From assembly GCF_054482595.1 (NCBI RefSeq), contig NZ_JBTHVH010000004.1: a stretch of DNA of 64,000 bases. One strand, given 5' to 3'. The notes below the pieces were generated by a model. The model had not been told where the DNA came from. It worked only from the letters and a program-made list of their open reading frames with translations, and did not search any database. This DNA is from a plasmid. Made by a program: the position numbers and the translations under genes. Positions 1 through 64,000 of the stretch are shown here, piece by piece. Positions within the stretch are counted from its first letter, which is position 1; each line of letters opens with the position of its first letter.

Positions 1-1121
1 GCACAGGAGCACCCTGCGCTGACCGGATCGGGCTAATGAACGTTATCTTGGCGGAAGGGATCAACCTCGGCTTGCGCAAAATGGCGGATGCGACAAACAC
101 CCACACCTTCTGGGAATTGATCCGCATTGGACGGTGGCATGTCGAGGGCGAAGCCTATGACCGGGCGCTGGCCATGGTGGTCGAGGCACAGGCAGCGTTA
201 CCCATGGCCCGGTTCTGGGGCATGGGCACGTCGGCTTCGAGCGACGGACAGTTCTTCGTCGCTACAGAGCAAGGTGAGGCCATGAACCTGGTCAACGCGA
301 AATATGGCAATACCCCGGGCCTGAAAGCCTATAGCCACGTCTCCGACCAATATGCGCCGTTCGCAACCCAGGTGATTCCTGCAACGGCAAGCGAAGCGCC
401 TTACATCCTCGATGGCCTGCTGATGAACGATGCTGGACGCCATATCCGCGAGCAGTTCACCGACACGGGCGGCTTCACCGATCACGTCTTTGCCGCATGT
501 GCCATTCTCGGCTACCGGTTCGCTCCGCGCATCCGCGACCTGCCATCCAAACGGCTCTACGCGTTCAATCCGTCGGCCGCCCCGGCGCACCTGCGAGCGT
601 TGATCGGCGGAAAGGTCAACCAAGCCATGATCGAGCGCAATTGGCCCGACATCCTGCGCATCGCCGCCACCATTGCTGCCGGGACCGTCGCGCCAAGCCA
701 GATTCTGCGGAAACTCGCCTCCTATCCGCGGCAGAACGAGCTCGCGACAGCCCTGCGGGAAGTCGGTCGCGTCGAGCGCACCCTGTTCATGATCGACTGG
801 ATTCTGGATGCCGAACTCCAACGGCGTGCCCAGATCGGGCTCAACAAAGGCGAAGCTCATCATGCGCTGAAGCGGGCAATCAGCTTCCACCGCCGCGGTG
901 AAATCCGCGACCGTTCCGCCGAAGGCCAGCATTACCGCATCGCCGGCATGAATCTGCTCGCCGCCATCATCATCTTCTGGAACACCATGAAGCTCGGCGA
1001 GGTCGTTGCAAACCAGAAACGCGATGGAAAGCTGCTATCGCCCGATCTCTTGGCCCATGTTTCGCCGCTCGGATGGGAACACATCAATCTCACCGGAGAA
1101 TATCGCTGGCCAAAGCCTTAG
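1..1121 (+). CDS. tnpA: Tn3-family transposase TnpA, C-terminal ~360 aa (Tn5393-type). The 5' end lies upstream of the window.
   Basis: Translation carries the DDE-transposase C-terminal signature (HYTDTGGFTDHVF ... [13 protein letters not shown]) and ends inside a Tn5393-type IR. Confidence 0.8.
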   Translation, partial: TGAPCADRIGLMNVILAEGINLGLRKMADATNTHTFWELIRIGRWHVEGEAYDRALAMVVEAQAALPMARFWGMGTSASSDGQFFVATEQGEAMNLVNAKYGNTPGLKAYSHVSDQYAPFATQVIPATASEAPYILDGLLMNDAGRHIREQFTDTGGFTDHVFAACAILGYRFAPRIRDLPSKRLYAFNPSAAPAHLRALIGGKVNQAMIERNWPDILRIAATIAAGTVAPSQILRKLASYPRQNELATALREVGRVERTLFMIDWILDAELQRRAQIGLNKGEAHHALKRAISFHRRGEIRDRSAEGQHYRIAGMNLLAAIIIFWNTMKLGEVVANQKRDGKLLSPDLLAHVSPLGWEHINLTGEYRWPKP

Positions 1122-1154
1122 CGTAGGATTCCGCCCCCTCCCGCAAACGACCCC
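1074..1154. repeat. Tn5393-type 81-bp terminal inverted repeat, tnpA-proximal, outer end at 1154
   Basis: The sequence ...ggccaaagccttagcgtaggattccgccccctcccgcaaacgacccc is the reverse complement of the repeat at 3255-3335. Confidence 0.7.
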
Positions 1155-1157
1155 GTG

Positions 1158-2066
1158 ATGACCCTGCAGGCATCCCCTGAGACCCGGTTAATGCGCGCCG
1201 AGGTGCAGCGGCATTATCCGCACATCTGGCAGGAGCTGGAGGGGCTGGCGCAGGGACTGGAGGCCACTGTTGATCAGGTCTTTGCCTGGAACTGCCGTGG
1301 CGATCTGGTGCGCTCAACGTCGGATGGCTGTACGACGGTGGCCGGGGTAAACGCCGCAGGCGAGCGGATTATCGCGCATAATGAAGACGGTTTTCCTCAG
1401 TTACGGGATGAATGCTTGCTGGCTACCATTACTCCGAGTCGCGGTCTGAGCTTTACGAGTTTTGCCTATCCGGGGTCGATTTGCGGCCACACCTTTGCGG
1501 TAAATGAAAAAGGTATCGTTAACACGGTGAATAACATCCGTGCAGTGTATCGTCCGCAGGGATTACCGCGTCAGATCCTGGCTCGCGCCTCGCTGAATGC
1601 GAACACCCTCGACGAGGCCATCACTATACTTACCGGCCAGCCGCGATCCGGGGCGTTTCACCATACGCTCGGGCAGCTGGGCGATGCGCGGCTGTTCAGC
1701 GTTGAGGCCACCGGTCAAGGCTGTTCCGTTCTACCCCTGACGACGGTAACCGGGCATGCCAACCATCTGGTGCATGCGGCACTGGCTGGCGTTGAGCAGA
1801 TCGTTACCGACAGTTCAGCGTCGCGGCAGTTACGCCTCGTGCAGTGGCGGGAAACGCAACCTCCGTTTGACGCCGCGGCGGCAAAAACCATTCTCTCAGA
1901 TACCCATGACGCAGAACTGCCAATTTACCGGCTGGCTGCCGACGATCCGGATGAGGAGAACACCCTCGCCACGGCAGTTTTCACCCTCGATGCCAACCAC
2001 GTCAGGTGGCAAATTTTCGACATTAACCGCGACGATGCTAAATTTCATGGAGAAGTGCGTGGGTGA
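1158..2066 (+). CDS. Hypothetical Ntn-hydrolase (peptidase C45 / acyl-CoA:6-APA acyltransferase-like)
   Basis: 302-aa ORF with a DG|CTT self-processing motif and NEDG further on. It starts directly at the IR outer end. Confidence 0.35.
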   Translation: MTLQASPETRLMRAEVQRHYPHIWQELEGLAQGLEATVDQVFAWNCRGDLVRSTSDGCTTVAGVNAAGERIIAHNEDGFPQLRDECLLATITPSRGLSFTSFAYPGSICGHTFAVNEKGIVNTVNNIRAVYRPQGLPRQILARASLNANTLDEAITILTGQPRSGAFHHTLGQLGDARLFSVEATGQGCSVLPLTTVTGHANHLVHAALAGVEQIVTDSSASRQLRLVQWRETQPPFDAAAAKTILSDTHDAELPIYRLAADDPDEENTLATAVFTLDANHVRWQIFDINRDDAKFHGEVRG

Positions 2067-2219
2067 AATAGCCGGTCGTCAGTCATAAAGGGCAGGGGAG
2101 TACCGTTGGCCCGGCGTTCGATAGTACCGTCCGGATACTGCCAGATATCGGCGTCCAGGGAGATGTCCTGAAGCGCGGTGTCCGGAATTTCAGGTTTGTG
2201 TCTCTACAAAGACTAACTA

Positions 2220-3035
2220 TCAGAAAAACTCATCGAGCATCAAATGAAACTGCAATTTATTCATATCAGGATTATCAATACCATATTTTTGAAAAAGCCG
2301 TTTCTGTAATGAAGGAGAAAATTCACCGAGGCAGTTCCATAGGATGGCAAGATCCTGGTATCGGTCTGCGATTCCGACTCGTCCAACATCAATACAACCT
2401 ATTAATTTCCCCTCGTCAAAAATAAGGTTATCAAGTGAGAAATCACCATGAGTGACGACTGAATCCGGTGAGAATGGCAAAAGCTTATGCATTTCTTTCC
2501 AGACTTGTTCAACAGGCCAGCCATTACGCTCGTCATCAAAATCACTCGCATCAACCAAACCGTTATTCATTCGTGATTGCGCCTGAGCGAGACGAAATAC
2601 GCGATCGCTGTTAAAAGGACAATTACTAACAGGAATCGAATGCAACCGGCGCAGGAACGCTGCCAGCGCATCAACAATATTTTCACCTGAATCAGGATAT
2701 TCTTCTAATACCTGGAATGCTGTTTTCCCGGGGAGCGCAGTGGTGAGTAACCATGCATCATCAGGAGTACGGATAAAATGCTTGATGGTCGGAAGAGGCA
2801 TAAATGCCGTCAGCCAGTTTAGTCTGACCATCTCATCTGTAACATCATTGGCAACGCTACCTTTGCCATGTTTCAGAAACAACTCTGGCGCATCGGGCTT
2901 CCCATACAATCGATAGATTGTCGCACCTGATTGCCCGACATTATCGCGAGCCCATTTATACCCATATAAATCAGCATCCAGGTTGGAATTTAATCGCGGC
3001 CTCGAGCAAGACGTTTCCCGTTGAATATGGCTCAT
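2220..3035 (-). CDS. aph(3')-Ia: Aminoglycoside 3'-phosphotransferase APH(3')-Ia (kanamycin/neomycin resistance, Tn903 type)
   Basis: 271-aa product MSHIQRETSCSRPRLNSNLDADLYGYKWARDNVGQSG...MLDEFF. Confidence 0.95.
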   Translation of the reverse strand: MSHIQRETSCSRPRLNSNLDADLYGYKWARDNVGQSGATIYRLYGKPDAPELFLKHGKGSVANDVTDEMVRLNWLTAFMPLPTIKHFIRTPDDAWLLTTALPGKTAFQVLEEYPDSGENIVDALAAFLRRLHSIPVSNCPFNSDRVFRLAQAQSRMNNGLVDASDFDDERNGWPVEQVWKEMHKLLPFSPDSVVTHGDFSLDNLIFDEGKLIGCIDVGRVGIADRYQDLAILWNCLGEFSPSLQKRLFQKYGIDNPDMNKLQFHLMLDEFF

Positions 3036-3139
3036 AACACCCCTTGTATTACTGTTTATGTAAGCAGACAGTTTTATTGTTCATGATGATATATTTTTAT
3101 CTTGTGCAATGTAACATCAGAGATTTTGAGACACAACGT
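3036..3139 (-). promoter_or_regulatory. Tn903 aphA1 upstream/promoter region
   Basis: Sequence ...gtgttatgagccat upstream block ttgcacaagataaaaatatatcatcatgaacaataaaactgtctgcttacataaacagtaatacaaggggtgt matches the classical kanR cassette leader. Confidence 0.45.
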
Positions 3140-3254
3140 GGATTTGTTGAATAAATCGAACTTTTGCTGAGTTGAAGGATCAGATCACGCATCTTCCCGA
3201 CAACGCAGACCGTTCCGTGGCAAAGCAAAAGTTCAAAATCACCAACTGGCCCAC
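3140..3254. mobile_element. IS903 terminal fragment (~115 bp including the IR)
   Basis: ggatttgttgaataaatcgaacttttgctgagttgaaggatcagatcacgcatcttcccgacaacgcagaccgttccgtggcaaagcaaaagttcaaaatcaccaactgg is the IS903 end. It is cut off by the Tn5393 IR. Confidence 0.6.
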
Positions 3255-3335
3255 CTACAATAAAGGGGTCGTTTGCGGGAGAGGGCGAAATCCTACGCTA
3301 AGGCTTTGGCCAACGATATTCTCCGGTAAGATTGA
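3255..3335. repeat. Tn5393-type 81-bp terminal inverted repeat, strB-proximal, outer end at 3255
   Basis: ggggtcgtttgcgggagagggcgaaatcctacgctaaggctttggccaacgatattctccgg... Confidence 0.7.
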
Positions 3336-3370
3336 TGTGTTCCCAGGGGATAGGAGAAGTCGCTTGATAT

Positions 3371-4207
3371 CTAGTATGACGTCTGTCGCACCTGCTTGAT
3401 CGCGGCCGCGATAGCTAGATCGCGTTGCTCCTCTTCTCCATCCGCGTTCCAAGCTGCGGAAAGGCACCCATAAGCGTACGCCTGGTCGAGCAGGCGACGC
3501 GGATCGACGTCCAGCGCACGAGAGAATGCGTCCGCCATCTGTGCAATGCGTCTAGGATCGAGACAAAGGTCGTCTCTGTCAGCCGGATCGTAGAACATAT
3601 TGGCGGCGCCAAAGCCCACTTCACCGACCAGACCGACGGGATCTATCACCAGCCAGCCGCGACTGGAGAACATGATGTTTTCATGATGCAGATCGCCATG
3701 TAGCCCACGCAGTTCCGAGGCATTGCTCATCATTTGATCGGCTATAATCGCCGCGTGGACGTAGTCAGTTTGACAACCTGCGTTTTGATCATCGCGCGCC
3801 CGCTGAAACAAAGCTGCAAAGCGATCCCGGATCGGGAGAAGGGCAGAAGGCAGGGGTTCCTCAGATGCGGCATACAGCTTCGCCATTAGTTCCGCTGCAA
3901 TTTCGGTCGCCTGGTAGTCGCCGTGCTCGGCAACGATGTGAGAGAGCATTCGCTCCCCGGCATATTCGAGCAACATCAGATTGTTCTCACGACCGAGCAA
4001 CCGGACTGCTCCCCTCCCATTGCGCCATACCAGATAGTCGGCCCCGCGCAGTTCATCAGCAATGTCTTCTATAGGTTTCAATTCCTTGACGATTGCAGGA
4101 GTCCCGTCTGGCAATGAAACTTTCCAAACGAGGCTGGAAAAGGTGTCCGCAATGAGAACAGGTTGCGAAACGTGCCAATGAGCAGGAAAAACAGGCGGCA
4201 TGAACAT
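3371..4207 (-). CDS. strB: Aminoglycoside 6-phosphotransferase APH(6)-Id (streptomycin resistance)
   Basis: 278-aa product MFMPPVFPAHWHVSQPVLIADTFSSLVWKVSLPDGTPAIVKELK... The ATG sits at 4205-4207 and overlaps the strA stop as ATGA. Confidence 0.95.
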   Translation of the reverse strand: MFMPPVFPAHWHVSQPVLIADTFSSLVWKVSLPDGTPAIVKELKPIEDIADELRGADYLVWRNGRGAVRLLGRENNLMLLEYAGERMLSHIVAEHGDYQATEIAAELMAKLYAASEEPLPSALLPIRDRFAALFQRARDDQNAGCQTDYVHAAIIADQMMSNASELRGLHGDLHHENIMFSSRGWLVIDPVGLVGEVGFGAANMFYDPADRDDLCLDPRRIAQMADAFSRALDVDPRRLLDQAYAYGCLSAAWNADGEEEQRDLAIAAAIKQVRQTSY

Positions 4208-5010
4208 CAACCCCAAGTCAGAGGGTCCAATCGCAGATAGAAGGCAAGGCGTTCGCGGTCGGGGGCTTCGATCCCCAATACATTGAATAGGACAGCGAAG
4301 GCGCGCTCTGCTTCATCTGGCGCTGCCCAGTTCTCTTCGGCGTTAGCAATCATGAGTGCCAAATCGGCATAGCGATCTGCTGTTCCGAGCCGCCCAAGGT
4401 CGATCAGACCCGTGCATTGAAGAGTTTTAGGGTCCACCATGAAGTTCGGCATGCAGGGATCACCATGGCAAACAACCATATCGGTGCGCTCTTGGTCGAG
4501 CCGCACCGGTAGCTCTCGTTCGACACGAGCCAAAAGATCGAGCTGCGGCGTACTCTTGTCCTCGTCCGGTAAGAAGTCGGGATTGACGGCATTGCGGGAC
4601 ACCACATCAACGGCGCGTCCGAACATTCGCGACAGCCTGCGCTCAAACGGACATTGATCAACCGATAGGCTGTGAACAGCGCCAAGTTGCTGCCCCATTG
4701 ACGGCCACGCTTTGAGCAAATCCGCTCCAGACAGATCAGCCGCCGGTACTCCCGGAATTGCCGTTATCACCAAGCATGCACCCTCCTGTTCCTCCTGCCA
4801 GTTGATCACCTCGGGGCAAGCCACACCTCGACCTTTGAGCCAAATGAGGCGGTCACGCTCTCCAGCGAGCTCACCGCGGCGGGAAGCAGGTGCGATTTTC
4901 GCGAAGGCATGCCCGTCACCACGTCGAAAAACAAAATCACCAGATTCTCCGCCTCTGACAGGCAACCAGTCAGAATGCGATTCACCAAAAAAAATATTAG
5001 TTCGATTCAA
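4207..5010 (-). CDS. strA: Aminoglycoside 3''-phosphotransferase APH(3'')-Ib (streptomycin resistance)
   Basis: 267-aa product (M/L)NRTNIFFGESHSDWLPVRGGESGDFVFRRGDGHAF... The start is a TTG at 5008-5010 with an aagga RBS. The listed 329-aa ORF is an upstream read-through. Confidence 0.9.
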   Translation of the reverse strand: MNRTNIFFGESHSDWLPVRGGESGDFVFRRGDGHAFAKIAPASRRGELAGERDRLIWLKGRGVACPEVINWQEEQEGACLVITAIPGVPAADLSGADLLKAWPSMGQQLGAVHSLSVDQCPFERRLSRMFGRAVDVVSRNAVNPDFLPDEDKSTPQLDLLARVERELPVRLDQERTDMVVCHGDPCMPNFMVDPKTLQCTGLIDLGRLGTADRYADLALMIANAEENWAAPDEAERAFAVLFNVLGIEAPDRERLAFYLRLDPLTWG

Positions 5011-5302
5011 TGGAGGTTCCTTCAGTTTTCTGATGAAGCGCGGAGGTGGCTCAACCTGCGAAAAGAAACGAGTTGCTATGGACTTGCACCGGTTGTGTTC
5101 CGGTCTATCTCTCATTTTAAGCGGCTTTTTTCTCAAATGCCACCGGCGATTTCCAGCCGAGTGTTGAATGTCTTCGGCGTGGATTATAAAAGCCATTTAC
5201 CCATATAATGCGCCTACTTATCAGCCTTTGGGACGTTGGGACGGTATTTTTCACTATATACCCCCAAGTTTTTAGACATGAAAAAAGGGTAATGACTCCA
5301 AC

Positions 5303-5806
5303 TTATTGATAGTGTTTTATGTTCAGATAATGCCCGATGACTTTGTCATGCAGCTCCACCGATTTTGAGAACGACAGCGACTTCCGTCCCAGCCGTGCCA
5401 GGTGCTGCCTCAGATTCAGGTTATGCCGCTCAATTCGCTGCGTATATCGCTTGCTGATTACGTGCAGCTTTCCCTTCAGGCGGGATTCATACAGCGGCCA
5501 GCCATCCGTCATCCATATCACCACGTCAAAGGGTGACAGCAGGCTCATAAGACGCCCCAGCGTCGCCATAGTGCGTTCACCGAATACGTGCGCAACAACC
5601 GTCTTCCGGAGCCTGTCATACGCGTAAAACAGCCAGCGCTGGCGCGATTTAGCCCCGACGTATCCCCACTGTTCGTCCATTTCCGCGCAGACGATGACGT
5701 CACTGCCCGGCTGTATGCGCGAGGTTACCGACTGCGGCCTGAGTTTTTTAAGTGACGTAAAATCGTGTTGAGGCCAACGCCCATAATGCGGGCTGTTGCC
5801 CGGCAT
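5303..5806 (-). CDS. insB: IS1 InsB' (expressed as an InsAB' frameshift fusion)
   Basis: 167-aa product ...[43 protein letters not shown]... Confidence 0.85.
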
Positions 5807-6000
5807 CCAACGCCATTCATGGCCATATCAATGATTTTCTGGTGCGTACCGGGTTGAGAAGCGGTGTAAGTGAACTGCAGTTGCCATGTTTTACGGCAGT
5901 GAGAGCAGAGATAGCGCTGATGTCCGGCGGTGCTTTTGCCGTTACGCACCACCCCGTCAGTAGCTGAACAGGAGGGACAGCTGATAGAAACAGAAGCCAC
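5725..6000 (-). CDS. insA: IS1 InsA
   Basis: 91-aa product [43 protein letters not shown]... Confidence 0.9.
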
Positions 6001-6055
6001 TGGAGCACCTCAAAAACACCATCATACACTAAATCAGTAAGTTGGCAGCATCACC

Positions 6056-6233
6056 CGACGCACTTTGCGCCGAATAAATACCTGTGACGGAAGATCACTT
6101 CGCAGAATAAATAAATCCTGGTGTCCCTGTTGATACCGGGAAGCCCTGGGCCAACTTTTGGCGAAAATGAGACGTTGATCGGCACGTAAGAGGTTCCAAC
6201 TTTCACCATAATGAAATAAGATCACTACCGGGC
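6056..6233. promoter_or_regulatory. Tn9 catA1 upstream/promoter fragment. The cat ORF itself is absent.
   Basis: cgacgcactttgcgccgaataaatacctgtgacggaagatcacttcgcagaataaataaatcctggtg...aagatcactaccgggcg immediately follows the IS1 end. Confidence 0.6.
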
Positions 6234-6801
6234 GCTGAGAGATCCCCTCATAATTTCCCCAAAGCGTAACCATGTGTGAATAAATTTTGAGCTAGTAGGG
6301 TTGCAGCCACGAGTAAGTCTTCCCTTGTTATTGTGTAGCCAGAATGCCGCAAAACTTCCATGCCTAAGCGAACTGTTGAGAGTACGTTTCGATTTCTGAC
6401 TGTGTTAGCCTGGAAGTGCTTGTCCCAACCTTGTTTCTGAGCATGAACGCCCGCAAGCCAACATGTTAGTTGAAGCATCAGGGCGATTAGCAGCATGATA
6501 TCAAAACGCTCTGAGCTGCTCGTTCGGCTATGGCGTAGGCCTAGTCCGTAGGCAGGACTTTTCAAGTCTCGGAAGGTTTCTTCAATCTGCATTCGCTTCG
6601 AATAGATATTAACAAGTTGTTTGGGTGTTCGAATTTCAACAGGTAAGTTAGTTGCTAGAACCCATGGCTCCTTTGCCGACGCTGAGTAGATTTTAGGTGA
6701 CGGGTGGTGACAATGAGTCCGTGTCGAGCGCTGATTTTTTCGGCCTTTAGAGCGAGATTTATACAATAGAATTTGGCATGAGATTGGATTGCTGGCACTG
6801 T
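6234..6801 (-). mobile_element. IS10 remnant (outside end plus the 3' part of tnp), cut by IS26
   Basis: The IS10 end reads ctgagagatcccctcataatttccccaaagcgtaaccatgtgtgaataaattttgagctagtagggttgcagccacgag. The transposase C-terminus ends ...HSGYTITREDLLVAATLLAQNLFTHGYALGKL. Confidence 0.7.
6248..6766 (-). pseudogene. IS10 transposase, C-terminal 172-aa fragment
   Basis: The translation matches the IS10/Tn10 transposase C-terminus. Confidence 0.7.
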
Positions 6802-7621
6802 TGCAAAGTTAGCGATGAGGCAGCCTTTTGTCTTATTCAAAGGCCTTACATTTCAAAAACTCTGCTTACCAGGCGCATTTCGCCCAGGGGATCACCATAA
6901 TAAAATGCTGAGGCCTGGCCTTTGCGTAGTGCACGCATCACCTCAATACCTTTGATGGTGGCGTAAGCCGTCTTCATGGATTTAAATCCCAGCGTGGCGC
7001 CGATTATCCGTTTCAGTTTGCCATGATCGCATTCAATCACGTTGTTCCGGTACTTAATCTGTCGGTGTTCAACGTCAGACGGGCACCGGCCTTCGCGTTT
7101 GAGCAGAGCAAGCGCGCGACCATAGGCGGGCGCTTTATCCGTGTTGATGAATCGCGGGATCTGCCACTTCTTCACGTTGTTGAGGATTTTACCCAGAAAC
7201 CGGTATGCAGCTTTGCTGTTACGACGGGAGGAGAGATAAAAATCGACAGTGCGGCCCCGGCTGTCGACGGCCCGGTACAGATACGCCCAGCGGCCATTGA
7301 CCTTCACGTAGGTTTCATCCATGTGCCACGGGCAAAGATCGGAAGGGTTACGCCAGTACCAGCGCAGCCGTTTTTCCATTTCAGGCGCATAACGCTGAAC
7401 CCAGCGGTAAATCGTGGAGTGATCGACATTCACTCCGCGTTCAGCCAGCATCTCCTGCAGCTCACGGTAACTGATGCCGTATTTGCAGTACCAGCGTACG
7501 GCCCACAGAATGATGTCACGCTGAAAATGCCGGCCTTTGAATGGGTTCATGTGCAGCTCCATCAGCAAAAGGGGATGATAAGTTTATCACCACCGACTAT
7601 TTGCAACAGTGCCACTTGACC
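6802..7621 (-). mobile_element. IS26 copy 1 (820 bp)
   Basis: 14-bp IRs ggcactgttgcaaa at 6802 and tttgcaacagtgcc ending at 7621. It carries tnp26. Confidence 0.95.
6846..7568 (-). CDS. tnp26: IS26 transposase Tnp26
   Basis: 240-aa product [59 protein letters not shown]... Confidence 0.95.
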   Translation of the reverse strand: MLMELHMNPFKGRHFQRDIILWAVRWYCKYGISYRELQEMLAERGVNVDHSTIYRWVQRYAPEMEKRLRWYWRNPSDLCPWHMDETYVKVNGRWAYLYRAVDSRGRTVDFYLSSRRNSKAAYRFLGKILNNVKKWQIPRFINTDKAPAYGRALALLKREGRCPSDVEHRQIKYRNNVIECDHGKLKRIIGATLGFKSMKTAYATIKGIEVMRALRKGQASAFYYGDPLGEMRLVSRVFEM

Positions 7622-7702
7622 TGATAGTTTGGCTGTGAGCAATTATGTGCTTAGTGCATCTAACGTCAAAATCAGCGGCGCGTTTTTATGCGTCCGCTGG
7701 AT

Positions 7703-8524
7703 TTACTTGTTGTGCGGCGTCGCAGACTCATTGAACAACCTTTTTGCCTGCGCAATTACAGTTCTCGGAAGCTCGATATTCAGAGGTTCTGTCACGCTCT
7801 TGAACAATTCGAGACTCCACGTCCACGTTTGATGATAGGCTGCACATAGTGCTCTTGGTTCTGCACTGCTTGTGCATGCCAGATAGCGATTATACGAGTC
7901 CTCCGAGATATCCTTTTCGAGCGCGCGTGAAGGTGTCGGCCAGTGGTCTGTTGCCCCTTCGTGGAGTCGAACCAGCTTGAGTAGGTTTTCATGTGCTTTG
8001 CTGAGCAAAGCCCAGGCGCGAGCGTACTCTCCCCGATTTAAAAGATTGGCCCCAAAGAGCATCAGGCTGATGAGGTTCAACACAAGCCCTTCCACCAGCG
8101 GCGCGCCTTCACGTATCGGGGGACCGCCCACGAGAGCGCTTGCGTACCTTGACAACTCTCCTGATCGGTCCAACAAAACAGCCGCCTCAAGCGAGGGAAA
8201 CCACCCATAGCCTTGCCAAGTGGAAATGACCGGTATGTCCGATTTTCGCATGAAATGGAATTCACCGCGAATGCCGTTTTCAAAAAGTGCGGTGTGGTGG
8301 CCGAAGTCGTCCGGAAAGTAAGCAGCAACCGGACTTACGGCATTAAGCCACGAGCGCTGATCGAAATTTTCAAAATGGTCATCCTGGATGAACACTGCGA
8401 ATTCGATATCAGAGAACTCGTCACCCTCTCCGATAGCAAATGAGCCGAACATCAATGCCGCGATTATTCGTGCATCCTCATGACAACCTTCCTTGAAGAG
8501 TTCGATCATTTTCAGTTGAAGCAT
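7703..8524 (-). CDS. lnu(F): Lincosamide nucleotidyltransferase Lnu(F), the second cassette
   Basis: 273-aa product MLQLKMIELFKEGCHEDARIIAALMFGSFAIGEGDEFSDIEF... with an aagga RBS. Confidence 0.85.
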   Translation of the reverse strand: MLQLKMIELFKEGCHEDARIIAALMFGSFAIGEGDEFSDIEFAVFIQDDHFENFDQRSWLNAVSPVAAYFPDDFGHHTALFENGIRGEFHFMRKSDIPVISTWQGYGWFPSLEAAVLLDRSGELSRYASALVGGPPIREGAPLVEGLVLNLISLMLFGANLLNRGEYARAWALLSKAHENLLKLVRLHEGATDHWPTPSRALEKDISEDSYNRYLACTSSAEPRALCAAYHQTWTWSLELFKSVTEPLNIELPRTVIAQAKRLFNESATPHNK

Positions 8525-8596
8525 AGAAATATCCTTTTATTGAAGCCACAGATTATGAGGAAAGGTATACGCAGATTTTTGTTTTTTTTCGTCAGC

Positions 8597-8655
8597 ACAA
8601 CGCCGGAGTTAAGCCGCCGCGCGTAGCGCGGTCGGCTTGAACGAATTGTTAGACA
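8597..8655 (-). other. attC of the aadA2 cassette
   Basis: gtctaacaattcgttcaagccgaccgcgctacgcgcggcggcttaactccggcgtt on the minus strand. Confidence 0.6.
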
Positions 8656-9447
8656 TTATTTGCCGATTACCTTGGTGATCTCGCCTTTCACGTAGTGGAC
8701 AAATTCTTCCAACTGATCTGCGCGCGAGGCCAAGCGATCTTCTTCTTGTCCAAGATAAGCCTGTCTAGCTTCAAGTATGACGGGCTGATACTGGGCCGGC
8801 AGGCGCTCCATTGCCCAGTCGGCAGCGACATCCTTCGGCGCGATTTTGCCGGTTACTGCGCTGTACCAAATGCGGGACAACGTAAGCACTACATTTCGCT
8901 CATCGCCAGCCCAGTCGGGCGGCGAGTTCCATAGCGTTAAGGTTTCATTTAGCGCCTCAAATAGATCCTGTTCAGGAACCGGATCAAAGAGTTCCTCCGC
9001 CGCTGGACCTACCAAGGCAACGCTATGTTCTCTTGCTTTTGTCAGCAAGATAGCCAGATCAATGTCGATCGTGGCTGGCTCGAAGATACCTGCAAGAATG
9101 TCATTGCGCTGCCATTCTCCAAATTGCAGTTCGCGCTTAGCTGGATAACGCCACGGAATGATGTCGTCGTGCACAACAATGGTGACTTCTACAGCGCGGA
9201 GAATCTCGCTCTCTCCAGGGGAAGCCGAAGTTTCCAAAAGGTCGTTGATCAAAGCTCGCCGCGTTGTTTCATCAAGCCTTACGGTCACCGTAACCAGCAA
9301 ATCAATATCGCTGTATGGCTTCAGGCCGCCATCCACTGCGGAGCCGTACAAATGCACGGCCAGCAACGTTGATTCCAGATGGCGCTCAATGACGCTTAGC
9401 ACCTCTGATAGTTGGTTCGAAATTTCGATGGTCACCGCTACCCTCAT
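8656..9447 (-). CDS. aadA2: Aminoglycoside (3'')(9) adenylyltransferase AadA2, the first cassette
   Basis: 263-aa product MRVAVTIEISNQLSEVLSVIERHLESTLLAVHLYGSAVDGGLKPYSDIDLLVTV...KVIGK. The listed 336-aa ORF reads through attI1. Confidence 0.9.
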   Translation of the reverse strand: MRVAVTIEISNQLSEVLSVIERHLESTLLAVHLYGSAVDGGLKPYSDIDLLVTVTVRLDETTRRALINDLLETSASPGESEILRAVEVTIVVHDDIIPWRYPAKRELQFGEWQRNDILAGIFEPATIDIDLAILLTKAREHSVALVGPAAEELFDPVPEQDLFEALNETLTLWNSPPDWAGDERNVVLTLSRIWYSAVTGKIAPKDVAADWAMERLPAQYQPVILEARQAYLGQEEDRLASRADQLEEFVHYVKGEITKVIGK

Positions 9448-9530
9448 GATGTCTAACTTTGTTTTAGGGCGACTGCCCTGCTGCGTAACATCGTTGCTGC
9501 TCCATAACATCAAACATCGACCCACGGCGT
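9448..9530 (-). other. attI1 recombination site region
   Basis: 5'-CS sequence ...gttagacatcatgagg / tgtttagggcgactgccctgctgcgtaacatcgttgct. Confidence 0.6.
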
Positions 9531-9597
9531 AACGCGCTTGCTGCTTGGATGCCCGAGGCATAGACTGTACCCCAAAAAAACAGTCATAACAAGCCAT

Positions 9598-9716
9598 GAA
9601 AACCGCCACTGCGCCGTTACCACCGCTGCGTTCGGTCAAGGTTCTGGACCAGTTGCGTGAGCGCATACGCTACTTGCATTACAGCTTACGAACCGAACAG
9701 GCTTATGTCCACTGGG
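9598..9716 (+). pseudogene. intI1: intI1, 5' 119 bp only, cut by IS26
   Basis: atgaaaaccgccactgcgccgttaccaccgctgcgttcggtcaaggttctggaccag...gtccactggg then ggcactgttgcaaa. Confidence 0.85.
9683..9711 (-). promoter_or_regulatory. Integron cassette promoter Pc, weak variant (TGGACA-17 bp-TAAGCT)
   Basis: Plus-strand agctta at 9683-9688 and tgtcca at 9706-9711. The IS26 junction is 6 bp beyond the -35. Confidence 0.6.
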
Positions 9717-10536
9717 GGCACTGTTGCAAATAGTCGGTGGTGATAAACTTATCATCCCCTTTTGCTGATGGAGCTGCACATGAACCCATTCAAAGGCCGG
9801 CATTTTCAGCGTGACATCATTCTGTGGGCCGTACGCTGGTACTGCAAATACGGCATCAGTTACCGTGAGCTGCAGGAGATGCTGGCTGAACGCGGAGTGA
9901 ATGTCGATCACTCCACGATTTACCGCTGGGTTCAGCGTTATGCGCCTGAAATGGAAAAACGGCTGCGCTGGTACTGGCGTAACCCTTCCGATCTTTGCCC
10001 GTGGCACATGGATGAAACCTACGTGAAGGTCAATGGCCGCTGGGCGTATCTGTACCGGGCCGTCGACAGCCGGGGCCGCACTGTCGATTTTTATCTCTCC
10101 TCCCGTCGTAACAGCAAAGCTGCATACCGGTTTCTGGGTAAAATCCTCAACAACGTGAAGAAGTGGCAGATCCCGCGATTCATCAACACGGATAAAGCGC
10201 CCGCCTATGGTCGCGCGCTTGCTCTGCTCAAACGCGAAGGCCGGTGCCCGTCTGACGTTGAACACCGACAGATTAAGTACCGGAACAACGTGATTGAATG
10301 CGATCATGGCAAACTGAAACGGATAATCGGCGCCACGCTGGGATTTAAATCCATGAAGACGGCTTACGCCACCATCAAAGGTATTGAGGTGATGCGTGCA
10401 CTACGCAAAGGCCAGGCCTCAGCATTTTATTATGGTGATCCCCTGGGCGAAATGCGCCTGGTAAGCAGAGTTTTTGAAATGTAAGGCCTTTGAATAAGAC
10501 AAAAGGCTGCCTCATCGCTAACTTTGCAACAGTGCC
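9717..10536 (+). mobile_element. IS26 copy 2
   Basis: IRs at 9717 and 10523-10536, with tnp26 at 9762-10484. Confidence 0.95.
9762..10484 (+). CDS. tnp26: IS26 transposase
   Basis: Identical 240-aa product. Confidence 0.95.
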   Translation: MLMELHMNPFKGRHFQRDIILWAVRWYCKYGISYRELQEMLAERGVNVDHSTIYRWVQRYAPEMEKRLRWYWRNPSDLCPWHMDETYVKVNGRWAYLYRAVDSRGRTVDFYLSSRRNSKAAYRFLGKILNNVKKWQIPRFINTDKAPAYGRALALLKREGRCPSDVEHRQIKYRNNVIECDHGKLKRIIGATLGFKSMKTAYATIKGIEVMRALRKGQASAFYYGDPLGEMRLVSRVFEM

Positions 10537-10964
10537 GTAAAGGCGGCCTTATCCACCATTTCCCGAACAAGCAGGCGCTAATATTCGCCCTGTTCGCGCG
10601 TCTGCTGGCAATCATGGAAGAAGCGATTACCGCGCTGATGCAACAGGATGGCGTGAGCTATGGCCGGTTTACCCGCGCCTATCTGAACTATCTGGCGGAT
10701 CTCACGGACACCCATGAAAGCCGCCAGCTTATGGTTTTGTCGCTGGCAATGCCCGATGAACCGGTGCTGCGCAAATGCTGGCGCGACTGGATGCTGGAGA
10801 AACTGGCGCAGGGCGATGAGCTGGATAACAGCCCAACCGGCACGCTGGTGCGCTACGCCGCTGACGGCATCTGGCTTTCGGAGTTGACGGAAGGGATCAC
10901 CATGAGCGCCGACCACCGTCGCGCGCTGGTTGACTCCCTGAATAAAATGACGCTTCCCGCGTGA
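10537..10964 (+). pseudogene. TetR-family regulator, 5'-truncated by IS26 (Δorf3 of the fosA3 module)
   Basis: A C-terminal ligand-binding-like fragment begins immediately after the IS26 IR. Confidence 0.6.
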
Positions 10965-10983
10965 AGCACAGACTGAGGCCGCG

Positions 10984-11772
10984 ATGCGCTACAACATCAA
11001 TGCCCGTTTTATCTACGACGCCACCGACGGAACCCTGACGCTGCCGCAAAGCGATGAACCGGACAGCCAGCTATCCCTCACCGCCAGCGCCCTGTTTAAC
11101 TATTTTCTGCGCCATACCGAGATTGTCAGCCGGGAAGATGTTCTGAAAAAAGTCTGGGATGACAATGGATTAACCTCATCCAACAGCAATCTGAATCAGT
11201 ATCTCAGCATGCTGCGGAAGACCTTTCGCCATTACGGCGTCGATAACATCATCGTCACCGTCTCGCGCGGCTATTTGCAGCTTAATCCCGAGGTCATTAT
11301 CGAAGCGCTGGACGACGCGCCGCCGGTTTCACCACAACAGACGCCTGCCGAACCGCCGCCCGTTACGACAACGCCAGACGCACCGCGCTCCGCACATGCT
11401 CGCGGGATGTGCTGGTACATGGCCGGAGCCTGCTTGCTCACCATTGCCCTGCTTCTGGTTGCCTTCAGTCTGGTCGGCATCAGTGAATCCCAGCCTATCG
11501 CGCTGACCCGCCTCAGCCATAGCCAGTGCGAACTGCTGGCCAGCGATGAAATGCGACGTTCGGTCAGTGAAGAGTCCTACGGCAAAAACTTCGATGAGGT
11601 ACGCCAGCGGCTGAATATTGCCTGTAAACCCGGTGAACGTTTTCTTTTCTTCTACGGCGATCGGCTCGAAACCAACGGGCTGGGGCGCGTGTTCCTTGCC
11701 CACTGCGCCATGCATGAAGATAACCCGTTCAGCTATTGCGATAACTACTTTTACTACTCCTGGAAGCCGTAA
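10984..11772 (+). CDS. CadC/OmpR-like winged-helix transcriptional regulator with a TM segment (orf2 of the fosA3 module)
   Basis: 262-aa product with an N-terminal DNA-binding-like region, a Pro-rich linker and a hydrophobic segment MCWYMAGACLLTIALLLVAFSLVG. Confidence 0.55.
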   Translation: MRYNINARFIYDATDGTLTLPQSDEPDSQLSLTASALFNYFLRHTEIVSREDVLKKVWDDNGLTSSNSNLNQYLSMLRKTFRHYGVDNIIVTVSRGYLQLNPEVIIEALDDAPPVSPQQTPAEPPPVTTTPDAPRSAHARGMCWYMAGACLLTIALLLVAFSLVGISESQPIALTRLSHSQCELLASDEMRRSVSEESYGKNFDEVRQRLNIACKPGERFLFFYGDRLETNGLGRVFLAHCAMHEDNPFSYCDNYFYYSWKP

Positions 11773-12290
11773 TGAGACTCGCGCCGCGTCCGTTCTTTGC
11801 CCTCTGCGTTCTGGTATTTATTGCCGCCGCCGCGTTTAGCGCCTGGCGGCTGCTGCCTGCCGACAACGCGGGTGTCATGAGCTGTTCCACTAAGGGCATC
11901 ATGCGCTTTGAGAACATGGACAAAGAGAACGTTAACGGCAATATTCACTTCAATTTTGGCGCGCAGGGTAAAGGCTCGATGGTGGTCGAAGGTTACACCG
12001 ACTCCGCCGCCGGCTGGCTCTACCTGCAACGCTACGTGAAGTTTACCTACAGCAGCAAACGCATCTCGGCCACCGAGCGTCATTACCGCATCAATCAGTG
12101 GGAATCGAGCGCCTCCTCGATTGATGAATCGCCGAACGTGATTTTCGACTACTTTATGCGCGAGATGTCCGACAGCCACGACGGGCTGTTTCTCAACGCT
12201 CAGAAGCTCAACGAAAAGGCTATCTTGCTCAGCTCTATCAATTCACCGCTGTGGATCTGCACGTTGAAATCCGGCAGTAAGCTGAACTAA
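11772..12290 (+). CDS. Hypothetical exported protein (orf1 of the fosA3 module)
   Basis: 172-aa product with a signal-like N-terminus. Its ATG overlaps the orf2 stop. Confidence 0.5.
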   Translation: MRLAPRPFFALCVLVFIAAAAFSAWRLLPADNAGVMSCSTKGIMRFENMDKENVNGNIHFNFGAQGKGSMVVEGYTDSAAGWLYLQRYVKFTYSSKRISATERHYRINQWESSASSIDESPNVIFDYFMREMSDSHDGLFLNAQKLNEKAILLSSINSPLWICTLKSGSKLN

Positions 12291-12294
12291 CCCG

Positions 12295-12711
12295 TCAATC
12301 AAAAAAGACCATCCCCTTGTAGGGGCGTTCGCGACAGGCGGCCAGCCGCTGCGCCAGATTCCCCACATGCAGCTCCAGCTTATGGCCGTCAGGGTCGAGA
12401 AAATAGTAAGACGCCCCTTCACTGCGGTTATCTTTCCATACCTCAGCCCCCGCCTGCGCCAGCAGAGCCACCACCCCGGCAAACTCTTCTTCCGCCACGC
12501 TGAAGGCGTAGTGGGTATAGTCGCTTTCCTGAGGGGGCGTTTTACGCCGCTGCTCATCCAGCGACAAGCACAGCCACAGCGCCCCACAGGAGAGATAGGC
12601 TCCGCTATCCCAGCTGGCGTGCAGGCGCATTCCAGGTAACTGCTGATAAAATGCCAGGCTTGACGCCAGATCGCTGACCGCCAGCGTCAGATGATTCAAT
12701 CCCTGCAGCAT
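12295..12711 (-). CDS. fosA3: Fosfomycin glutathione transferase FosA3
   Basis: 138-aa product [56 protein letters not shown]...KGMVFFD. Confidence 0.85.
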
Positions 12712-13033
12712 GACTTTTCCTCCCGTTATCAAACCCTGTTGTAAACTGTGATCGGCGACGCATCCCCTCCCGGCCTCACCTCATCACCGGCTAAAAAGCG
12801 CATTTTTTGCGTTTAGCCTGCCATCGGAAACCTGCGCCTCGCCACACTAATCCCCGCTCTATGTTACCCCTTTTTTGAAATCATTTAGCAATCCAATAAC
12901 ATTTCATCCCCCCGGAAAAAGCGGGCTAAAAATCGCCTTATTGAAGACCAAATCAGCACCGACATTACAGCATAAAGACATAAATAAACGCCCTAAAAAG
13001 ACTAAATCACAGAGCTATATCCTAAATAATTAC

Positions 13034-14594
<1,561 letters not shown>

Positions 14595-14702
14595 CTGTCA
14601 GACCAAGTTTACTCATATATACTTTAGATTGATTTAAAACTTCATTTTTAATTTAAAAGGATCTAGGTGAAGATCCTTTTTGATAATCTCATGACCAAAA
14701 TC

Positions 14703-14740
14703 CCTTAACGTGAGTTTTCGTTCCACTGAGCGTCAGACCC
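14703..14740. repeat. Tn2/Tn3 38-bp IRR
   Basis: cttaacgtgagttttcgttccactgagcgtcagacccc. Confidence 0.85.
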
Positions 14741-15355
14741 CGTATATCGCTTGCTGATTACGTGCAGCTTTCCCTTCAGGCGGGATTCATACAGCGGCCA
14801 GCCATCCGTCATCCATATCACCACGTCAAAGGGTGACAGCAGGCTCAGAAGACGCTCCAGTGTGGCCAGAGTGCGTTCACCGAAAACGTGCGCCACAACT
14901 GTCCTCCGTATCCTGTCATACGCGTAAAACAGCCAGCGCTGACGTGATTTAGCACCGACGTAGCCCCACTGTTCGTCCATTTCAGCGCAGACAATCACAT
15001 CACTGCCCGGTTGTATGCGCGAGGTTACCGACTGCGGCCTGAGTTTTTTAAGTGACGTAAAACCGTGTTGAGGCCAACGCCCATAATGCGGGCAGTTGCC
15101 CGGCATCCAACGCCATTCATGGCCATATCAATGATTTTCTGGTGCGTACCGGGTTGAGAAGCGGTGTAAGTGAACTGCAGTTGCCATGTTTTACGGCAGT
15201 GAGAGCAGAGATAGCGCTGGTGTCCGGCAGTGCTTTTGCCGTTACGCACCACCCCGTCAGTAGCTGAACAGGAGGGACAGCTGATAGAAACAGAAGCCAC
15301 TGGAGCACCTCAAAAACACCATCATACACTAAATCAGTAAGTTGGCAGCATCACC
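14741..15355 (-). mobile_element. IS1 remnant (lacks ~150 bp of the insB end), abutting the Tn2 IRR
   Basis: It starts inside IS1 at gtatatcgcttgctgattacgtgcagc and ends at the IS1 IR ...gttggcagcatcacc. Confidence 0.85.
15025..15300 (-). CDS. insA: IS1 InsA (second copy)
   Basis: 91-aa product, near-identical to the first copy. Confidence 0.85.
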
Positions 15356-15401
15356 CGATGCAGCTTTCGTCAATCATGACAGTTATGAGTTTTCCGGTTA
15401 C

Positions 15402-15725
15402 TTATCCATTTTTGCCAGCGTGTTCCGCAACATCTGTTTTACTGTTTACACAGCACTCTTCACGTAAGAATTCGATGATAGCTTCCAGTATTTCGTATTG
15501 AGAGACACACATGAGCGTTCGACTCTCCCGGTTTTGTGTGACGAGCCCTACTGATACCAGGGCTGAAATATGATGACTTAACGTTGATGAGGGAATGCCA
15601 AGCTGCTTTTGCAATTCACCTACAGGCAAACCTTGTTCTCCAGCTTTTACAAGATGTTTGAATATGAACAAACGGGTCGGGTGACCCAGCTCTTTTAGTG
15701 CTTTAGCTACTTCTTCCAGTTGCAT
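15402..15725 (-). CDS. arsR: ArsR/SmtB-family metalloregulator
   Basis: 107-aa product with HTH LFIFKHLVKAGEQGLPVGELQKQLGIPSSTLSHHISALVSVGLV and a C-terminal CC pair. Confidence 0.7.
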   Translation of the reverse strand: MQLEEVAKALKELGHPTRLFIFKHLVKAGEQGLPVGELQKQLGIPSSTLSHHISALVSVGLVTQNRESRTLMCVSQYEILEAIIEFLREECCVNSKTDVAEHAGKNG

Positions 15726-15830
15726 GTGACAACCCTCTGTCTAATGATATTTCGATAATACCAGAAATATCTTGACCAGAATTATATTTCGATTATTCTA
15801 GAAACGTAGATTTTGTCAAGAGGGTTTAGT

Positions 15831-16964
15831 ATGAATAGTTGGATTTCTATGCTGCAAGATGCCGCAGAGATGTTTTTGTTTTTGGCCGTCGAGCTATCTT
15901 TGCTGTTTATTGTCATCAGTGCCGGTGTGAGCCTGATAAGGCAAAAGGTCCCGGACCATAAAATCCAGCAATTGATAGGGGCGAAAAAAGGAAAAGGCTA
16001 CCTGCTGGCCTCGTTGTTGGGAGCCGTTACCCCTTTCTGTAGTTGCTCAACAATTCCAATGCTACGAGGGTTGTTGTCGGCGAAAGCAGGGTTTGGTCCG
16101 ACACTCACTTTTTTGTTTGTTTCACCGTTGCTTAATCCCATTATCGTGGGGTTAATGTGGGTTACCTTTGGCTGGAAAGTAACTTTGTTGTACGCGATCA
16201 TCGCTGCCGGTGTCTCAGTCCTTGCCAGTATCGTATTGGATTTACTAGGATTTGAACGTCATATTGTTGATCACAAAAACTCAGCATCAAGTGGTTGCAC
16301 CACGAAATGCGATGATTCCGAAGCTTCGGTAAAAACGTCGGCGGGTTCCAGTTGTTGCAGCACTAGCTCGACTCAATTGCCTTTAAAAACGAGTTGCTGT
16401 ACTTCATCAGCGAACCCCATAATTAACTTAAGGACGGTAAAGAACGAGCAGAACGTATCAGCGTGTTGTTCATCAATATCATCTGAACAACCAGCTGTTA
16501 GCTGTTGCAGCAGCGAGAATCTGGGCAATGTGAATCTCACAACGAATACCACCTCTGGCCCAATAAAGTTAGCTATGAAAGATGCCTTACAGCAGTTTAA
16601 GGATGTTCTGCCTTATCTTTTGTTAAGTGTATTAATAGGTTCATTTATTTATGGCTTTATCCCTTCAGAGTGGATTGCAGCTCATGCCGGAGCAGATAAT
16701 CCCTTAGCCATACCGCTGAGTGCAGTTGTTGGTATTCCGTTGTATATCCGCGCAGAGGCAGTGATACCACTTGCATCAGTGCTGATGACTAAAGGAATGG
16801 GCCTGGGGGCATTAATGGCCTTGATAATCGGTAGTGCTGGAGCGAGTTTGACAGAAGTAATACTGCTTAAATCAATGTTCAGAATGCCTATGATAGTCGC
16901 TTTTCTGACAGTAATCCTGGGTATGGCCATACTTATGGGGTATCTGACCCAATTGCTTTTTTAA
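15831..16964 (+). CDS. Putative ArsP-like permease (DUF318-type) with a Cys/Ser-rich central loop
   Basis: Product contains the TPFCSCSTIP motif typical of organoarsenical efflux permease ArsP. It has multiple TM segments and a CxxS/CC-rich hydrophilic loop. It is divergent from arsR. Confidence 0.55.
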   Translation: MNSWISMLQDAAEMFLFLAVELSLLFIVISAGVSLIRQKVPDHKIQQLIGAKKGKGYLLASLLGAVTPFCSCSTIPMLRGLLSAKAGFGPTLTFLFVSPLLNPIIVGLMWVTFGWKVTLLYAIIAAGVSVLASIVLDLLGFERHIVDHKNSASSGCTTKCDDSEASVKTSAGSSCCSTSSTQLPLKTSCCTSSANPIINLRTVKNEQNVSACCSSISSEQPAVSCCSSENLGNVNLTTNTTSGPIKLAMKDALQQFKDVLPYLLLSVLIGSFIYGFIPSEWIAAHAGADNPLAIPLSAVVGIPLYIRAEAVIPLASVLMTKGMGLGALMALIIGSAGASLTEVILLKSMFRMPMIVAFLTVILGMAILMGYLTQLLF

Positions 16965-16988
16965 TAATAATAGTAAGGGTCTTCTGGT

Positions 16989-17808
16989 GGCACTGTTGCA
17001 AATAGTCGGTGGTGATAAACTTATCATCCCCTTTTGCTGATGGAGCTGCACATGAACCCATTCAAAGGCCGGCATTTTCAGCGTGACATCATTCTGTGGG
17101 CCGTACGCTGGTACTGCAAATACGGCATCAGTTACCGTGAGCTGCAGGAGATGCTGGCTGAACGCGGAGTGAATGTCGATCACTCCACGATTTACCGCTG
17201 GGTTCAGCGTTATGCGCCTGAAATGGAAAAACGGCTGCGCTGGTACTGGCGTAACCCTTCCGATCTTTGCCCGTGGCACATGGATGAAACCTACGTGAAG
17301 GTCAATGGCCGCTGGGCGTATCTGTACCGGGCCGTCGACAGCCGGGGCCGCACTGTCGATTTTTATCTCTCCTCCCGTCGTAACAGCAAAGCTGCATACC
17401 GGTTTCTGGGTAAAATCCTCAACAACGTGAAGAAGTGGCAGATCCCGCGATTCATCAACACGGATAAAGCGCCCGCCTATGGTCGCGCGCTTGCTCTGCT
17501 CAAACGCGAAGGCCGGTGCCCGTCTGACGTTGAACACCGACAGATTAAGTACCGGAACAACGTGATTGAATGCGATCATGGCAAACTGAAACGGATAATC
17601 GGCGCCACGCTGGGATTTAAATCCATGAAGACGGCTTACGCCACCATCAAAGGTATTGAGGTGATGCGTGCACTACGCAAAGGCCAGGCCTCAGCATTTT
17701 ATTATGGTGATCCCCTGGGCGAAATGCGCCTGGTAAGCAGAGTTTTTGAAATGTAAGGCCTTTGAATAAGACAAAAGGCTGCCTCATCGCTAACTTTGCA
17801 ACAGTGCC
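16989..17808 (+). mobile_element. IS26 copy 4, flanked by an 8-bp direct repeat cttctggt
   Basis: IRs at 16989 and 17795-17808. cttctggt sits at 16981-16988 and again at 17809-17816. Confidence 0.95.
17034..17756 (+). CDS. tnp26: IS26 transposase
   Basis: Identical product. Confidence 0.95.
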   Translation: MLMELHMNPFKGRHFQRDIILWAVRWYCKYGISYRELQEMLAERGVNVDHSTIYRWVQRYAPEMEKRLRWYWRNPSDLCPWHMDETYVKVNGRWAYLYRAVDSRGRTVDFYLSSRRNSKAAYRFLGKILNNVKKWQIPRFINTDKAPAYGRALALLKREGRCPSDVEHRQIKYRNNVIECDHGKLKRIIGATLGFKSMKTAYATIKGIEVMRALRKGQASAFYYGDPLGEMRLVSRVFEM

Positions 17809-17919
17809 CTTCTGGTTTCATGTTGAACAAAGAAGACCCTTTAGCTTCTGTAATCCATTTAATCAGTCTGAATGAAATAGATTATAAATTCTGCTCTGCA
17901 TACCTGCTTAACCAAAGTC

Positions 17920-18272
17920 TCATGATTCTGATTGTCGGTACAGTGCCTGAATGTGGCATATCTGGGAGGTGCTGTACCCTGTTGCATCTGCCGTTTCTTT
18001 CTTGACCTGCCGGTAGTAAAGTACCTTTTGATGCCGTTCCTGAGCGACCTGTTTTCCCTGATATTTACCCAGCGTATGTGCGAGTTCAACTCCCTGCTTT
18101 TGGCGCTGGCGGTCAATTTGCTCGACCAGCAAAATATCATTGCGGTGACTGTCCATCAGTAAGCGACCCAGTTCCGGTCGGTCAAGTTTTGTACCGCTGA
18201 TATTCTCCCGGTAGTAACTGGCTATTTTATGCCCCCGCTCCTAAACAAACTGCTCCAGCATCTCTTTTGCCC
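17920..18272 (-). pseudogene. tnpR: Serine recombinase (resolvase-like) fragment lacking the N-terminal catalytic region
   Basis: Translation ...YYRENISGTKLDRPELGRLLMDSHRNDILLVEQIDR... plus an HTH-like tail. A stop precedes it, and it is divergent from the downstream tnpA. Confidence 0.4.
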
Positions 18273-18491
18273 GATCGGTGAACTGATCTTCCGTCTATGC
18301 CCTTAAATAAGTGCTGATGAACATTTTTTCACCGCATTACCGCATTTAGGTTATTGCATTTAATCTATCGCATATAGGCTATGTCGTTCATTGTGTGCCG
18401 TCACGTTTAGATTATGGTGTCAGGGTATACCCTTATGCGATAACCATTTTTGTTAAAAATAACGCATCGAATAATTTATGAGGAAAACTAT

Positions 18492-21479
18492 ATGGCAAGG
18501 AGGCAGATTCTTTCTCTGTCGGAAAGAGAATCATTACTGGCATTACCGGACGATGAGTTAACGCTGACCCGAATGGCCTATTTCAGTGAGCATGATCTGG
18601 CGCTTATCAGTGCTCACCGTAAACCCGCCAGCCGTTTTGGTTTTGCCGTCCTTCTTTGCTATCTGAAAAATGTCGGCTTTGCCCCGGATAAAAAAATCTC
18701 TCCCTCTGATGCGCTGCTGAAGCATATCGCCAGCAGGCTAAAGCTTACCGGGGATCTCTGGCCTGCTTACCTTTCCGGCCGGGATACGACCCTGCGTGAG
18801 CATTTAACCGAACTGTACCGCTATCTTGGCGTAAAGGCGTTCACCGGCAAAATACAGCAGGACTGTATTACGCACCTGTTATCGATGGCGACGCGCACCG
18901 ATAAAGGCATTCTCCTAGCCGAAGAGTTACTTGTCTATCTCCGGCAGAACAACGTGATAATCCCCGCGATTGATGTCGTGGAGCGTACCTGTGCTGAAGT
19001 CATGGCAGGCGGCGATAAAATCGTATTTCAGACCCTGAATGCCCCGTTAACTCCGGCTCACAGGGATGCCCTGGATCATTTACTTGAGTCATCAGATAAT
19101 CAGCCTTCCAGGCTGACATGGCTTCTGCAACCGCCGGGTAAAATCAATGGTAAGAACGTGCTGCAACATCTTGATCGGCTCAGCAGCATTGAATCGCTGG
19201 CATTACCTGAAGGTATAGATCGTACCATTCACCAGAACCGGTTGCTGAAACTGGCGCGGGAAGGCCGAAAGATGAGTAGCCGGGATTTGACCCGATTTTC
19301 AGCTGCCCGGCGTCATGCGATCCTGGTGTGCGTGCTGGAAGAAGCCAGAGCCACACTGACAGACGAAGTGATTGAGCTGCATGAGCGAATGCTGAATAGT
19401 CTTTTCAGCAAAGCCAAACGAACACAGGCTGAGCGCCTTCAGCAGACCGGAAAGCTGATCCAGTCAAAACTGAGGCAGTACATCGATGTCGGTCAGGCGC
19501 TGTCTGATGCCCGTGATTCCGGTGGCGATCCCTGGCTCGCAATAGAAAACATACTCCCATGGGCTGAATTTGTCGCCAGTCTGGATGAAACACGCCATCT
19601 CGCCAGAAAAAATAATTTTGACCCGCTGCATATTATTACCGAGAAATACAGCACATTACGGAAATATGCCCCACGCATGTTGTCCGCTTTACAGTTAGTC
19701 GCAACCCCGGCAGCGCAACCTCTGGCTGATGCACTGGTTGTGATCAAGGATATGTACCGGAAGCAGTCACGTAAAGTTCCGGCGGCAGCGCCGCTTGAGT
19801 TTGTCCCTGAAAGCTGGCGCAAGGTGGTGATTACACCTGTGGGTATTGACCGGCAGTACTATGAGTTTTGTGCACTCAGCGAGCTTAAGGGGGCGTTGCG
19901 CTCCGGGGATATCTGGGTTAAAGGCTCGCGCCGCTACAAAAATTTTGATGATTACCTCATACCCGAGAAGGACTTTGACAAACTCACACCGGCACTGCCA
20001 CTGCCCGTATCTGCTGATTATCATGAGTACATTACCAGCCGTATGACCCTGCTTCAGTCCAGACTTGAAGAGGTCAATGCCATGGCTGCCCTTGGTGAAC
20101 TGCCCGATGTGGAAATATCCGACAGGGGCGTAAAAGTCTCTCCGCTGGATAACTGCGTTCCGGCGCAGGTTTCACCGCTGGCAGAGCTGGTTTACAGCAT
20201 GCTACCGCGACCTAAAATCACGGAAATTCTCGATGAGGTAAACAGCTGGACGACGTTTACCCGACATTTTTCGCATATAAAAAATGACATTACCCGTCCC
20301 GATACCCGCTTGCTCCTCACCACCATTCTTGCGGATGGCATCAATCTTGGCCTGACCAAAATGGCAGAAGCCTGCCCCGGGAGCACCAAATCATCACTCG
20401 AAGATATTCAGGCATGGTACATCCGTGACGAAACCTATTCAGCCGCTCTTGCAGAGCTGGTAAATGCGCAGGGGAAAAGACCGTTGGCGGCATTTTGGGG
20501 AGACGGAACAACGTCATCATCAGATGGACAAAATTTCAGAACCGGCAGCTCAGGCCGCTACGCAGGGCAGGTTAACCCGAAATATGGGCAAGAGCCTGGA
20601 CGTCAGTTTTATACCCATATTTCGGATCAATACAGCCCGTTTTACACCTGCATAATCAGTCGGGTCAGGGATTCAACCCATGTTCTCGATGGCTTGCTGT
20701 ACCACGAAAGCGACCTGGAAATCAGGGAACATTACACCGATACCGCTGGTTTCACCGATCATGTCTTTGCCCTGATGCATCTGTTGGGATTTGCGTTCTG
20801 TCCGCGAATCAGGGATCTCCACGACAAAAAACTGTTTATCAAAGGGAAAGCAGAGAAATACCCGGCGCTTCAGTCACTGATATCAACGACCAGCCTGAAT
20901 CTGAAAGAGATCGAAATCCACTGGCGTGAAGTGCTGCGTCTGGCAACCTCGATAAAGCAGGGAACCGTGACGGCATCCCTGATGCTGAAAAAGCTTGCCA
21001 GCTATCCCAAGCAAAACGGACTTGCCAAAGCACTGAGAGAAATTGGCCGCATTGAGCGAACCCTGTTTATGCTCGACTGGTTCCGCGACCCGGCTCTGCG
21101 TCGGCGGGTACAGGCGGGGCTGAATAAAGGCGAAGCCCGTAACGCGCTGGCGCGTGCGGTATTTATGCACCGACTGGGAGAAATCAGGGACAGAAAACCG
21201 GAAAATCAGAGCTATCGCGCCAGTGGACTGACGCTGCTGACGGCTGCCATATCCCTGTGGAATACCGTCTATATGGAAAGAGCGGTCGATGCCCTGAAGC
21301 GTAAAGGGGTGAAGATCAACGAGCAACTGCTGTCGCATTTGTCGCCGTTGGGCTGGGAACACATCAATCTGACAGGTGATTATATCTGGAAAAGCAACCG
21401 GATACCGGCTTCTGGTAAGTTTCGTCGGCTAAGACCAGCTAAAGTCGAAAGGTCAAAAAACAGCCTTAACGTACAATAA
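18492..21479 (+). CDS. tnpA: Tn3-family transposase (995 aa) of an unrecognised member
   Basis: The N-terminus [19 protein letters not shown]... resembles the Tn21 subgroup, with full DDE region motifs. The gene ends inside a 38-bp IR. Confidence 0.85.
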   Translation: MARRQILSLSERESLLALPDDELTLTRMAYFSEHDLALISAHRKPASRFGFAVLLCYLKNVGFAPDKKISPSDALLKHIASRLKLTGDLWPAYLSGRDTTLREHLTELYRYLGVKAFTGKIQQDCITHLLSMATRTDKGILLAEELLVYLRQNNVIIPAIDVVERTCAEVMAGGDKIVFQTLNAPLTPAHRDALDHLLESSDNQPSRLTWLLQPPGKINGKNVLQHLDRLSSIESLALPEGIDRTIHQNRLLKLAREGRKMSSRDLTRFSAARRHAILVCVLEEARATLTDEVIELHERMLNSLFSKAKRTQAERLQQTGKLIQSKLRQYIDVGQALSDARDSGGDPWLAIENILPWAEFVASLDETRHLARKNNFDPLHIITEKYSTLRKYAPRMLSALQLVATPAAQPLADALVVIKDMYRKQSRKVPAAAPLEFVPESWRKVVITPVGIDRQYYEFCALSELKGALRSGDIWVKGSRRYKNFDDYLIPEKDFDKLTPALPLPVSADYHEYITSRMTLLQSRLEEVNAMAALGELPDVEISDRGVKVSPLDNCVPAQVSPLAELVYSMLPRPKITEILDEVNSWTTFTRHFSHIKNDITRPDTRLLLTTILADGINLGLTKMAEACPGSTKSSLEDIQAWYIRDETYSAALAELVNAQGKRPLAAFWGDGTTSSSDGQNFRTGSSGRYAGQVNPKYGQEPGRQFYTHISDQYSPFYTCIISRVRDSTHVLDGLLYHESDLEIREHYTDTAGFTDHVFALMHLLGFAFCPRIRDLHDKKLFIKGKAEKYPALQSLISTTSLNLKEIEIHWREVLRLATSIKQGTVTASLMLKKLASYPKQNGLAKALREIGRIERTLFMLDWFRDPALRRRVQAGLNKGEARNALARAVFMHRLGEIRDRKPENQSYRASGLTLLTAAISLWNTVYMERAVDALKRKGVKINEQLLSHLSPLGWEHINLTGDYIWKSNRIPASGKFRRLRPAKVERSKNSLNVQ

Positions 21480-21502
21480 TTTTCGATATCCAAACTGACC
21501 CC
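21465..21502. repeat. 38-bp Tn3-family terminal IR (outer end 21502): GGGGTCAGTTTGGATATCGAAAATTATTGTACGTTAAG
   Basis: The IR starts GGGG and ends ACGTTAAG as in the Tn3/Tn1000 group. It overlaps the tnpA stop. Confidence 0.65.
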
Positions 21503-21832
21503 GAATACAAGGACAATGCCGGTACCGCCTGATTACTTCTGGCGTCGTCTACAATGTTACTCCAGGCATATGCTGCGTCGTCCGGGGTTTGTTTTGGATC
21601 TATGTCCAATGTCGGCCAGACGTGGCCCTGATGATTCTTGCCCTTTGTACAGGAAGTGATTAAGTGTACTGAGCGTTCAGAGAACATTATCTTCCTTACA
21701 TACCCATAGAACAGCTTTCTAAGAACGGTGGGCTCGGCTGAAAATTACAAATCAGCCCCTTTCACGGCATCATTTTGATTCTTCGCGTCTGCCCCAGTAA
21801 GATGACCGGTTTTCTGCATGACAGTGTTATTC

Positions 21833-22126
21833 CTAACAAACGCAACACAAAACCACGCCAGCCAGAGCAAATTTTTTCATTTGCTGCGTAAAGAGCCTAT
21901 TGTTTTCTCTTTTAAGCTTCGCCCACTCGTTACAGAGGGTAACATCATCAAGCGCTGTTATATGCTTCGCCTCACCTTCGACGATAACGGTATGGATACC
22001 GTATGCTGTAAATCTCATACTATTTTCCAGAACCCAGTTGCGGTATTCGTCGAGTCCACCTTCGGAACCGGTAGCTCTGCGCCACATTTCAATTTGCTTG
22101 TGTGATGGGTCAAGTGTACTTGTCAT
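21833..22126 (-). CDS. Hypothetical protein (97 aa), Cys-rich C-terminus
   Basis: ORF only; ends ...ALAGVVLCCVC. Confidence 0.3.
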   Translation of the reverse strand: MTSTLDPSHKQIEMWRRATGSEGGLDEYRNWVLENSMRFTAYGIHTVIVEGEAKHITALDDVTLCNEWAKLKRENNRLFTQQMKKFALAGVVLCCVC

Positions 22127-22139
22127 TGAAGCCTCGTCT

Positions 22140-22768
22140 CAGCGATAACGCTTGAAATAGCCCGCTTTGGTCATCATGAAATTAGCCATCTGACTGGCGA
22201 TTTGATTGTATCTTACTCATAGTGCCCTACCTATAGGTTAAAAAGGGGCATTTTCGCTTTATAGCGTGTTCAGCAGCATCAATCCTCCCAAGAAAGGCTG
22301 GCTTATTAAGCCGGTCCATCATTTTCTGTATATCTCTCATCAATTTTTATATCCGCCCTGGAGTGCACCGTTCAAGCACACCGATTAGGCAGATAGTCAC
22401 TAGTTAACTCTTTACTAGTGACTAAATTCCATTGATATACGTGACAACGTCACGTCATGAAAGCTTTTAAATGCCTATTTTTCATACAATGGGATTTAAT
22501 TAGGAGTAAATCCCATAGGCTTACATAAGGATGACAATTAAAAGCGTTAAATATCAACCAGATAGAATGATTACCCCCAATTAATGGGCTCATCACATTA
22601 TTTCACTGGCTGGGGTTATTGCTGGCATATCTGAAAGTGCTAATATGTTAGTCATTAGTAATTAGTAAAGCCTTTACTAAACGCGTTTCTACGTAAATTC
22701 TATAGGTTTTATAGTGTCCTACCTTTGCTCAAATCAAAATGTTCTGACATACCAAAATGGAGTGTAAA
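22140..22768. promoter_or_regulatory. AT-rich non-coding region carrying several perfect inverted repeats
   Basis: tagtcactagt-N9-actagtgacta at 22394-22424, acgtgac-aac-gtcacgt at 22439-22455, and ttagtaaag-c-ctttactaa at 22662-22680. Confidence 0.45.
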
Positions 22769-23587
22769 ATGACTCAAAACCAGGGTTCTGAGCCAGTACC
22801 GGCGAGCCGGACAGGGCAGCTCATCAGCGCCCGGGATATGGCCATGCAGAAATTCGAAGAAGGGATGCGGTTAATCTCGGAAGCGTCGGAACTGTGCGGT
22901 CTCTCTCTCTTCACCAGCAGAATTATGCAGCCCAACGCATTTGGTCTTCCGTCGTCACTGGATCGCACCATCGAGGAGGGGCGTAAGGAAATTGACCGTA
23001 AAACGTGGAAAAGGCTCTTTGAAGAAACAGGTATGGACCGGTACTGGAACCATAAGCAAAAAGAAGCCTTTAACGAATCCCTTCGTACGGATCCGCCCGT
23101 CGCTTCCCTGGAGATTGTTAAGGGAACATTACAGCATGCACTGGCTAACAGACGAGACACCCTTGCAGAAGGTTTCGTTGATGTTCTCAACAAGCTTGAC
23201 CGAAGTTTCAAAAGCAATGCCAGGCAATATACAATGCCAAAAAAGCTTGTTCTTCGGGGGATTTTTCCTGGTGTGAACGTGCTGAGGTACAACGGTTTCT
23301 CGCAGGACAATCACTTTTGTTTACGCGACTTTGAGAATATTGTATGCATCTGTTCTGATACTCCAACACCTGCAACCGGCGGTGGGCTGAGTATGGTCGA
23401 CAGGCTGACGGCCATGAGAAATACAGAATTCACAGGCGAGGTCAGTGATGAGAATGGCTGGCGGTGTCGCCTGTTTGAGAATGGAAACGTTCATATTTGC
23501 ATCGACAGTATCTCGCTTCTGAATGCTCTGAACGATCTTATCAGCATATATTTTGCAAACCAGCTTCCGGCCGCAGGAAAAAAATGA
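22769..23587 (+). CDS. Hypothetical protein (272 aa)
   Basis: ORF with a ggagtg RBS; function not recognised. Confidence 0.5.
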   Translation: MTQNQGSEPVPASRTGQLISARDMAMQKFEEGMRLISEASELCGLSLFTSRIMQPNAFGLPSSLDRTIEEGRKEIDRKTWKRLFEETGMDRYWNHKQKEAFNESLRTDPPVASLEIVKGTLQHALANRRDTLAEGFVDVLNKLDRSFKSNARQYTMPKKLVLRGIFPGVNVLRYNGFSQDNHFCLRDFENIVCICSDTPTPATGGGLSMVDRLTAMRNTEFTGEVSDENGWRCRLFENGNVHICIDSISLLNALNDLISIYFANQLPAAGKK

Positions 23588-24789
23588 TGATTGAAAATGA
23601 TAAAGAAAAAAGCCTGAACGATGCTACCCCGCCAGAGGTGCAGAATGACATCCGCAGCGAATCCACTGAAAAATCAAAGGAAATGGGTCGTTCAAGGTAC
23701 TCATCTATCGCGATGATCGATTACTTCAATGCAATCGAACGTCTGTGCAAAGAGAAAGAAATTAACCCGGAAAATATCGATCTGAGCTTCAAAGTTCACT
23801 GGCTCAGAAACGCTGTTGGCGGCTCGTTTGCAAGGTCACAGGAGATGTTCGCGGAGTACCAGAAGTATGTTAAAGAGGTTCCTGAAGAGGCCCGTTACCT
23901 GGATATACCCGATGAGGTAAAGGTTGCACTCGGCGATATTATCTCGTACATCACCTGGCACTACCGTAGAAGCTATACCGCAATACAGAATGATAGTGTT
24001 AAAAAAGCTGAAGCACGTAGCATGCAGCTGGAGGAGGAGGTAACGCAGCTGTTACAGCGGCTTGAGCAAAGCGCTACCGATATGGATGAGCTGAAACTTG
24101 AGAATCAGGCACTACAGGGTCGATTAGAGATCCGGGACAGTACCGTCAAGGAGTTAGAAACAAGGCTGAATGTTGCCGAAGCAGAACTCGAAACCTGCCA
24201 TCACCAGTTAGATAGCACACGGCATGAATTGAGCCTCGCACAGCAGTCAAATGACTCACTCTCCCAGCAACTGGCTGAACGTAAAACAGAGATCGCTGGT
24301 CACCTTGAATATCAAAAAAAGCTGAACGAAGAGATCAACACGCAGCGTTCTGATAACGCCGGTCTTTCCAGACAATGCGACCAGTTAAGTCAGACTGTGT
24401 CAGATACAAAGGCAGAGAGGGACAGGTTTGAACAGGAATTGATTGCTGCACAGAACCTTTGTACTGAGCTGAAAAGTGCACTGTCCGGGAAAGAGGGTGA
24501 CCTGGTGGCGGTGAATGCCGAGCTTACTGAACTCCATAAACTAAACGAGTCGCTGAGCGCCGACCTGAATAAAGTAACTTTGGTCAGCCAGGGCTATGAA
24601 GCGGAAGTGGCTGAACAAAGCAATGAACTCAAAACGCTCCAGGCCAAAGTAATGAAGCTGGAAGCTACCCTGGAGGCGGAGAAAACAATCTCAGAATCCC
24701 TAAAAGGCACCATTGATACATTAACTGGTGCAATGGCAGGGGGAGGTACTGGAAAGTCAAAACAGCCGCGTAGCAGAAAAACATCATGA
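23584..24789 (+). CDS. Coiled-coil protein (401 aa). It has an N-terminal globular domain plus a long heptad-rich region and resembles KfrA or SMC proteins.
   Basis: Its start overlaps the upstream stop as ATGATGA. The region is rich in Q/E/L/K repeats: LEEEVTQLLQRLEQSATDMDELKLENQALQGRLE... Confidence 0.55.
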   Translation: MMIENDKEKSLNDATPPEVQNDIRSESTEKSKEMGRSRYSSIAMIDYFNAIERLCKEKEINPENIDLSFKVHWLRNAVGGSFARSQEMFAEYQKYVKEVPEEARYLDIPDEVKVALGDIISYITWHYRRSYTAIQNDSVKKAEARSMQLEEEVTQLLQRLEQSATDMDELKLENQALQGRLEIRDSTVKELETRLNVAEAELETCHHQLDSTRHELSLAQQSNDSLSQQLAERKTEIAGHLEYQKKLNEEINTQRSDNAGLSRQCDQLSQTVSDTKAERDRFEQELIAAQNLCTELKSALSGKEGDLVAVNAELTELHKLNESLSADLNKVTLVSQGYEAEVAEQSNELKTLQAKVMKLEATLEAEKTISESLKGTIDTLTGAMAGGGTGKSKQPRSRKTS

Positions 24790-24852
24790 TAAATGAAGCC
24801 AGGTTGATACACTTCTCTGCATCCCCTGGCACATAAGAACTTCTGCGGACAT

Positions 24853-25056
24853 TCAGCCCGTCCGCAGGAGTTTTCGTCCTTCAGTCAACAAATGCACTAC
24901 CTTTTTTGAGTCTCCACTTTCCAGAGCAGAAAACACGTTACCGATTCTACCAACAGCTTGTATCTGAGTGATAACCCCAGTCTTGTAATCATCTAGGATC
25001 CCTGACAGGAAAGCGTTCAGTTTTGTCTGTTCGCTTAGCGAAAGCATGTAGGACAT
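24853..25056 (-). CDS. Small hypothetical protein (67 aa), possibly the last gene of the dcm-like operon
   Basis: ORF starting 12 nt after the DUF1173-like stop. Confidence 0.25.
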   Translation of the reverse strand: MSYMLSLSEQTKLNAFLSGILDDYKTGVITQIQAVGRIGNVFSALESGDSKKVVHLLTEGRKLLRTG

Positions 25057-25068
25057 TTTTTCTCCATT

Positions 25069-26388
25069 TTAAGCAGGTGTGTCAGTTGAAAGAGGTTTGC
25101 GTGATTCTGGAAAATGAGGCAGCACCATAGTTTCAGATGCTGTGGTCGCATCCCAGTGCCACCATCCATAAGGCCCATATTCACGGTTGTAATAATCTTT
25201 TTTGAGTTGCTTTCGGGCCAGATAAGCAGGAGTGGCCATACCAAATACTTCCATCGGGAACGGCTTATCGCTTTTTGTGTCGAGCAGGTAGAAGTCAGGG
25301 AACACCTCACTAATACTCGCATCATAACGCATGGGCTTAACGTACTGCCGGTGCTCTGCATCCAGCTTTTCTGCAACAACCGCCTCATAGGAGGAGTCCA
25401 GAGGTATCCAGTTCTCGCTAACGTGCATCAGCACAATTTGATGAGCTCTTACAGAAGGGCCTCTGCCGGTTACCGCAGCTGGTGACGTCAACGCAAAGAC
25501 AACTATTTTCGCCCCGGATTTCCATGCTGCGTACTCCGATGAAAATCGTTTCTTTACGCTATCCCAATGGACTTCTGAATTGAAAAAAATCAGCGGTAGC
25601 CCCCCAAAATTCCGCAGGGGTAAAAATTTAAGTGGCTTCTCATGCTTTTCAGCATCGTAGCGAGGTAAAACTGACAGGAGCATGAGACGTTTATCACTCA
25701 TCGCCTGTGATGAAAGACGCTGAATTTGCGACTGAGCGACAGGTTGTTTCGGGTCAGGTACACCAATGAATAAATGGTCACCTATGCAGGCTCTGCCGGT
25801 ACGAATTTGTTTAGCGGTTTCAAGCAGACGATACCGTACCAGTGAATCGTTACGTTTCCCTGCCATTTTCGGGTACCAGACATTCAGACCAGACTCTGTC
25901 CACAAAAGACTAAGCAAGCCCAGGAGGGTCATTGAGGCCTGACCTCCTTCTGGTCGCTGAACATGGGGCAGGGGAGGCACTTCTGATTTTTCAGGAGGAT
26001 CTTTCTCTGTCATACCGATACCGAGCCTTACAGCCATATCACCTTCGGTTGTAATCCGGACCACACCACTCGCATATCCTTTCAGGCCGGTATGCCGGGC
26101 ATCAAGGGAGAAGAATACACAGGAAGGATCATGCTCAATGCCCGTGTTAGCGGCTTTGACGAGAATAAAGGCATCACCGTTCGGTAAAGCACGAACATAA
26201 AGTCGCTTTTCTCCTTTTCCACGACATCCGCAGGTGATGACTGATTTTTGACCTGAGGTGTGGTGTGCCTTTTTAAGAGCCGACTGCCACCCTTTAGCAA
26301 ACTCATCCTGCGTTTGAAAGTCAGGTGAATACCTTTTGACGTTTGGATCGTCGTCGTAAGCAATCATCACTGCGAATTTTTGGCTCAT
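25069..26388 (-). CDS. DUF1173-like protein (439 aa)
   Basis: Length and content look like the ~400-aa DUF1173 family. This is from memory and needs profile confirmation. Confidence 0.45.
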   Translation of the reverse strand: MSQKFAVMIAYDDDPNVKRYSPDFQTQDEFAKGWQSALKKAHHTSGQKSVITCGCRGKGEKRLYVRALPNGDAFILVKAANTGIEHDPSCVFFSLDARHTGLKGYASGVVRITTEGDMAVRLGIGMTEKDPPEKSEVPPLPHVQRPEGGQASMTLLGLLSLLWTESGLNVWYPKMAGKRNDSLVRYRLLETAKQIRTGRACIGDHLFIGVPDPKQPVAQSQIQRLSSQAMSDKRLMLLSVLPRYDAEKHEKPLKFLPLRNFGGLPLIFFNSEVHWDSVKKRFSSEYAAWKSGAKIVVFALTSPAAVTGRGPSVRAHQIVLMHVSENWIPLDSSYEAVVAEKLDAEHRQYVKPMRYDASISEVFPDFYLLDTKSDKPFPMEVFGMATPAYLARKQLKKDYYNREYGPYGWWHWDATTASETMVLPHFPESRKPLSTDTPA

Positions 26389-26410
26389 AGTAGTCTCCTA
26401 AACAGGAAGT

Positions 26411-26578
26411 TTAATATCCCAACCAGAGCAACACTTCCTGAGCGTCATACTGTTCCTTTACGCCCATGTCGCTAAAGAATTCTTCGAAATCTGTTTCGGG
26501 AACGCAATGCCTGGACAGTTCTTGTAATGCTCGTTCTTTAGATACCGTCTCACCTTCAGCTGATTCGAAATACGTCAT
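26411..26578 (-). CDS. Small acidic protein (55 aa) between the MTase and the DUF1173 gene
   Basis: MTYFESAEGETVSKERALQELSRHCVPETDFEEFFSDMGVKEQYDAQEVLLWLGY. It is below the ORF-track cutoff and was found by reading the sequence. Confidence 0.35.
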   Translation of the reverse strand: MTYFESAEGETVSKERALQELSRHCVPETDFEEFFSDMGVKEQYDAQEVLLWLGY

Positions 26579-26638
26579 GGTTGACCTCTGACATTATTAC
26601 AACAATCTTAAGCATTTAAATTGATGAAGGAGCTCAGG

Positions 26639-28066
26639 TCAGCTGACTTCGTCGTAAAACTGCCGCAAGCGCTGGGAGGCTGCAAATTCAATTCGTGACT
26701 TCAGCAGTTTGGCGACGGCCGCAAAGACATCAACGACCACGGAGTTCCCAAACTGTCTGTAAGCCTGTGTATTGGACACAGGGATACGGAAAACACTTTC
26801 CCCGGGTTTATCGAAGCCCATTAGCCTGCTGCATTCACGTGGCGTTAGCATGCGTGGCCGACGGTCCATGTTGTATGTGTTATGGAAATCAGTTTCTCCC
26901 AGTTCATGAGACCAGCCCCGATCAATAAGAATTTCAGATCCGTCTTTCATATAGCGGCTTGAGAGGGTTATGGTGACACTATTAACATTGGAAGGATCTA
27001 CTAGTCCAAAACCAAAACCATTGCCTTTTGCCGCATGTTTCTTTGCATAGTTGTATAAGTACTCCCAGAGTTTAGGGGAGAGGATGTATTTACTATCTAC
27101 GCTCGGATCCAGTAAATCTGAGAGAGAAGGGCGCTTGTCCGGATAAAAGTCTTTAATGTCTCTCAGAGTAAAACCGTCTTTCAGACGTAGGTCGCGGCGA
27201 AAACCAATAAGGACGATACGTTCACGGTGCTGGGGTCGGAAATGACGGCCATCGATGACTTTAGGATCATCCGCGCCCGTGCTTTCGCTGTTTGCGACGT
27301 CGTAGCCAAGCTCATCGAGCGTTTTCATGATGATGTTAAAGGTATTACCCTTATCGTGACTCTTCAGATTTTTTACGTTTTCCAGAACAAAAATTGCAGG
27401 TTGTTTTGCCCGGATGATCCTGGCCACATCAAAGAAGAGCGTACCCTGAGTGTCGCACTCGAAACCGTGTTTGCGACCCATAGAGTTCTTTTTACTGACA
27501 CCGGCGATGCTGAATGGCTGGCATGGAAATCCCGCAAGAAGAACATCATGATCCGGGATAGAGGCATCGATAAATTTGTATGCCTCGTCATCAGTAACCT
27601 CGGGCCGGTTGCTAAGAGTGATGTCACGGATGTCTGAATTGAAGCGGTGCTCGTTCTCATCGCAATACCAGTTCGCCCGGTAAGTACGGCTGGAATAAGT
27701 ATTCCATTCGCTCGTGAAAAGACATTTACCACCGATGGCATCAAATCCGCTTCGCAGTCCACCTATCCCTGCAAACAGATCGATAAAGCTAAAGTGCCTG
27801 TCCTCATAATCAGCAGGTCGTGAAGGTATTAAAGTCTGTAGATAGCGTCCATCTGCGATACTCAGCTCACAATGCTCAGGTATGCATGTAACCTGACGTT
27901 TAAGGGATGCACGGGACCAATTACTGCCATTTTCATCATTTAATACCTGAGCCAGATATTTCAGGTCATAAATGGTCGAAGCTGTTAACAAAGTTTTGTG
28001 GATCAGAGATGGTGTTTTATCCACATCATTCAGGTCTGTCTCAAGATCATGAGTGTAACGTTTCAT
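26639..28066 (-). CDS. dcm: DNA-cytosine C5-methyltransferase, Dcm family (likely CCWGG-specific)
   Basis: Carries the motifs [24 protein letters not shown] and QRER. Alignment to E. coli Dcm is near-colinear at about 70-75% identity by eye. Confidence 0.85.
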
Positions 28067-28277
28067 CCAAACTCTCTCAGGAATAATATCTTTGAGATAG
28101 ATTAACACGCTTAATTTGGATTATTTTTTGGTTCAGGTTCTAAATTTATTGTGATTATTCTGCCTTTAAGTTGCAAAAAGATTGGTTTTAAGCCCGCCCA
28201 TGAAATAATGACTTGTTAAAATACTGCCTGTAAATAGGCTTGTGGATACATGTCTGTACTCAACAAATCAAGGTGAA

Positions 28278-28796
28278 ATGATGTTTTTTTTAACAAAGTT
28301 ACTTTTGCCCATCATGATTGTTGTATTCCCAGTGGCGTCCTGGGGGAACTCAACAACTTTTGAGGCAAAGGTGGTTAAGATTGTTGACGGTGACACCATA
28401 ACTGCGTTGGATGCTCAAAACACAACCATCAAAATACGGATGTATGGTATAGACGCTCCTGAATCTAAACAGGCTTTTGGCCAAAAAGCAAAACAGGCCT
28501 TAACCACAGCTATAGCAACTAAAATCGTTACCGTGATAGACCATGGTACGGATATCTATGGCCGTATGTTAGGTACCATCTGGTTAGATGGATATGATAT
28601 CAATGCCTCTATGGTGGACAGTGGATATGCGTGGGTTTATCGGTTCGAAGATAACGCCATTGTCCCTGGCTATATCAAATATGAATCCGCAGCACAAAAG
28701 GAGGCAAAAGGGTTATGGGCAGACACCAACCCTGTCCCACCATGGCAGTGGAGACAGGCAAACGAAAAGCCCAGAAAGGTGAAAGAGAAGAAATAA
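28278..28796 (+). CDS. nuc: Secreted thermonuclease-family (SNase-like) endonuclease
   Basis: Signal peptide MMFFLTKLLLPIMIVVFPVASW. SNase motifs are VDGDT...R, YGIDAPE and GRMLG...Y. Confidence 0.7.
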   Translation: MMFFLTKLLLPIMIVVFPVASWGNSTTFEAKVVKIVDGDTITALDAQNTTIKIRMYGIDAPESKQAFGQKAKQALTTAIATKIVTVIDHGTDIYGRMLGTIWLDGYDINASMVDSGYAWVYRFEDNAIVPGYIKYESAAQKEAKGLWADTNPVPPWQWRQANEKPRKVKEKK

Positions 28797-28798
28797 CC

Positions 28799-29695
28799 AT
28801 GATGAAAGAGCCTCATCCGTTACTTCAGTTGGTACTAAACGATTCCGGTCGTCTAACCATGCCTGTTTATTATAGAGATCAACAGTATTGCCCGACTTGC
28901 CTTACAAAGGTGTTGAAGAGTGAGGATGGAAGTTTGGCGCACCTCGGGGAAATAAATCAAAATACATGTAGACCTTCTATTTCAGTAGTTGTGACAAAAG
29001 CAATTATTGAAATGTTATGTGACGGGGAAAAAATATATGTAAATCCAATACGACACCGAGGCCGGGTGCTGGCACCCTCAGTAATTTTTTCTCCCGACAC
29101 TCACACTTTCAAACCGTTTATAAATACAGACTATCAGCCTGTGGGAGCAAACTGGAAAAGTGAAAAGGGATATAAACTCGGTCTGTTTTATCTCAAAGAT
29201 CGAGCCAACTCTATCAATAAAGAGGAATTTGATTTCATTGCCGTTATAGACCCTGAGGCAATGCAGAAAGAATTTATTTCGGCCTGGTCTGAGGTTGATG
29301 AAAAAAATCCATTGGAAACGCTGAAGCAGATCTTACGATCTAAAAACAACTCTTCTTTATGGGTAAAATGGCCTGGCAAAATTGAGCATGCGCAAAAAGG
29401 AAATTACAACGAAAATTACTGGTTCGATTATCAATCTGATAATCAGGAAGTGAACTGTACGGTCTCTGTTGTAGGTATCGAAGGTAACAGTTCCGGTGAG
29501 ACAATTTATAGATTGCAAACTTTGCTAAAGCGTAAGCTCAATGAATATCAACTGGTTCGGTCTTTAGGGACTATTATGCTTCTTGATAATACCGGGAATA
29601 TGATTCCATCAAACCATCCTTATTTTGAAGTCATCTCAAAAGCATGTATAAATGGAGTGCGTGACTTTGTTCGTCAAAACCCGTGGGTAGTCTGA
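28799..29695 (+). CDS. Hypothetical protein (298 aa) translationally coupled to nuc
   Basis: Its start lies 3 nt after the nuc stop. It contains a CPTC motif but no recognisable domain. Confidence 0.45.
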   Translation: MMKEPHPLLQLVLNDSGRLTMPVYYRDQQYCPTCLTKVLKSEDGSLAHLGEINQNTCRPSISVVVTKAIIEMLCDGEKIYVNPIRHRGRVLAPSVIFSPDTHTFKPFINTDYQPVGANWKSEKGYKLGLFYLKDRANSINKEEFDFIAVIDPEAMQKEFISAWSEVDEKNPLETLKQILRSKNNSSLWVKWPGKIEHAQKGNYNENYWFDYQSDNQEVNCTVSVVGIEGNSSGETIYRLQTLLKRKLNEYQLVRSLGTIMLLDNTGNMIPSNHPYFEVISKACINGVRDFVRQNPWVV

Positions 29696-29742
29696 CGGTC
29701 AACTATAAAGCATAATATAATTAGTAATAACAAGGAACAGAC

Positions 29743-30150
29743 ATGAATGAAAACTCAGTAATCTTAATAAGTTTATTTTGGTTTTTTTTGGGATCGAGTG
29801 TTGTAGCTGGTTTTATGGATGCATCATTATATTGCTGGATTTTTGCAGCCATAAGCGCATTGTTTCTTCTTTCGGTGATACAAACACCAAAGGAGTTAAC
29901 GGTATCTATTAGTCATATGACAAGCAAAACGCTGATCTCAAAGACAGATGATGGATACACATTTAGCATTTCACCTTACGGAGACGGGTACCGCTTATCA
30001 GTCTCGCCTGAAAATCGTCACAATGGTACCCAAAGCTTTGACGGCTGGTTCCCACGTTTTTTTTCCGAACCACAGTATGCCAAATCATCTTTAACTAAAT
30101 TTCTCGGTGAGTCCTTAGTATGGGAAGAAGATTCAAGTAATGCTCTATGA
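29743..30150 (+). CDS. Small membrane protein (135 aa, 2 TM)
   Basis: Hydrophobic N-terminus ILISLFWFFLGSSVVAGF...IFAAISALFLLSVI. Confidence 0.4.
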   Translation: MNENSVILISLFWFFLGSSVVAGFMDASLYCWIFAAISALFLLSVIQTPKELTVSISHMTSKTLISKTDDGYTFSISPYGDGYRLSVSPENRHNGTQSFDGWFPRFFSEPQYAKSSLTKFLGESLVWEEDSSNAL

Positions 30151-30195
30151 GATTACTTATTATAAATTTTTCTATTAATCTCCATGGAGTGATAT

Positions 30196-30450
30196 ATGAA
30201 TTTGGCCTATTTTTTATTTTTGTCTATAACTGTTATGCTTACGAGCTTTATTATTAAATCACTTGTCGTATTGGTAAAGTTCAAATTACTTCGTGATGAA
30301 CGTCTCGAATATACCAGCAATAAAAATATTGATGAGATGTACGATTTAATGAATGCGAAGGAAGAAATCCTCATAAGGCATCATAAGCAGATGTTGGCAT
30401 TGCATCTTTCACTATTAATATTCGTTCTATTTATTGCTTACATTTACTAA
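30196..30450 (+). CDS. Small membrane protein (84 aa, 2 TM)
   Basis: YFLFLSITVMLTSFIIKSLVVLV ... LALHLSLLIFVLFIAYIY. Confidence 0.35.
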   Translation: MNLAYFLFLSITVMLTSFIIKSLVVLVKFKLLRDERLEYTSNKNIDEMYDLMNAKEEILIRHHKQMLALHLSLLIFVLFIAYIY

Positions 30451-30487
30451 AAATAATTTTATTCAACATTTCAACAAAGGGTTTTCA

Positions 30488-30775
30488 ATGGAAAGCTTCG
30501 AAACTGAACAAATGATTCAATATGCTTTCTACATAAATATCGTAATAACGACTGGTTTGGCATGGTTTTGCTTGCGGTCAGGATTGCATTACAATTTTTT
30601 CAGAAAAGCAGAGAGTGCCAGAACAAAAGGGCTGAGTAGTACCTCTACTGAACACGGTCCAGCAATAGTGAGACTAAAGAAGCTACAAGCATTAGTAGAT
30701 TTTATTAGTAACTGTGCTTTTCTAATCCTTTCAATTGGCACAGCTTATATTTTGTATGTTTGGAGCCACAGTTAA
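30488..30775 (+). CDS. Small membrane protein (95 aa, 2 TM)
   Basis: FYINIVITTGLAWFCL ... CAFLILSIGTAYILYVW. Confidence 0.35.
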   Translation: MESFETEQMIQYAFYINIVITTGLAWFCLRSGLHYNFFRKAESARTKGLSSTSTEHGPAIVRLKKLQALVDFISNCAFLILSIGTAYILYVWSHS

Positions 30776-30844
30776 CTCATACGAGGTAACTTCGGCAGGT
30801 AACAACTTCTAATGCAGGACTTTAATAACTCTAAGGGATTCTAC

Positions 30845-31042
30845 ATGAAAAAAGACGATCTAATTACGCGTTGTAAATTACTTAAAGGCGAACGCGATGA
30901 GTCTATCTTTACCATATTAATTGGGATAGTAGTAAAGCTGGGGCTGGTAGGCCTGGCATTCTATCTGTTGCTTGGTTCCACGATTGATTGGTCAAGCTGG
31001 AAAACTTATGCCGCCATGTTGATCTTGGGAGCATTTCTCTAA
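30845..31042 (+). CDS. Small membrane protein (65 aa)
   Basis: IFTILIGIVVKLGLVGLAFYLLLG ... AAMLILGAFL. Confidence 0.3.
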   Translation: MKKDDLITRCKLLKGERDESIFTILIGIVVKLGLVGLAFYLLLGSTIDWSSWKTYAAMLILGAFL

Positions 31043-31378
31043 AATCTTGAACCTTTTTTCACTCATTACAAGCCATGACCTAGTGCGTAGATCATACGAT
31101 CTTTAAACCTTATGTCATTGATTTATAAGTACATATAACAAAGATTATGTTAAATACTGTATGTATGTACAGCATCAACAGTTGCCCCCCTCATATTGAG
31201 GTAATTGCTACATTCATACCACTATTCTTCTTATAGTATCGACATCCTGAATTATTGCACCCTACTGCTTTGTCTTTAGCTGTTCCGAATTAAAATTCAT
31301 TGCTCAATTTGGATCACATGACGATCAGCGTATTCCTTTGCTTTATCAAAGTTAAGTTTTTAAAACATAAGATATGTA

Positions 31379-31840
31379 ATGACAAATTCTCAATCTGATT
31401 TTCCTTTGAACGATCAAAATTTTCAGGCAGATTTGCTGAAAATCAAAAAGGTTTTCGCCGACCTTATAACGCAGGCATCAGATGGTAAGATACCCATAAG
31501 GTCTTCTCATGTACACGGCTTACACCATTTCGAGGAGCTCTACATCCGGGCAAGAGCAGGCATGTGTTCGGTCCTGGGATATCCGGTCATGGTTGTTTCA
31601 ACTATCTCAGTTAAAGAGCCCGGCACAGGCATTTTTAGAGCGCTTCTTGCAGAATTGAAATGTATTGCAGATGAACAAAATTACATTTTGAAAATTGAAA
31701 ATGTACTGCCTCCCCTATTCCGCAAATACCTTATTCAAGAAGGTTTTGTTTTCCCAGGTGAACCTTGGATGTGTGGTTCCGGCTATTGGTTTAAGAACCC
31801 ACAAGTACTTCATGAAAATATTGAGTTATTATCTGTTTAA
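31379..31840 (+). CDS. Hypothetical protein, GNAT-acetyltransferase-like fold suspected
   Basis: 153-aa product with a motif-A-like GTGIFRALLAELKCIADEQN. Confidence 0.35.
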   Translation: MTNSQSDFPLNDQNFQADLLKIKKVFADLITQASDGKIPIRSSHVHGLHHFEELYIRARAGMCSVLGYPVMVVSTISVKEPGTGIFRALLAELKCIADEQNYILKIENVLPPLFRKYLIQEGFVFPGEPWMCGSGYWFKNPQVLHENIELLSV

Positions 31841-31869
31841 GTCGATCTAACAATTTCACTGGAGCTAAC

Positions 31870-32277
31870 ATGTCCCCGGAATTGGTATCAGACATTGCAA
31901 GAGTGGCGCATGAAAAGCTACTTTCAATTTTAACGGAGTGCGGCATAGAGAAGACGGCAGGCACTTGCCTTTTTGCAAGCTATCTTGTGTGTTATTTAGC
32001 AAAAACTAAAGGTCTAGATGCTGTTGTCCGTGGGGGTAACGGTGCAGATGATGGCGGTATATTTATAGAGTGTGGTGGCTTTGGCCATTATTGGTGTGAG
32101 TTGAATTTCGAAGAAGTGCAATATTATATTGACATCACTTCCGAACAGTTTGGGTTTCATCCATACATAGTGAAACTCGCCAACGATATAACAGGATGGC
32201 CTCGATATATTCCTGGTGATCAGGAAACGGTCGATAGTCATTTAGAACAATTATTACGCGACGGCTATACAGAATAG
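31870..32277 (+). CDS. Hypothetical Cys/His/Asp peptidase-like protein (transglutaminase/papain-like)
   Basis: 135-aa product with ordered C (TAGTCLFASY), H (GGFGHYWCE) and D (YYIDIT). It lies 29 bp after the upstream gene. Confidence 0.35.
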   Translation: MSPELVSDIARVAHEKLLSILTECGIEKTAGTCLFASYLVCYLAKTKGLDAVVRGGNGADDGGIFIECGGFGHYWCELNFEEVQYYIDITSEQFGFHPYIVKLANDITGWPRYIPGDQETVDSHLEQLLRDGYTE

Positions 32278-32327
32278 GCTGCGTATACCCTATCGCAGCC
32301 TTTCAGGCTCTTAACCCTTGTGACCTG

Positions 32328-32855
32328 TTAACGGAACCACTCAGGATGACGCTGCCGATCAACTTTGATAACCTGCGAATTAAATTCAACGACATCCGCT
32401 GGAGTAAGCATTAATTCATCAGGATTTACAATAAATGGTCTTAAAACCACTTCGCCACCGTCTTCTTTTGCACCGTAGATATTAATAAGAAAGTGCAGTC
32501 GTTGATTTCCTTCAGCATTGCGTTGCCATTCTCTAAAAGTCAAAGTTTGTTTAATATAGTTTGTTAAAAGAAATGCGAATTCAGATTCTTCCGTTTGTGA
32601 GATACCGATTTTGTTAGACATTTTTTTTAGTATCTTTCCGAGCATGGACACACAGGCATCTAGACTTAACGATGTTGAAATTTTGGTCGTATTAAAATCC
32701 TCCTGCGAAAGTGAAATCATCCATGTATTATCTTTATGATAGTCGGTAATATAAATAAAATGAGATGTAAAAGGCGTTGAGTGATTGAACTCTCCTAAGT
32801 TCCATCCATACTGACTCACTGTATTTGAGCTAAGTTCTTTGTCGGTAATGTTCAT
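32328..32855 (-). CDS. Hypothetical protein (175 aa)
   Basis: ORF only. Confidence 0.35.
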   Translation of the reverse strand: MNITDKELSSNTVSQYGWNLGEFNHSTPFTSHFIYITDYHKDNTWMISLSQEDFNTTKISTSLSLDACVSMLGKILKKMSNKIGISQTEESEFAFLLTNYIKQTLTFREWQRNAEGNQRLHFLINIYGAKEDGGEVVLRPFIVNPDELMLTPADVVEFNSQVIKVDRQRHPEWFR

Positions 32856-33021
32856 AATTCATACCTTTCGATAAAGTCTGTAATGATAATTAGCTATCTC
32901 AAAGGACCAGAACAACTCTTGAAATAACCACACTCGAAGAATTTATCATATTGAACACCCCTACCTAATAACCTTGCCGACTTAATAAATCACAATAGCC
33001 CTCCCCTGACATTTTAAAATG

Positions 33022-33408
33022 CTACTTGAATTTTTGATAGCTTATGGTTGTTTTATGTTCTTTGTGATACGCATATGTCATCTTCTCTTTCCAGTACCAA
33101 TCTTGTAGATCCTGCAAGTCTAGCCCATTTTTCTCACGTATGCTTTCGTGTAATTCGCTAAGCGCGAGTTTATCATTAGGTTTATAAATGGCTAATTTTT
33201 CTTCAAATAAATCCAGCCAACGTTTCCCCATCTTACGACGCAAAACAAACACCATCGTGATAAATGTAATGAAATGCACAGCAATTAGTTCCAACTTATG
33301 CGATTGCTGACCAGATAAAATTACTATTGTAACAACAGGGATGGCCGTATATAAAGCAATCAAAGCGACCATAAGTTGGTATGGTTTTTCCCGTATTACC
33401 ATGTTCAT
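33022..33408 (-). CDS. Hypothetical membrane-anchored protein (128 aa)
   Basis: Two N-terminal TM segments followed by a charged C-terminus. Confidence 0.35.
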   Translation of the reverse strand: MNMVIREKPYQLMVALIALYTAIPVVTIVILSGQQSHKLELIAVHFITFITMVFVLRRKMGKRWLDLFEEKLAIYKPNDKLALSELHESIREKNGLDLQDLQDWYWKEKMTYAYHKEHKTTISYQKFK

Positions 33409-33448
33409 GGGTAAACCAGAGGACGCTACTGCTTGCCAAAATCTTAAA

Positions 33449-33486
33449 GGGGAGCCCGCAGAATTCGGAAAAAATCGTACGCTAAG
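33449..33486. repeat. Tn1721 38-bp IRR
   Basis: ggggagcccgcagaattcggaaaaaatcgtacgctaag. Confidence 0.8.
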
Positions 33487-35302
33487 GTTTTCCGGGCATC
33501 CGTAAGGGCCGAAACTTCCCGTCTTCCAGTCTGCGGCTCTGCCGCCAGACGTAATCGCCGGTTAGGTTGATGTGCTCCCAGCCCAGCGGCGACAGGAATT
33601 GCAGCAGCTCGCCGTCCACCGGCTTGCCGGCCTCGACCAACCCCTGGGTGGCGCGTTCCAGGTACACCGTGTTCCACAGCACGATAGCCGCCGTCACCAG
33701 GTTGAGGCCGCTGGCCCGGTAGCGCTGCTGCTCGAAGCTCCGATCCCTGATTTCCCCAAGGCGGTTGAAGAACACCGCCCTGGCCAGCGAGTTGCGCGCC
33801 TCACCTTTGTTCAGGCCGGCATGCACGCGGCGGCGCAGTTCAACACTTTGCAGCCAGTCCAGGATGAACAGCGTGCGCTCGATCCGGCCCAGCTCGCGCA
33901 GGGCCACGGCCAGTCCGTTCTGGCGCGGGTAGCTGCCGAGCTTGCGCAGCATCAGCGAGGCGGTGACGGTGCCCTGCTTGATCGAGCTGGCCAGGCGCAG
34001 GATGTCGTCCCAGTGGGCACGCACGTGCTTGATGTTCAGGGTGCCGCCGATCAGCGGGCGCAACGTCGGGTAGGCTTGCACGCCCTGCGGCACGTACAGC
34101 TTGGTTTCGCCGAGGTCGCGGATGCGCGGCGCGAAGCGGAAGCCTAGCAGGTGCATCAGGGCAAAGACGTGATCGGTGAAGCCGGCCGTGTCGGTGTAGT
34201 GCTCCTCGATCCGCAGGTCGGACTCGTGGTACAGCAGGCCGTCGAGCACATAGGTGGAATCGCGGACGCCGACATTCACCACGCGGGTGCTGAACGGCGC
34301 GTACTGGTCGGAGATATGGGTATAGAACAGCCGTCCCGGCTCGCTACCGTACTTCGGGTTGACGTGCCCGGTGCTCTCGCCCCGGCCACCCGCGCGGAAG
34401 CGCTGGCCATCGGAGGATGAGGTCGTGCCGTCGCCCCAGTGGGCGGCAAAGGCGTGGCGATACTGGTGGTTGACCAGCTCGGCCAAGGCCGCCGAATAGG
34501 TTTCGTCGCGGATGTGCCAGGCTTGCAGCCAGGACAGCTTGGCGTAGGTCAGGCCGGGGCTCGACTCGGCCATCTTGGTCAGCCCGAGGTTGATCGCATC
34601 ACCGAGGATTGCGGACAGCAGCAACGTCCTGTCTTTGGCCTCGGCCCCGTCCTTCAAGTGGGTGAAGTGGCGGCTGAAGCCCGTCCAGTCGTCCACGTCC
34701 ATCAGCAGTTCGGTGATCTTGATGCGCGGCAGTAACTGGCTGGTTTGGTCGATCAGCGCCTGCGCCCGATCCGGCACCGCCGCATCCAGCGGGGTGATTT
34801 TCAGCCCTGACTCGGTGAGGATGGCATCGGGCAGCTCGTTGTCCTTGGCCAGGCGGGTGACGGTGGCCAACTGCTCGTCCAGCAGCTGCAAACGCTCTTC
34901 CAGGTACTGGTCGCTGTTCGGGTTGATCGCCAGGGGCAGGGCCTGCTCGCGCTTGAGTGCGGCGAACTTCTCGGCCGGCAGCAGGTAGTCGTCGAAGTCG
35001 CGGAACTGCCGCGAGCCCTTGACCCAGATGTCGCCGGAGCGCAGGGCGTTCTTCAGCTCGGACAGGGCGCAGATTTCGTAGAATTTCCGGTCGAGGCCTT
35101 CCGGGGTGATCACCAGCGGCTTCCAGCGCGGCTTGATGAAGGCCGTGGGTGCATCGGCCGGCACCTTGCGCAGGTTGTCGGCGTTCATCTCACGCAGGGT
35201 CTGCACGGCTGCCAGCACGCCTTGCGCGGCCGGCCCGTGCTGTTCCCCAACTTTTCGCTCGGCGAAGAGTATGAACATGCGCCGCCGGCGACGAATCGCC
35301 AA
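33482..35302 (-). pseudogene. tnpA: Tn1721 ΔtnpA (3' ~60% of a Tn21-family transposase)
   Basis: 606-aa C-terminal translation ...[33 protein letters not shown], collinear with the Tn21 TnpA at 59496-62447. Confidence 0.8.
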
Positions 35303-35629
35303 ATCTCACCGTATCTCCCGAGCGGACGATTTCGCACCGGTCTGCCCGTCGAAGGGCTTGCGATCGAACGGGGCGACCTTTTCTATGCATGTCCGCGAGC
35401 CAGCGTCTTTTATGGCACGGCGCTCGACGCCGACCTTCGGACGCGCGGCGTAAGCACGCTTGTCATGGCCGGGATAAGCACCACCGGCGTTGTTCTTTCA
35501 AGCGTCGCCTGGGCTAGTGATGCGGACTACGACGTGCGTTTGGTCCAGGACTGCTGCTACGACCCGGATCGGGATGCCCACGAAGCTCTGTTGCGTTCCG
35601 GGTTCGGCGGACGTGTACAGGTCGTGTAA
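35222..35629 (+). pseudogene. Isochorismatase-family hydrolase, C-terminal fragment
   Basis: ...LVMAGISTTGVVLSSVAWASDADYDVRLVQDCCYDP... Confidence 0.3.
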
Positions 35630-35766
35630 TTTTCGGGCCTCGCATGATCGCGGCCATAGCCGCAGGTGGATTGGTGCGAGGCAGGGCCAGTCCAAGTCAG
35701 GGTGCGGTCATCGCGGCGCCTGCAACTCTCAAAAACCCATCGCCGTAGCGGAGGTCTTGTAATCGC

Positions 35767-36651
35767 ATGTCATTACGCACGCCCGATTTATTGTTCACAG
35801 CGATAGCACCTGCCATTTGGGGCAGCACCTACATTGTCACCACCCAATACCTGCCGAACTTCTCACCGATGACGGTCGCGATGCTGCGGGCGTTGCCGGC
35901 GGGTTTATTGCTCGTGATGATCGTCCGACAGATTCCAACGGGAATCTGGTGGATGCGCATCTTCATCCTCGGCGCACTTAATATTTCGCTATTCTGGAGC
36001 TTGTTGTTTATTTCGGTCTACCGCCTGCCGGGCGGGGTCGCGGCGACGGTAGGCGCTGTGCAGCCGCTGATGGTCGTGTTCATCTCTGCCGCTCTGCTAG
36101 GTAGCCCGATACGATTGATGGCGGTCCTGGGGGCTATTTGCGGAACTGCGGGCGTGGCGCTGTTGGTGTTGACACCAAACGCAGCGCTAGATCCTGTCGG
36201 CGTCGCAGCGGGCCTGGCGGGGGCGGTTTCCATGGCGTTCGGAACCGTGCTGACCCGCAAGTGGCAACCTCCCGTGCCTCTGCTCACCTTTACCGCCTGG
36301 CAACTGGCGGCCGGAGGACTTCTGCTCGTTCCAGTAGCTTTAGTGTTTGATCCGCCAATCCCGATGCCTACAGGAACCAATGTTCTCGGCCTGGCGTGGC
36401 TCGGCCTGATCGGAGCGGGTTTAACCTACTTCCTTTGGTTCCGGGGGATCTCGCGACTCGAACCTACAGTTGTTTCCTTACTGGGCTTTCTCAGCCCGGG
36501 GACCGCCGTGTTGCTAGGATGGTTGTTCTTGGATCAGACGCTGAGTGCGCTTCAAATCATCGGCGTCCTGCTCGTGATCGGGAGTATCTGGCTGGGCCAA
36601 CCTTCCAACCGCACTCCTAGGGCGCGTATAGCTTGCCGGAAGTCGCCTTGA
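35767..36651 (+). CDS. pecM: EamA/DMT-family transporter PecM (Tn1721)
   Basis: 294-aa product with 10 TM segments, lying convergent with tetA(A) as in Tn1721. Confidence 0.8.
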   Translation: MSLRTPDLLFTAIAPAIWGSTYIVTTQYLPNFSPMTVAMLRALPAGLLLVMIVRQIPTGIWWMRIFILGALNISLFWSLLFISVYRLPGGVAATVGAVQPLMVVFISAALLGSPIRLMAVLGAICGTAGVALLVLTPNAALDPVGVAAGLAGAVSMAFGTVLTRKWQPPVPLLTFTAWQLAAGGLLLVPVALVFDPPIPMPTGTNVLGLAWLGLIGAGLTYFLWFRGISRLEPTVVSLLGFLSPGTAVLLGWLFLDQTLSALQIIGVLLVIGSIWLGQPSNRTPRARIACRKSP

Positions 36652-36682
36652 CCCGCATGGCATAGGCCTATCGTTTCCACGA

Positions 36683-37584
36683 TCAGCGATCGGCTCGTTG
36701 CCCTGCGCCGCTCCAAAGCCCGCGACGCAGCGCCGGCAGGCAGAGCAAGTAGAGGGCAGCGCCTGCAATCCATGCCCACCCGTTCCACGTTGTTATAGAA
36801 GCCGCATAGATCGCCGTGAAGAGGAGGGGTCCGACGATCGAGGTCAGGCTGGTGAGCGCCGCCAGTGAGCCTTGCAGCTGCCCCTGACGTTCCTCATCCA
36901 CCTGCCTGGACAACATTGCTTGCAGCGCCGGCATTCCGATGCCACCCGAAGCAAGCAGGACCATGATCGGGAACGCCATCCATCCCCGTGTCGCGAAGGC
37001 AAGCAGGATGTAGCCTGTGCCGTCGGCAATCATTCCGAGCATGAGTGCCCGCCTTTCGCCGAGCCGGGCGGCTACAGGGCCGGTGATCATTGCCTGGGCG
37101 AGTGAATGCAGAATGCCAAATGCGGCAAGCGAAATGCCGATCGTGGTCGCGTCCCAGTGAAAGCGATCCTCGCCGAAAATGACCCAAAGCGCGGCCGGCA
37201 CCTGTCCGACAAGTTGCATGATGAAGAAGACCGCCATCAGGGCGGCGACGACGGTCATGCCCCGGGCCCACCGGAACGAAGCGAGCGGGTTGAGAGCCTC
37301 CCGGCGTAACGGCCGGCGTTCGCCTTTGTGCGACTCCGGCAAAAGGAAACAGCCCGTCAGGAAATTGAGGCCGTTCAAGGCTGCCGCGGCGAAGAACGGA
37401 GCGTGGGGGGAGAAACCGCCCATCAGCCCACCGAGCACAGGTCCCGCGACCATCCCGAACCCGAAACAGGCGCTCATGAAGCCGAAGTGCCGCGCGCGCT
37501 CATCGCCATCAGTGATATCGGCAATATAAGCGCCGGCTACCGCCCCAGTCGCCCCGGTGATGCCGGCCACGATCCGCCCGATAT
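36683..37584 (-). pseudogene. tetA(A): tetA(A), 5'-truncated (lacks ~100 N-terminal codons)
   Basis: Identical to the 3' 0.9 kb of the intact copy at 51931-53130. It ends ...RRGLWSGAGQRADR and is cut at ...LYIGRIVAG by the Tn2 IRR. Confidence 0.85.
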
Positions 37585-37622
37585 GGGGTCTGACGCTCAG
37601 TGGAACGAAAACTCACGTTAAG
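37585..37622. repeat. Tn2/Tn3 38-bp IRR (second copy)
   Basis: ggggtctgacgctcagtggaacgaaaactcacgttaag. Confidence 0.85.
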
Positions 37623-37731
37623 GGATTTTGGTCATGAGATTATCAAAAAGGATCTTCACCTAGATCCTTTTAAATTAAAAATGAAGTTTTAAATCAATCT
37701 AAAGTATATATGAGTAAACTTGGTCTGACAG

Positions 37732-38970
<1,239 letters not shown>

Positions 38971-39153
38971 GTCCTGCGAATATGTGAGTTTTGACCTAAT
39001 GAGCCACAAAAACTCATTTTCGCCCACGATAATTTTTCTACTTCCTTTCTTTGGAATGCTCATTTCAATATTCACATAACGTCGCTATCAATCGCGGAAA
39101 AGGCGTAGTGCGCGAAGCGAACGAAGCTTTTTGCCGTCGATTGCATAGCTTTG

Positions 39154-39636
39154 TTAACCCTTTTTCCAAATTTGATAGCAATAGTTAATGTTTGAAGTAA
39201 AGTGTTGCTCAAAAACAACTTCGAAGGTATTTGGAATACTCGGGAAGAAAACATCCCCCTCTGGCTCGATGTCGATCGTCGATAAGTGGAGCGTAGAGGC
39301 CATGGGTAATGTTTCTCGGTAAATTTCTCCGCCACCAGACACTATAACGTGACCGGTGAATTCAGCTAGCCTGTCCATGGCCTCTTCGATTGACTGAAAT
39401 ACAACTACATTGTCATCATTTGATGTCCAACCTGAGCGGGTAACGACCGCGTATTTCCTATTGGGGAGTGCGCCCATAGATTCAAACGTCTTGCGACCCA
39501 CCAGAAGCCACTGATTGTAGGTCAATGCTTTAAAAAGTAGCTGCTCCCCTTTCGCGGACCAGGGTATGTCTGGACCGCAACCAATCACGCCGTTTTTCGC
39601 TTTCGCAGCCATCAATGATACTTTCAAGGTTCTCAT
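39154..39636 (-). CDS. dfrA14: Trimethoprim-resistant dihydrofolate reductase DfrA14
   Basis: 160-aa product [80 protein letters not shown]... Confidence 0.8.
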
Positions 39637-39701
39637 CCTGGGTTAACGCTTGAGTTAAGCCGCGCCGCGAAGCGGCGTCGGCTTGAACGAATTGTTAGAC
39701 A

Positions 39702-40493
39702 TTATTTGCCGACTACCTTGGTGATCTCGCCTTTCACGTAGTGAACAAATTCTTCCAACTGATCTGCGCGCGAGGCCAAGCGATCTTCTTCTTGTCCAAG
39801 ATAAGCCTGTCTAGCTTCAAGTATGACGGGCTGATACTGGGCCGGCAGGCGCTCCATTGCCCAGTCGGCAGCGACATCCTTCGGCGCGATTTTGCCGGTT
39901 ACTGCGCTGTACCAAATGCGGGACAACGTAAGCACTACATTTCGCTCATCGCCAGCCCAGTCGGGCGGCGAGTTCCATAGCGTTAAGGTTTCATTTAGCG
40001 CCTCAAATAGATCCTGTTCAGGAACCGGATCAAAGAGTTCCTCCGCCGCTGGACCTACCAAGGCAACGCTATGTTCTCTTGCTTTTGTCAGCAAGATAGC
40101 CAGATCAATGTCGATCGTGGCTGGCTCGAAGATACCTGCAAGAATGTCATTGCGCTGCCATTCTCCAAATTGCAGTTCGCGCTTAGCTGGATAACGCCAC
40201 GGAATGATGTCGTCGTGCACAACAATGGTGACTTCTACAGCGCGGAGAATCTCGCTCTCTCCAGGGGAAGCCGAAGTTTCCAAAAGGTCGTTGATCAAAG
40301 CTCGCCGCGTTGTTTCATCAAGCCTTACGGTCACCGTAACCAGCAAATCAATATCACTGTGTGGCTTCAGGCCGCCATCCACTGCGGAGCCGTACAAATG
40401 TACGGCCAGCAACGTCGGTTCGAGATGGCGCTCGATGACGCCAACTACCTCTGATAGTTGAGTCGATACTTCGGCGATCACCACTTCCCTCAT
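39702..40493 (-). CDS. aadA1: Aminoglycoside adenylyltransferase AadA1
   Basis: 263-aa product MREVVIAEVSTQLSEVVGVIERHLEPTLLAVHLYGSAVDGGLKPHSDIDLL...KVVGK, followed by an aadA attC. Confidence 0.9.
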   Translation of the reverse strand: MREVVIAEVSTQLSEVVGVIERHLEPTLLAVHLYGSAVDGGLKPHSDIDLLVTVTVRLDETTRRALINDLLETSASPGESEILRAVEVTIVVHDDIIPWRYPAKRELQFGEWQRNDILAGIFEPATIDIDLAILLTKAREHSVALVGPAAEELFDPVPEQDLFEALNETLTLWNSPPDWAGDERNVVLTLSRIWYSAVTGKIAPKDVAADWAMERLPAQYQPVILEARQAYLGQEEDRLASRADQLEEFVHYVKGEITKVVGK

Positions 40494-40509
40494 GATGTTT
40501 AACTTTGTT

Positions 40510-41310
40510 TTAGCCACCAATGATGCCCTCACTTTCCATGATTTTGGTGGGAATGGATTTTCTTAGCGGCAACTTACTTTCGTTGTCTATATCCATGTTA
40601 AAGGCGAAAAAGTAAACCTCTGTCTCCTTCTCAACCCACCCAACCCACCATGCGACACCAGGATTTGACTCAGTTCCCACACCAGAAAAACCAGTTTTTG
40701 AATGCACTAGATATTCAGGTGCCGCCTCCGTTACCAAAGCCTCTTTTACTATTAGCTGGTTTTCTTTAGATGCTGACAATTTATTTAAATATAGAGACTC
40801 TAGAAACTCCACTTGATTAACTGCGGAAATTCTAAGCTGGCCTTCCAACCAGAATTTGTCAATGCCACCACTGATATTCTGGTTGCCATAGGAAAATTTT
40901 TTAAGGTATTTCTGCATTCTTACTTCGCCAACTTCTCTGGCGATTTGTTGAAATACGGGAACAGCTGAAACTTGTATTGCCCCTCTTAAGGTCAAGTCTC
41001 TTTCCCATTGCTTCATGGCTCTTGGCTTTCCGTCCCATTTGAAAACCTGATGCTCATTCTTTATGACACCAGTTTCTAGGCCGATAATTGCGTTGGGGAT
41101 CTTAAATGTTGATGCTGGAAGATATTCCTTTGATGCACGAGCTAAGTCATTGGTAGCGCAGGATTTACTGCTACTTTTACAAAGCACGAAGACACCATTG
41201 ACGGCTTCGGCAGAGAACTCTTTGTTCCAAGACGTATTTTCTGTAATTGAACCAGCTAATGCCGTACTCGAAAGACACGCGATAATTACATATGCGGCAA
41301 ATGTTTTCAT
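40510..41310 (-). CDS. blaOXA-10: Class D beta-lactamase OXA-10
   Basis: 266-aa product [74 protein letters not shown]... Confidence 0.85.
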
Positions 41311-41574
41311 GGCACCTTCTTGGTGGCTAACGTTAATTCGACCTCAGAGGCGTTTAAGTCAAAATACCTCTGACGTCTAACATGATTAATCAAAGTCTGA
41401 TTTTTTAACAAAATCAGAAAGATAGACGCGAAACTTTAAAACAAAGGCGTCAACACTTCAAGTAGCGATCTTTCGCTTCGGCGAGGCCTAACGCCTGAGC
41501 TCAGCCGACCGAAACCGCGTAGCGGTTTTGGGTCGGCTGCAGCGATTTGTTGGGCGATAGCTTGCCACATTCTC

Positions 41575-42834
41575 TCAACGATTGGGATTTGATGTACTTT
41601 CCGCACTTTGTAGCGCGACCACATCATGCTCCCCCTGGCCGCGAGAGCCCTTCACTCGGGAAACACAAGACAGACCGAGCACGACTGTTGCAAGGGTCAA
41701 ACAGTACACGACAACCGGCCAAGCCGTGTTGCGCGGCAACAGCGAAATGATCAACGTTCCGATGCTTCCTAGCAGTACACCGCCCAAGCAGAAGTAGACT
41801 GCCGTGACCGTTCCAGCAACATGGTCGAATCCTCGAAGAGCGCCATTGGGCGACACAGATACCGCTGTGGCGACACCAATACCCACTAGCCACATTGGAG
41901 CAATAAAGCCTAACACGGACTGCGAAGCCCATATTTCGGTGATGGCAAGCAATACTGCTCCAGCTATCAGGCATCCCATTCCCATTCGCAAGACACTTGG
42001 GCTGCCCCACTTGGGTATCACACGCCCCATAAAACGAGCCGTAAACACCATGGCAATTGCCACTGTGGCGAACAGCAGGCTGAAGCCAAGCTGAGACACA
42101 CCTTGCCTGCCCATCATTAGTCCGGGCGCAATGGAGAAAAAGACGAAGAAGCTACCCATTCCAGCGGCGTAACACAACGTGTACAACCAGAAGTTCAGGC
42201 ACTTAACGGGGAGTAGCAGCTGCGACCATTGCAAGCCCGCAACTCGTTGCACCCGGGTTTCAGGCCAGAATCGCCACGCTGCTGCAGATGCAGCGATCAT
42301 GCCCAAACCTAGAAACGCAAAGATAGCCCGCCACCCAAGCCACATGTCGACGAGCGCTCCGAGCAATGGGCCTACCGCCGGGACCATGGCCAGCATGGAT
42401 CCGAGTATGCCGTAAATGACATTACTTTCCTCGCGACCTGCGTAAATGTCACGTACTGTTGCAAATGTGGAAACAAGGCACGCCGAGGCACCACAAGCCT
42501 GAAGAATCCGAAGCCCCAGAAAGACTTCAGCCGATGACGTAAGAGCGAGGCCCATTGACGCCACAACGTAGGCGAGGCCACCTCCCAGTAGAACGGGGCG
42601 GCGCCCCAGTCGGTCCGATAGCGGTCCAAACAAGAGCTGACCGGCACCAATCATGACCAAGTACGTTGTCAGCGTAAGCTGAATTGTGCTCGCTGTCGTA
42701 CCAAGCGCGTTTGGCATAAACGGCACTGCTGGCAAGTACATGTCCATGCCGAGTGATGCCAATAAATCGAACGGTGATAACAACAACACCGTGGCGGCAA
42801 GGGAGTACCGCCAACTAAAGTTTTTTGAGCGCAC
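41575..42834 (-). CDS. cmlA: Chloramphenicol efflux MFS transporter CmlA (cmlA5-type cassette)
   Basis: 419-aa product (GTG start) MRSKNFSWRYSLAATVLLLSPFDLLASLGMDMYLPAVPFMPNALG... Confidence 0.85.
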   Translation of the reverse strand: MRSKNFSWRYSLAATVLLLSPFDLLASLGMDMYLPAVPFMPNALGTTASTIQLTLTTYLVMIGAGQLLFGPLSDRLGRRPVLLGGGLAYVVASMGLALTSSAEVFLGLRILQACGASACLVSTFATVRDIYAGREESNVIYGILGSMLAMVPAVGPLLGALVDMWLGWRAIFAFLGLGMIAASAAAWRFWPETRVQRVAGLQWSQLLLPVKCLNFWLYTLCYAAGMGSFFVFFSIAPGLMMGRQGVSQLGFSLLFATVAIAMVFTARFMGRVIPKWGSPSVLRMGMGCLIAGAVLLAITEIWASQSVLGFIAPMWLVGIGVATAVSVSPNGALRGFDHVAGTVTAVYFCLGGVLLGSIGTLIISLLPRNTAWPVVVYCLTLATVVLGLSCVSRVKGSRGQGEHDVVALQSAESTSNPNR

Positions 42835-42932
42835 GAAACCATCTCCTTGAACAAAGGATTTGGCGGCGCTCCCGTAGAGCAAAAGGATTCATGAGAACGC
42901 CGCAACAACCGAAAAATGAAGGTTGCTGCGGC

Positions 42933-42962
42933 TTACTTGTCTGCGTTCTTGGAAGTGCTCAT
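42933..42962 (-). promoter_or_regulatory. cmlA translational-attenuation leader peptide MSTSKNADK
   Basis: atgagcacttccaagaacgcagacaagtaa on the minus strand. It is followed by inverted repeats gttgttgcggc / gccgcagcaacc. Confidence 0.65.
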
Positions 42963-43154
42963 CTGCTGACTATCTCATGATTGAATTTGAATCGTAACAA
43001 CTTTCAAGCAACTCTGCGAGGAGCCTTATTGTGCGCCCAACGCCGCCATAAACGGCGACAGGGTGGCGCGCCTATTGCGCATAAAATGGCGAAGCCATGC
43101 GCAACAGGCGCGGAATCTCTGGCGTCCGGTTTGATGGCTTTGTTATGCAAAGGA

Positions 43155-43607
43155 CTAGTCTTCAATGACGTGTAAACCACGGCGCTTTAAGTCCTCTAAC
43201 GAATCCAACATTCCCCTTATTAATTCAACAGGATGCCCCTCCCAGTCTTCAACAACGCCAACAATTCTCAAGGGTTCGCAGGTTCTATAGGACTGTGTTG
43301 GATTACCGGGAAATTTTTTGTTCGTAAGATTCGGATCGTCTTCGAACGGTCCTGTTGGCTCAACTATGTATATGTAGCCGCGACCCTCGAGGCCAGACAG
43401 TGACATAGCAAGTTCAGCTCCCCAAACTGCTGGCTCCATCAAGGCTGAAAAGTAGATGTGCTTAAGAATACGACCGTCCTCGAAATGAGAGATGAACCCT
43501 GTGGTTAGCAAGTCACCAATCGCCAAATTGGCTTTGGTTCCATGATAGAACGGTCCTTGCACCTGCTTGTAATTATCATGAGAGATGGGAATCCAATCTT
43601 TTACCAT
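43155..43607 (-). CDS. arr-2: Rifampin ADP-ribosyltransferase Arr-2, the first cassette
   Basis: 150-aa product MVKDWIPISHDNYKQVQGPFYHGTKANLAIGDLLTTGFISHFEDGRILKHIYF... Confidence 0.85.
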   Translation of the reverse strand: MVKDWIPISHDNYKQVQGPFYHGTKANLAIGDLLTTGFISHFEDGRILKHIYFSALMEPAVWGAELAMSLSGLEGRGYIYIVEPTGPFEDDPNLTNKKFPGNPTQSYRTCEPLRIVGVVEDWEGHPVELIRGMLDSLEDLKRRGLHVIED

Positions 43608-43779
43608 TTTAAGACCCTTAATTGTTGGGATTTGGCTGCATAACTTTGTTTTAGGGCGACTGCCCTGCTGCGTAACATCGTTGCTGCTCCATAACATCAA
43701 ACATCGACCCACGGCGTAACGCGCTTGCTGCTTGGATGCCCGAGGCATAGACTGTACAAAAAAACAGTCATAACAAGCC

Positions 43780-44785
43780 ATGAAAACCGCCACTGCGCCG
43801 TTACCACCGCTGCGTTCGGTCAAGGTTCTGGACCAGTTGCGTGAGCGCATACGCTACTTGCATTACAGCTTACGAACCGAACAGGCTTATGTCCACTGGG
43901 TTCGTGCCTTCATCCGTTTCCACGGTGTGCGTCACCCGGCAACCTTGGGCAGCAGCGAAGTCGAGGCATTTCTGTCCTGGCTGGCGAACGAGCGCAAGGT
44001 TTCGGTCTCCACGCATCGTCAGGCATTGGCGGCCTTGCTGTTCTTCTACGGCAAGGTGCTGTGCACGGATCTGCCCTGGCTTCAGGAGATCGGAAGACCT
44101 CGGCCGTCGCGGCGCTTGCCGGTGGTGCTGACCCCGGATGAAGTGGTTCGCATCCTCGGTTTTCTGGAAGGCGAGCATCGTTTGTTCGCCCAGCTTCTGT
44201 ATGGAACGGGCATGCGGATCAGTGAGGGTTTGCAACTGCGGGTCAAGGATCTGGATTTCGATCACGGCACGATCATCGTGCGGGAGGGCAAGGGCTCCAA
44301 GGATCGGGCCTTGATGTTACCCGAGAGCTTGGCACCCAGCCTGCGCGAGCAGCTGTCGCGTGCACGGGCATGGTGGCTGAAGGACCAGGCCGAGGGCCGC
44401 AGCGGCGTTGCGCTTCCCGACGCCCTTGAGCGGAAGTATCCGCGCGCCGGGCATTCCTGGCCGTGGTTCTGGGTTTTTGCGCAGCACACGCATTCGACCG
44501 ATCCACGGAGCGGTGTCGTGCGTCGCCATCACATGTATGACCAGACCTTTCAGCGCGCCTTCAAACGTGCCGTAGAACAAGCAGGCATCACGAAGCCCGC
44601 CACACCGCACACCCTCCGCCACTCGTTCGCGACGGCCTTGCTCCGCAGCGGTTACGACATTCGAACCGTGCAGGATCTGCTCGGCCATTCCGACGTCTCT
44701 ACGACGATGATTTACACGCATGTGCTGAAAGTTGGCGGTGCCGGAGTGCGCTCACCGCTTGATGCGCTGCCGCCCCTCACTAGTG
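43780..44785 (+). CDS. intI1: Class 1 integron integrase IntI1. IS26 replaces the last 2-3 codons.
   Basis: [57 protein letters not shown]... runs to ...[10 protein letters not shown] and then directly into the IS26 IR. Confidence 0.9.
43867..43895 (-). promoter_or_regulatory. Integron Pc promoter, weak variant
   Basis: Plus-strand agctta at 43867-43872 and tgtcca at 43890-43895, with 17-bp spacing. Confidence 0.6.
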
Positions 44786-45605
44786 GGCACTGTTGCAAAG
44801 TTAGCGATGAGGCAGCCTTTTGTCTTATTCAAAGGCCTTACATTTCAAAAACTCTGCTTACCAGGCGCATTTCGCCCAGGGGATCACCATAATAAAATGC
44901 TGAGGCCTGGCCTTTGCGTAGTGCACGCATCACCTCAATACCTTTGATGGTGGCGTAAGCCGTCTTCATGGATTTAAATCCCAGCGTGGCGCCGATTATC
45001 CGTTTCAGTTTGCCATGATCGCATTCAATCACGTTGTTCCGGTACTTAATCTGTCGGTGTTCAACGTCAGACGGGCACCGGCCTTCGCGTTTGAGCAGAG
45101 CAAGCGCGCGACCATAGGCGGGCGCTTTATCCGTGTTGATGAATCGCGGGATCTGCCACTTCTTCACGTTGTTGAGGATTTTACCCAGAAACCGGTATGC
45201 AGCTTTGCTGTTACGACGGGAGGAGAGATAAAAATCGACAGTGCGGCCCCGGCTGTCGACGGCCCGGTACAGATACGCCCAGCGGCCATTGACCTTCACG
45301 TAGGTTTCATCCATGTGCCACGGGCAAAGATCGGAAGGGTTACGCCAGTACCAGCGCAGCCGTTTTTCCATTTCAGGCGCATAACGCTGAACCCAGCGGT
45401 AAATCGTGGAGTGATCGACATTCACTCCGCGTTCAGCCAGCATCTCCTGCAGCTCACGGTAACTGATGCCGTATTTGCAGTACCAGCGTACGGCCCACAG
45501 AATGATGTCACGCTGAAAATGCCGGCCTTTGAATGGGTTCATGTGCAGCTCCATCAGCAAAAGGGGATGATAAGTTTATCACCACCGACTATTTGCAACA
45601 GTGCC
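44786..45605 (-). mobile_element. IS26 copy 6
   Basis: IRs at 44786 and 45592-45605. Confidence 0.95.
44838..45560 (-). CDS. tnp26: IS26 transposase
   Basis: Identical product. Confidence 0.95.
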
Positions 45606-46316
45606 CGTTCTCATAATGCGATACACCCGCTTTGCATTAACCACAGGCAGGCCGTCCCGCTCCGACTCCCGTCGCAGCAGCGCCCACACACGGCGATAAC
45701 CATACGTCGGCAGGTCAGCCACCGCCATGTTTATCCGGGACAATACGGTGGTATCGTCAGAACGGGGCTGCCGTCTGCGATCCTGTCAGTCAGATGGCCG
45801 GTGAACCCGAATGCTCAACTGCGCACGCGACACGCTAAGACTTCTGCAAACGTCGCTTATTCGTCGTTCCCAGGCAACGAGGGCGCATGCGCAATCCATT
45901 TTTTTGCCCGGCCGAACTCCACGGCCTCTTTGAGTATCTCGGCTTCCATCGTCTTTTTGCCCAGAAGGCGCTGGAGTTCGCGAATTTGCTTATTGGCGGC
46001 AGCGAGTTCGGAGGCCGGCACCACTTCCTCGCCCGATGCAACAGCCGTCAGTGAACCGTCTTAATATTGCTTGCGCCATTTGAATATCTGGTTTGCATTG
46101 ATGCCATGCAGGCGCGCGACATGAGACACGGTCATACCGGGCTCCATAGTCTGCTGAATAATGGCAATTTTTTCCTGCGGTGTACGACGCCGACGCCGCT
46201 CAGGTCCTGATAACACTTCAACCATCTTATCGTTCTGACTGGTATTAAACATAGTTCCAAGACTACCTCTTATTTTAAGAGAGTCGAAGTGTCTGGTGAT
46301 CTATGGGGCCAGTCTA
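45606..46316 (-). mobile_element. IS3-family (IS2 group, ISEcl2-like) remnant upstream of qnrS1, cut by IS26
   Basis: The terminal IR tagactggcccc lies at 46305-46316 in reverse complement. orfA resembles IS2 InsC. The start of orfB (...[16 protein letters not shown]...) is present and cut at 45606. Confidence 0.65.
46061..46252 (-). pseudogene. IS3-family OrfA with a premature stop (KWRKQY*)
   Basis: [63 protein letters not shown]. The homologous reading frame continues after a TAA. Confidence 0.6.
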
Positions 46317-46619
46317 GCCCTCTTCCAAGTGTAGGGAGATATAGTCAAAGTTTGCTTCTCCGCCGATGAGTCCGCCCTGCGTCGGATAGTCCGATTTTTT
46401 ACCGGCGAAGCACGGCTCTCCTAACCCTATCTAAAGCGAATAACTTTTTTCAACAGGGCCGCGTGCCAATGCAAGAGCGATAGGCGCTCTACGCGCCAAT
46501 TTGACCACTTAAAACAGGTAAATTGAGGGGTTGTAATGTGTTGATGTAACAGGCTTTTATTTTAATGTCTTGGCATATGTATAATGGTAGTCTAGCCCTC
46601 CTTTCAACAAGGAGTACTC

Positions 46620-47276
46620 ATGGAAACCTACAATCATACATATCGGCACCACAACTTTTCACATAAAGACTTAAGTGATCTCACCTTCACCGCTTGCACA
46701 TTCATTCGCAGCGACTTTCGACGTGCTAACTTGCGTGATACGACATTCGTCAACTGCAAGTTCATTGAACAGGGTGATATCGAAGGCTGCCACTTTGATG
46801 TCGCAGATCTTCGTGATGCAAGTTTCCAACAATGCCAACTTGCGATGGCAAACTTCAGTAATGCCAATTGCTACGGTATAGAGTTCCGTGCGTGTGATTT
46901 AAAAGGTGCCAACTTTTCCCGAACAAACTTTGCCCATCAAGTGAGTAATCGTATGTACTTTTGCTCAGCATTTATTTCTGGATGTAATCTTTCCTATGCC
47001 AATATGGAGAGGGTTTGTTTAGAAAAATGTGAGTTGTTTGAAAATCGCTGGATAGGAACGAACCTAGCGGGTGCATCACTGAAAGAGTCAGACTTAAGTC
47101 GAGGTGTTTTTTCCGAAGATGTCTGGGGGCAATTTAGCCTACAGGGTGCCAATTTATGCCACGCCGAACTCGACGGTTTAGATCCCCGCAAAGTCGATAC
47201 ATCAGGTATCAAAATTGCAGCCTGGCAGCAAGAACTGATTCTCGAAGCACTGGGTATTGTTGTTTATCCTGACTAA
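46620..47276 (+). CDS. qnrS1: Pentapeptide-repeat quinolone resistance protein QnrS1
   Basis: 218-aa product METYNHTYRHHNFSHKDLSDLTFTACTFIRSDFRRANLRDTTFVNCKF... Confidence 0.9.
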   Translation: METYNHTYRHHNFSHKDLSDLTFTACTFIRSDFRRANLRDTTFVNCKFIEQGDIEGCHFDVADLRDASFQQCQLAMANFSNANCYGIEFRACDLKGANFSRTNFAHQVSNRMYFCSAFISGCNLSYANMERVCLEKCELFENRWIGTNLAGASLKESDLSRGVFSEDVWGQFSLQGANLCHAELDGLDPRKVDTSGIKIAAWQQELILEALGIVVYPD

Positions 47277-47594
47277 TTGCTTTGATGTGTGATTTTAAAC
47301 GCTCAAATTTATAAAACGAATAATATTGTCAACCTTGCAATAATAGACATAGGGACAACCATGTATAAATTTTTACCCTCAGGCGTCTTCACAATAGAGC
47401 CATATAGCAGTGGGTCACTTAGTGGGCTTAATTTTTCCATTAAAGATAATATTAATATTGCTCAGTATAAAACATCATATGGTAGCCCATCTTGGCAAGT
47501 AAACATAAGGCTGCCATTTATAAGGCACTGTTGCAAAAATGTGGAGGTGATAGGGGTACTACGCCGGAACCCCAGATTTTTCCGTCCGTTCAAA

Positions 47595-48032
47595 TTATCC
47601 ACGGTTGAGCAGCTTGATCCCGTCCGCCCGCAGTTGACCAACAGGGGAAATATGCCTGTACAAAGTTTGCCGGGTTATCCCAAGTTCCTGGCATAGCGTA
47701 CTGACCTTTGTTTCTGATTGTCCCATTGATGCCATTGCCAGTCGCAGTTTGACTGGCGTCATTTTATAAGGTCGGCCGCCGTTCCGCCCACGGGCTCTTG
47801 CTGATGCCAGACCTGCAGTCGTTCTTTCAGCAATCAGTTCGCGCTCAAACTCCGCCAGTGCGGCAAAGATACCGAAGACAAGCTTGCCAGCGGCCGTTGT
47901 TGTGTCGATAGTCGCCCCGTGACCGGTCAGCACTTTCAGACCGGTCCCCCTCGCGGTCAGGTCGTGCACTGTATTAATGAGATGACGAAGATCACGACCG
48001 AGGCGGTCCAGCTTCCATACGACCGAGAGCAT
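47595..48032 (-). pseudogene. tnpR: Resolvase (tnpR), C-terminal fragment adjacent to the ISKpn19-like end
   Basis: ...KLDRLGRDLRHLINTVHDLTARG...GRPYKMTPVKLRLAMASMGQSETKVSTLCQELGITRQTLYRHIS. Confidence 0.6.
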
Positions 48033-48055
48033 AAAAAATATTGGGGCAGCGTGAG

Positions 48056-49450
48056 CTATGCTGCCATCGCTGGTCCCTTCCCGTCACTTTGAAAACCCGG
48101 ATACCAGCAGACAAATTTATCCTGCAGTTCGTTATTCAAAACGGCGGTCCGGGTCTGTAACAAATAATGAGCCCCTTTTCTGCTCCACTGCATCTGCTGC
48201 TTTTTGGCCATTCGTCTGGCGATCACTTCATTGATCGTGGATTCCACAAACGCGGTTGATACCGGCTCTCCGTACCGACGCATTTCGCCGTAGTTTGGGA
48301 TCATCATCTTATTATTCCGGATGTAGGTATACATTTCATCCAGATGTTTTTGCAGGGATTTCAGGCTAGGATAGCTGAGTTCAGGGTCATCGCAATACAT
48401 AACGCAATTATCAATATGTTCCAGCGCAGCGACAACATTGCCATGCCAGAGATATCGTTTAATGCTTTCCAGCAGTGCCAGAACTTTACTCCCCGCCTCT
48501 GGATCTGATACCAGCAGTCCCCGGGCATATTGCATGAGCACCTTCAGCCTCATGGTGATATGAAACCAGTCCAGCACATGCGTTGACTCAGGGTACATAC
48601 CGAACTGGAGGTCCCTGAGATTATCCGCGCCGTCGGACAGAAAAAATATCTGCTGGTTGGCCTGCATTCCCTGCGCTGAAAGGTGGGTCATGAGCCTGCG
48701 TTCCGGATGACAGTCATCCTTCTGAACAAAACCGAAGCGGCGGGTGTCAGCAGGCGCACCAACGGAAAAAGACTTCCCGGCAATAATTTCAAAATTACGC
48801 TTTTTGTCATCCCGATCGCGAACATAACCACCATCTATACCCACCACAAGCGGTTTTCCTGGCCTGGGCAGGTTCCCCCAGTCGCGGGGGCAGCCGGAAA
48901 GAAAACCTGAATGAGCTTCAGCCTCAGCGTCAAGACGCTGCGCCACCTGGCATAAATGATTCCTCACCGTTGAGGCATTCAGGCTGTGGCCCACCGGCAG
49001 AATATCTTTCAGCAGACGAGTCGTCATTTCATAGGAGATCATCGAGGCCCAGCGGGTTTCAATATATTTCAGTGCCGGGTGAGAATAATCGCCGGCCCAG
49101 TCGCTGAGCAAACTGACTGTCTTTGTATCACTCTCTTCACAACGGCACCGGTACACCCGAAGCCCGGATACCGGAATAACGCCAAACAGCGTCCGGTACC
49201 GTATTTTCTGTTTGCCTTTGATTCTGCGCGCAGCAAGGCAGTGAGGGCACCGGATATGGTGTTGAGTATATTCGTCTGCCTGCAGCTGGACCACCGACTG
49301 CTGGACCGTATTCAGCAACAGCTTGGATTCTGACACCGATAATCCGATGTCGTTCCGGGTCTCCCCTGATTTCTGGATTGTCATCAGTTCCTCCGTTCGA
49401 CTGGAGCCTGATTCATCGGTGATGACTATCTGGAGCGTCAGTTGCATCAT
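48056..49450 (-). CDS. tnpA: ISKra4-family transposase (464 aa)
   Basis: MMQLTLQIVITDESGSSRTEELMTIQKSGETRNDIGLSVSESKLLL... Confidence 0.7.
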   Translation of the reverse strand: MMQLTLQIVITDESGSSRTEELMTIQKSGETRNDIGLSVSESKLLLNTVQQSVVQLQADEYTQHHIRCPHCLAARRIKGKQKIRYRTLFGVIPVSGLRVYRCRCEESDTKTVSLLSDWAGDYSHPALKYIETRWASMISYEMTTRLLKDILPVGHSLNASTVRNHLCQVAQRLDAEAEAHSGFLSGCPRDWGNLPRPGKPLVVGIDGGYVRDRDDKKRNFEIIAGKSFSVGAPADTRRFGFVQKDDCHPERRLMTHLSAQGMQANQQIFFLSDGADNLRDLQFGMYPESTHVLDWFHITMRLKVLMQYARGLLVSDPEAGSKVLALLESIKRYLWHGNVVAALEHIDNCVMYCDDPELSYPSLKSLQKHLDEMYTYIRNNKMMIPNYGEMRRYGEPVSTAFVESTINEVIARRMAKKQQMQWSRKGAHYLLQTRTAVLNNELQDKFVCWYPGFQSDGKGPAMAA

Positions 49451-49483
49451 TGCCTCCTGCTGTGGTGGATGACTATCTCCCGG

Positions 49484-50056
49484 CTACTGGTTGTTCATCT
49501 GGTGACGAAGCTTATAATATGTGGAAACGCCAAGGCCCGCATGGTCGCAGGCGATCCTGAGCCTGACCCCTCTGCTTCTGAGTGCGTCAATTTCCTGGAT
49601 CTTTTTGATATCGGCGCCGGGGCGCCCTGTTTTTTCACCCCGTGCTTTTTTCGCGGCGATGCCGTCGGCCTGCCTTTCCTTCAGTAAGGCTCGTTCAAAC
49701 TGGCTGAATGCCGACATCATGTGCAGCTGCAGTTCCTGCATCGGATTGTTTGTGCCGGCGCTGAACGTCAGCTGCTCTTTCAGAAAAATAAGGGTAACGC
49801 CCTGGTCACGAAGCCGGGTGGTGACAGCGCACATATCCGACATATTCCGGCAAAGGCGATCGATGGAATGAACCAGAAGCGTATCACCAGGGCGTAATTG
49901 CCCCAGGAGTTCCTGTAACCCCGGGCGGTTTGTGTCCTTCGCGCTGGCATGCTCAACACAAATTTTATCAGGCTGAAAACCCGCCTTTGACAATGCCTCT
50001 TCCTGACGGGCCGTATTCTGATCGGCCGAGCTTACCCTGATGTAGGCATATTGCAC
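49484..50056 (-). CDS. Serine recombinase / resolvase (190 aa, complete)
   Basis: MQYAYIRVSSADQNTARQEEALSKAGF...DTLLVHSIDRLCRNMSD... Confidence 0.7.
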   Translation of the reverse strand: MQYAYIRVSSADQNTARQEEALSKAGFQPDKICVEHASAKDTNRPGLQELLGQLRPGDTLLVHSIDRLCRNMSDMCAVTTRLRDQGVTLIFLKEQLTFSAGTNNPMQELQLHMMSAFSQFERALLKERQADGIAAKKARGEKTGRPGADIKKIQEIDALRSRGVRLRIACDHAGLGVSTYYKLRHQMNNQ

Positions 50057-50192
50057 GCAAAACCTCCGGAAGGTCTTTAAACATCATAGAGATTTAAAGA
50101 ATAATCCATAAACACTGATTTAGGGAGGTTTATAGACATTTTTTCGGGGATCTGAGAGGCATGCTGAAAACGTATACCTTTATAGACATCAG

Positions 50193-50783
50193 TCAGCGAC
50201 GACGGCCCAGCCAGATAACTTCAGGCTCCAGTACCGGAGATGCAAGGTCGAGCCTGCTCAGTTGCCGGTTGATTTTGTGGCGGTTGAACCTGACAGCATC
50301 CAGGTCGTCAGCAAAAGGGCGGATCTCGCCGACCGTTGTTTCATCATCCGCATTAACGATAGCTTCAAGAAACGCCAGGGTTTTATCGAACTCATCCGCA
50401 GCTGTGGCTCCGGGCATACCATGGCCGCTTATACAAAACGGCGCTTTCAGCGTAGAGTTTTCATAAATGGCCTCAACACGAATGTCATGAAGCCAGTGCT
50501 CAAAGAAATTGTATTCATAGGTAAAGCGATCGCCAGCATCAAAAGCAAAATCATCAATCACGACCCGGAACGGATTATCGACAAAACCGATGCCTCCTTC
50601 GTAGGAGATACCGTAATCTTTGCCATAAATGTGAAATTGATGGAGATGGTCGTCCCCCCAGCCCTGCACTATCTGGAAAATGAAGTGAAGCGCGGCCAGT
50701 GACGTGTCGGCAGCAATTCTCAGCCGACGCCAGACCATCGGACTGACTCCATGAACTGCTATTTTGATGACGTAGATCTTCAT
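50193..50783 (-). CDS. pRiA4b ORF-3-like family protein (196 aa)
   Basis: MKIYVIKIAVHGVSPMVWRRLRIAADTSLAALHFIFQIVQGWGDDHLHQFHIYGKDY... Confidence 0.45.
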   Translation of the reverse strand: MKIYVIKIAVHGVSPMVWRRLRIAADTSLAALHFIFQIVQGWGDDHLHQFHIYGKDYGISYEGGIGFVDNPFRVVIDDFAFDAGDRFTYEYNFFEHWLHDIRVEAIYENSTLKAPFCISGHGMPGATAADEFDKTLAFLEAIVNADDETTVGEIRPFADDLDAVRFNRHKINRQLSRLDLASPVLEPEVIWLGRRR

Positions 50784-51174
50784 AGTCAGCAGGTATTGTT
50801 ATGAAATGATGGTGGTTATTTTAACCCCTGTAGATGGCATCATTCGATGGCTGCCCCGAGGTTTTTCATGCTCTCCTATCTCATCTGCGCAAGGCAGAAC
50901 GTGAAGACGGCCGCCCTGGACCTCGCCCGCGAGCGCCAGGCGCACGAGGCCGGCGCGCGGACCCGCGCCACGGCCCACGAGCGGACGCCGCAGCAGGAGC
51001 GCCAGAAGGCCGCCAGAGAGGCCGAGCGCGGCCGTGAGGCTTGGACGCTAGGGCAGGGCATGAAAAAGCCCGTAGCGGGCTGCTACGGGCGTCTGACGCG
51101 GTGGAAAGGGGGAGGGGATGTTGTCTACATGGCTCTGCTGTAGTGAGTGGGTTGCGCTCCGGCAGCGGTCCTGA

Positions 51175-51825
51175 TCAATCGTCACCCTTTCTCGGTCCTT
51201 CAACGTTCCTGACAACGAGCCTCCTTTTCGCCAATCCATCGACAATCACCGCGAGTCCCTGCTCGAACGCTGCGTCCGGATCGGCTTCGTCGAAGGCGTC
51301 TATCGCGGCCCGCAACAGCGGCGAGAGCGGAGCCTGTTCAACGGTGCCGCCGCGCTCGCCGGCATCGCTGTCGCCGGCCTGCTCCTCAAGCACGGCCCCA
51401 ACAGTGAAGTAGCTGATTGTCATCAGCGCATTGACGGCGTCCCCGGCCGAAAAACCCGCCTCGCAGAGGAAGCGAAGCTGCGCGTCGGCCGTTTCCATCT
51501 GCGGTGCGCCCGGTCGCGTGCCGGCATGGATGCGCGCGCCATCGCGGTAGGCGAGCAGCGCCTGCCTGAAGCTGCGGGCATTCCCGATCAGAAATGAGCG
51601 CCAGTCGTCGTCGGCTCTCGGCACCGAATGCGTATGATTCTCCGCCAGCATGGCTTCGGCCAGTGCGTCGAGCAGCGCCCGCTTGTTCCTGAAGTGCCAG
51701 TAAAGCGCCGGCTGCTGAACCCCCAACCGTTCCGCCAGTTTGCGTGTCGTCAGACCGTCTACGCCGACCTCGTTCAACAGGTCCAGGGCGGCACGGATCA
51801 CTGTATTCGGCTGCAACTTTGTCAT
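51175..51825 (-). CDS. tetR(A): Tetracycline repressor TetR(A)
   Basis: 216-aa product MTKLQPNTVIRAALDLLNEVGVDGLTTRKLAERLGVQQPALYWHFRNKRALLDALAEAM... Confidence 0.9.
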   Translation of the reverse strand: MTKLQPNTVIRAALDLLNEVGVDGLTTRKLAERLGVQQPALYWHFRNKRALLDALAEAMLAENHTHSVPRADDDWRSFLIGNARSFRQALLAYRDGARIHAGTRPGAPQMETADAQLRFLCEAGFSAGDAVNALMTISYFTVGAVLEEQAGDSDAGERGGTVEQAPLSPLLRAAIDAFDEADPDAAFEQGLAVIVDGLAKRRLVVRNVEGPRKGDD

Positions 51826-51930
51826 GCTTGACACTTTATCACTGATAAACATAATATGTCCACCAACTTATCAGTGATAAAGAATCCGCGCGTTCAATCG
51901 GACCAGCGGAGGCTGGTCCGGAGGCCAGAC

Positions 51931-53130
51931 GTGAAACCCAACAGACCCCTGATCGTAATTCTGAGCACTGTCGCGCTCGACGCTGTCGGCATCGGCCTGA
52001 TTATGCCGGTGCTGCCGGGCCTCCTGCGCGATCTGGTTCACTCGAACGACGTCACCGCCCACTATGGCATTCTGCTGGCGCTGTATGCGTTGATGCAATT
52101 TGCCTGCGCACCTGTGCTGGGCGCGCTGTCGGATCGTTTCGGGCGGCGGCCGGTCTTGCTCGTCTCGCTGGCCGGCGCTGCTGTCGACTACGCCATCATG
52201 GCGACGACGCCTTTCCTTTGGGTTCTCTATATCGGGCGGATCGTGGCCGGCATCACCGGGGCGACTGGGGCGGTAGCCGGCGCTTATATTGCCGATATCA
52301 CTGATGGCGATGAGCGCGCGCGGCACTTCGGCTTCATGAGCGCCTGTTTCGGGTTCGGGATGGTCGCGGGACCTGTGCTCGGTGGGCTGATGGGCGGTTT
52401 CTCCCCCCACGCTCCGTTCTTCGCCGCGGCAGCCTTGAACGGCCTCAATTTCCTGACGGGCTGTTTCCTTTTGCCGGAGTCGCACAAAGGCGAACGCCGG
52501 CCGTTACGCCGGGAGGCTCTCAACCCGCTCGCTTCGTTCCGGTGGGCCCGGGGCATGACCGTCGTCGCCGCCCTGATGGCGGTCTTCTTCATCATGCAAC
52601 TTGTCGGACAGGTGCCGGCCGCGCTTTGGGTCATTTTCGGCGAGGATCGCTTTCACTGGGACGCGACCACGATCGGCATTTCGCTTGCCGCATTTGGCAT
52701 TCTGCATTCACTCGCCCAGGCAATGATCACCGGCCCTGTAGCCGCCCGGCTCGGCGAAAGGCGGGCACTCATGCTCGGAATGATTGCCGACGGCACAGGC
52801 TACATCCTGCTTGCCTTCGCGACACGGGGATGGATGGCGTTCCCGATCATGGTCCTGCTTGCTTCGGGTGGCATCGGAATGCCGGCGCTGCAAGCAATGT
52901 TGTCCAGGCAGGTGGATGAGGAACGTCAGGGGCAGCTGCAAGGCTCACTGGCGGCGCTCACCAGCCTGACCTCGATCGTCGGACCCCTCCTCTTCACGGC
53001 GATCTATGCGGCTTCTATAACAACGTGGAACGGGTGGGCATGGATTGCAGGCGCTGCCCTCTACTTGCTCTGCCTGCCGGCGCTGCGTCGCGGGCTTTGG
53101 AGAAATTCTTCAAATTCCCGTTGCACATAG
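51931..53130 (+). CDS. tetA(A): Tetracycline efflux MFS transporter TetA(A), with a variant C-terminus (...RRGLWRNSSNSRCT)
   Basis: 399-aa product (GTG start) VKPNRPLIVILSTVALDAVGIGLIMPVLPGLLRDLVHSNDV... The last 9 codons differ from the Tn1721 copy at 36683. Confidence 0.85.
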   Translation: MKPNRPLIVILSTVALDAVGIGLIMPVLPGLLRDLVHSNDVTAHYGILLALYALMQFACAPVLGALSDRFGRRPVLLVSLAGAAVDYAIMATTPFLWVLYIGRIVAGITGATGAVAGAYIADITDGDERARHFGFMSACFGFGMVAGPVLGGLMGGFSPHAPFFAAAALNGLNFLTGCFLLPESHKGERRPLRREALNPLASFRWARGMTVVAALMAVFFIMQLVGQVPAALWVIFGEDRFHWDATTIGISLAAFGILHSLAQAMITGPVAARLGERRALMLGMIADGTGYILLAFATRGWMAFPIMVLLASGGIGMPALQAMLSRQVDEERQGQLQGSLAALTSLTSIVGPLLFTAIYAASITTWNGWAWIAGAALYLLCLPALRRGLWRNSSNSRCT

Positions 53131-53285
53131 CCCGGCAATTCCTTTCCCTGCTCTGCCATAAGCGCAGCGAATGCCGGGTAATACTCGTCAACGATCTGAT
53201 AGAGAAGGGTTTGCTCGGGTCGGTGGCTCTGGTAACGACCAGTATCCCGATCCCGGCTGGCCGTCCTGGCCGCCACATGAGGCAT
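53061..53285 (-). pseudogene. ISCR2 (IS91-family) transposase, 5' fragment
   Basis: MPHVAARTASRDRDTGRYQSHRPEQTLLYQIVDEYYPAFAALMAEQGKELPGYVQREFEEFLQ, then out of frame. Confidence 0.6.
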
Positions 53286-53396
53286 GTTCCGCGTCCTTGC
53301 AATACTGTGTTTACATACAGTCTATCGCTTAGCGGAAAGTTCTTTTACCCTCAGCCGAAATGCCTGCCGTTGCTAGACATTGCCAGCCAGTGCCCG

Positions 53397-53702
53397 TCAC
53401 TCCGCGGTCTTCACTGCGTGATCGAGTTGATCGACACCCGCCGTGACACGCTCCATGAAGTGCCTGCCTGCGTCTGTTAGCCGAACGCCCCGCGCATGGC
53501 GCTCAAATAGCAGGACACCAAGGTTATCCTCCAGCGCTTTCACACGCGCGCTGACGCTCGACTGGCTGATACCAAGTGCCTTGGCCGCATGCCGAAAATT
53601 CAGATGCTCGGCGACGGCGATGAACTGAACAAGGGAAATGAGCGGTATCCTGCCAGACAGGATACCGACATTCACGAGGTTTCGATGGTTAGTGCGCCGC
53701 AT
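53397..53702 (-). pseudogene. LysR-family regulator, N-terminal HTH fragment (floR-associated lysR)
   Basis: 101-aa product ...FIAVAEHLNFRHAAKALGISQSSVSARVKALEDNLGVLLFERHARGVRLTDAG... Confidence 0.6.
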
Positions 53703-53729
53703 CGGAGCGGGCCTGCTACCAGTCGTCGG

Positions 53730-54944
53730 TTAGACGACTGGCGACTTCTCGGTGGCAGCCCCACGGAGCCGAAGGAGCACCAGCCCCAACGAAACCAGTA
53801 CCGCCATCGCCGTGGCGTAACAGATCACGGGCCACGCTGTGTCACCGTTTAAAAGTGCCACCGCCAATGTCCCGACAATGCTGACTATCAGGCTTTGAAC
53901 GCAGAAGTAGAACGCGACCGCTGATCCCGCGATGTCGTCGAACTCTGCCAAAGCGCCGTTCGCGGTAACGGACACCGTGAAGACAATACCGACCGCGACA
54001 ACCCACATCGGTAGGATGAAGGTGAGGAATGACGGCGAGCCGTAAAGTTCGCCGATCCCCAACAGGACCGCTCCGCAAACAAGCAACGCCATCCCACGCG
54101 CCACGCATCCTGCGATGCCCCATCTGGCGACAAAGGACTTCGCGAAACGGGTTGTCACGATCATTACAAGCGCGACAGTGGCGAAGGCAAAGCTGAATCC
54201 GATCTCGGAATATTCCGCTTGGCCTATGAGCACACGGGTAGCCGTCGAGAAGAAGACGAAGTAGGTGCCCATACCGGCGCTAAAGCCGACAGTGTAAACC
54301 CAAAAAGCCGGACTCGCGAAGATCGGCAAGACAGATCGGCGCGTCTTGACTTGATCCAGAGGGCGGGTTTCGTGCCACCTGAAACCCGCATTTAGGAGTG
54401 CGAGCATCGCCAGTATAGCCAAAGTAATGAATATCGCCTGCCATCCCAAGAACTCGCCGATCAATGCTCCGGCGATAGGGCCGAGCGCAGGCACGAACGC
54501 CAGCATCGAACTGAAAAGGCCGTAGATGACGACACCCTCAGGACGGTTGGCATAAACGTCGCGAACCGTCGCGAACGTCGCCACCAGCATGGCCGACGCG
54601 CCCACTGCTTGAAGTAGACGGAAAGCGACAAAGGCCGGTGCAGTTGAAGACCAAGCTGCTCCCAGAGACGCAATGACGAAAGCCGTTGCGCCCGCAAGTA
54701 GAATTGGCCGTCGCCCGATTCTGTCTGAGAGCGGACCAAAAATCACCTGGCCCACGCCGAGCATCACCATATAGAGGCTCAACGTGAGTTGGATCATAGC
54801 GGGCGTCGTGTTCAGGATGCCGGGCATCGCTGGAACGACAGGGAGATAAATATCCATCGCCAGTGAAGCGAGGATGTCGAAAGGAGCCATCAGCAGCAGT
54901 GCTGCCGGCAGCGTATAGGCCCACGCGGGGCGTGTGGTGGTCAT
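53730..54944 (-). CDS. floR: Florfenicol/chloramphenicol efflux MFS transporter FloR
   Basis: 404-aa product MTTTRPAWAYTLPAALLLMAPFDILASLAMDIYLPVVPAMPGILNTTPAMIQ... Confidence 0.9.
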   Translation of the reverse strand: MTTTRPAWAYTLPAALLLMAPFDILASLAMDIYLPVVPAMPGILNTTPAMIQLTLSLYMVMLGVGQVIFGPLSDRIGRRPILLAGATAFVIASLGAAWSSTAPAFVAFRLLQAVGASAMLVATFATVRDVYANRPEGVVIYGLFSSMLAFVPALGPIAGALIGEFLGWQAIFITLAILAMLALLNAGFRWHETRPLDQVKTRRSVLPIFASPAFWVYTVGFSAGMGTYFVFFSTATRVLIGQAEYSEIGFSFAFATVALVMIVTTRFAKSFVARWGIAGCVARGMALLVCGAVLLGIGELYGSPSFLTFILPMWVVAVGIVFTVSVTANGALAEFDDIAGSAVAFYFCVQSLIVSIVGTLAVALLNGDTAWPVICYATAMAVLVSLGLVLLRLRGAATEKSPVV

Positions 54945-55051
54945 GACGAATCAACCCTCGATTAAGGAATACCGGGCGACGTCTGCTCGTCAGCAATCAG
55001 ATGAGACTAGCCTTACAGAGCGCCGCAACAACAATACTGGTTGTTGCGGCT

Positions 55052-55081
55052 TACTTGTCTGCTGACTTGGAATTTCCCATC
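55052..55081 (-). promoter_or_regulatory. floR leader peptide MGNSKSADK (cmlA-type attenuator)
   Basis: atgggaaattccaagtcagcagacaagtaa, followed by the inverted repeat gccgcaacaacc / ggttgttgcggc. Confidence 0.55.
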
Positions 55082-55160
55082 TGATTACTCCACGCTTACG
55101 AATATGAATTGCTACATTTTATCCGATTATCTTTTGCTTCGCAATGCGGCATGGGCGCAC

Positions 55161-56045
55161 TCAGCGTTCCAGCCCCCTCTGCCGCCCTAACTGCCACGAC
55201 ACCGACCCGCCCTGCACGATGCCCATAACCTCGCGGCCGAGTTGGCGGTCGATGATCGGCCGCCACGGGACAAGGGTGAACTCATGGGATTTCTCGACCA
55301 CGGCGAACTTGCCGCTCGATAGATGCACGGTTCCGGTAAACTTGCCGCTGACGCTCTCGCCGTCCGTGGCGGCGCGGAACGGCAGGCCCTTACTCAAAGC
55401 CATATCCGATCCGACGCCGGCTACCTCGCGCTCCCGCAGGATGGCGAGAAGGTTGCGCCGGTAGAAGACGCGGCTGTCCCGGCTGCGGGTGGCGTCGCCC
55501 TGTTCGATATGGTGCTCGCGGCGCTGGTCCATGGCTTCGCGGACTTGTTGCCCGAAGCCGGTTGGCGCAAGGTCGGCCGTCTCGCCGTGGATCAGCCGCC
55601 GGTCCAGCCAGGTCGCGCCGTCCGATCCGATCTGTTTGTTCAGATCGACCGGGGAAAGGACGCGAACGCTGGCCTGACTGTCTCGGCCGGCGTCATGGGC
55701 GGCGGCACGGCTGACCAGATCATCGGGGATGCGCCATTGGTCGGCGTCGATCCGCTCGACGATACCGGCCCGGCGTAGCGCCTCCAGCCGGCGCACATGG
55801 GCATCGACATAGCCCTCATAGTCGCCGCCTGGAACGCGGCACGTATAGGAAGAATAAACGCCCTTTTCACCCAAGTCCAACAGCTTTGGACCGCAGTTGA
55901 CTCTTTCGACACCCCTGCGATGCAACCCAATCCGGCTGACGGGGAGCCAGCAACGCTGAAAATTTACCCTCCTCTTTCCCACTAGCGGCTCCTTTTCCGA
56001 CAACCAGCACGGCGGATCCCTGCCGCGGCGCTGTGAACGCAGCAT
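55161..56045 (-). pseudogene. VirD2-like relaxase fragment (ΔvirD2 of the ISCR2-floR module)
   Basis: 294-aa ORF upstream of floR. Assigned from memory of the floR context. Confidence 0.5.
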
Positions 56046-56075
56046 TTTGATTGGTATCGTTGGCCTTCAGGCTCG

Positions 56076-56907
56076 TCAGTCAAACAGACCCAGGAGCAGC
56101 TCAGCCGGTGGCGCCCGGCTTTCGGGTAACGCCCTGGTCCCGCTGGTTTCGGCTTTGTGCTTCAGGTGATCAAGGATCTGCTTGATCACTATAGGGTCTT
56201 CAATGCAGGCGATGACTTTCATGGCGCCGCCGCAGCCGCTGCAGGTCTCGATGTCGATATTGAAAACACGCTTGAGCCGTTGCGCCCATGTCATCGACGC
56301 TCGCCGTTGTGCTGGTGTTGCCGGTTCATCAGCCACCCTGACCTTGTTGCCCCTGCCCCGTTTTGCCGGCGTGACCAACGCCCGGTGCCGACTGTTGGGT
56401 GCGAACACCCCGTGGAAGCGGGTTAGGTTGACTCTGGGCTTCGGTACCAGGGCGGCCAGCCTTGCAATGAAATCCAATGGTTCGAAAATGACGTGCGTGG
56501 TGCCGTCCCGGTACGGCGTCTTGAGCTGGTAGCGCACGTTGCCGCCTCGTGTTAACGACAGCCGCTTCTCGGATACCGCCGGGCGGCTGATGTACCGGCA
56601 CAGCCGTTCGAGCTTCTTGCGTTCATCGGCCCTGGCCGCCACGCCGGCGTGCAGGCTGGACCCGGCTACCTTGCCAATCCCGTCACCGAACGGATCACCA
56701 CTGGTCGGCAGAGTTTGCAAAGTGAACACCTTTCGCCCCGCCTGTGAACCGACAGCGATACGGTAAGTGATCGAGTGCCCCAGCAGGGGTGTCATCGGGT
56801 CGTCATCCACCGCATCCGAGGCCAGATAGCTGTTTTCGACATCCCGTTCCAGCAGGCCTTGCCGTTCCAGATAGCGACCCACCCGGTGGGCGATGGTGTG
56901 CGTCAGC
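56076..56907 (-). pseudogene. ISCR2 transposase, 3' portion, cut at its 5' side by the IS6-family element
   Basis: ...CSGCGGAMKVIACIEDPIVIKQILDHLKHKAETSGTRALPESRAPPAELLLGLFD (IS91-family C-terminus). Confidence 0.65.
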
Positions 56908-57726
56908 GGCACTGTTGCAAATAACCACGAATGGTAAGCTGAAGACTGTTTTAGCTAAAGGTGCAGCATATGAATCCTTTCCATGGTCGGCATTTTCAGG
57001 GCGAAATCATTCTTTGGGCTGTGCGCTGGTATTGTAAATATGGCATTAGCTATCGTGAACTGCAGGAAATGCTGGCCGAACGGGGTGTGAATGTTGATCA
57101 CACGACTATTTACCGTTGGGTTCAACGTTATGCTCCTGAAATAGAAAAACGTTTACGCTGGTATTGGCGTAATCCTACAGATCTGAGCTCGTGGCATATT
57201 GATGAAACCTATGTAAAAGTGAATGGACGATGGTCTTATCTGTATCGTGCAGTCGATCAACGTGGCGATACCATTGATTTTTATCTTTCTTCTAGACGTA
57301 ATACCAAATCAGCATATTGTTTTCTTGGAAAAATTTTAAATAATGTGAAGAAGTGGCAAATTCCACAAGTGATCAACACGGATAAAGCACCCACATATGG
57401 ACGTGCTTTATCACGGTTAAAACGGGAAGGTAAATGTCCACCAGACCTTGAGCACAGGCAGATTAAGTATAAAAATAACGTGATTGAATGTGATCATGGC
57501 AAGCTAAAGCGGATCATCAGGGCCACATTAGGATTCAAATCTATGAAGACGGCTTATGCCACAATTAAAGGTATTGAAGTCATGCGTGCACTACGTAAAG
57601 GACAAGCATCGTCATTTTATTATGGTCAGCCTCAGGGTGAAGTGTGTCTAATCAACAGGGTTTTCGGTCTCTAAGTACTTTTTAAAGGGAACATCATCGA
57701 CTCAAATCTCTATTTGCAACAGTGCC
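56908..57726 (+). mobile_element. IS6-family element distinct from IS26 (819 bp; IS1006/IS1008-like)
   Basis: IRs ggcactgttgcaaa at 56908 and tttgcaacagtgcc at 57713-57726. The 237-aa transposase is ~80% identical to Tnp26. Confidence 0.8.
56961..57674 (+). CDS. IS6-family transposase
   Basis: [93 protein letters not shown]... Confidence 0.9.
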   Translation: MQHMNPFHGRHFQGEIILWAVRWYCKYGISYRELQEMLAERGVNVDHTTIYRWVQRYAPEIEKRLRWYWRNPTDLSSWHIDETYVKVNGRWSYLYRAVDQRGDTIDFYLSSRRNTKSAYCFLGKILNNVKKWQIPQVINTDKAPTYGRALSRLKREGKCPPDLEHRQIKYKNNVIECDHGKLKRIIRATLGFKSMKTAYATIKGIEVMRALRKGQASSFYYGQPQGEVCLINRVFGL

Positions 57727-57728
57727 AA

Positions 57729-57758
57729 AAAAACCAACTTCAAGTTGGTTTTTCTTTT
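57729..57758. terminator. Rho-independent bidirectional terminator hairpin
   Basis: aaaaaaccaacttcaagttggtttttcttttt: a 9-bp stem aaccaactt/aagttggtt with T/A runs on both sides. Confidence 0.6.
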
Positions 57759-58091
57759 TTAATCATCAGTGGCGACCTTAACACCATATCCAATTAAACC
57801 TGCAAGGCTAGCATAGGCTATTTTGGCATAAATCGAACCCCACCAGACCGTAATTTTACTGGCACCAAATTCCCGAACCGTTTGCCCCATAAAATTAGTG
57901 GTTTCATAGAAATTTTTAGCAGAATAACCTAACGCAATATGATCAAGGACAGGGAATAAACTAAAAGCTAAACCTACTGCTGCTGCGGGGAAAGTAAACT
58001 CTCTTGATAGACCGAATTTTCCAGTAATAAATACAAGCGATACCACGATAATTAATCTAATGATAGTCCATAGCATCACTGTGAAAGGCAA
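57759..58091 (-). CDS. Hypothetical membrane protein (110 aa)
   Basis: ORF with 3 hydrophobic segments. Confidence 0.35.
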   Translation of the reverse strand: MPFTVMLWTIIRLIIVVSLVFITGKFGLSREFTFPAAAVGLAFSLFPVLDHIALGYSAKNFYETTNFMGQTVREFGASKITVWWGSIYAKIAYASLAGLIGYGVKVATDD

Positions 58092-58135
58092 GTTAAAGAT
58101 GCCTGCTCCCTGCCACGCAAGACCGCAAACAACTA

Positions 58136-58157
58136 GGGGTCGTCTCAGAAAACGGAA
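58136..58157. repeat. Tn21 IRtnp, outer 22 bp (IR interrupted by IS5075/IS4321)
   Basis: ggggtcgtctcagaaaacggaa. Confidence 0.75.
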
Positions 58158-59484
58158 TCTATGGTCACTCCCGTTTTTGCAACACCGATTTTGACGACAA
58201 GTTGGCTTGCTTGAATCTATCCGGCGTCTGAATGGGATTTTATTCCCGCGCCTCGATGAGTTCCGCGCCTGATGAACCTCCAGAAAATATACGGCTTCAA
58301 TGAGCCTTTCCGTTTTACAGGTTCCTCAACAGGCCGGTGGGCCGTTAGTATCATCAATATCAGTATTCGCAAAACCAGATGAATGATTGTTTAAACTGGT
58401 GTATTTCTGCCTTTATGCTTCGTAAGTTTGCTGTCGCGCCGTCAGTGCCCAGGCTATTCTGGCCAGCTTGTTTGCCAGAGCACAGGTGACGACAAAGTTG
58501 CTTTTCCGACACAACAACTCCCTGACCCAGTCGGCCAACTTGCCAGACTGGTGTTCCAGTTTTTGTATGAATACCCTGGCACACTGAACCAACAAAGTTC
58601 GGATCTTTTTGTTGCCCCGCTTGCTAATCCCTAACAATGTCGTCCGACCTCCCGTGCTGTACTGTCGGGGTACCAGCCCTGTTGCCGCCGCAAAGTCACG
58701 GCTGCTGGCGTACTGCTTCCCGTCGCCAATCTCAGTTGAAATAGTACTGGCAGTCAGCGTTCCAACGCAGGGAATACTCAGCAAGCGCTGTCCAACCTCA
58801 TCTTCGTCCAACTTTCGTTTCAACTGAGATTCCAGATCTTTAATCTGCTCAACAAGATAGTGATAATGCTGTTGTAATTTCAGCAGTAACTGGCTGAGAT
58901 AAAGAGGCAAACTACTGTCCTCAAGAAGGGTACTCAGTCGACTAATAACGGCAGCACCTCGCGGAACGCTGATACCAAATTCCAGCAGAAAAGCATGCAT
59001 CTGATTAGTTGTTTTCACCTTATCCTGAACCAGGGATTCACGGACACGATGCAGAGCTCGCATTGCCTGCTGAGATTCGGTTCTGGGCTGCACGAAACGC
59101 ATAGATGGACGTGATGCTGCTTCACAGATAGCTTCAGCATCAACGAAGTCATTTTTGTTGCTTTTAACGAATGGGCGGACAAATTGCGGTGATATCAGCT
59201 TTGGAAAATGCCCTAACTCTTCCAGCTTGCGTGCCATAAAGTGAGAACCGCCACAGGCTTCCATCGCGATGGTTGTTGCCGGGCATGTCGCCAGAAATTC
59301 GATTAGCTTTGGTCGGGTGAATTTTTTACGGTAAACGGCCTTCCCACGATGATCCTGACAATGAATATGGAAAGAGTTCTTACCCAGATCGATACCAATA
59401 AGCGCAATGTTTTCCATGATGGTTCTCCGAATGAAAGCCTGTCCTCAGCATAGTACTGGGAAGGAGGGAGTGACCATCTCATTA
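58158..59484 (-). mobile_element. IS5075/IS4321 (IS110 family, IS1111 group; 1327 bp) inserted in the Tn21 terminal IR
   Basis: 334-aa IS110-family transposase MENIALIGIDLGKNSFHIHCQDHRG... The IR halves GGGGTCGTCTCAGAAAACGGAA and AATAAAGCACGCTAAG flank a 1327-bp insert. Confidence 0.7.
58413..59417 (-). CDS. IS110-family transposase
   Basis: As above. Confidence 0.8.
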   Translation of the reverse strand: MENIALIGIDLGKNSFHIHCQDHRGKAVYRKKFTRPKLIEFLATCPATTIAMEACGGSHFMARKLEELGHFPKLISPQFVRPFVKSNKNDFVDAEAICEAASRPSMRFVQPRTESQQAMRALHRVRESLVQDKVKTTNQMHAFLLEFGISVPRGAAVISRLSTLLEDSSLPLYLSQLLLKLQQHYHYLVEQIKDLESQLKRKLDEDEVGQRLLSIPCVGTLTASTISTEIGDGKQYASSRDFAAATGLVPRQYSTGGRTTLLGISKRGNKKIRTLLVQCARVFIQKLEHQSGKLADWVRELLCRKSNFVVTCALANKLARIAWALTARQQTYEA

Positions 59485-59500
59485 AATAAAGCACGCTAAG
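59485..59500. repeat. Tn21 IRtnp, inner 16 bp
   Basis: aataaagcacgctaag. Confidence 0.7.
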
Positions 59501-62447
59501 CCGGTTGCAGAGGCCGTAGCGGCCTGAACTTCCCCGCGCCGATCTTGGCGCTGCTGCGCCATAGGTAATCACCGGTCAGGTTGATGTGCTCCCAGCCGAG
59601 TGGCGACAGGTACTGCAATAGCGAGTCATCGACGGCATGACCATTGCCGCGCAACGCATGCGCCGCACGCTCCAGGTAGACCGTGTTCCACAGCACGATG
59701 GCCGCCGTCACCAGGTTGAGGCCGCTGGCCCGGTAGCGCTGCTGCTCGAAACTGCGGTCACGGATTTCACCAAGGCGGTTGAAGAACACGGCACGGGCCA
59801 GCGCATTGCGCGCCTCGCCCTTGTTCAGCCCGGCATGCACGCGGCGGCGTAGCTCGACGCTTTGCAGCCAGTCGAGGATGAACAGCGTGCGCTCGATGCG
59901 GCCCAACTCGCGCAGCGCGACGGCCAAGCCGTTCTGGCGCGGGTAGCTGCCGAGTTTCCTGAGCATCAGCGAGGCCGTCACCGTGCCCTGCTTGATCGAG
60001 GTGGCCAGCCGCAGGATTTCGTCCCAATGGGCGCGGACGTGCTTGATGTTGAGCGTGCCGCCGATCATCGGCTTGAGCGCGTCATAGGCGGCATCGCCCT
60101 TCGGGATGTAGAGCTTGGTGTCGCCCAGGTCGCGGATGCGCGGCGCGAAGCGGAAGCCCAAGAGGTGCATCAGGGCGAAGACGTGATCGGTGAAGCCCGC
60201 CGTGTCGGTGTAGTGCTCCTCGATCCGCAGGTCGGATTCGTGGTACAGCAGGCCGTCGAGCACGTAGGTTGAGTCGCGCAGGCCGACATTGACCACCTTG
60301 GTGTGGAATGGCGCGTATTGGTCGGAGATGTGGGTGTAGAAAGTCCGTCCTGGGCTGCTGCCATATTTTGGGTTGATGTGCCCCGTGCTCTTTGCCTTGC
60401 TAGCGGTTCGGAAATTCTGTCCGTCCGATGATGATGTGGTGCCATCGCCCCAGTGCCCGGCAAAGGGATGCCGAAACTGAGCGTTGACCAGTTCAGCCAA
60501 CGCTGTCGAGTACGTTTCGTCGCGGGTATGCCAGGCTTGCAGCCAAGCGAGCTTCGCGTAGGTCGTGCCGGGGCAGGACTCGGCCATCTTGGTCAGGCCC
60601 AGGTTGATCGCGTCGGCCAGGATCGTGGTCAACAACAGGTTCTTGTCCTTGGCCAGATCGCCCGATTTCAAGTGCGTGAAGTGCCGGGTGAAGCCCGTCC
60701 ACTCATCGACTTCGAGCAGCAGTTCGGTGATCTTGACGTGCGGCAGGACCATGGCTGTCTGGTCTATCAGCGCCTGCGCGGTGTCGGGCACCGCCGCATC
60801 CAGCGGCGTGATCTTCAAGCCCGACTCGGTGATGATGGCATCCGGCAGGTCGTTGGCTGCCGCCATGCGGTTGACGGTGGCAAGTTGTGCTTCCAGCAGC
60901 GTCAGCCGCTCATGCAGATATTGTTCGCAGTCGGTGGCCACGGCCAGCGGCAATTCGCTGGACTGCTTGAGGCTGGTGAACTTCTCGGGCGGTACCAGGT
61001 AGTCCTCGAAGTCCTTGAACTGGCGTGAACCCTGCACCCAGATGTCGCCCGAGCGCAGGGAGTTCTTCAACTCGGACAGCGCGCACAGTTCGTAGTAGCG
61101 CCGGTCGATGCCGGCGTCGGTCATCACCAGTTTCTGCCAGCGCGGCTTGATGAAGCCGGTCGGTGCATCGGCTGGCAGCTTGCGGGCGTTGTCGGTGTTC
61201 ATGCCGCGCAGCACCTCAATGGCATCAAGCACGTTTTTGGCGGCGGGCGCGGCCCGCAGCTTGAGCACGGCAAGGAATTCCGGTGCATAGCGGCGCAGGG
61301 TGGCGTAGCTCTCGCCGATGCGATGCAGGAAATCGAAGTCATCGGGTTGCGCGAGCTTCTGCGCCTCGGTGACGCTCTCGGCAAAGGAATCCCAGGACAT
61401 GACGGCCTCGATGGCGGCAAACGCATCGCGGCCTGATTGCTTGGCGTCGATCAGCGCCTGACCGATGCGCCCGTACAGACGTACCTTGGCGTTGATGGCC
61501 TTGCCTGACGCCTGGAACTGCTGCTGATGCTTATTCTTGGCAGCGTTAAACAGCTTACCCAGGATGCGGTCGTGCAGGTCGATGATTTCGTCGGTGACGG
61601 TGGCCAGCGCCACGAGAGTGGCGTAGCGCCGTTGCGGCTCGAATTTGGCCAGGTCGGCGGGTGTCATCTGGCCGCCCTCGCGGGCAATCTTGAGCAGGCG
61701 GTTCTGGTGAACCAGCCGCTCGATGCCGGTAGGCAGATCGAGTGCCTGCCATGCCTTGAGGCGTTCGATGTGTTCCAGCATATGCCGCGAATTTGGCTTG
61801 GCCGGAGACTGGCGCAACCAAGCCAACCAGGTCGTCTTGCCGTTGTCCCGGCGCTTGAGCAGATCGTCGAGGCGGCGGCGATGCGCGTCCGCCAGTGGTT
61901 CGGCCAAGGCGTCGTAGATGCGCCGGTTAGCACGGGTGATCGCCTCGGCACTCGCCCGCTCGACGGCGTTGAGGGCGGGCAGAATGACCGACTGCCGCCG
62001 CAGGTGCCCGATCAAGGCGCTGGCCAGCACGATGCCTTTGTCGGTTTGCATCGCCAGCTCGGTCAGCATCTGGACGGCCTGCCGGTAATGGCTCATGGTG
62101 AAGGGCCGGAAACCGAACACGGTTTGCAGCTCGCTCAGGTGCTCGCGCCGGGTCTGCTCCCGCTGGCCGTACTCGTTCCAGCTTTCGACGCCGACCTTGA
62201 GCTGGTCGGCGACCAGCTTCAACAAGGGCGGGAACGGTAGTTCATCGACGCCCAGGATGACGCCGGGAAAGCGCAGGTAACAGAGCTGCACCGCGAAGCC
62301 CAGCCGATTGGCTGGCCCGCGCCGCTGTCGGATGATCGAGAGGTCGGTATCGTTGAATGTGTAATGTCGGATCAGGTCGTCCTTGGAGTCCGGCAACGCC
62401 AGCAGGCTTTCCCGCTCGGCGGCGGACAGGATGGAACGACGTGGCAT
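59496..62447 (-). CDS. tnpA: Tn21-family transposase TnpA (983 aa)
   Basis: [62 protein letters not shown]... Confidence 0.9.
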
Positions 62448-62449
62448 AT

Positions 62450-62862
62450 TTACTGATCCGTTCTCAAGTATTGATACAGGGTTTCGCGACTGATTCCGAA
62501 TTCACGAGCAAGCTTGGTCTTTTGCTCGCCAGCCTCGACACGTTGGCGCAGTTCGGCAATACGCTCAGACGACAGGGATTTCTTCCTGCCACGGTAAGCC
62601 CCGCGTTGCTTGGCGAGCGCAATACCCTCGCGCTGACGCTCGCGGATCAGGGCGCGCTCGAACTCGGCGAACGCGCCCATCACCGAGAGCATCAGGTTCG
62701 CCATCGGAGAGTCTTCGCCAGTAAAACTGAGGTGTTCCTTGACGAATTCGATATGCACGCCGCGTTGTGTCAGCGTTTGCACGATCCGGCGCAAATCATC
62801 GAGATTGCGCGCCAGGCGATCCATGCTATGCACCACCACGGTGTCGCCGGTGCGGGCGAAGC
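62450..62862 (-). pseudogene. tnpR: Tn21 tnpR, 5'-truncated by IS26
   Basis: ...GDTVVVHSMDRLARNLDDLRRIVQTLTQRGVHIEFVKEHLSFTGEDSPMANLMLSVMGAFAEFERALIRERQREGIALAKQRGAYRGRKK...[12 protein letters not shown]. Confidence 0.85.
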
Positions 62863-63682
62863 GGCACTGTTGCAAATAGTCGGTGGTGATAAACTTATCA
62901 TCCCCTTTTGCTGATGGAGCTGCACATGAACCCATTCAAAGGCCGGCATTTTCAGCGTGACATCATTCTGTGGGCCGTACGCTGGTACTGCAAATACGGC
63001 ATCAGTTACCGTGAGCTGCAGGAGATGCTGGCTGAACGCGGAGTGAATGTCGATCACTCCACGATTTACCGCTGGGTTCAGCGTTATGCGCCTGAAATGG
63101 AAAAACGGCTGCGCTGGTACTGGCGTAACCCTTCCGATCTTTGCCCGTGGCACATGGATGAAACCTACGTGAAGGTCAATGGCCGCTGGGCGTATCTGTA
63201 CCGGGCCGTCGACAGCCGGGGCCGCACTGTCGATTTTTATCTCTCCTCCCGTCGTAACAGCAAAGCTGCATACCGGTTTCTGGGTAAAATCCTCAACAAC
63301 GTGAAGAAGTGGCAGATCCCGCGATTCATCAACACGGATAAAGCGCCCGCCTATGGTCGCGCGCTTGCTCTGCTCAAACGCGAAGGCCGGTGCCCGTCTG
63401 ACGTTGAACACCGACAGATTAAGTACCGGAACAACGTGATTGAATGCGATCATGGCAAACTGAAACGGATAATCGGCGCCACGCTGGGATTTAAATCCAT
63501 GAAGACGGCTTACGCCACCATCAAAGGTATTGAGGTGATGCGTGCACTACGCAAAGGCCAGGCCTCAGCATTTTATTATGGTGATCCCCTGGGCGAAATG
63601 CGCCTGGTAAGCAGAGTTTTTGAAATGTAAGGCCTTTGAATAAGACAAAAGGCTGCCTCATCGCTAACTTTGCAACAGTGCC
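62863..63682 (+). mobile_element. IS26 copy 7
   Basis: IRs at 62863 and 63669-63682. Confidence 0.95.
62908..63630 (+). CDS. tnp26: IS26 transposase
   Basis: Identical product. Confidence 0.95.
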   Translation: MLMELHMNPFKGRHFQRDIILWAVRWYCKYGISYRELQEMLAERGVNVDHSTIYRWVQRYAPEMEKRLRWYWRNPSDLCPWHMDETYVKVNGRWAYLYRAVDSRGRTVDFYLSSRRNSKAAYRFLGKILNNVKKWQIPRFINTDKAPAYGRALALLKREGRCPSDVEHRQIKYRNNVIECDHGKLKRIIGATLGFKSMKTAYATIKGIEVMRALRKGQASAFYYGDPLGEMRLVSRVFEM

Positions 63683-63753
63683 CACACCAGAACGTATTGA
63701 ACAAATTTTGGAATTTTCCGAGGGTAGTAACCCAAGCGAAGCAATGAGTCTTA

Positions 63754-64000
63754 GAGCTGACGAAGTTGCTGTACTGGCACGTATTGGAAAGGCAGTTATG
63801 TCGATTGCGCCTGTTTATCAGTGCGAGTTTTGCCACCATGACGCAACCGGGCAACTTCAGTGGCACTGGGAAGATGTGAACAAAGCTTTTTATGATAAAT
63901 ACGATCCAGACAGACGCGGAAGACGTCGAATCCTCTATACCGCCCCGCCGATGCCTTTAGTTTCGGCTGACCTGCTTAACATGGCTTCATCTGCTATTGA
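63754..64000 (+). CDS. Hypothetical protein, partial (continues past the window end). The reading frame may begin at the IS26 junction.
   Basis: MSLRADEVAVLARIGKAVMSIAPVYQCEFCHHDATGQLQWHWEDVNKAFYDKYDPDRRGRRRILYTAPPMPLVSADLL... has no stop before position 64000. Confidence 0.3.

Follow-up and report, generated by a model that had tools for sequence, protein, structure and literature searches.

A pair of genes for arsenic resistance, arsR and arsP, is separated by a copy of IS26 from the transposase gene of a Tn3-family element in a plasmid window of 64,000 nucleotides (the whole stretch of DNA that was analysed, from contig NZ_JBTHVH010000004.1). The question that this locus raises is whether the IS26 is a simple insertion into a transposon that already carried arsR and arsP as passengers, or whether the segments on its two sides have been brought together from separate places. 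In our reading, to which we give a probability of about 0.9, the locus forms the right-hand side of an ars transposon of the Tn3 family, as yet unnamed, that resides in an IncHI2 backbone and into which a single IS26 has been inserted. The resistance genes occupy the left of this region:

15402-15725, minus strand: arsR, encoding an ArsR/SmtB-family repressor of 107 aa (Pfam HTH_20/HTH_5, NCBIfam NF033788)
15726-15830, no strand assigned: divergent arsR/arsP intergenic region, with the repeated motif ATATTTCGAT(A/T)AT
15831-16964, plus strand: arsP, encoding an ArsP-family permease of 377 aa from ATG (Pfam ArsP_1)

The arsR product matches PF12840 and PF01022, scores 63.2 bits with NF033788 (cut-off 55) and is entered in RefSeq as WP_001175593.1 in identical plasmid DNA. 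An ELCVCDL-type site was looked for in its translation and is absent; the cysteines of the protein are a C-terminal Cys-Cys pair (...EECCVN...) and one Cys at LMCVS. The intergenic region, to judge from its sequence, is a putative promoter/operator. The ArsP permease, which would have 383 aa if translation began at an upstream TTG at 15813, matches ArsP_1 (PF03773) with 180 bits (cut-off 32.3) over residues 16-380, has the sequence TPFCSCS in positions 67-73 and does not reach the NCBIfam cut-offs of two named transporter equivalogs that it weakly matched. A cysteine pair of the TPFCSCS type is reportedly an ArsP motif, as described by Chen et al. in 2015. Its gene adjoins arsR here and stands in an arsR-arsH-sigL-arsD-arsA context in the plasmids pQJDsal1 and pESI. 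The name arsP is also the one used for the gene in PMC6449608, and the ArsP of Campylobacter jejuni is an efflux permease for trivalent organoarsenicals (reviewed in PMC6205960). The two proteins have in common the Pfam ArsP_1 family and the linkage to arsR and arsH, and differ in that the window protein, whose function is predicted, possesses a Cys-rich loop of ~85 aa with four CC pairs. Homologues of this ArsP, both chromosomal and from MAGs, range from 46 to 97% identity, and none of the homologue loci found has the inverted repeats of the transposon considered here.

To the right of the IS26 lies the transposition module of the Tn3-family element:

17920-18324, minus strand: psi-tnpR, an inactivated serine resolvase gene (tblastn against the intact 213-aa TnpR of a K. 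aerogenes relative)
18325-18491, no strand assigned: tnpR-tnpA intergenic region, presumed res, 93% identical to the relative with intact tnpR (BLAST)
18492-21479, plus strand: tnpA, Tn3-family transposase gene, 995 aa, intact (Pfam DDE_Tnp_Tn3 and DUF4158)
21465-21502, minus strand: IRR, GGGGTCAGTTTGGATATCGAAAATTATTGTACGTTAAG, a terminal inverted repeat of 38 bp that occurs once in the window

TnpA scores 493 bits with PF01526 and 1128 bits with NCBIfam NF033527 (cut-off 500), and differs from the TnpA of plasmid pVM01 at one residue, L101 vs R101. The resolvase gene had been described in the initial annotation as truncated. It has not been cut by the IS26, which lies 104 bp from its end, and is rather a pseudogene in which the codons for Ser10 and Gln28 are in-frame stops, residues 73-145 (73 codons) have been deleted in frame and four further codons are missing from the HTH (tblastn and three-frame translation). 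The same lesions occur in pVM01 and pQJDsal1 (100% identity over 5319 bp), and the gene is dead. A 93-aa ORF at 17859-18140 was considered as tnpR and rejected (wrong frame, no Pfam match). The left inverted repeat, IRL, is absent from the window. A scan that tolerated up to three mismatches, together with a BLAST search that used the 460 bp of pVM01 next to IRL, matched nothing there but the IRR and, at 5287-6055, a complete IS1 that is unrelated; an inverted-repeat search across 14500-22000 gave nothing relevant. With one inverted repeat left and no resolvase, the element in the window has lost the ability to transpose as a unit. A search for a name of this transposon in the literature found none, and the RefSeq label of its protein is just "Tn3 family transposase".

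Complete copies of the same transposon exist on other plasmids. The unit in pVM01 (6394 bp) has the order IRL-269 bp-IS1-arsR-arsP-psi-tnpR-tnpA-IRR, with an IRL that is identical to IRR at 38/38 positions and the 5-bp duplication TACAA on both sides; the version in pQJDsal1 is 20,769 bp long, also carries arsH-sigL-arsD-arsA, and has identical inverted repeats with TTATT on both sides. Both inverted repeats, mutually identical, occur not only in these two plasmids but also in an E. albertii plasmid and in pCP53-38k, and six different sequences flank IRL and seven flank IRR across plasmids. The arsR and arsP genes of the window match those of pQJDsal1 at 100% identity, with the same junction to psi-tnpR-tnpA, and what the window lacks by comparison is arsH, sigL, arsD and arsA (a 3,818-bp deletion associated with IS1). 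The ars cluster of the pQJDsal1-type comparison is 96.9% identical to ars2 of the IncI1 plasmid R64 (PMC6449608). The nearest Tn3-family relative found is an element of ~37 kb with ars/sulfur cargo in the K. aerogenes plasmid pWP5-W18-CRE-01_1, which shares the divergent tnpR-res-tnpA layout, the 5-bp duplications and the placement of cargo beyond tnpR. Its 38-bp GGGG...TAAG inverted repeats are identical at 36/38 positions, its tnpA is ~93% identical over the first 958 nt of the gene, the part present in that locus, and its IRL-proximal 277 bp are 99% identical; the window element is unlike it in having a dead tnpR, a cargo of arsR-arsP plus IS1, a lost IRL and an IS26 that splits it.

It had been suggested that the metal(loid) efflux pair is the passenger of the Tn3-family transposon, and this is borne out by the two complete copies in which identical inverted repeats and 5-bp duplications enclose the pair; such sequence comparison shows arsR and arsP to be passengers. 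One alternative that we weighed, and consider very improbable, is that arsR and arsP are no cargo of the transposon and adjoin tnpA by accident, having been brought there through IS1 or another kind of recombination. It draws on copies of arsR-arsP with 95-97% identity that occur without a Tn3-family module in pESI-type and pHNTS62 plasmids, where they adjoin proQ/finO-like backbone genes (with arsH-sigL-arsD-arsA in pESI) and where homology stops just past the arsP stop codon. In addition, identity to the related transposon is only ~69% in the 3' part of psi-tnpR as compared to 93% in the 5' part and res, a split that suggests past recombination near the arsP/psi-tnpR junction. Whatever its origin, however, the pair sits inside the inverted repeats and has moved with them, as the two complete copies attest, and the arsP/psi-tnpR junction is invariant (100%) in IncF, IncX1, IncHI1, IncHI2 and P1-like backbones.

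With arsR and arsP as passengers, the left side of the element has to be accounted for, and here two further features come into play:

14704-14741, plus strand: 38-bp terminal inverted repeat of a Tn2/Tn3-type bla transposon, matching the Tn2 inverted repeat of pQJDsal1 at 38/38 positions
14742-15355, minus strand: truncated IS1, nt 155-768 (Pfam DDE_Tnp_IS1), its right end being the deletion end-point beside arsR

The IS1 remnant, which aligns to the complete 768-bp IS1 of pVM01 (L001 7300-8067), had been thought to truncate the transposon at 15356. It is instead internal to the transposon, since complete copies (those of pVM01, pQJDsal1 and a P1-like plasmid among them) have their IRL a further 269 bp out from the IS1. 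In relatives without IS1 the homologous sequence continues leftward of 15356, and between pVM01 and pQJDsal1 the IRL-proximal 307 bp and the left junction of IS1 are identical, with right junctions that are 3,818 bp apart. The IS1 thus appears to mark an internal adjacent deletion of 3,818 bp that took arsH-sigL-arsD-arsA. A 9-bp duplication was looked for at the IS1 and none was found. Between pVM01 and pQJDsal1 the IS1 itself differs at 26 clustered positions, so that a model in which the same IS1 made the adjacent deletion must assume a conversion patch or an exchange of IS1. In line with these findings, the uninterrupted order IR-arsR-arsP-tnpR-tnpA-IR that the initial annotation had proposed to look for turned up in natural plasmids, but only with an IS1 inside it. 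In the window, the Tn2-type inverted repeat cuts into the IS1 at 14741/14742 and is preceded by a blaTEM remnant (13857-14594; Pfam beta-lactamase) that is in turn cut by another IS26 at 13853/13854.

On the right, the element ends in the IncHI2 backbone:

21503-21507, plus strand: GAATA, in the IncHI2 backbone beside IRR, the expected single copy of the 5-bp duplication

An empty IncHI2 site is found in pD90-1 (...gattacct/GAATAcaagg). The corresponding junction of IncHI2 backbone, GAATA and IRL (...GATTACCTGAATA/IRL) was searched for in PLSDB and no record has it; 12-bp extensions of such a junction in P1-like plasmids were spurious. With no PLSDB plasmid that keeps the IRL junction at this IncHI2 site, the GAATA duplication, and with it a clean transposition into IncHI2, is putative. 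The GAATACAA flank that pVM01 and the window have in common shows homology over the 8 bp only, and is best taken as due to chance or to a preference for AT-rich targets.

We now turn to the IS26 that parts arsP from the transposition module, and to the sequences around it:

16975-16985, plus strand: left arm of a hairpin, AAGGGTCTTCT, in the fold of the reconstructed site
16981-16988, plus strand: left copy of the target-site duplication, CTTCTGGT, abutting the IS26 end
16989-17808, plus strand: IS26, 820 bp long and oriented like arsP, bounded by 14-bp terminal inverted repeats
17052-17756, plus strand: tnp26, 234 aa, the only transposase gene of this IS26
17809-17816, plus strand: right copy of the target-site duplication, CTTCTGGT, abutting the IS26 end
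17831-17841, plus strand: right arm of the hairpin, AGAAGACCCTT, now parted from the left arm by IS26

The 14-bp termini are exact (16989-17002, plus; 17795-17808, minus), forming perfect inverted repeats GGCACTGTTGCAAA, and the DNA is 100% identical to the copy in pNDM-M121, whose CDS is annotated as IS26-family transposase WP_001067855.1. In size, inverted repeats, the 234-aa Tnp26 and the 8-bp duplication the element is like IS26 of the IS6/IS26 family in every respect. It lies 24 bp from the arsP stop codon and interrupts no gene. The window holds seven IS26 copies, each of 820 bp and 100% identical to one another, and the copy at 16989 is the only one of the seven with matching flanks. 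Neither the six others nor an 819-bp IS26 relative at 56908 has them, as had been noted earlier, and a comparison of flanks between the IS26 copies, direct and as reverse complements with up to one mismatch, gave no match. The copy at 16989 is therefore the sole one in the window that retains its duplication, the others having gone through later IS26-IS26 events. Copies 3 and 4 were also considered as a compound transposon with a duplication of its own, and this was rejected on the basis of their outer flanks (ATAATTAC vs CTTCTGGT), which differ.

Could the 8-bp match be a coincidence, if the IS26 had come in through homologous recombination, or through the targeted conservative route between IS26 copies already present, and had joined segments that were never contiguous? 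For a given pair of flanks the chance expectation is 1/65,536. The octamer CTTCTGGT is somewhat over-represented in the window (9 occurrences vs 1.6 expected), and the unrelated flanks of the six other identical copies show that such junctions are the usual outcome here, but even at the empirical octamer frequency of ~7e-5 per position the match is not due to chance. The decisive test of a simple insertion is the empty site. When 16989-17816 was deleted in silico, as the initial annotation had suggested, arsR and arsP were joined directly to the tnpR remnant and tnpA, and the resulting 1400-bp junction, used as a BLAST query, was found uninterrupted in nature, both in at least 225 PLSDB plasmids (query coverage of at least 80%) and in 126 complete E. 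coli genomes out of 5426, with CTTCTGGT occurring once in each. Among the matches listed, all 40 of 40 plasmid records were 100% identical over the full 1400 bp. The rejoined flanks, moreover, complete a hairpin. Coincidence, which we hold to be very improbable, is refuted by these contiguous flanks, and the IS26 was inserted at a CTTCTGGT target between arsP and psi-tnpR with duplication of 8 bp.

The same insertion and its two junctions recur in ~35 plasmids that were sequenced independently, including pNDM-M121, which on inspection is IncHI2A, and 19 of the complete E. coli genomes share them. The insertion of IS26 inside the ars transposon is thus real and ordinary, having already been present in dozens of sequenced plasmids. 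That an IS26 repeat was misplaced at 16989 during assembly is scarcely credible. Seven identical 820-bp copies in 64 kb do invite misjoins of a well-known kind, but an IS26 put in the wrong place by the assembler would neither yield a precise 8-bp duplication nor recur with both junctions in so many independent plasmids and genomes.

The hairpin of the reconstructed site has an 11-bp stem (-20.7 kcal/mol, z -3.5), and two diverged homologues have hairpins of other sequence at the same position after arsP. A consensus terminator scan did not call it, because it is without a T-run, and we describe it as a conserved hairpin rather than a proven terminator. The IS26 splits this hairpin. It is conceivable, if quite unlikely, that arsenical-inducible transcription from the ArsR-controlled arsP promoter reads through into the IS26, such that exposure to arsenicals would bring about more Tnp26 and more rearrangement. 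This reading draws on geometry, i.e., the split hairpin, the common orientation and the 24-bp spacing; if it is true, arsenicals such as roxarsone in feed could raise IS26-driven rearrangement in this plasmid lineage.

Taken together, these features can be arranged into a proposed history. An ars transposon with arsA-arsD-sigL-arsH-arsR-arsP, whose tnpR would already have been dead, may have gained an IS1 near IRL, and an adjacent deletion by this IS1 would then have taken 3.8 kb (arsA through arsH) and given rise to the 6.4-kb form. This form would have transposed into the IncHI2 backbone at GAATA. Later, a Tn2 probably entered the IS1, and IS26-mediated events would have removed everything leftward, including IRL; the insertion of IS26 into the spacer between arsP and psi-tnpR may precede or follow these losses. 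IS26 moves via cointegrates, by either a copy-in (replicative) or a targeted conservative route (PMC7986276, PMC4471558, PMC7885326). A lone IS26 with an 8-bp duplication would thus have arisen from a cointegrate formed at the target, followed by recombination between two direct IS26 copies which, judging from the known biology of IS26, would remove the donor or a translocatable unit. The arsR-arsP pair is now flanked by two directly oriented IS26 copies, at 13034 and 16989, and IS26 could thereby mobilise the pair as a translocatable unit, possibly of 3,955 bp and consisting of one IS26, the blaTEM remnant, the IS1 remnant, arsR and arsP.

What we have found on IS26, the Tn3-family element and arsenic resistance is known biology; its value lies chiefly in annotation and plasmid history, and the current understanding of these three subjects is unchanged. 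The locus offers a clean example of a "primary" IS26 insertion, which is rare, in the midst of many secondary junctions of IS26, and the transposon, which went on moving with a dead resolvase gene, is of mild interest for Tn3-family biology. Plasmids of E. coli and Salmonella commonly carry an arsR-arsP remnant, which is the IS1-trimmed stump of a Tn3-family arsenic transposon, and the IS26 at CTTCTGGT after arsP is a lineage marker for a group of large multi-resistance plasmids of livestock and humans.

The arsR-arsP pair is cargo of a Tn3-family transposon, as the initial annotation had proposed, and in complete copies of this element on the plasmids pVM01 and pQJDsal1 it lies between 38-bp terminal inverted repeats (IRL and IRR) bordered by 5-bp duplications. 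The features of the window that bear on this history are the following:

15402-15725, minus strand: arsR, a 107-aa ArsR/SmtB regulator
15831-16964, plus strand: arsP, a 377-aa permease (Pfam ArsP_1, 180 bits)
16975-16985 and 17831-17841: arms (AAGGGTCTTCT and AGAAGACCCTT) of a hairpin with an 11-bp stem, split by IS26
16989-17808: IS26, 820 bp, bounded by the 14-bp terminus GGCACTGTTGCAAA at 16989 (plus strand) and 17795-17808 (minus strand)
17920-18324, minus strand: psi-tnpR, a resolvase pseudogene
18492-21479, plus strand: tnpA, an intact 995-aa Tn3-family transposase, its reading frame ending within IRR
21465-21502, minus strand: IRR, the 38-bp inverted repeat GGGGTCAGTTTGGATATCGAAAATTATTGTACGTTAAG

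Over 5933 bp of transposon DNA, a single base separates the window from the IncF plasmid pVM01 (T at 18793 against G in pVM01; TnpA residue 101, Arg to Leu). Farther left pVM01 carries a complete 768-bp IS1, then 269 bp, then an IRL that matches IRR at 38/38 positions, the whole forming a unit of 6394 bp with TACAA on both flanks. The IncX1 plasmid pQJDsal1 holds a longer version, of 20,769 bp, with these inverted repeats and with TTATT on both flanks. Six distinct flanks were seen beside IRL and seven beside IRR, and the host backbones include IncF, IncX1, IncHI1, IncHI2 and a P1-like phage-plasmid; from this variety it follows that the element has transposed repeatedly with its arsR/arsP cargo. 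The phage-plasmid copy, in p20170403CC-1 (L029, 7512-11578), is an IS1-arsR-arsP transposon near a c1 repressor and a cre-like integrase, and many plasmids of ~90 kb with the same IRL-region match and query span probably carry the transposon too, p20170403CC-1 being the one inspected. A rival view has the pair entering by recombination, since pHNTS62 and pESI contain an arsR-arsP copy of 95-97% identity with no Tn3-family module (in pESI together with arsH-sigL-arsD-arsA), and homology to this copy stops just past the arsP stop codon. Such copies, however, concern the route by which the cargo was acquired and not its present status as cargo. Chromosomal arsR-arsP homologues of ~78-84% nucleotide identity, some near IS1, are found in E. 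coli, Shigella and E. whittamii (L013, L005, L008) and may be related to the source from which the plasmid cargo came.

The proposal that IS1 truncates the left side of the transposon at 15356 does not hold, for in pVM01 IRL lies 269 bp beyond IS1, which is internal. The first 307 bp and the left IS1 junction are exactly common to pVM01 and pQJDsal1, while their right IS1 junctions are 3,818 bp apart, so that IS1 is an internal deletion end-point rather than a transposon end. In pQJDsal1 arsA-arsD-sigL-arsH lie between IS1 and arsR; IS1 lacks a 9-bp duplication, and in IS1-free relatives homologous sequence carries on to the left of 15356. The simplest reading of these alignments is that an IS1 adjacent deletion took out arsA through arsH, a reading that must assume a conversion patch, given 26 clustered differences between the two IS1 copies. 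At 14741/14742 the IS1 of the window is interrupted by a Tn2-type bla transposon, whose 38-bp inverted repeat makes the cut. The fragment concerned (13854-14741, a blaTEM remnant plus inverted repeat) interrupts IS1 at its nt 154/155 and is cut in turn by IS26 at 13853/13854; a separate Tn2-type bla-end fragment, also cut by an IS26, occupies 37582-38150. In pQJDsal1 a Tn2 entered the same IS1 independently, at nt 659/660 and in the opposite orientation. IRL and the 269-bp segment proximal to it are absent from the window.

The IS26 copy at 16989-17808 disrupts no gene, lying 24 bp past the arsP stop codon within the hairpin, and the octamer duplication claimed for it is present: CTTCTGGT abuts both ends, at 16981-16988 and 17809-17816. 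The window contains this octamer somewhat more often than expected (9 occurrences against 1.6, the seven further ones being in unrelated contexts); even so, a match at a given position has a probability of <1e-4. Six further copies, 100% identical, begin at 6794, 9717, 13034, 38151, 44786 and 62863. None has matching flanks, as had been stated, and no two copies in the window share a flank, in either orientation, at ≤1 mismatch. The initial annotation would have counted 56908-57726 as IS26, but this 819-bp element is a different IS6-family member, only 75.6% identical (194 mismatches, 5 gaps) with the same 14-bp termini. An isolated terminal 14-mer at 47524-47537, beside which no IS26 body was detected, may be a truncated IS26 end or a chance remnant. 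Copy-in transposition of IS26 yields a cointegrate that contains the element twice, in direct orientation, together with an 8-bp duplication, and recombination between the two copies leaves a single IS26 that keeps the duplication (PMC7986276, PMC4471558, PMC7885326). The copy at 16989-17808 would have arisen by these two steps, and the other copies presumably lost their duplications when later IS26-IS26 reactions, deletions or inversions took place.

The uninterrupted junction, whose absence from nature would have counted against a simple insertion, is common. A 1400-bp query from which 16989-17816 had been removed was matched at ≥80% query coverage in 225 plasmid records; the 40 records listed, from Escherichia, Salmonella and Shigella hosts, each show 100% identity along the entire query. 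Of 5426 complete E. coli genomes, 126 contain a 212-bp version, nearly always on a plasmid. The identical insertion, with both junctions, occurs in ~35 PLSDB plasmids, mostly of 200-370 kb and from pigs, poultry and humans, and its left junction in 19 of the 5426 E. coli genomes; it is thus a marker passed down within a plasmid lineage, and no peculiarity of this sample. The single insertion-carrying plasmid inspected, pNDM-M121, is IncHI2A and has the layout of the window (bla-IS1 remnant-arsR-arsP-IS26-tnpA-backbone).

For the hairpin of the reconstructed site the folding energy is -20.7 kcal/mol (z -3.5). At the corresponding place after arsP, two diverged homologues carry hairpins that differ in sequence, with stems AAGGGATTTT/AAAATCCCTT and AGGATC/GATCCT (L018, 8510-8550; L004, 2085-2110). 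That position and not sequence is kept across the three suggests compensatory change, and the positional conservation speaks for a functional RNA or a terminator; the hairpin lacks a T-run and was not called by a consensus terminator scan. It is very unlikely, a speculation from geometry, that splitting the hairpin allows arsenical-inducible read-through from arsP into tnp26. ArsP itself has TPFCSCS at residues 67-73 and a loop of ~85 aa (residues about 150-235; window 16270-16560), rich in Cys, Ser and Thr with four CC pairs, which may bind metal(loid)s and is 32 aa shorter in the pHNTS62/pESI variant.

A tnpR remnant does lie beside tnpA, as annotated, but it was not truncated by IS26, its end being 104 bp away. 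Compared with the TnpR of a related transposon in K. aerogenes (213 aa, intact), psi-tnpR has its own lesions: stops at the Ser10 and Gln28 codons, an in-frame deletion of residues 73-145 and the loss of four HTH codons. A 93-aa ORF between IS26 and tnpA (17859-18140) is spurious. The lesions are identical in pVM01 and pQJDsal1 (100% over 5319 bp), so at least one of the transpositions occurred with a dead resolvase, and the resolution of cointegrates would have fallen to host recombination or to a resolvase in trans. The K. aerogenes plasmid relative (~37 kb) resembles the element in its inverted repeats (36/38), its IRL-proximal 277 bp (99% identical) and tnpA (~93% over the 958 nt of the gene present in the locus), and differs in its intact tnpR and in a large cargo that comprises arsenic, sulfur and fluoride genes. 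In pWP5-W18-CRE-01_1 (L020, 355-2026) its IRL is interrupted after ~31 bp by an IS110-family element, resembling the IR-targeting of IS4321/IS5075. A hybrid derivative occupies a different IncHI2 site in pEC195-253k (L003, 7659-8414), where arsR-arsP-psi-tnpR plus the initial 265 nt of tnpA, at 99.6% identity, run straight into the final 756 bp of a tnpA/IR of 94% identity; this amounts to an internal 2-kb tnpA deletion or a recombination with a sister transposon.

IRR adjoins IncHI2 backbone, for which pD90-1 supplies the empty site (...GATTACCT followed directly by GAATACAAGG). The corresponding IRL junction is absent from all PLSDB records, and GAATA (21503-21507) is the expected duplication only. 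The 8 bp GAATACAA to the right of IRR (21503-21510) also stand to the left of IRL in pVM01 (L001, 6985-6992), with no homology beyond them, probably through chance or an AT-rich target preference.

The exact configuration is already many times in public databases, and all its components are known kinds of elements behaving as expected. With one inverted repeat and no resolvase, the Tn3-family element of the window is stranded. Between the directly oriented IS26 copies that start at 13034 and 16989 lie 3135 bp (blaTEM remnant, IS1 remnant, arsR and arsP); the outer flanks of the two copies are mismatched, so the segment did not arrive as a unit, and 13034-17808 is now a potential 3,955-bp IS26 translocatable unit carrying arsR-arsP.

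Follow-up and report, generated by a model that had tools for sequence, protein, structure and literature searches.

A TnEc1-like Tn3-family transposon remnant with an inactivated resolvase gene on an IncHI2 resistance plasmid

Introduction

In the Tn3 family, the transposase TnpA acts on both terminal inverted repeats (IRs) to drive replicative transposition via a cointegrate, and TnpR resolves that cointegrate at res and represses tnpA. Within the 64,000-nucleotide stretch of plasmid DNA analysed here (the window), positions 17809–21502 carry a large transposase gene beside a decayed serine-recombinase gene. The question raised by this locus is which transposon it represents, and what remains of that transposon's ability to move. 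A first-pass annotation, made from the sequence alone, had described an uncatalogued Tn3-family remnant. We put the probability at roughly 0.9 that the region is instead the right-hand 3.7 kb of a TnEc1-like Tn3-family unit transposon of 6.4 kb, resident on an IncHI2 resistance plasmid.

Results

Identity and extent of the element

The features of the locus are collected in table 1. That it is the remnant of a Tn3-family transposon was correctly recognised at the outset: the copy in the window keeps an intact tnpA, one perfect IR and a full-length res, while tnpR is irreversibly inactivated. The product of tnpA is a large (~1,000 aa) DDE_Tnp_Tn3 transposase, matching the Pfam models DUF4158 (PF13700, 1–165/165) and DDE_Tnp_Tn3 (PF01526, 1–389/389, E 5e-148) over their full length and aligning over the whole length with that of Tn4430 (PDB 7QD4, E 1e-214). 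Family members have 38-bp IRs starting GGGG at both ends; the window has the right-hand repeat (IRR) only, while the copies elsewhere designated L017, L034 and L035 have perfect left (IRL) and right repeats. Likewise, the 5-bp target site duplication (TSD) typical of the family flanks the same element in pCP131-IncFIB (L034) and pPK8217 (L035), while the copy in the window has lost its left end. The remaining family trait, a res site served by a functional recombinase, is only half present, with a full-length res region and a tnpR pseudogene. The element is a defective Tn3-family member, and the defect lies in its resolution module.

Table 1. Features of the transposon remnant and its surroundings (positions are those of the window).
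Feature	Position	Strand	Remarks
Tn2/Tn3-type IRR	14704–14741	-	end of blaTEM-1 transposon remnant; sits within the element's IS1; reverse complement GGGGTCTGACGCTCAGTGGAACGAAAACTCACGTTAAG
IS1 remnant	14742–15356	-	~615/768 bp; part of the 6.4-kb element, cut by Tn2 insertion
arsR	15402–15725	-	ArsR/SmtB-family regulator gene; PGAP 'metalloregulator ArsR/SmtB'; Pfam HTH_20/HTH_5; element cargo
arsP	15831–16964	+	ArsP_1-family permease gene, 377 aa; Pfam PF03773; ATG and TAA checked; element cargo
IS26	16989–17808	+	820 bp; between arsP and tnpR pseudogene, splits the element
Spacer	17809–17919		arsP to tnpR stop codon; without counterpart in related elements examined
tnpR pseudogene	17920–18324	-	TnEc1-type serine recombinase; PF00239, E 5e-12; divergent from tnpA
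res and divergent promoter region	18325–18491		167 bp, tnpR–tnpA intergenic; colinear with relatives
tnpA	18492–21479	+	intact, 995-aa Tn3-family DDE transposase
Terminal IR (IRR)	21465–21502	-	38 bp, GGGGTCAGTTTGGATATCGAAAATTATTGTACGTTAAG; overlaps tnpA stop codon
Interrupted IncHI2 backbone gene, 5' part	21503–21687	-	homologue of WP_000490638; ORF 21466–21687

Position 17809, taken previously as the start of the element, is the edge of an IS26 flanked by an 8-bp duplication, CTTCTGGT, at 16981–16988 and 17809–17816. This IS26 is a simple insertion, and the uninterrupted arsP–tnpR sequence is seen in pHN6DS2 (L003). Leftward of it the element runs on through arsP and arsR to the IS1 remnant, and the full structure of the 6.4-kb parent reads IRL, 270 bp, IS1, arsR, arsP, tnpR pseudogene, res, tnpA, IRR.

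Nor is the remnant unrecognised. PGAP gives the name 'Tn3-like element TnEc1 family transposase' to a 90%-identical TnpA, whose element has IRs identical at 37/38 positions, and a study of NDM-5 plasmids of the IncHI2 type, published in 2022 (PMC8920835), labels the same remnant ΔTnEc1 in IncHI2-ST3 plasmids such as pNDM33-1, where the IS26 duplication CTTCTGGT is also reported. The pNDM33-1 sequence (MN915011) matches the region at 100%. Matches to the family occur in 3,936 PLSDB records and in 960 of 5,426 complete E. coli genomes, and the identical TnpA protein is recorded in 544 blocks of an assembly collection. Because published plasmid maps already draw ΔTnEc1, the remnant is of a known, already annotated kind, ordinary except for its dead resolvase gene.

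The resolvase gene and res

The first-pass annotation was right that the divergent serine-recombinase gene has decayed, but not that the catalytic N-terminus is missing: the sequence encoding it is still there (MFISTYLRA*TEDQ..., with the asterisk marking a stop). Four lesions separate the gene from the intact tnpR of close relatives, which encodes 212–214 aa. The catalytic Ser10 codon is changed from TCG to TAG and that of Gln28 from CAG to TAG; an in-frame deletion of 222 bp removes aa 72–145 (74 aa), and a further 12-bp deletion removes LSIR. The claim that the element cannot encode resolution of its own cointegrates holds.

By contrast, the view that too little DNA remains for a res site fails, as the 167 bp between tnpR and tnpA equal the length found in relatives with an intact tnpR, with which they are colinear without indels. 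Motifs of the TATCGCAT type recur within it, and positions 18412–18443 form an imperfect palindrome of 32 bp; the res subsites would, from the sequence, be placed in this region. A promoter and terminator scan of res gave signal at chance level.

Complete copies and mobility of the parent

A search of other genomes for the whole element, as the first-pass annotation had proposed, recovered complete copies with the left IR, res and the cargo (IS1, arsR and arsP). These complete 6,394-bp copies carry the same dead tnpR. L034 is 99.97% identical to positions 17809–21502 without gaps and is flanked by the duplication TATCA; the empty site reconstructed for it matches sequence in other IncF plasmids with 100% identity and 100% coverage. 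L035, flanked by TAAAA, is 99.89% identical with one gap, which falls in tnpA (annotated as 3 bp shorter than in L034); it lies in the res of a related element, and its flanks, once joined, align colinearly with an intact res. Among copies that match the window at 99.9% identity or more over the 3.7-kb right part, where complete, seven different sequences adjoin IRR; two of the copies abutting such flanks, L003 and L004, have an internal tnpA deletion. Complete copies with a dead tnpR and 5-bp duplications show that the resolvase-null element has transposed as a unit. As a side point, the parent is an unnamed, recently mobile, resolvase-less arsR–arsP transposon.

With no resolvase encoded, resolution of its cointegrates would fall to homologous recombination by the host or to TnpR acting in trans, for which the many co-circulating relatives with near-identical res would be the source. 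The clean target duplications around complete dead-tnpR copies suggest that such a route works.

With its single IR, the copy in the window is unable to move as a unit. Its remaining roles would be limited to providing TnpA in trans, to infrequent one-ended transposition or cointegration, or to acting as a patch of homology. A stronger proposal is that the remnant is not inert, either because a fragment of tnpR represses tnpA at res or because the single IR drives one-ended transposition or plasmid fusion. An ORF of 78 aa does survive in tnpR (17920–18156, starting at Met57) and retains a C-terminal region that aligns with the end of intact TnpR presumed to bind DNA; res is conserved, tnpA is intact, and Tn3-family elements are known to undergo one-ended transposition. 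However, the retained C-terminal region has a 4-aa deletion and several substitutions, the promoter scan stayed at chance level, and nowhere do the comparisons require activity of the copy in the window. We therefore regard residual activity as unlikely.

Relationship to known transposons

The TnEc1 reference used here is a PGAP-labelled relative of 5,676 bp in pECAZ147_2 (NZ_CP018993) and not the type sequence. It shares with our element 38-bp IRs identical at 37/38 positions, the order IRL, cargo, tnpR, res, tnpA, IRR with tnpR and tnpA divergent, the same unusual type of serine recombinase (MFIRAYLRASTE/DEQ...) and a TnpA 90.3% identical, both proteins starting MARRQILS. It differs in nucleotide sequence (~83% identity), in its cargo of macro-domain and TIR-domain genes rather than arsR, arsP and IS1, and in its intact tnpR (223 aa), which in our element is a pseudogene. 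By the ISfinder convention, isoforms have transposases more than 95% identical in amino acid sequence or DNA more than 90% identical. At 90.3% and ~83%, the element falls short of this relative to the PGAP-labelled copy and would be a sibling of TnEc1 rather than an isoform, so the ΔTnEc1 label is approximate.

Closer in sequence are two unnamed relatives carrying frmRAB-type cargo, one in the IncC plasmid pSal009 (NZ_CP050832, 6.9 kb) and one in Serratia (OX291611). Their TnpA is 97.9% identical, IRR is identical, the resolvase is of the same type and res is colinear and about 93–95% identical, whereas the cargo is frmR-frmA-VOC-fghA (formaldehyde detoxification) and tnpR is intact (211 aa). 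Divergence is greater in the C-terminal third of their tnpR, a pattern suggestive of mosaicism around res. An element of K. grimontii, with TnpA again 97.9% identical, shares the architecture IRL-cargo-tnpR<-res->tnpA-IRR with our element and with the frmRAB elements, and a relative in Y. enterocolitica pFORC2 is flanked by the duplication ATTTA. Literature searches on frmRAB, IncHI2 and Tn3-family topics gave no name for these relatives.

Could the element nonetheless represent an uncatalogued lineage that joins a Tn21-type transposase to a Tn3/Tn1000-type end? The TnpA N-terminus is indeed of the Tn21-subgroup type, as had been noted, resembling the start of TnAs3-family TnpA. Overall identity to that Tn21-subgroup protein is 54.8%, PGAP gives the TnpA of the window the generic name 'Tn3 family transposase' without extending the TnEc1 name to it, the inner end of the IR reads ACGTTAAG, and tnpR and tnpA diverge as in Tn3. 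The IR occurs once in the window (0 expected by chance), and a literature search for the exact string gave no match. Yet the statement that it matches no known IR is contradicted by the 37/38 identity with TnEc1, and its supposed Tn3/Tn1000 character comes down to the inner ACGTTAAG in place of ACGCTAAG, one base apart. Overall it is identical at 20/38 positions to the Tn2 IR of the same window, at 29/38 to that of Tn2502 and at 25/38 to that of Tn21, while the GGGGTC start is common to nearly all IRs compared. Given a named relative, TnEc1, that agrees in gene order and resolvase type and has a TnpA 90% identical, the ΔTnEc1 label in print, a very common family and an IR nearer Tn2502 than Tn2, we consider a separate uncatalogued lineage improbable.

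Neither classical subgroup accommodates the element. Like Tn21 and Tn3/Tn2, it combines a DDE_Tnp_Tn3 transposase of ~990 aa with 38-bp IRs that begin with GGGG, and it duplicates 5 bp of its target. Members of the Tn21 subgroup have tnpR and tnpA in the same orientation; here the two genes diverge with res between them, the IR ends in ACGTTAAG rather than ACGCTAAG, and TnpA is too distant from TnAs3, which sets the element outside that subgroup. Membership of the Tn3/Tn1000 subgroup is rejected on the overall IR identity to Tn2 and the Tn21-type TnpA N-terminus.

Assignment to the Tn2501/Tn2502/Tn2503 arsenic-resistance group of Yersinia has some appeal, since these are Tn3-family elements of enterobacterial hosts with a divergent tnpR-res-tnpA arrangement and, in Tn2502 and Tn2503, arsenic-related cargo. 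The published Tn2503 TnpA has ~994 aa, and Tn2502 is itself naturally defective and mobilised in trans, although its defect lies in tnpA and not in tnpR. However, Tn2502 has a resolvase of another, conventional type (MSRVFAYCRVSTLEQ..., 194 aa), arsHRBC as cargo in place of arsR–arsP and an IR ending in ACGCTAAG, and DNA similarity to Tn2502 (pYVe227) is confined to one short stretch, 387 nt of a tnpA remnant at 77%. These differences from Tn2502 leave kinship at the family level only and make membership of the group highly improbable. Tn5396 (pEC22), reportedly described by Elhai et al. in 1994, is a cryptic member of the Tn3 family whose IS26-truncated remnants are frequent on enterobacterial plasmids, and a 'Tn5396-like remnant' has been reported on an IncHI2 plasmid. 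Its IR is Tn1000-like (18/38), its cargo consists of SIR2 and DUF87 genes, and no BLAST similarity to the Tn5396 remnant of p2246-CTXM was detected, so it was rejected as the identity of our element.

Finally, relatives with an intact tnpR, both named and unnamed, do exist, a circumstance that the first-pass annotation had equated with a sequencing or assembly frameshift; the notion that such errors mask an intact gene here has next to no likelihood, because the identical sequence recurs in dozens of independent plasmid assemblies (100% over a 3,695-bp region), with the two point stops and both deletions. The tnpR/res part is present at ≥99% in 256 PLSDB records, the lesions are common to hundreds of records, and PGAP flags the gene in RefSeq genomes as 'recombinase family protein, pseudogene, internal stop'. 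The TnEc1-like element in the window has a resolvase gene that is genuinely dead.

Insertion into the IncHI2 backbone

The pentanucleotide GAATA at 21503–21507, beside IRR, is presumably one copy of the target duplication, and the empty insertion site is seen in the IncHI2 plasmids L007 and L008. The corresponding left junction (IncHI2 flank, GAATA and IRL) was found neither in the window nor in any PLSDB record. At the other end, IS1 homology begins at 14741/14742, directly beside the Tn2-type IRR, and the IS1 remnant aligns colinearly with IS1 of the complete copies (L017, L034 and L035); the loss of the left end is understood in the context of this Tn2-type insertion into IS1.

From these junctions we infer an order of events. 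Insertion of the element at the target GAATA, within a gene of the IncHI2 plasmid backbone, would have come first, and Tn2 (blaTEM-1) would then have entered the element's IS1. The left IR and the adjoining backbone may subsequently have been lost via IS26-mediated events, and a further IS26 would have landed between arsP and the tnpR pseudogene, giving the duplication CTTCTGGT.

The cargo may have a history of its own. The arsR–arsP module is also present without the transposon in IncF plasmids, beside arsH, and, instead of belonging to the original cargo, may have joined the element through an event mediated by IS1. A target duplication of IS1's own was looked for inside the element and is absent, and no homologues of the element's spacers were found among its relatives.

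Discussion

IncHI2-ST3 multidrug-resistance plasmids carry this remnant as a matter of course, and it is minor as a discovery. Its main use is for annotation: the ΔTnEc1 label is an approximation, the element extends left to arsR and arsP, and its resolvase is dead while transposase and res are intact.

A tentative reading of the 6,394-bp parent, to which we give clearly less than even odds, is that it represents an unnamed, naturally resolvase-null transposon now spreading in plasmids and chromosomes of livestock-associated E. coli and Salmonella, dependent on RecA or on the resolvases of co-resident relatives. If so, this dependence would make it prone to stable cointegrates, that is, plasmid fusions. 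A mobile Tn3-family element without a resolvase is a plausible contributor to cointegrate formation among resistance plasmids, and its ArsP-type permease cargo could allow co-selection by arsenical feed additives.

A TnEc1-like transposon remnant

The transposon remnant at 17809–21502 is already known, very common and from a known family; the first-pass annotation was largely accurate, with structural details that need correction. TnpA contains full-length DUF4158 and DDE_Tnp_Tn3 domains and matches the transposase of Tn4430 (PDB 7QD4) from end to end, and the 38-bp terminal inverted repeat (IR) was observed once in the window, against zero copies expected by chance. The coordinates first proposed, like the sequences of TnpA and the IR, are therefore correct.

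Features of the remnant and of the sequence to its left (window positions)
Feature	Position	Strand	Remarks
IRR of Tn2 (blaTEM-1 transposon)	14704–14741		
IS1 remnant	14742–15356		cut by IRR of Tn2
ArsR-family regulator gene	15402–15725		part of element
ArsP_1-family permease gene	15831–16964		part of element
IS26	16989–17808		8-bp duplication CTTCTGGT on both sides (16981–16988 and 17809–17816)
Spacer			111 bp; left end of 17809–21502, ahead of decayed recombinase gene
Decayed serine-recombinase gene (tnpR pseudogene)	17920–18324	-	
tnpR–tnpA intergenic region	18325–18491		167 bp
tnpA	18492–21479		intact, 995 aa
Terminal repeat (IRR)	21465–21502		38 bp; tnpA stop codon falls inside

Among 5,426 complete E. 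coli genomes 960 have matches, as do 3,936 PLSDB records. The layout IRL, cargo, tnpR, res, tnpA, IRR, with tnpR and tnpA divergent, is common to the relatives, as is an unusual resolvase of approximately 212 aa starting MFIRAYLRASTEDQ. Their cargo varies: frmRAB in IncC pSal009 (TnpA 97.9% identical) and a Serratia plasmid; an ArsR-family (Pfam HTH_5) regulator with a pyridine-nucleotide-disulfide oxidoreductase bearing a rhodanese domain in K. grimontii (97.9%); cytochrome b and a CDF transporter in Y. enterocolitica pFORC2 (95.8%, target-site duplication (TSD) ATTTA); and, in E. coli pECAZ147_2 (90.3%), one macro-domain and one TIR-domain gene resembling defence cargo (NZ_CP018993 2075–3522).

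The pECAZ147_2 transposase is named ‘Tn3-like element TnEc1 family transposase’ by PGAP, and the IRs of this copy differ from the window IR at one base in 38. Measured against this PGAP-labelled copy, identities of 90% (amino acid) and approximately 83% (nucleotide) mark the window element, at the sequence level, as a sibling of TnEc1 and strictly not an isoform. The proposal of an ‘unrecognised’ element is not supported, given a relative with so similar an IR and a remnant published as ΔTnEc1. Maps of IncHI2-ST3 blaNDM-5 plasmids such as pNDM33-1 (PMC8920835, Zool Res 2022) give ‘...IS26-blaTEM-IS1X’, then ‘IS26 upstream of ΔTnEc1’, for which the TSD is given as CTTCTGGT (8 bp). This is the structure of the window; over the window region, pNDM33-1 (MN915011) is a 100% match. 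TnEc1 or ΔTnEc1 is likewise named for plasmids of this kind in further papers.

The Tn21-type likeness of the TnpA N-terminus is real, the transposase of TnAs3 (Tn21 subgroup) being 54.8% identical overall to the window TnpA. The ‘Tn3/Tn1000-like’ character of the IR stands only as a weak likeness, since a GGGGTC start is common to nearly all IRs compared and the remainder rests on one inner-end base (ACGTTAAG versus ACGCTAAG). Identity to the element's IR is 29/38 for Tn2502, 25/38 for Tn21 and 20/38 for the Tn2 IR in the same window. Tn2501/2502/2503 were rejected as names, with kinship at family level only, another resolvase type and another IR. Tn5396 was rejected as Tn1000-like and unrelated; its remnant in p2246-CTXM (NZ_KX646543 34895–38355) carries SIR2-family and DUF87 genes resembling a SIR2-HerA-type system.

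Solo terminal repeats of 38–49 bp, 95–100% identical to window 21461–21502, are scattered over many plasmids in PLSDB and the E. coli genomes, including pO157-type plasmids of approximately 90–97 kb (among them E. coli O157:H7 records), Klebsiella plasmids and one Y. pestis plasmid. These solo repeats are footprints left by this transposon family. Transposases 77–78% identical to the window TnpA are found in Cardinium endosymbionts (Bacteroidota) of arthropods, which by sequence looks like a wide horizontal jump of the family; TnEc1 is mentioned in a paper on Cardinium plasmids.

The element extends to the left of IS26

IS26 is bounded by an 8-bp duplication and an uninterrupted counterpart lacking it is found in plasmid pHN6DS2; therefore, the element runs on leftward and position 17809 is the edge of IS26 rather than an end of the element. 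With IS26 removed, window 16974–17845 (AAGGGTCTTC...GAAGACCCTT) contains, shortly after arsP, a perfect inverted repeat of 10 bp, within which IS26 lies; one arm overlaps the IS26 target duplication.

The permease has a TPFCSCS motif and a Cys-rich loop. ArsP-type permeases are efflux pumps for organoarsenicals (roxarsone, methylarsenite). Poultry, pigs or ducks in China are the source of most records with the arsR–arsP module, and these source animals suggest co-selection of the module, for its predicted function, by arsenical feed additives. The module may be the original cargo or may have been joined to the element later through an IS1-mediated event; bearing on this, IncF plasmids that lack the transposon also carry it, adjacent to arsH, the adjoining IS1 has no TSD, and the spacers flanking the module lack homologues in related elements.

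The resolvase gene is decayed, with res retained

Translation of the minus strand and alignment with intact relatives revealed four lesions in tnpR: TAG stands in place of the catalytic serine codon (TCG in relatives), a second TAG in place of the Gln28 codon, an in-frame 222-bp deletion removes codons 72–145, and four codons are missing near the C-terminus. The resolvase had been described, rightly, as non-functional. Its catalytic N-terminus is not lacking, as was thought; that part of the gene is present, with a stop codon at the serine. Nor is there too little DNA for res: the intergenic region has exactly the length seen in relatives with intact tnpR, is colinear with them with no indels, and includes a putative res with recurring motifs of the TATCGCAT type and an imperfect palindrome of 32 bp. 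Three observations rule out sequencing or assembly artefacts as the source of the lesions: the 3,695-bp region recurs 100% identical across many independently assembled plasmids, the tnpR/res part is present at ≥99% in 256 PLSDB records, and PGAP labels the gene a recombinase pseudogene interrupted by an internal stop.

Complete copies have transposed

Look-up of the exact TnpA sequence combined with IRL searches recovered complete copies of the element, IRL and cargo included, as had been proposed. These copies span 6,394 bp: IRL, 270 bp, IS1, arsR, arsP, tnpR pseudogene, res, tnpA and IRR. The 6,394-bp element lies at 55853–62246 of NZ_CP053722 (positions of that record). In pCP131-IncFIB the copy has the 5-bp duplication TATCA at both ends, and other IncF plasmids have its flanks, joined by a single TATCA, as one uninterrupted sequence (100% identity). 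The copy in pPK8217, a P1-like phage-plasmid (NZ_CP080123, 8012–14402), has TAAAA on both sides and sits within a res that belongs to the remnant of a related transposon, the joined flanks being colinear with intact res. These copies match window 17809–21502 at 99.97% with no gaps and at 99.89% with one gap, in tnpA (annotated 3 bp shorter in pPK8217 than in pCP131-IncFIB), respectively, and therefore carry the same dead tnpR. Among the records examined, seven different sequences adjoin IRR, and the 3.7-kb right part of those copies, where complete, is ≥99.9% identical to the window; two of those copies, in pHN6DS2 and pTB91P1, have lost an internal part of tnpA. TSD-flanked copies with the same dead tnpR and varied IRR neighbours indicate that the resolvase-null element transposed as a unit without its own resolvase in at least two events, and probably in more. 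Going by the established biology of the Tn3 family, resolution of cointegrates would fall to homologous recombination of the host or to TnpR in trans, which abundant relatives with near-identical res could supply.

A sister plasmid of pPK8217 has the same region rearranged (2317–2617); its copy retains both IRs with no matching TSDs, which suggests a later rearrangement, by intramolecular transposition or inversion.

Proposed history of the window copy

The element would first have inserted into an IncHI2 backbone gene, at the presumed target GAATA; the empty site is present in other IncHI2 plasmids. Tn2, whose IRR lies directly inside IS1, would then have entered the element's IS1, and an IS26-mediated deletion would have removed the remaining Tn2, the element's left end and adjacent backbone, so that the left IR was lost. 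Last, IS26 would have entered the stretch separating arsP from the tnpR pseudogene. The window lacks the left target flank, and in no PLSDB record is this flank joined to an IRL. Only 52 PLSDB records have the window's IRR–backbone junction and 42 its IS26 junction. In the IncHI2 plasmids pHN6DS2 and pTB91P1 the copy has a large internal tnpA deletion and its IRR borders the backbone at another site (AAATAAGACG...), a few kb away from that of the window; both plasmids have an intact version of the backbone gene that is split in the window.

Having only one IR, the window copy is unable to transpose as a unit. It is mildly notable for its unnamed parent, a Tn3-family transposon that naturally lacks a working resolvase and has moved recently.

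Follow-up and report, generated by a model that had tools for sequence, protein, structure and literature searches.

The closest described relatives of the methyltransferase locus analyzed here are the chromosomal dcm gene of Escherichia coli K-12, whose end is overlapped by vsr, M.EcoRII, and the orphan dcm genes of IncA/C plasmids (dcm1-3 and the dcm of pKAZ3), which code for stand-alone C5-methyltransferases and sit in the backbone of large conjugative plasmids that confer resistance. In the IncC plasmid pKAZ3, the deletion of dcm raised EcoRII restriction about 2700-fold (PMC11602122; PMC11628540). Orphan plasmid methylases are already well known, and the case described below is ordinary in that respect. 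The wider interest lies in another gene of the locus, which encodes a DUF1173 (PF06666) protein; a search of the accessible literature on this family retrieved one informative computational paper and no assigned function. According to Laganeckas et al. 2011 (PMC3045609), PF06666 proteins possess a CxCxnHx3-5C zinc motif at the N-terminus, and their C-terminal domain is related to PD-(D/E)XK, without the canonical signature.

The window (that is, the whole stretch of 64,000 nucleotides that was analyzed) was typed as IncHI2A, MOBH, and MPF_F and represents an IncHI2 backbone, confirming that the locus is plasmid-borne. Four ORFs lie on the minus strand between 24853 and 28108, coding for a Dcm-family methyltransferase (MTase), a 55-aa protein, a 439-aa DUF1173 protein, and a 67-aa protein. 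With moderate confidence, we interpret them as an orphan CCWGG methylase gene of the IncHI1/IncHI2 backbone, of the anti-EcoRII type, which would be co-transcribed with independent passengers of mobile-element origin.

The Dcm-like methyltransferase and its probable role

The MTase gene (26639..28066, minus strand) encodes a protein of 475 aa starting, according to RefSeq, from the ATG at 28066. The reading frame is open up to a GTG at 28108 (489 aa, 26639-28108); since a Shine-Dalgarno sequence precedes the ATG and not the GTG, the true end of the gene is probably at 28066. The protein matched PF00145 (E 1.4e-74, 251.8 bits, cutoff 22) as well as PF18284, and obtained 841.4 bits on the NCBIfam model of the Dcm subfamily, PRK10458 (cutoff 710), and 334.6 bits on TIGR00675; its top PADLOC model was oMTase, the orphan methyltransferase. 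The original prediction described the enzyme as nearly colinear with E. coli Dcm and provided with all the C5-MTase motifs, and the alignment with K-12 Dcm bore this out: the two sequences share 65% identity over 438 aa with zero gaps, including the variable target-recognition region, and motifs I (FxGxG), IV (PCQ, with the catalytic Cys182), VI (LENV), VIII (QHRER), and X (FGNSV) are all aligned. The similarity also embraces the N-terminal domain typical of Dcm.

The gapless identity across the variable region makes a CCWGG specificity very likely; hence, the inner C of this sequence, on both plasmid and host DNA, is the most likely target of the enzyme. The window harbors 148 CCWGG sites versus 138 expected, so that these sites are not depleted; this is compatible with protection by methylation without being a proof of it.

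What differs from the known systems is the neighborhood. Unlike the chromosomal dcm, the plasmid gene is neither overlapped nor followed by vsr, as had been anticipated: a tblastn search of the window with K-12 Vsr yielded no significant match (best E 0.2, away from the MTase). Unlike M.EcoRII, it has no EcoRII-like endonuclease adjacent to it, three unrelated mobile-element genes coming next, and no known restriction endonuclease family was found beside it with the Pfam, NCBIfam, and PADLOC profiles. Compared to type II restriction-modification (R-M) systems, then, the MTase shows no obligate link to an endonuclease, the sole neighbor with a nuclease fold being the DUF1173 protein. The resemblance to the IncA/C orphan dcm genes concerns the kind of gene and its setting, whereas the plasmid family (IncHI, MOBH/MPF_F) and the surrounding genes are different. 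In the searchable literature, the IncHI dcm gene appeared in annotations only, with no experiment; the IncHI enzyme is modeled here, by analogy, on the pKAZ3 dcm. According to this model, CCWGG methylation would shield the plasmid from EcoRII-type restriction on entering a new host and might also guard against post-segregational attack by systems of the same type. As Vsr would be provided by the enterobacterial hosts, the plasmid gene could do without an accompanying vsr.

The MTase might, instead of counteracting restriction, chiefly exert epigenetic control over genes of the plasmid or the host (e.g., those of transfer or of the stationary phase), a role that we consider distinctly improbable. 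The hosts usually own a chromosomal Dcm, which would render the plasmid copy partly redundant for protection; nevertheless, this redundancy vanishes in dcm-negative hosts, precisely where protection matters. Moreover, the locus revealed no regulatory site dependent on CCWGG, and none is known. The loss of Dcm from the donor did reduce RIP113 transfer 10-fold even without restriction, and regulatory roles of plasmid methylases were noted by the authors of the same work (PMC11602122), but the only direct data on a plasmid dcm concern its large anti-EcoRII effect (PMC11602122).

Organization of the operon and the two small genes

The four genes are separated by 60, 22, and 12 nt (from the MTase to the 67-aa ORF), and each start is preceded by a Shine-Dalgarno-like sequence; the expected arrangement on the same strand with gaps of 12-60 nt was thus recovered, and the genes are probably co-transcribed. 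A consensus scan revealed a promoter-like site (TTTACA-18-CATTAT, 28205..28234, minus strand) in the intergenic region between the MTase gene and a divergent SNase gene; given that six such sites were found in the region against 5.4 expected, i.e., at chance level, it is only the position of this one that is suggestive. A second, putative internal promoter matching the consensus (TTTAAA-16-TG-AATAAT, 26593..26620, minus strand) falls within the 60 nt that separate the MTase gene from the 55-aa gene, and a separate promoter at this point is plausible since relatives in Klebsiella harbor the DUF1173 gene without an upstream MTase. At the other end, a terminator-like hairpin (24843..24867, minus strand; 9-bp stem with 6 GC pairs and a weak T-tract, AAGTTCTTAT) overlaps the stop codon of the 67-aa ORF and lies between convergent transcription units.

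The four-gene block is matched at an identity of at least 99% by 1133 plasmid records. The same four genes are retained in IncHI1, with protein identities of 69% (MTase), 61% (55-aa protein), 80% (DUF1173, the most conserved of the four), and 60% (67-aa protein); synonymous sites are saturated between the two plasmid groups, with pN values of 0.12-0.24 across the four genes. Judging from these substitution patterns, purifying selection acts on all of them. In the IncHI1 map, hns, hha, HNH genes, Tn10, and RepFIA are located near the operon, and no tra or oriT genes occur within about 20 kb; the literature searched for a placement of the operon in the leading region offered no specific information either.

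The 55-aa protein (26411..26578, minus strand) is as acidic as had been proposed, with 13 D+E and 4 K+R. It belongs to phrog_25588, a phage protein family of unknown function (E 1.8e-24, residues 1-55 on positions 1-53 of 53), and its predicted fold is a confident, compact four-helix domain with two short strands. A homologue sharing 54% identity adjoins terminase genes in locus L086, and the family was found, with neither MTase nor DUF1173, on a phage-like contig and next to umuDC. The protein represents a small-protein family of phages and plasmids.

The possible 67-aa ORF of the original prediction (24853..25056, minus strand) turned out to be a real gene under purifying selection, as indicated by its sequence divergence from IncHI1 (pN 0.24, pS 0.71, dN/dS about 0.13). 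It has a Shine-Dalgarno sequence (TGGAGA) 6 nt upstream and, although not annotated in the IncHI2 RefSeq record, it has an annotated IncHI1 orthologue in the same position (WP_000323423, 60% identical). The corresponding slot is filled by unrelated ORFs in the related loci L002/L003 (144-148 aa) and L048 (56 aa), the 67-aa gene being specific to the IncHI1/IncHI2 lineage. Neither small protein matched anything in Pfam at E<=10 or in PADLOC-DB v2, and no PHROG match was obtained for the 67-aa protein.

Upstream of the operon and divergent from it, the SNase (thermonuclease) family gene (28281..28796, plus strand; PF00565, E 4.6e-24) encodes a product with an N-terminal signal-like hydrophobic segment. 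This gene adjoins the DUF1173 operon in IncHI2, IncHI1, L002/L003, and L048, as well as in MTase-less Klebsiella plasmids; it is presented here, for context, simply as a conserved neighbor.

Structure of the DUF1173 protein

The 439-aa protein (25069..26388, minus strand), previously called DUF1173-like, is a true DUF1173 member (PF06666, E 4.6e-39, 134.8 bits against a cutoff of 25, residues 26-393 on positions 7-367 of 386). The full-length predicted model is confident and comprises three parts: an N-terminus with the zinc motif C53-x-C55…H86-x3-C90, whose CxC…H…C pattern is invariant in the family; a central region for which no relative is known; and, at about residues 330-415, a domain predicted to be restriction-endonuclease-like, whose fold matches favor the Vsr/RAP/VRR-NUC end of the PD-(D/E)XK superfamily. 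A search for a nuclease or SRA-like fold had been suggested for the partner proteins: a nuclease-like fold was predicted for this C-terminal domain, and no SRA-like (SRA/YDG, 5mC-reading) fold was found in any of them. The Foldseek search of the model against the PDB retrieved nothing at E<=0.001 and otherwise only weak OB-fold-like noise, leaving the N-terminal and central domains without a structural relative. When profiles built from the DUF1173 and 55-aa alignments were compared with PDB sequences, the Bax1 endonuclease appeared at E 0.4, and the remaining matches were noise. No sequence similarity to Vsr is detectable in DUF1173, in which the catalytic His and the zinc-site residues of Vsr are missing; furthermore, the protein is three times larger than Vsr, with two extra domains, and most members of its family have no C5-MTase nearby.

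The nuclease motif reads P-D365…E380-V-F382, i.e., ExF where ExK is canonical, and in 161 of the 180 members checked the position of the Lys is occupied by F, Y, V, or W, the four commonest residues, among which Lys is not included. Conversely, E335, K351, and D370 are conserved in 97-100% of these members, and D365 and E380 in about 84%. Residue conservation was measured on independent HMMER representatives; a set of 70 DUF1173 loci had been collected from genome contigs with a degenerate three-motif DNA pattern that forces PDF/EVFG/GWW, and they are therefore unusable for judging how conserved those motifs are. From the alignment, the E335/K351/D370 set, together with D365 and E380, could form a variant active site. 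The first core strand ends with K351.

The family, which is old, widespread, large, and uniform, includes 2542 representative clusters, and nearly all of these are proteins of about 420 aa that stand alone; its genes belong to conjugative elements, are confined to mobile elements, and have variable neighbors. We infer a role in DNA binding or processing, for which the protein would use its zinc motif and its Vsr/PD-(D/E)XK-like domain and which would not depend on cytosine methylation. With respect to PMC3045609, the confident full-length model, the fold matches, the census of about 2,500 clusters, the near-invariant residue set, and the conjugative-element contexts are new. It is very improbable, in our opinion, that DUF1173 is a catalytically active zinc-finger nuclease with a rearranged active site (E335, D365/D370, and E380, with the Lys moved to K351) gated by CCWGG methylation in IncHI1/IncHI2; if this were true, a methylation-gated DUF1173 protein recruited downstream of a Dcm-type methylase and the small acidic protein would constitute a new plasmid module for self/non-self discrimination or mismatch processing.

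Linkage between the methyltransferase and DUF1173

The neighborhoods of the DUF1173 genes were searched for a C5-MTase by tblastn at E<1 combined with the PCQ…ENV motif. Synteny across plasmids, the check originally suggested, was seen in the IncHI2-type records and IncHI1 mentioned above and in close IncHI-like loci, of which seven out of seven with enough flank have a C5-MTase upstream of DUF1173; in the distant DUF1173 loci, none was found upstream (0/46) or downstream (0/45). Megaplasmids of Klebsiella harbor the SNase/DUF1173 pair without the MTase, and the other MTase-less contexts include a ParA-hypothetical protein-DUF1173 array adjoining mobC/traA, an integrase-DUF1173 pair, a coupling-protein-like gene (780 aa) with DUF1173 behind it in Acetobacteraceae, and surroundings with UvrD-like helicases. 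The Pfam analysis of the DUF1173 neighbors in other taxa gave almost nothing, so that no universal partner emerged.

These distributions bear on the idea of an R-M-like module with dedicated partners, that is, a coupled IncHI MTase-DUF1173 unit in which DUF1173 would be a methylation-controlled nuclease (R-M-like or methyl-directed) or a Vsr-like enzyme acting on T:G mismatches in place of vsr. The MTase-small ORF-DUF1173 order is kept down to 57% DUF1173 identity (L048, L002), with saturated synonymous divergence, which is longer than pure hitch-hiking might predict; hence, some functional coupling within the IncHI clade is possible. Nonetheless, the lack of C5-MTases in the distant loci and the occurrence of the 55-aa family on its own run against dedicated partners, and we regard such a unit as quite unlikely.

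A further possibility is an uncharacterized defense or anti-defense island made up of the operon and perhaps also of the divergent SNase gene. In such an island, the 55-aa protein would be an inhibitor (e.g., of a restriction or immune nuclease), while the target of DUF1173 would be DNA that enters the cell or competes with the plasmid. This is in line with the very acidic, confidently folded compact domain of the 55-aa protein, with the presence of its family in accessory regions of both phages and plasmids, and with the general statement that plasmid orphan MTases often cluster with anti-defense genes (PMC11602122). In addition, psiA, hns, SNase, and PLD-like genes, i.e., genes of the establishment type, lie near DUF1173 in Klebsiella plasmids. 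A weak hit of DUF1173 in PADLOC-DB v2, limited to a domain and directed to the nuclease-like C-terminus of candidate PDC-S68 (E 8.3e-5, 18.5 bits), can also be counted in its favor, although the defense system originally suggested found no convincing PADLOC match. We deem an island of this kind unlikely. Since the downstream genes occur elsewhere without a methylase, the operon would combine a gene for plasmid self-protection with unrelated passengers rather than representing a new restriction or defense system; the 55-aa, DUF1173, and 67-aa genes would be co-transcribed passengers and not dedicated partners. Most parsimoniously, DUF1173 and the SNase gene would have been neighbors before the MTase and the 55-aa gene were inserted between them in an ancestor common to the IncHI1/IncHI2 clade.

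Among the major carriers of multidrug resistance in Salmonella, E. coli, and Enterobacter are the IncHI2 and IncHI1 plasmids, whose broad host spread would be explained in part by a backbone methylase pre-protecting them against EcoRII-type restriction. The IncHI operon is also a convenient genetic handle on DUF1173, given the invariant zinc motif and the near-invariant charged cluster that this family carries in a nuclease fold. Natural IS insertions, considered as a way to probe for R-M-like lethality, provided no clean case of an MTase-null, DUF1173-intact plasmid, and the hosts carry a chromosomal Dcm anyway. IS1203 was found right at the 3' end of the MTase gene, where a 445-aa product remains, and IS21-family insertions sit just 3' of the DUF1173 gene. 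The window itself carries cmlA, floR, and seven copies of IS26.

Organization of the operon and nature of the methylase

The four ORFs of the ORF list lie on the minus strand where the original prediction had placed them: the methyltransferase (MTase) at 26639-28108 (489 aa, GTG start), the 55-aa ORF at 26411-26578, the 439-aa ORF at 25069-26388, and the 67-aa ORF at 24853-25056, with intergenic gaps of 60, 22, and 12 nt. Inspection of the sequence revealed a Shine-Dalgarno-like sequence ahead of all four starts (AGAGG, TAGGAG, and TGGAGA for the 55-, 439-, and 67-aa ORFs, respectively); for the MTase, GAGAG precedes the ATG at 28066 and not the GTG at 28108, and the gene therefore most likely encodes 475 aa from this ATG, matching the RefSeq annotation. 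A consensus scan retrieved a promoter-like site upstream of the MTase (28234-28205, minus strand), and the best terminator-like hairpin on the strand (9-bp stem; 24867-24843, minus) overlaps the stop codon of the 67-aa ORF; such matches occur in this region at about chance frequency, only their positions being suggestive. The four ORFs are likely co-transcribed, as predicted from this arrangement.

Profile matches of the MTase comprise PF00145 (E 1.4e-74), PF18284 (the N-terminal domain of Dcm), and PRK10458, the NCBIfam model of the Dcm subfamily (841 bits vs. a cutoff of 710). It harbors all the catalytic motifs (the one carrying Cys182, ENV, QHRER, and GNSV) and aligns with K-12 Dcm over 438 residues with 65% identity and no gaps, so that the near-colinearity read from the sequence alone was borne out. 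Since the alignment also spans the variable region between motifs VIII and IX, CCWGG can be strongly inferred as the target. K-12 has a vsr gene that overlaps dcm at its 3' end; no vsr homologue was found within the window, and the chromosomal dcm-vsr arrangement is not present here. The top PADLOC model for the MTase is that of an orphan methyltransferase; the enzyme belongs to the well-known orphan plasmid Dcm-type methylases, and the operon itself already appears in the annotation of more than a thousand plasmid sequences.

The best-supported reading is that this orphan methylase would methylate CCWGG on the plasmid, which could then withstand EcoRII-type restriction once transferred from or to a host lacking the matching methylation. 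A direct counterpart is the experiment on the IncC plasmid pKAZ3, where the deletion of one dcm gene made the plasmid ~2700-fold more EcoRII-sensitive when the donor lacked Dcm (PMC11602122). CCWGG occurs 148 times in the window (138 expected) and 25 times in the backbone stretch (14 expected); this non-avoidance, expected if protection relies on methylation and not on site loss, is weak evidence.

Is the methylase linked to DUF1173?

Probing plasmids by tblastn with the 439-aa DUF1173 protein retrieved 2918 records, of which 1132 share at least 99% identity (IncHI2), 266 share 80-90% (IncHI1 included), and 1491 less than 60% (Klebsiella, Burkholderia, Pseudomonas, Pantoea, rhizobia, and others). 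The same gene order is common to IncHI2, IncHI1, and metagenomic IncHI-like contigs (DUF1173 identity 61%): a hypothetical and a thermonuclease-family (SNase) gene divergent from MTase, small ORF, and DUF1173, with coiled-coil and DUF4942 genes convergent at the other end. The MTase-small ORF-DUF1173 order, with the SNase gene alongside, is also found in a Buttiauxella contig (57%); the fourth operon gene differs in this contig and in the metagenomic ones. In Klebsiella megaplasmids (42%), the SNase gene lies directly opposite DUF1173, and both MTase and small ORF are absent. A methylase is likewise lacking from the annotated DUF1173 neighborhoods of a Pseudomonas MOBH plasmid, Piscinibacter (integrase-DUF1173), Burkholderia, Novosphingobium, Neorhizobium (ParA-hyp-DUF1173 opposite mobC/traA), and a Pseudomonas IncP plasmid (670-aa DUF1173 beside umuDC/ligD).

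With the aim of an unbiased sample, one genome per species was scanned with a degenerate three-motif pattern, which yielded 70 loci; linkage was counted where 1.8 kb or more of flanking sequence was available, close loci being those with at least 55% DUF1173 identity. MTases were detected by tblastn (E < 1) and, independently, by searching for a PCQ…ENV motif, which was positive in all the close loci containing that part of the gene. A C5-MTase lies upstream of DUF1173 in 7/7 close loci; among distant loci it was found upstream in 0/46 and downstream in 0/45. The proposal that the neighbors act as nuclease, reader, or regulator for the methylase is unsupported. A module coupling the MTase to DUF1173, whether R-M-like, methyl-directed, or Vsr-like, would agree with a gene order long conserved within the IncHI clade, but the distant loci speak against it, and it is improbable.

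Clustering of the neighbors revealed several lineage-specific DUF1173 partners and no universal one among them: a 780-aa Walker-A-containing, coupling-protein-like gene directly upstream in Acetobacteraceae, a UvrD-like helicase operon, and a 256-aa hypothetical protein in Pseudomonas. Given these variable neighbors and the absence of the MTase from distant loci, DUF1173 is a generic gene of conjugative elements. At the base of the IncHI1/IncHI2 clade, the MTase and the 55-aa gene come and go as a pair, most parsimoniously through its insertion between SNase and DUF1173.

In seven Acetobacteraceae loci (L020, L026, L046, L061, L069, L072, and L077), DUF1173 closes a conserved array (466aa-237aa-780aa-DUF1173) whose 780-aa protein carries the Walker A motif GTTGAGKT and looks by eye like a type IV coupling protein (IcmO/TraD-like); the array hints at a connection of DUF1173 with conjugative DNA transfer.

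The DUF1173 protein

The 439-aa protein, originally called DUF1173-like, is a bona fide member of the family (PF06666, 134.8 bits vs. a cutoff of 25), in which a CxCxnHx3-5C zinc motif was described at the N-terminus and, at the C-terminus, a relative of the PD-(D/E)XK nuclease domains without the canonical signature (PMC3045609). The family is a known one, large, uniform, and restricted to mobile elements. HMMER retrieved 2542 clusters from 1.84 billion representatives, nearly all of them stand-alone proteins of 400-450 aa. The secondary-structure core (helix 333-344; strands 366-368 and 377-382; helix 387-404; strand 410-413) aligns E335, P364-D365, and E380-V-F382 with the positions of the canonical E…PD…(D/E)xK motif. 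In the multialignment of 180 diverse members (median identity to the window protein 30%), all four zinc ligands are invariant, position 335 is acidic in 179/180, K351 and D370 are conserved in 178/180 and 174/180, and D365 and E380 in 149/180 and 151/180, respectively; the four commonest residues at position 382 (F/Y/V/W) account for 161/180 members, and Lys is not among them. The canonical motif, of which no obvious case had been seen by eye, is therefore broken, leaving a conserved charged cluster. These residues may form a variant active site whose lysine would come from where the first strand ends, and this putative non-canonical nuclease site is the remaining point of interest of the protein.

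The fold ranking, which is Vsr-like, and the conserved charged residues might favor the coupled module; however, DUF1173 and Vsr share no significant sequence similarity (E 28), the Vsr histidines are missing, and the same residues are conserved across the 180 members, mostly from distant lineages where no adjoining MTase was observed. DUF1173 may rather bind or process DNA in the maintenance or transfer of mobile elements, independently of cytosine methylation; we propose this role with modest confidence, since the zinc motif is invariant, the nuclease fold retains a conserved charged cluster, and genes for ParA, relaxase, coupling protein, integrase, and helicase accompany DUF1173.

The sole clear fusion-like variant seen is the 670-aa DUF1173 of the Pseudomonas IncP plasmid (L013, 5992-8004), adjoining umuDC and a ligD-like ligase; its C-terminal extension of ~250 aa weakly matches an AsnC-type HTH (E 6.5e-4, below cutoff).

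Small ORFs and genomic context

The 55-aa protein, which RefSeq annotates as WP_000220758, is acidic, as anticipated (13 D+E vs. 4 K+R), and matches along its entire length (E 1.8e-24) phrog_25588, a family of small proteins from phages and plasmids. Homologues of ~54% identity lie just after terminase genes in a phage-like contig (L086, 2316-2692) and next to umuDC and higB (L085, 172-354), with neither methylase nor DUF1173 in either locus. In L086, another 67-aa ORF precedes the homologue, and the ORF after it is presumably GP88-like. This acidic, phage-associated protein and the establishment-type neighbors in Klebsiella plasmids might suggest an anti-defense or defense island, but PADLOC models give this reading no support, and the IncHI1 map shows no tra or oriT genes within ~20 kb of the operon that would place it in the leading region.

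The 67-aa ORF has no Pfam or PHROG match; it is nevertheless a real gene, since IncHI1 harbors an annotated, 60%-identical orthologue in the same position and pN is 0.24 vs. a pS of 0.71 (Nei-Gojobori). Synonymous change is saturated in the four operon genes (pS 0.71-0.92) and pN is low (0.12-0.24), with the strongest constraint on DUF1173.

Natural variants of the operon are represented by L089 (pMADE-1), L090, and L091. In several plasmids, the methylase gene is interrupted by IS1203 at its extreme 3' end, so that a 445-aa product remains and the gene is cut off from those downstream; two different IS21-family elements lie immediately after DUF1173, within or next to the 67-aa ORF. Such insertions do not separate a coupled module from an anti-defense or defense island or from a purely regulatory role of the methylase, the last being possible but improbable.

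PLSDB contains 1133 plasmid records in which the 3.5-kb block is at least 99% identical; most are conjugative, 200-300 kb in size, and come from Escherichia, Salmonella, Enterobacter, and Klebsiella (the representative pSTM6-275 is typed IncHI2A, MOBH, MPF_F). The block also occurs in 289/5426 complete E. coli genomes, nearly always on plasmids. The backbone stretch (~21.5-33 kb of the window) is flanked by resistance and transposon DNA with cmlA, floR, Tn3-family transposases, and seven identical IS6-family (IS26-type) copies. It is bounded by a full-length Tn3-family transposase (1009 aa; 18450-21479, plus) and a 5'-truncated one (606 aa, profile positions 384-954; 33482-35302, minus), which suggests that the island was trimmed through transposon insertions. 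The IS26-type copies (~820 bp, 100% identical, both orientations, with a 240-aa ORF matching transpos_IS6) lie at 6794-7617, 9716-10536, 13032-13854, 16987-17811, 38148-38972, 44783-45610, and 62858-63685, splitting the window into resistance modules around the island. A perfect 874-nt inverted repeat distinct from IS26 (36711-37584 and 52229-53102, arms 14.6 kb apart) brackets the region of cmlA and IS26.

Convergent with the operon are the DUF4942 gene (22757-23587, plus; also phrog_38825, E 2e-100) and, after it, that of a 430-aa coiled-coil, SMC-like protein (23497-24789, plus). The pair accompanies the operon in IncHI2, IncHI1, and the metagenomic contigs L002/L003; in the Buttiauxella contig (L048), the coiled-coil gene alone was detected. 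The SNase gene (28281-28796, plus), with a signal-like hydrophobic N-terminus, is followed by a gene for a ~300-aa protein of no family (28715/28799-29695, plus). It is the most persistent neighbor of DUF1173 in enterobacterial plasmids, still divergent from it in the Klebsiella megaplasmids without methylase.

Follow-up and report, generated by a model that had tools for sequence, protein, structure and literature searches.

A conserved operon of IncHI plasmids couples a predicted exported SNase-family nuclease to a partner of a new protein family

The stretch of DNA analysed here (64 kb, 64,000 nucleotides; hereafter, the window) carries the backbone of an IncHI2 plasmid. Six open reading frames (ORFs) lie on one strand between position 28278 or 28281, depending on the start codon, and position 31042, just as an initial annotation made from the sequence had described them. 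The AT-rich character ascribed to this block is borne out by a GC content of 0.41 for nuc and the 298-amino-acid gene and of 0.36 for the small ORFs, versus 0.52 for the whole window. Purifying selection is seen on every ORF (dN/dS 0.09–0.18 for nuc, 0.18–0.25 for the 298-aa gene and approximately 0.1–0.3 for most of the small ORFs), which argues that they are true genes and not chance reading frames. The conserved unit reaches past the block into a divergent dcm-orf55-DUF1173 operon at 25069–28066. A search of the block for non-coding RNA returned no Rfam match at E values up to 0.1, and a scan for promoters and terminators gave no excess over shuffled expectation. The features are collected in Table 1.

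Table 1. Features of the nuc block and of the operon facing it, in window coordinates
Feature	Position	Strand	Description	Basis or remarks
DUF1173 gene	25069..26388	-	439-aa DUF1173 protein, encoded at the end of the operon facing nuc	Annotation
orf55	26411..26578	-	55-aa ORF between dcm and DUF1173	phrog_25588 match, function not known, E=1.8e-24
dcm	26639..28066	-	475-aa Dcm-type DNA cytosine-5 methyltransferase; oriented away from nuc	Annotation
Divergent intergenic region	28067..28280	.	214 bp, AT-rich (GC 0.33)	Imperfect direct repeat of 21 nt (28149-28169, 28213-28233)
nuc	28281..28796	+	SNase-family nuclease, predicted Sec-exported, 171 aa	PF00565; alternative ATG at 28278
298-aa gene	28799..29695	+	Partner protein, predicted cytoplasmic	New, very narrow family; N-terminal CPTC...H...C zinc-ribbon-like motif
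5' remnant	29743..29910	+	First 56 codons, spanning two TM segments, of a 104-aa three-TM ORF	104-aa ORF intact in R478-type plasmids
77-aa ORF	29917..30150	+	Soluble protein	In-frame fusion to the remnant gives the 135-aa ORF 29743-30150
84-aa ORF	30196..30450	+	Two-TM hairpin protein with a 38-residue basic loop	Hydropathy, loop charges; GGAG Shine-Dalgarno
95-aa ORF	30488..30775	+	Membrane protein, strong C-terminal and weaker N-terminal TM segment	Hydropathy
65-aa ORF	30845..31042	+	Membrane protein; alternative ATG 30812 gives 76 aa	Last block ORF common to IncHI2 lineages

The first ORF had been proposed to encode a secreted SNase-like nuclease, and both parts of that proposal agree with the profile search and with the features of the N-terminus. 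The protein matches Pfam PF00565 over the full length of the profile (positions 1–107), with an E value of 3.8e-24 and 85.6 bits against a cut-off of 21. Residues D38, R53, D58, E61, Y93 and R95 correspond to D21, R35, D40, E43, Y85 and R87 of SNase, the equivalence of R53 and R35 being taken from the HMMER alignment of the window protein. Most of these calcium-binding and catalytic residues are kept in all six orthologs, as judged by pairwise alignment, and the nuc product is predicted from its sequence to be a catalytically intact enzyme of the SNase family. Residues 1–22 form a hydrophobic, signal-like segment that is followed by the putative cleavage motif PVASWG/N, with PVATLA/T and PVAAFA/A found in orthologs (the slash marks the putative cleavage site). 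This export signal and its cleavage were called from hydropathy and motif; the hydrophobic N-terminus and the small-residue motif are kept in all nuc orthologs despite their sequence divergence, and a lipobox cysteine is present neither in nuc nor in the orthologs. The C-terminal tail of the protein is basic.

The nuclease falls short of the curated NCBIfam equivalog cut-offs for EcnA (NF047969; 68.3 versus 180 bits) and NucI (NF047694; 49 versus 250 bits). In PADLOC-DB, the SNase domain alone matches a candidate model (SNc+LTD, E=3.2e-11, partial). At least 5,000 plasmid records contain an SNase gene, and 3,824 of these plasmids are conjugative; an exported nuclease is therefore a common plasmid trait. 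To our knowledge, there is no agreed or firmly established role for the exported SNase-type nucleases of conjugative plasmids.

The second ORF encodes a 298-aa protein that is predicted to be soluble and to have no signal peptide. The initial annotation saw no recognisable domain in it, and searches of Pfam, NCBIfam, PADLOC and PHROG lead to the same result; no relatives were found in these collections, among PDB sequences or among PDB folds, and the protein resembles no known nuclease-inhibitor family or fold. The family has many invariant residues of the buried type, and its pI spans 5.5 to 8.1 between clades with a varying net charge. A DNA-mimic or acidic-inhibitor design was considered for both the 298-aa and the 77-aa proteins and set aside, as the pI is inconsistent across clades. 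Remote kinship with DUF1173, which likewise has an N-terminal zinc motif, was also rejected (hhalign probability 0.3%). Paralogs of the 298-aa protein are placed after parAB with no SNase gene adjacent, and one paralog (P0049) gives sub-threshold matches to zinc-ribbon domains, including CoiA_N and DUF7828.

The two genes meet at the string taaccATGATG, as had been reported, but the gap between them is 2 nt and not 3 (TAA at 28794–28796, then cc, then ATG at 28799). Three types of junction are found among the homologous loci: TAAccATG with the 2-nt gap, TGAccgcgATG with a 5-nt gap, and an ATGA or GTGA overlap. The pairing holds in four clades, in which the 298-aa homologs are 100%, 52%, 37% and 21% identical to the window protein, and each nuc-linked homolog with enough flanking sequence directly follows an SNase gene. 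The initial annotation had allowed that homologs might prove scattered and not syntenic with nuc in other replicons; for the 298-aa gene this is not the case in any of the four clades. Taken together, the data support a genuine functional pair with translational coupling. The pair is a conserved backbone operon of IncHI resistance plasmids; it is carried by about 1,500 sequenced plasmids, where the existing annotation reads only 'thermonuclease' plus 'hypothetical'.

The partner diverges faster than the nuclease, with 52%, 37% and 21% identity versus 74–76%, 60–63% and 49% in the same clades. SNase genes 50% identical to nuc on Klebsiella MOBH plasmids (L018 and L020), as well as the SNase gene of IncC (L019), have no partner gene adjacent, as judged at the nuc neighbourhood only. 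In the sole natural deletion observed (P0034), the C-terminal end of the nuclease is lost along with most of the partner, and this case is uninformative on immunity because both genes are disrupted; two further aberrant forms, P0033 and P0030, are frameshifted gene calls.

The ORFs that follow the pair had been described as four consecutive small proteins with two transmembrane (TM) segments each. That description clearly fits the 84-aa protein, while in both the 95-aa and the 65-aa protein a strong segment is paired with a weak or short one, and the 135-aa protein does not conform. Alignment with a related locus (L002) reveals that 530 bp are absent between 29910 and 29911 of the window. The 135-aa ORF is a deletion chimera in which residues 1–56 of a 104-aa three-TM ORF are joined to the soluble 77-aa ORF. 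The deletion is present in 640 plasmids and the intact form in 462, including R478, with dN/dS of 0.17–0.28 for the intact 104-aa ORF. The 77-aa ORF, which is often unannotated, is the most widely conserved of the small ORFs; it is a frequent but dispensable third gene.

The remaining small ORFs are restricted to particular lineages. The 84-aa ORF (dN/dS 0.09–0.23, from few substitutions) is found in 1,098 plasmids, essentially all of them IncHI2, with one further match of 55% identity in L016. For the 95-aa ORF, loci of IncHI1 type contain homologs of 35% identity and the same layout and the third and fourth clades contain none, so that it is limited to the IncHI2 and IncHI1 types; it also gives a weak, sub-threshold match to Pfam DUF6693 (E=0.034). 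The 65-aa ORF is seen only in IncHI2-type loci, and its dN/dS is 0.6–0.85 in the lineage of the window versus about 0.3 elsewhere. The two IncHI2 lineages cease to be homologous to each other at window position 31044. In related plasmids the variable region just downstream contains known defence systems, namely Thoeris (L003, L006) or type I R-M (L008).

Clades C and D, as well as L024 and L032, keep the pair but have none of the small membrane ORFs, and the view that they form a fixed part of the system is not sustained. In IncHI1 and Klebsiella plasmids a phospholipase D (PLD)-family gene occupies the same slot, immediately after nuc or the 298-aa gene. The position after the pair accommodates exchangeable cargo: the small membrane ORFs and, in IncHI1, the PLD-family gene. 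This bears on the possibility that all six genes form an envelope exclusion or anti-phage unit, in which the membrane proteins would block DNA entry, as T4 Imm does, and the nuclease would destroy the stranded nucleic acid. There is precedent in the periplasmic endonuclease I, which breaks down superinfecting T4 DNA, and such a unit would account for small hairpin membrane proteins encoded downstream of a predicted periplasmic nuclease and might be in keeping with the presence of Thoeris and type I R-M nearby. We consider it improbable, given that the 84-aa and 65-aa ORFs are of IncHI2 type apart from the single L016 match, that the 95-aa ORF is missing from two clades, and that L024 and L032 have none of the membrane ORFs. 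Moreover, 640 plasmids of a successful lineage carry the deletion by which one membrane ORF is lost and another cut short, and searches of PADLOC and PHROG gave no match for the partner or the small ORFs.

On the other side of the intergenic region, the DUF1173 gene lies opposite the SNase gene in all clades, including the Klebsiella plasmids without dcm and the 298-aa gene. DUF1173 proteins are related to PD-(D/E)XK enzymes and have an N-terminal zinc motif, with no known function (PMC3045609). The 55-aa ORF is kept at 44–62% identity in every clade that has dcm, and the dcm orthologs carry the Pfam domains DNA_meth_N and DNA_methylase. A dcm gene is found in all loci with the 298-aa gene after nuc for which the upstream flank is available, and it is absent from L018 and L020, the two nuc loci without the 298-aa gene. 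A conserved operator between dcm and nuc was sought and rejected: no 9-mer is common to three or more clades, and the 21-nt repeat is confined to the clade of the window.

Published arrays of the IncHI1 plasmid R27 provide a view of expression. The values for R0153 (nuc) are 692 at 25 °C versus 242 at 37 °C, and those for R0154 (dcm) are 1714 versus 362 (PMC7366339). In an htdA mutant, R0151, R0152, R0153 and R0154 are raised 13.5-, 16.3-, 15.6- and 11.1-fold at 25 °C, and not so at 37 °C, although this response to temperature and htdA is common to most R27 genes and the arrays concern IncHI1, whereas the window is IncHI2 (PMC7366339). R0153 is among the few non-tra genes that the authors list as induced under all conjugation-promoting conditions (PMC7366339). 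The assignment of R0151–R0153 was inferred from gene order and from the names 'transposase', 'partition protein' and 'cytosine methylase'. An alternative assignment to R0074/R0075, suggested by the IS10 after the 298-aa gene in pHCM1, was discarded, as Tn10 lies elsewhere in the R27 record. Subject to this mapping, the arrays show that conditions permissive for transfer (25 °C and htdA derepression) jointly induce nuc, the partner gene, the PLD gene that follows and dcm in IncHI1 R27, like the transfer genes, which belong to the thermoregulated TrhR/TrhY-HtdA regulon.

The 'partition protein' label of R0153 is modelled on RP4 ParB, an SNase-like nuclease encoded in the par stability region, and would give the operon a part in plasmid partition or multimer resolution. 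We give this reading almost no credence: the signal peptide kept in all orthologs directs the enzyme out of the cytoplasm, neither a resolvase gene nor one of parA/parC type lies nearby in IncHI2 or R27, and IncHI plasmids have separate parAB modules.

The association with dcm raises another alternative, namely that the 298-aa protein joins dcm-orf55-DUF1173 in cytoplasmic DNA modification or repair and follows nuc for shared regulation only. It would explain why, in the sampled loci, a 298-aa gene after nuc is always accompanied by dcm and why both are missing in L018 and L020, and it is consistent with the zinc-ribbon-like N-terminal motif, with the CoiA_N and DUF7828 matches of P0049, and with the joint derepression of dcm and the nuc operon in R27. 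We nevertheless regard it as decidedly unlikely. The clades that can be counted independently are few (both genes occur in four of them and neither in one or two), the 298-aa protein shows no recognisable fold of a DNA-binding protein or enzyme, the profile comparison with DUF1173 is negative, and co-regulation alone needs no overlap of start and stop codons with nuc.

A nuclease-inhibitor pair, as first suggested for this locus, would give the 298-aa protein the dedicated task of inhibiting the nuclease in the cytoplasm until it is exported, in the manner of NuiA for NucA or barstar for barnase, and its loss would be toxic. The part of this idea that stands is the adjacent gene, translationally coupled in four clades, for a protein predicted to be cytoplasmic beside a nuclease predicted to be exported; the faster divergence of the partner, as often seen for immunity proteins, and the like derepression of the R27 orthologs (15.6- and 16.3-fold) are also in its favour. 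It is weakened by the 50%-identical Klebsiella MOBH and the IncC SNases that have no adjacent partner gene and by the partner paralogs after parAB with no SNase close by. At 298 residues, with invariant buried-type positions and inconsistent charge, the partner is unlike the small acidic inhibitors, and in neither sequence nor fold does it resemble any known inhibitor. The calcium demand of SNase is far above the cytoplasmic supply, so that such an enzyme is intrinsically quiet in the cytoplasm and an inhibitor there is not obviously required. A dedicated inhibitor is therefore unlikely, though of some weight among the alternatives. For a toxin-immunity or abortive-infection-like cassette more broadly, no supporting evidence was found, PADLOC and PHROG being without a match for the partner and the small ORFs.

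The account that we prefer, and hold tentatively, is that of an envelope nuclease operon accessory to the IncHI backbone, co-regulated with conjugation and including a partner from a new family, rather than a toxin-immunity or abortive-infection cassette. Export of the nuclease to the periplasm would accompany production of the mating apparatus, and the calcium supply there would allow the enzyme to degrade DNA or RNA that lies unprotected at the envelope. Its substrates may include stray extracellular DNA, aborted transfer intermediates and nucleic acid that enters by way of pilus-dependent phage or transformation, and the benefit would fall to the plasmid with no killing of the host. The 298-aa protein would remain in the cytoplasm in a fixed ratio to the nuclease precursor, which is the weakest step of the proposal. 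A role in handling the nuclease, by which the precursor may be held or silenced before export, is slightly favoured over an independent role in DNA transactions; the 50%-identical SNases without an adjacent partner and the paralogs after parAB count against it, as do the calcium demand of SNase and the varying net charge of the partner.

A bolder version is doubtful, and we offer it as speculation: the 298-aa protein might found a new fold family and, with the exported nuclease, form a conjugation-coupled barrier at the envelope, the partner controlling or targeting the nuclease from the cytoplasmic side. If so, entrants through the H-pilus or the mating channel, such as the genomes of pilus-dependent RNA or DNA phages and competing transferred or transforming DNA, would be destroyed, offsetting the vulnerability that piliation brings.

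Among the major vehicles of multidrug and colistin (mcr-1) resistance in Salmonella, E. coli and Enterobacter are the IncHI1 and IncHI2 plasmids. The clade with a strictly coupled partner offers a defined genetic handle on the role of plasmid-borne exported SNase-type nucleases. The gene model is also corrected: the 135-aa 'membrane protein' annotated in 640 plasmids arose by fusion across a deletion, and the third gene with the wider conservation is the 77-aa ORF.

The initial annotation knew of no characterised system with this composition, and that judgement is upheld by comparison with the closest known systems. With staphylococcal nuclease (PF00565) the IncHI enzyme shares the whole catalytic core, the calcium-binding and catalytic residues and an N-terminal export signal. 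It is distant from S. aureus Nuc (E about 1e-10) and differs from it in being plasmid-borne in Enterobacteriaceae, in its basic C-terminal tail and in its coupled partner gene; we know of no coupled downstream partner for the staphylococcal nuclease gene. Closer counterparts are the SNases of IncC and of Klebsiella IncHI1B/IncFIB-type plasmids, which are predicted exported homologs on conjugative plasmids. The Klebsiella-type nuc likewise faces DUF1173, but these SNases have neither the 298-aa partner nor dcm adjacent, and the IncC nuc lies in another gene string. RP4 ParB and the Nuc of IncI1 R64 are further SNase-type nucleases of conjugative plasmids, and they too are not known to be joined by the 298-aa partner or dcm.

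Anabaena NucA-NuiA and barnase-barstar are pairs of a secreted nuclease and a cytoplasmic inhibitor. The IncHI operon resembles them in setting an exported non-specific nuclease beside a co-expressed gene for a cytoplasmic protein. Its partner, however, has no likeness to these inhibitors in sequence or fold, is two to three times larger and is not consistently acidic; sister clades of the nuclease do without it, and some of its paralogs lie far from any nuclease gene. The Dns protein of Campylobacter CJIE1 is a mobile-element DNase reported to limit DNA uptake (cited in PMC12378983). An element-encoded DNase that acts on incoming DNA to the benefit of the element is the kind of role proposed here for IncHI nuc, although the nuclease family and the host are different and enterobacteria are not similarly naturally competent. 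Finally, the Nuc protein of pKM101 is a periplasmic plasmid endonuclease of the phospholipase-D family. The PLD and SNase folds are unrelated and the window contains no PLD gene, but both enzymes are plasmid nucleases of the periplasm, by prediction in the case of IncHI nuc, and in IncHI1 and Klebsiella plasmids a PLD gene takes the very slot that the small ORFs fill in the window.

The product of nuc, described in the initial annotation as a secreted SNase-like nuclease, matches the SNase family (PF00565, E=3.8e-24) and aligns across its core with staphylococcal nuclease, whose residues D21, R35, D40, E43, Y85 and R87 are retained as D38, R53, D58, E61, Y93 and R95. Its N-terminus bears a hydrophobic stretch with a small-residue motif at the end, and orthologs with 59–74% identity carry signal sequences that differ yet are equivalent (PVATLA|T, PVAAFA|A); a lipobox is absent from the nuc product and from the orthologs examined. 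The nuclease and its signal peptide are thus corroborated, and nuc is predicted to encode a catalytically intact, exported SNase-family enzyme. Coordinates of the features are collected in the table below.

Genes and open reading frames of the nuc block and its flanks in the window
Feature	Coordinates	Strand	Remark
DUF1173 gene	25069-26388	-	facing operon
55-aa ORF	26411-26578	-	phrog_25588, E=1.8e-24
dcm	26639-28066	-	facing operon
nuc, SNase-family nuclease	28281-28796 (second ATG 28278)	+	PF00565, E=3.8e-24
298-aa gene	28799-29695	+	
135-aa ORF	29743-30150	+	chimera
48-aa ORF	29948-30094	+	+2 frame within 77-aa ORF
84-aa ORF	30196-30450	+	
95-aa ORF	30488-30775	+	
65-aa ORF	30845-31042	+	
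Orphan ORF	31379-31840	+	in lineage-specific stretch
Orphan ORF	31870-32277	+	in lineage-specific stretch
Orphan ORF	32328-32855	-	in lineage-specific stretch
Orphan ORF	33022-33408	-	in lineage-specific stretch
606-aa ORF, Tn3-family transposase fragment-like	33482-35302	-	abuts AT-rich block

The TAA stop of nuc (28794-28796) is followed by 'cc' and the ATG of the 298-aa gene, so that the distance of 3 nt first given is corrected to 2 nt. Translational coupling of the two genes had been proposed, and the genomic contexts of 298-aa members at 99, 88, 81, 73, 52, 37 and 21% identity were compared, all scored uniformly. An SNase gene lies directly upstream on the same strand in every nuc-linked 298-aa locus with enough flank, and all loci whose upstream sequence could be read have the genes for a Dcm-type methyltransferase, the 55-aa ORF and DUF1173 on the opposite strand. 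At the junction, IncHI2 has a gap of 2 nt and the IncHI1 type one of 5 nt; in four other loci (L022, L024, L007 and L008) start and stop codons overlap as ATGA or GTGA. The scattered, non-syntenic homologs that would speak against coupling were therefore not what was found in the nuc-linked loci; nuc and the 298-aa gene are a real pair, and the conserved unit is larger, taking in the facing dcm-orf55-DUF1173 operon. The 55-aa ORF matches a phage family without assigned function and is kept in every clade having dcm. In Pseudocitrobacter faecalis (L028 3822-6483) the dcm-nuc spacer measures ~2.6 kb against the usual ~215 bp, which indicates an insertion within the divergent promoter region.

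The 298-aa protein has no transmembrane segment or signal peptide and no match in Pfam, NCBIfam, PADLOC or PHROGs, in agreement with the earlier failure to recognise a domain. Its family comprises 34 clusters among 5.8 billion proteins, 20 matches among 1.84 billion representatives and 10 loci among 185,579 species genomes, all except one named as Enterobacteriaceae, and is present in 1,556 plasmid records; the protein is a soluble member of a new, very narrow family. One natural variant of 191 aa, found on 5 contigs (P0034), is an in-frame deletion joining residues 1-144 of the nuc product to the C-terminal 46 residues of its partner; it shows that the module can be lost.

The six same-strand ORFs originally reported are all present, and the AT-rich character of the block is evident from a GC content of 0.41 for nuc and the 298-aa gene and 0.36 for the small ORFs, versus 0.52 for the window. 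The 5.35-kb stretch around the block has matches in 1,164 plasmid records, with at least 80% of its length covered in 636 of them. These plasmids are 200-370 kb in size, mostly conjugative and hosted mostly by E. coli, Salmonella and Enterobacter; typing of two annotated examples gives IncHI2A, MOBH, MPF_F. The block occupies the accessory backbone, outside any transfer region, with a ter/hipBA/HNH/helicase/hns region on one side and a resistance region on the other. Homology of R478-type IncHI2 plasmids to the window ends at 31044, and beyond it lies a 2.4-kb lineage-specific AT-rich stretch (31045-33450, GC 0.38) whose four orphan ORFs gave no significant match in protein family and defence-model searches. 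GC rises to 0.53-0.65 at the 606-aa Tn3-like ORF, marking the edge of the resistance region. The complete module also occurs on chromosome-sized records (L003, CP010512.1, 4.83 Mb; L004, 4.80 Mb; and L032, the 5.20-Mb chromosome CP169086.1), suggesting integrated IncHI-like elements or assembly joins.

Four small two-TM proteins had been read as part of the system. The ORFs exist, but the first is a deletion chimera with a soluble 77-aa part and the others are lineage-restricted. In R478-type IncHI2 plasmids, positions 29910 and 29911 of the window are separated by 530 further bases, which complete a 104-aa three-TM ORF, encode an 85-aa two-TM ORF in full and supply the leader of a separate soluble 77-aa ORF; the 135-aa ORF joins, in frame, codons 1-56 of the 104-aa ORF to the 77-aa ORF by way of two leader codons. 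By junction-specific 50-nt probes, 640 plasmids, chiefly from E. coli and Salmonella, carry the fusion and 462, R478 among them, the intact arrangement. Since the IncHI1-type and third clades have the 77-aa ORF as a separate gene with a start codon of its own, the deletion is the derived state. No other small product is as widely kept as the 77-aa protein (52-62% identity between clades, 1,422 plasmids), yet it is dispensable: R27 has only a truncated version, IS10 has taken its place in pHCM1, and L016, L024 and L032 lack it. The 84-aa ORF is found in 1,098 plasmids, essentially IncHI2 only, the 95-aa ORF has homologs at 35% in the IncHI1 type only, and the 65-aa ORF is confined to IncHI2-type loci among those compared. 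What follows the 298-aa gene varies from plasmid to plasmid: a PLD-family gene in IncHI1 (PLDc_2 E=2e-7), a pair of soluble ORFs (107 and 114 aa), a pair of membrane ORFs, or nothing at all. The small membrane ORFs belong to the cargo rather than to the mechanism, and lineage-specific cargo plus a deletion explains the most striking part of the original description.

Comparison with moderately diverged loci shows purifying selection on every gene of the block, with dN/dS values of 0.09-0.18 (nuc), 0.18-0.25 (298-aa gene), 0.1-0.3 (104-, 85-, 84- and 95-aa ORFs) and 0.28-0.85 (65-aa ORF, the high end being in the window's own lineage). Among IncHI2-like lineages (29743-31042 versus L025, L022 and L002), dS is about 0.02-0.2 from the 77-aa to the 65-aa ORF, far below the 0.1-1.2 seen in the same loci for the 104-aa and 85-aa ORFs, nuc and the 298-aa gene, a contrast pointing to a mosaic formed by recombination, its breakpoint lying close to the 77-aa ORF. 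Most RefSeq plasmid records listed leave the 84-aa and 95-aa ORFs (30196-30775) unannotated, as well as the 77-aa ORF (29917-30150) in R478-type plasmids, in contrast to the purifying selection on them. Some gene callers report the 48-aa ORF, and two hybrid proteins (P0059, P0064) begin in its frame and are thus frameshifted calls rather than real variants. Cargo downstream of the module elsewhere includes Thoeris ThsB/ThsA (L003 and L006 10235-11691), a type VI secretion cluster (L007 from 10640) and a type I restriction-modification system (L008 11733-16813); an AAA ATPase and DUF4435 pair (L012 7323-9371) lies beside a Vibrio homolog of the 77-aa ORF.

Expression of the IncHI1 orthologs bears on function. 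The R27 layout is PLD <- 298-aa <- nuc facing dcm -> 55-aa -> DUF1173, and by gene order R0151 would be the PLD gene, R0152 the 298-aa homolog, R0153 nuc and R0154 dcm. The R27 SNase ortholog (L027 22403-22918, minus strand) was published as 'partition protein' R0153, which follows the former naming of SNase homologs in the style of RP4 ParB, and this name may be why its conjugation co-induction was not tied to a nuclease. A partition reading of the locus found no support. The microarray study itself names R0148 'transposase', R0153 'partition protein' and R0154 'cytosine methylase', with array signals at 25 °C/37 °C of 692/242 for R0153, 270/140 for R0152 and 1714/362 for R0154 (PMC7366339). 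In the htdA mutant at 25 °C, R0151, R0152, R0153 and R0154 rise 13.5-, 16.3-, 15.6- and 11.1-fold, and no comparable rise is seen at 37 °C (PMC7366339); the majority of R27 genes, it should be noted, are responsive to htdA. According to its authors, R0153 is among the few non-tra genes induced in all R27 conjugation-promoting conditions (PMC7366339). With ORFs mapped by gene order, nuc and the 298-aa gene appear to be co-regulated with transfer in IncHI1. The nuclease would attack unprotected nucleic acid in the periplasm or the extracellular space while the mating apparatus is being made.

Coupling to nuc favours, if only slightly, a nuclease-handling role for the 298-aa protein. That it is a strict inhibitor is argued against by the calcium dependence of SNase, by sister nucleases without the partner and by free-standing paralogs. 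On Klebsiella IncHI1B/IncFIB plasmids an SNase gene (50% identity) faces DUF1173, followed by a PLD-family gene and hns, and neither the 298-aa gene nor dcm adjoins it; the IncC nuc has a different gene context. The 298-aa protein also has paralogs, about 25-34% identical in the central region, which are encoded after parAB on Klebsiella MOBH plasmids and on IncT plasmids with no SNase gene nearby. Co-variation of the 298-aa gene with dcm suggests instead that the protein may serve a cytoplasmic DNA task. The toxin-immunity or abortive-infection cassette proposed initially gained no support from the evidence on the partner and the small-ORF cargo. Exported SNases are an ordinary kind of plasmid gene, SNase genes overall being found on at least 5,000 plasmid records; here, such an enzyme is paired with a protein without recognised fold, in an arrangement that is conserved and uncharacterised.
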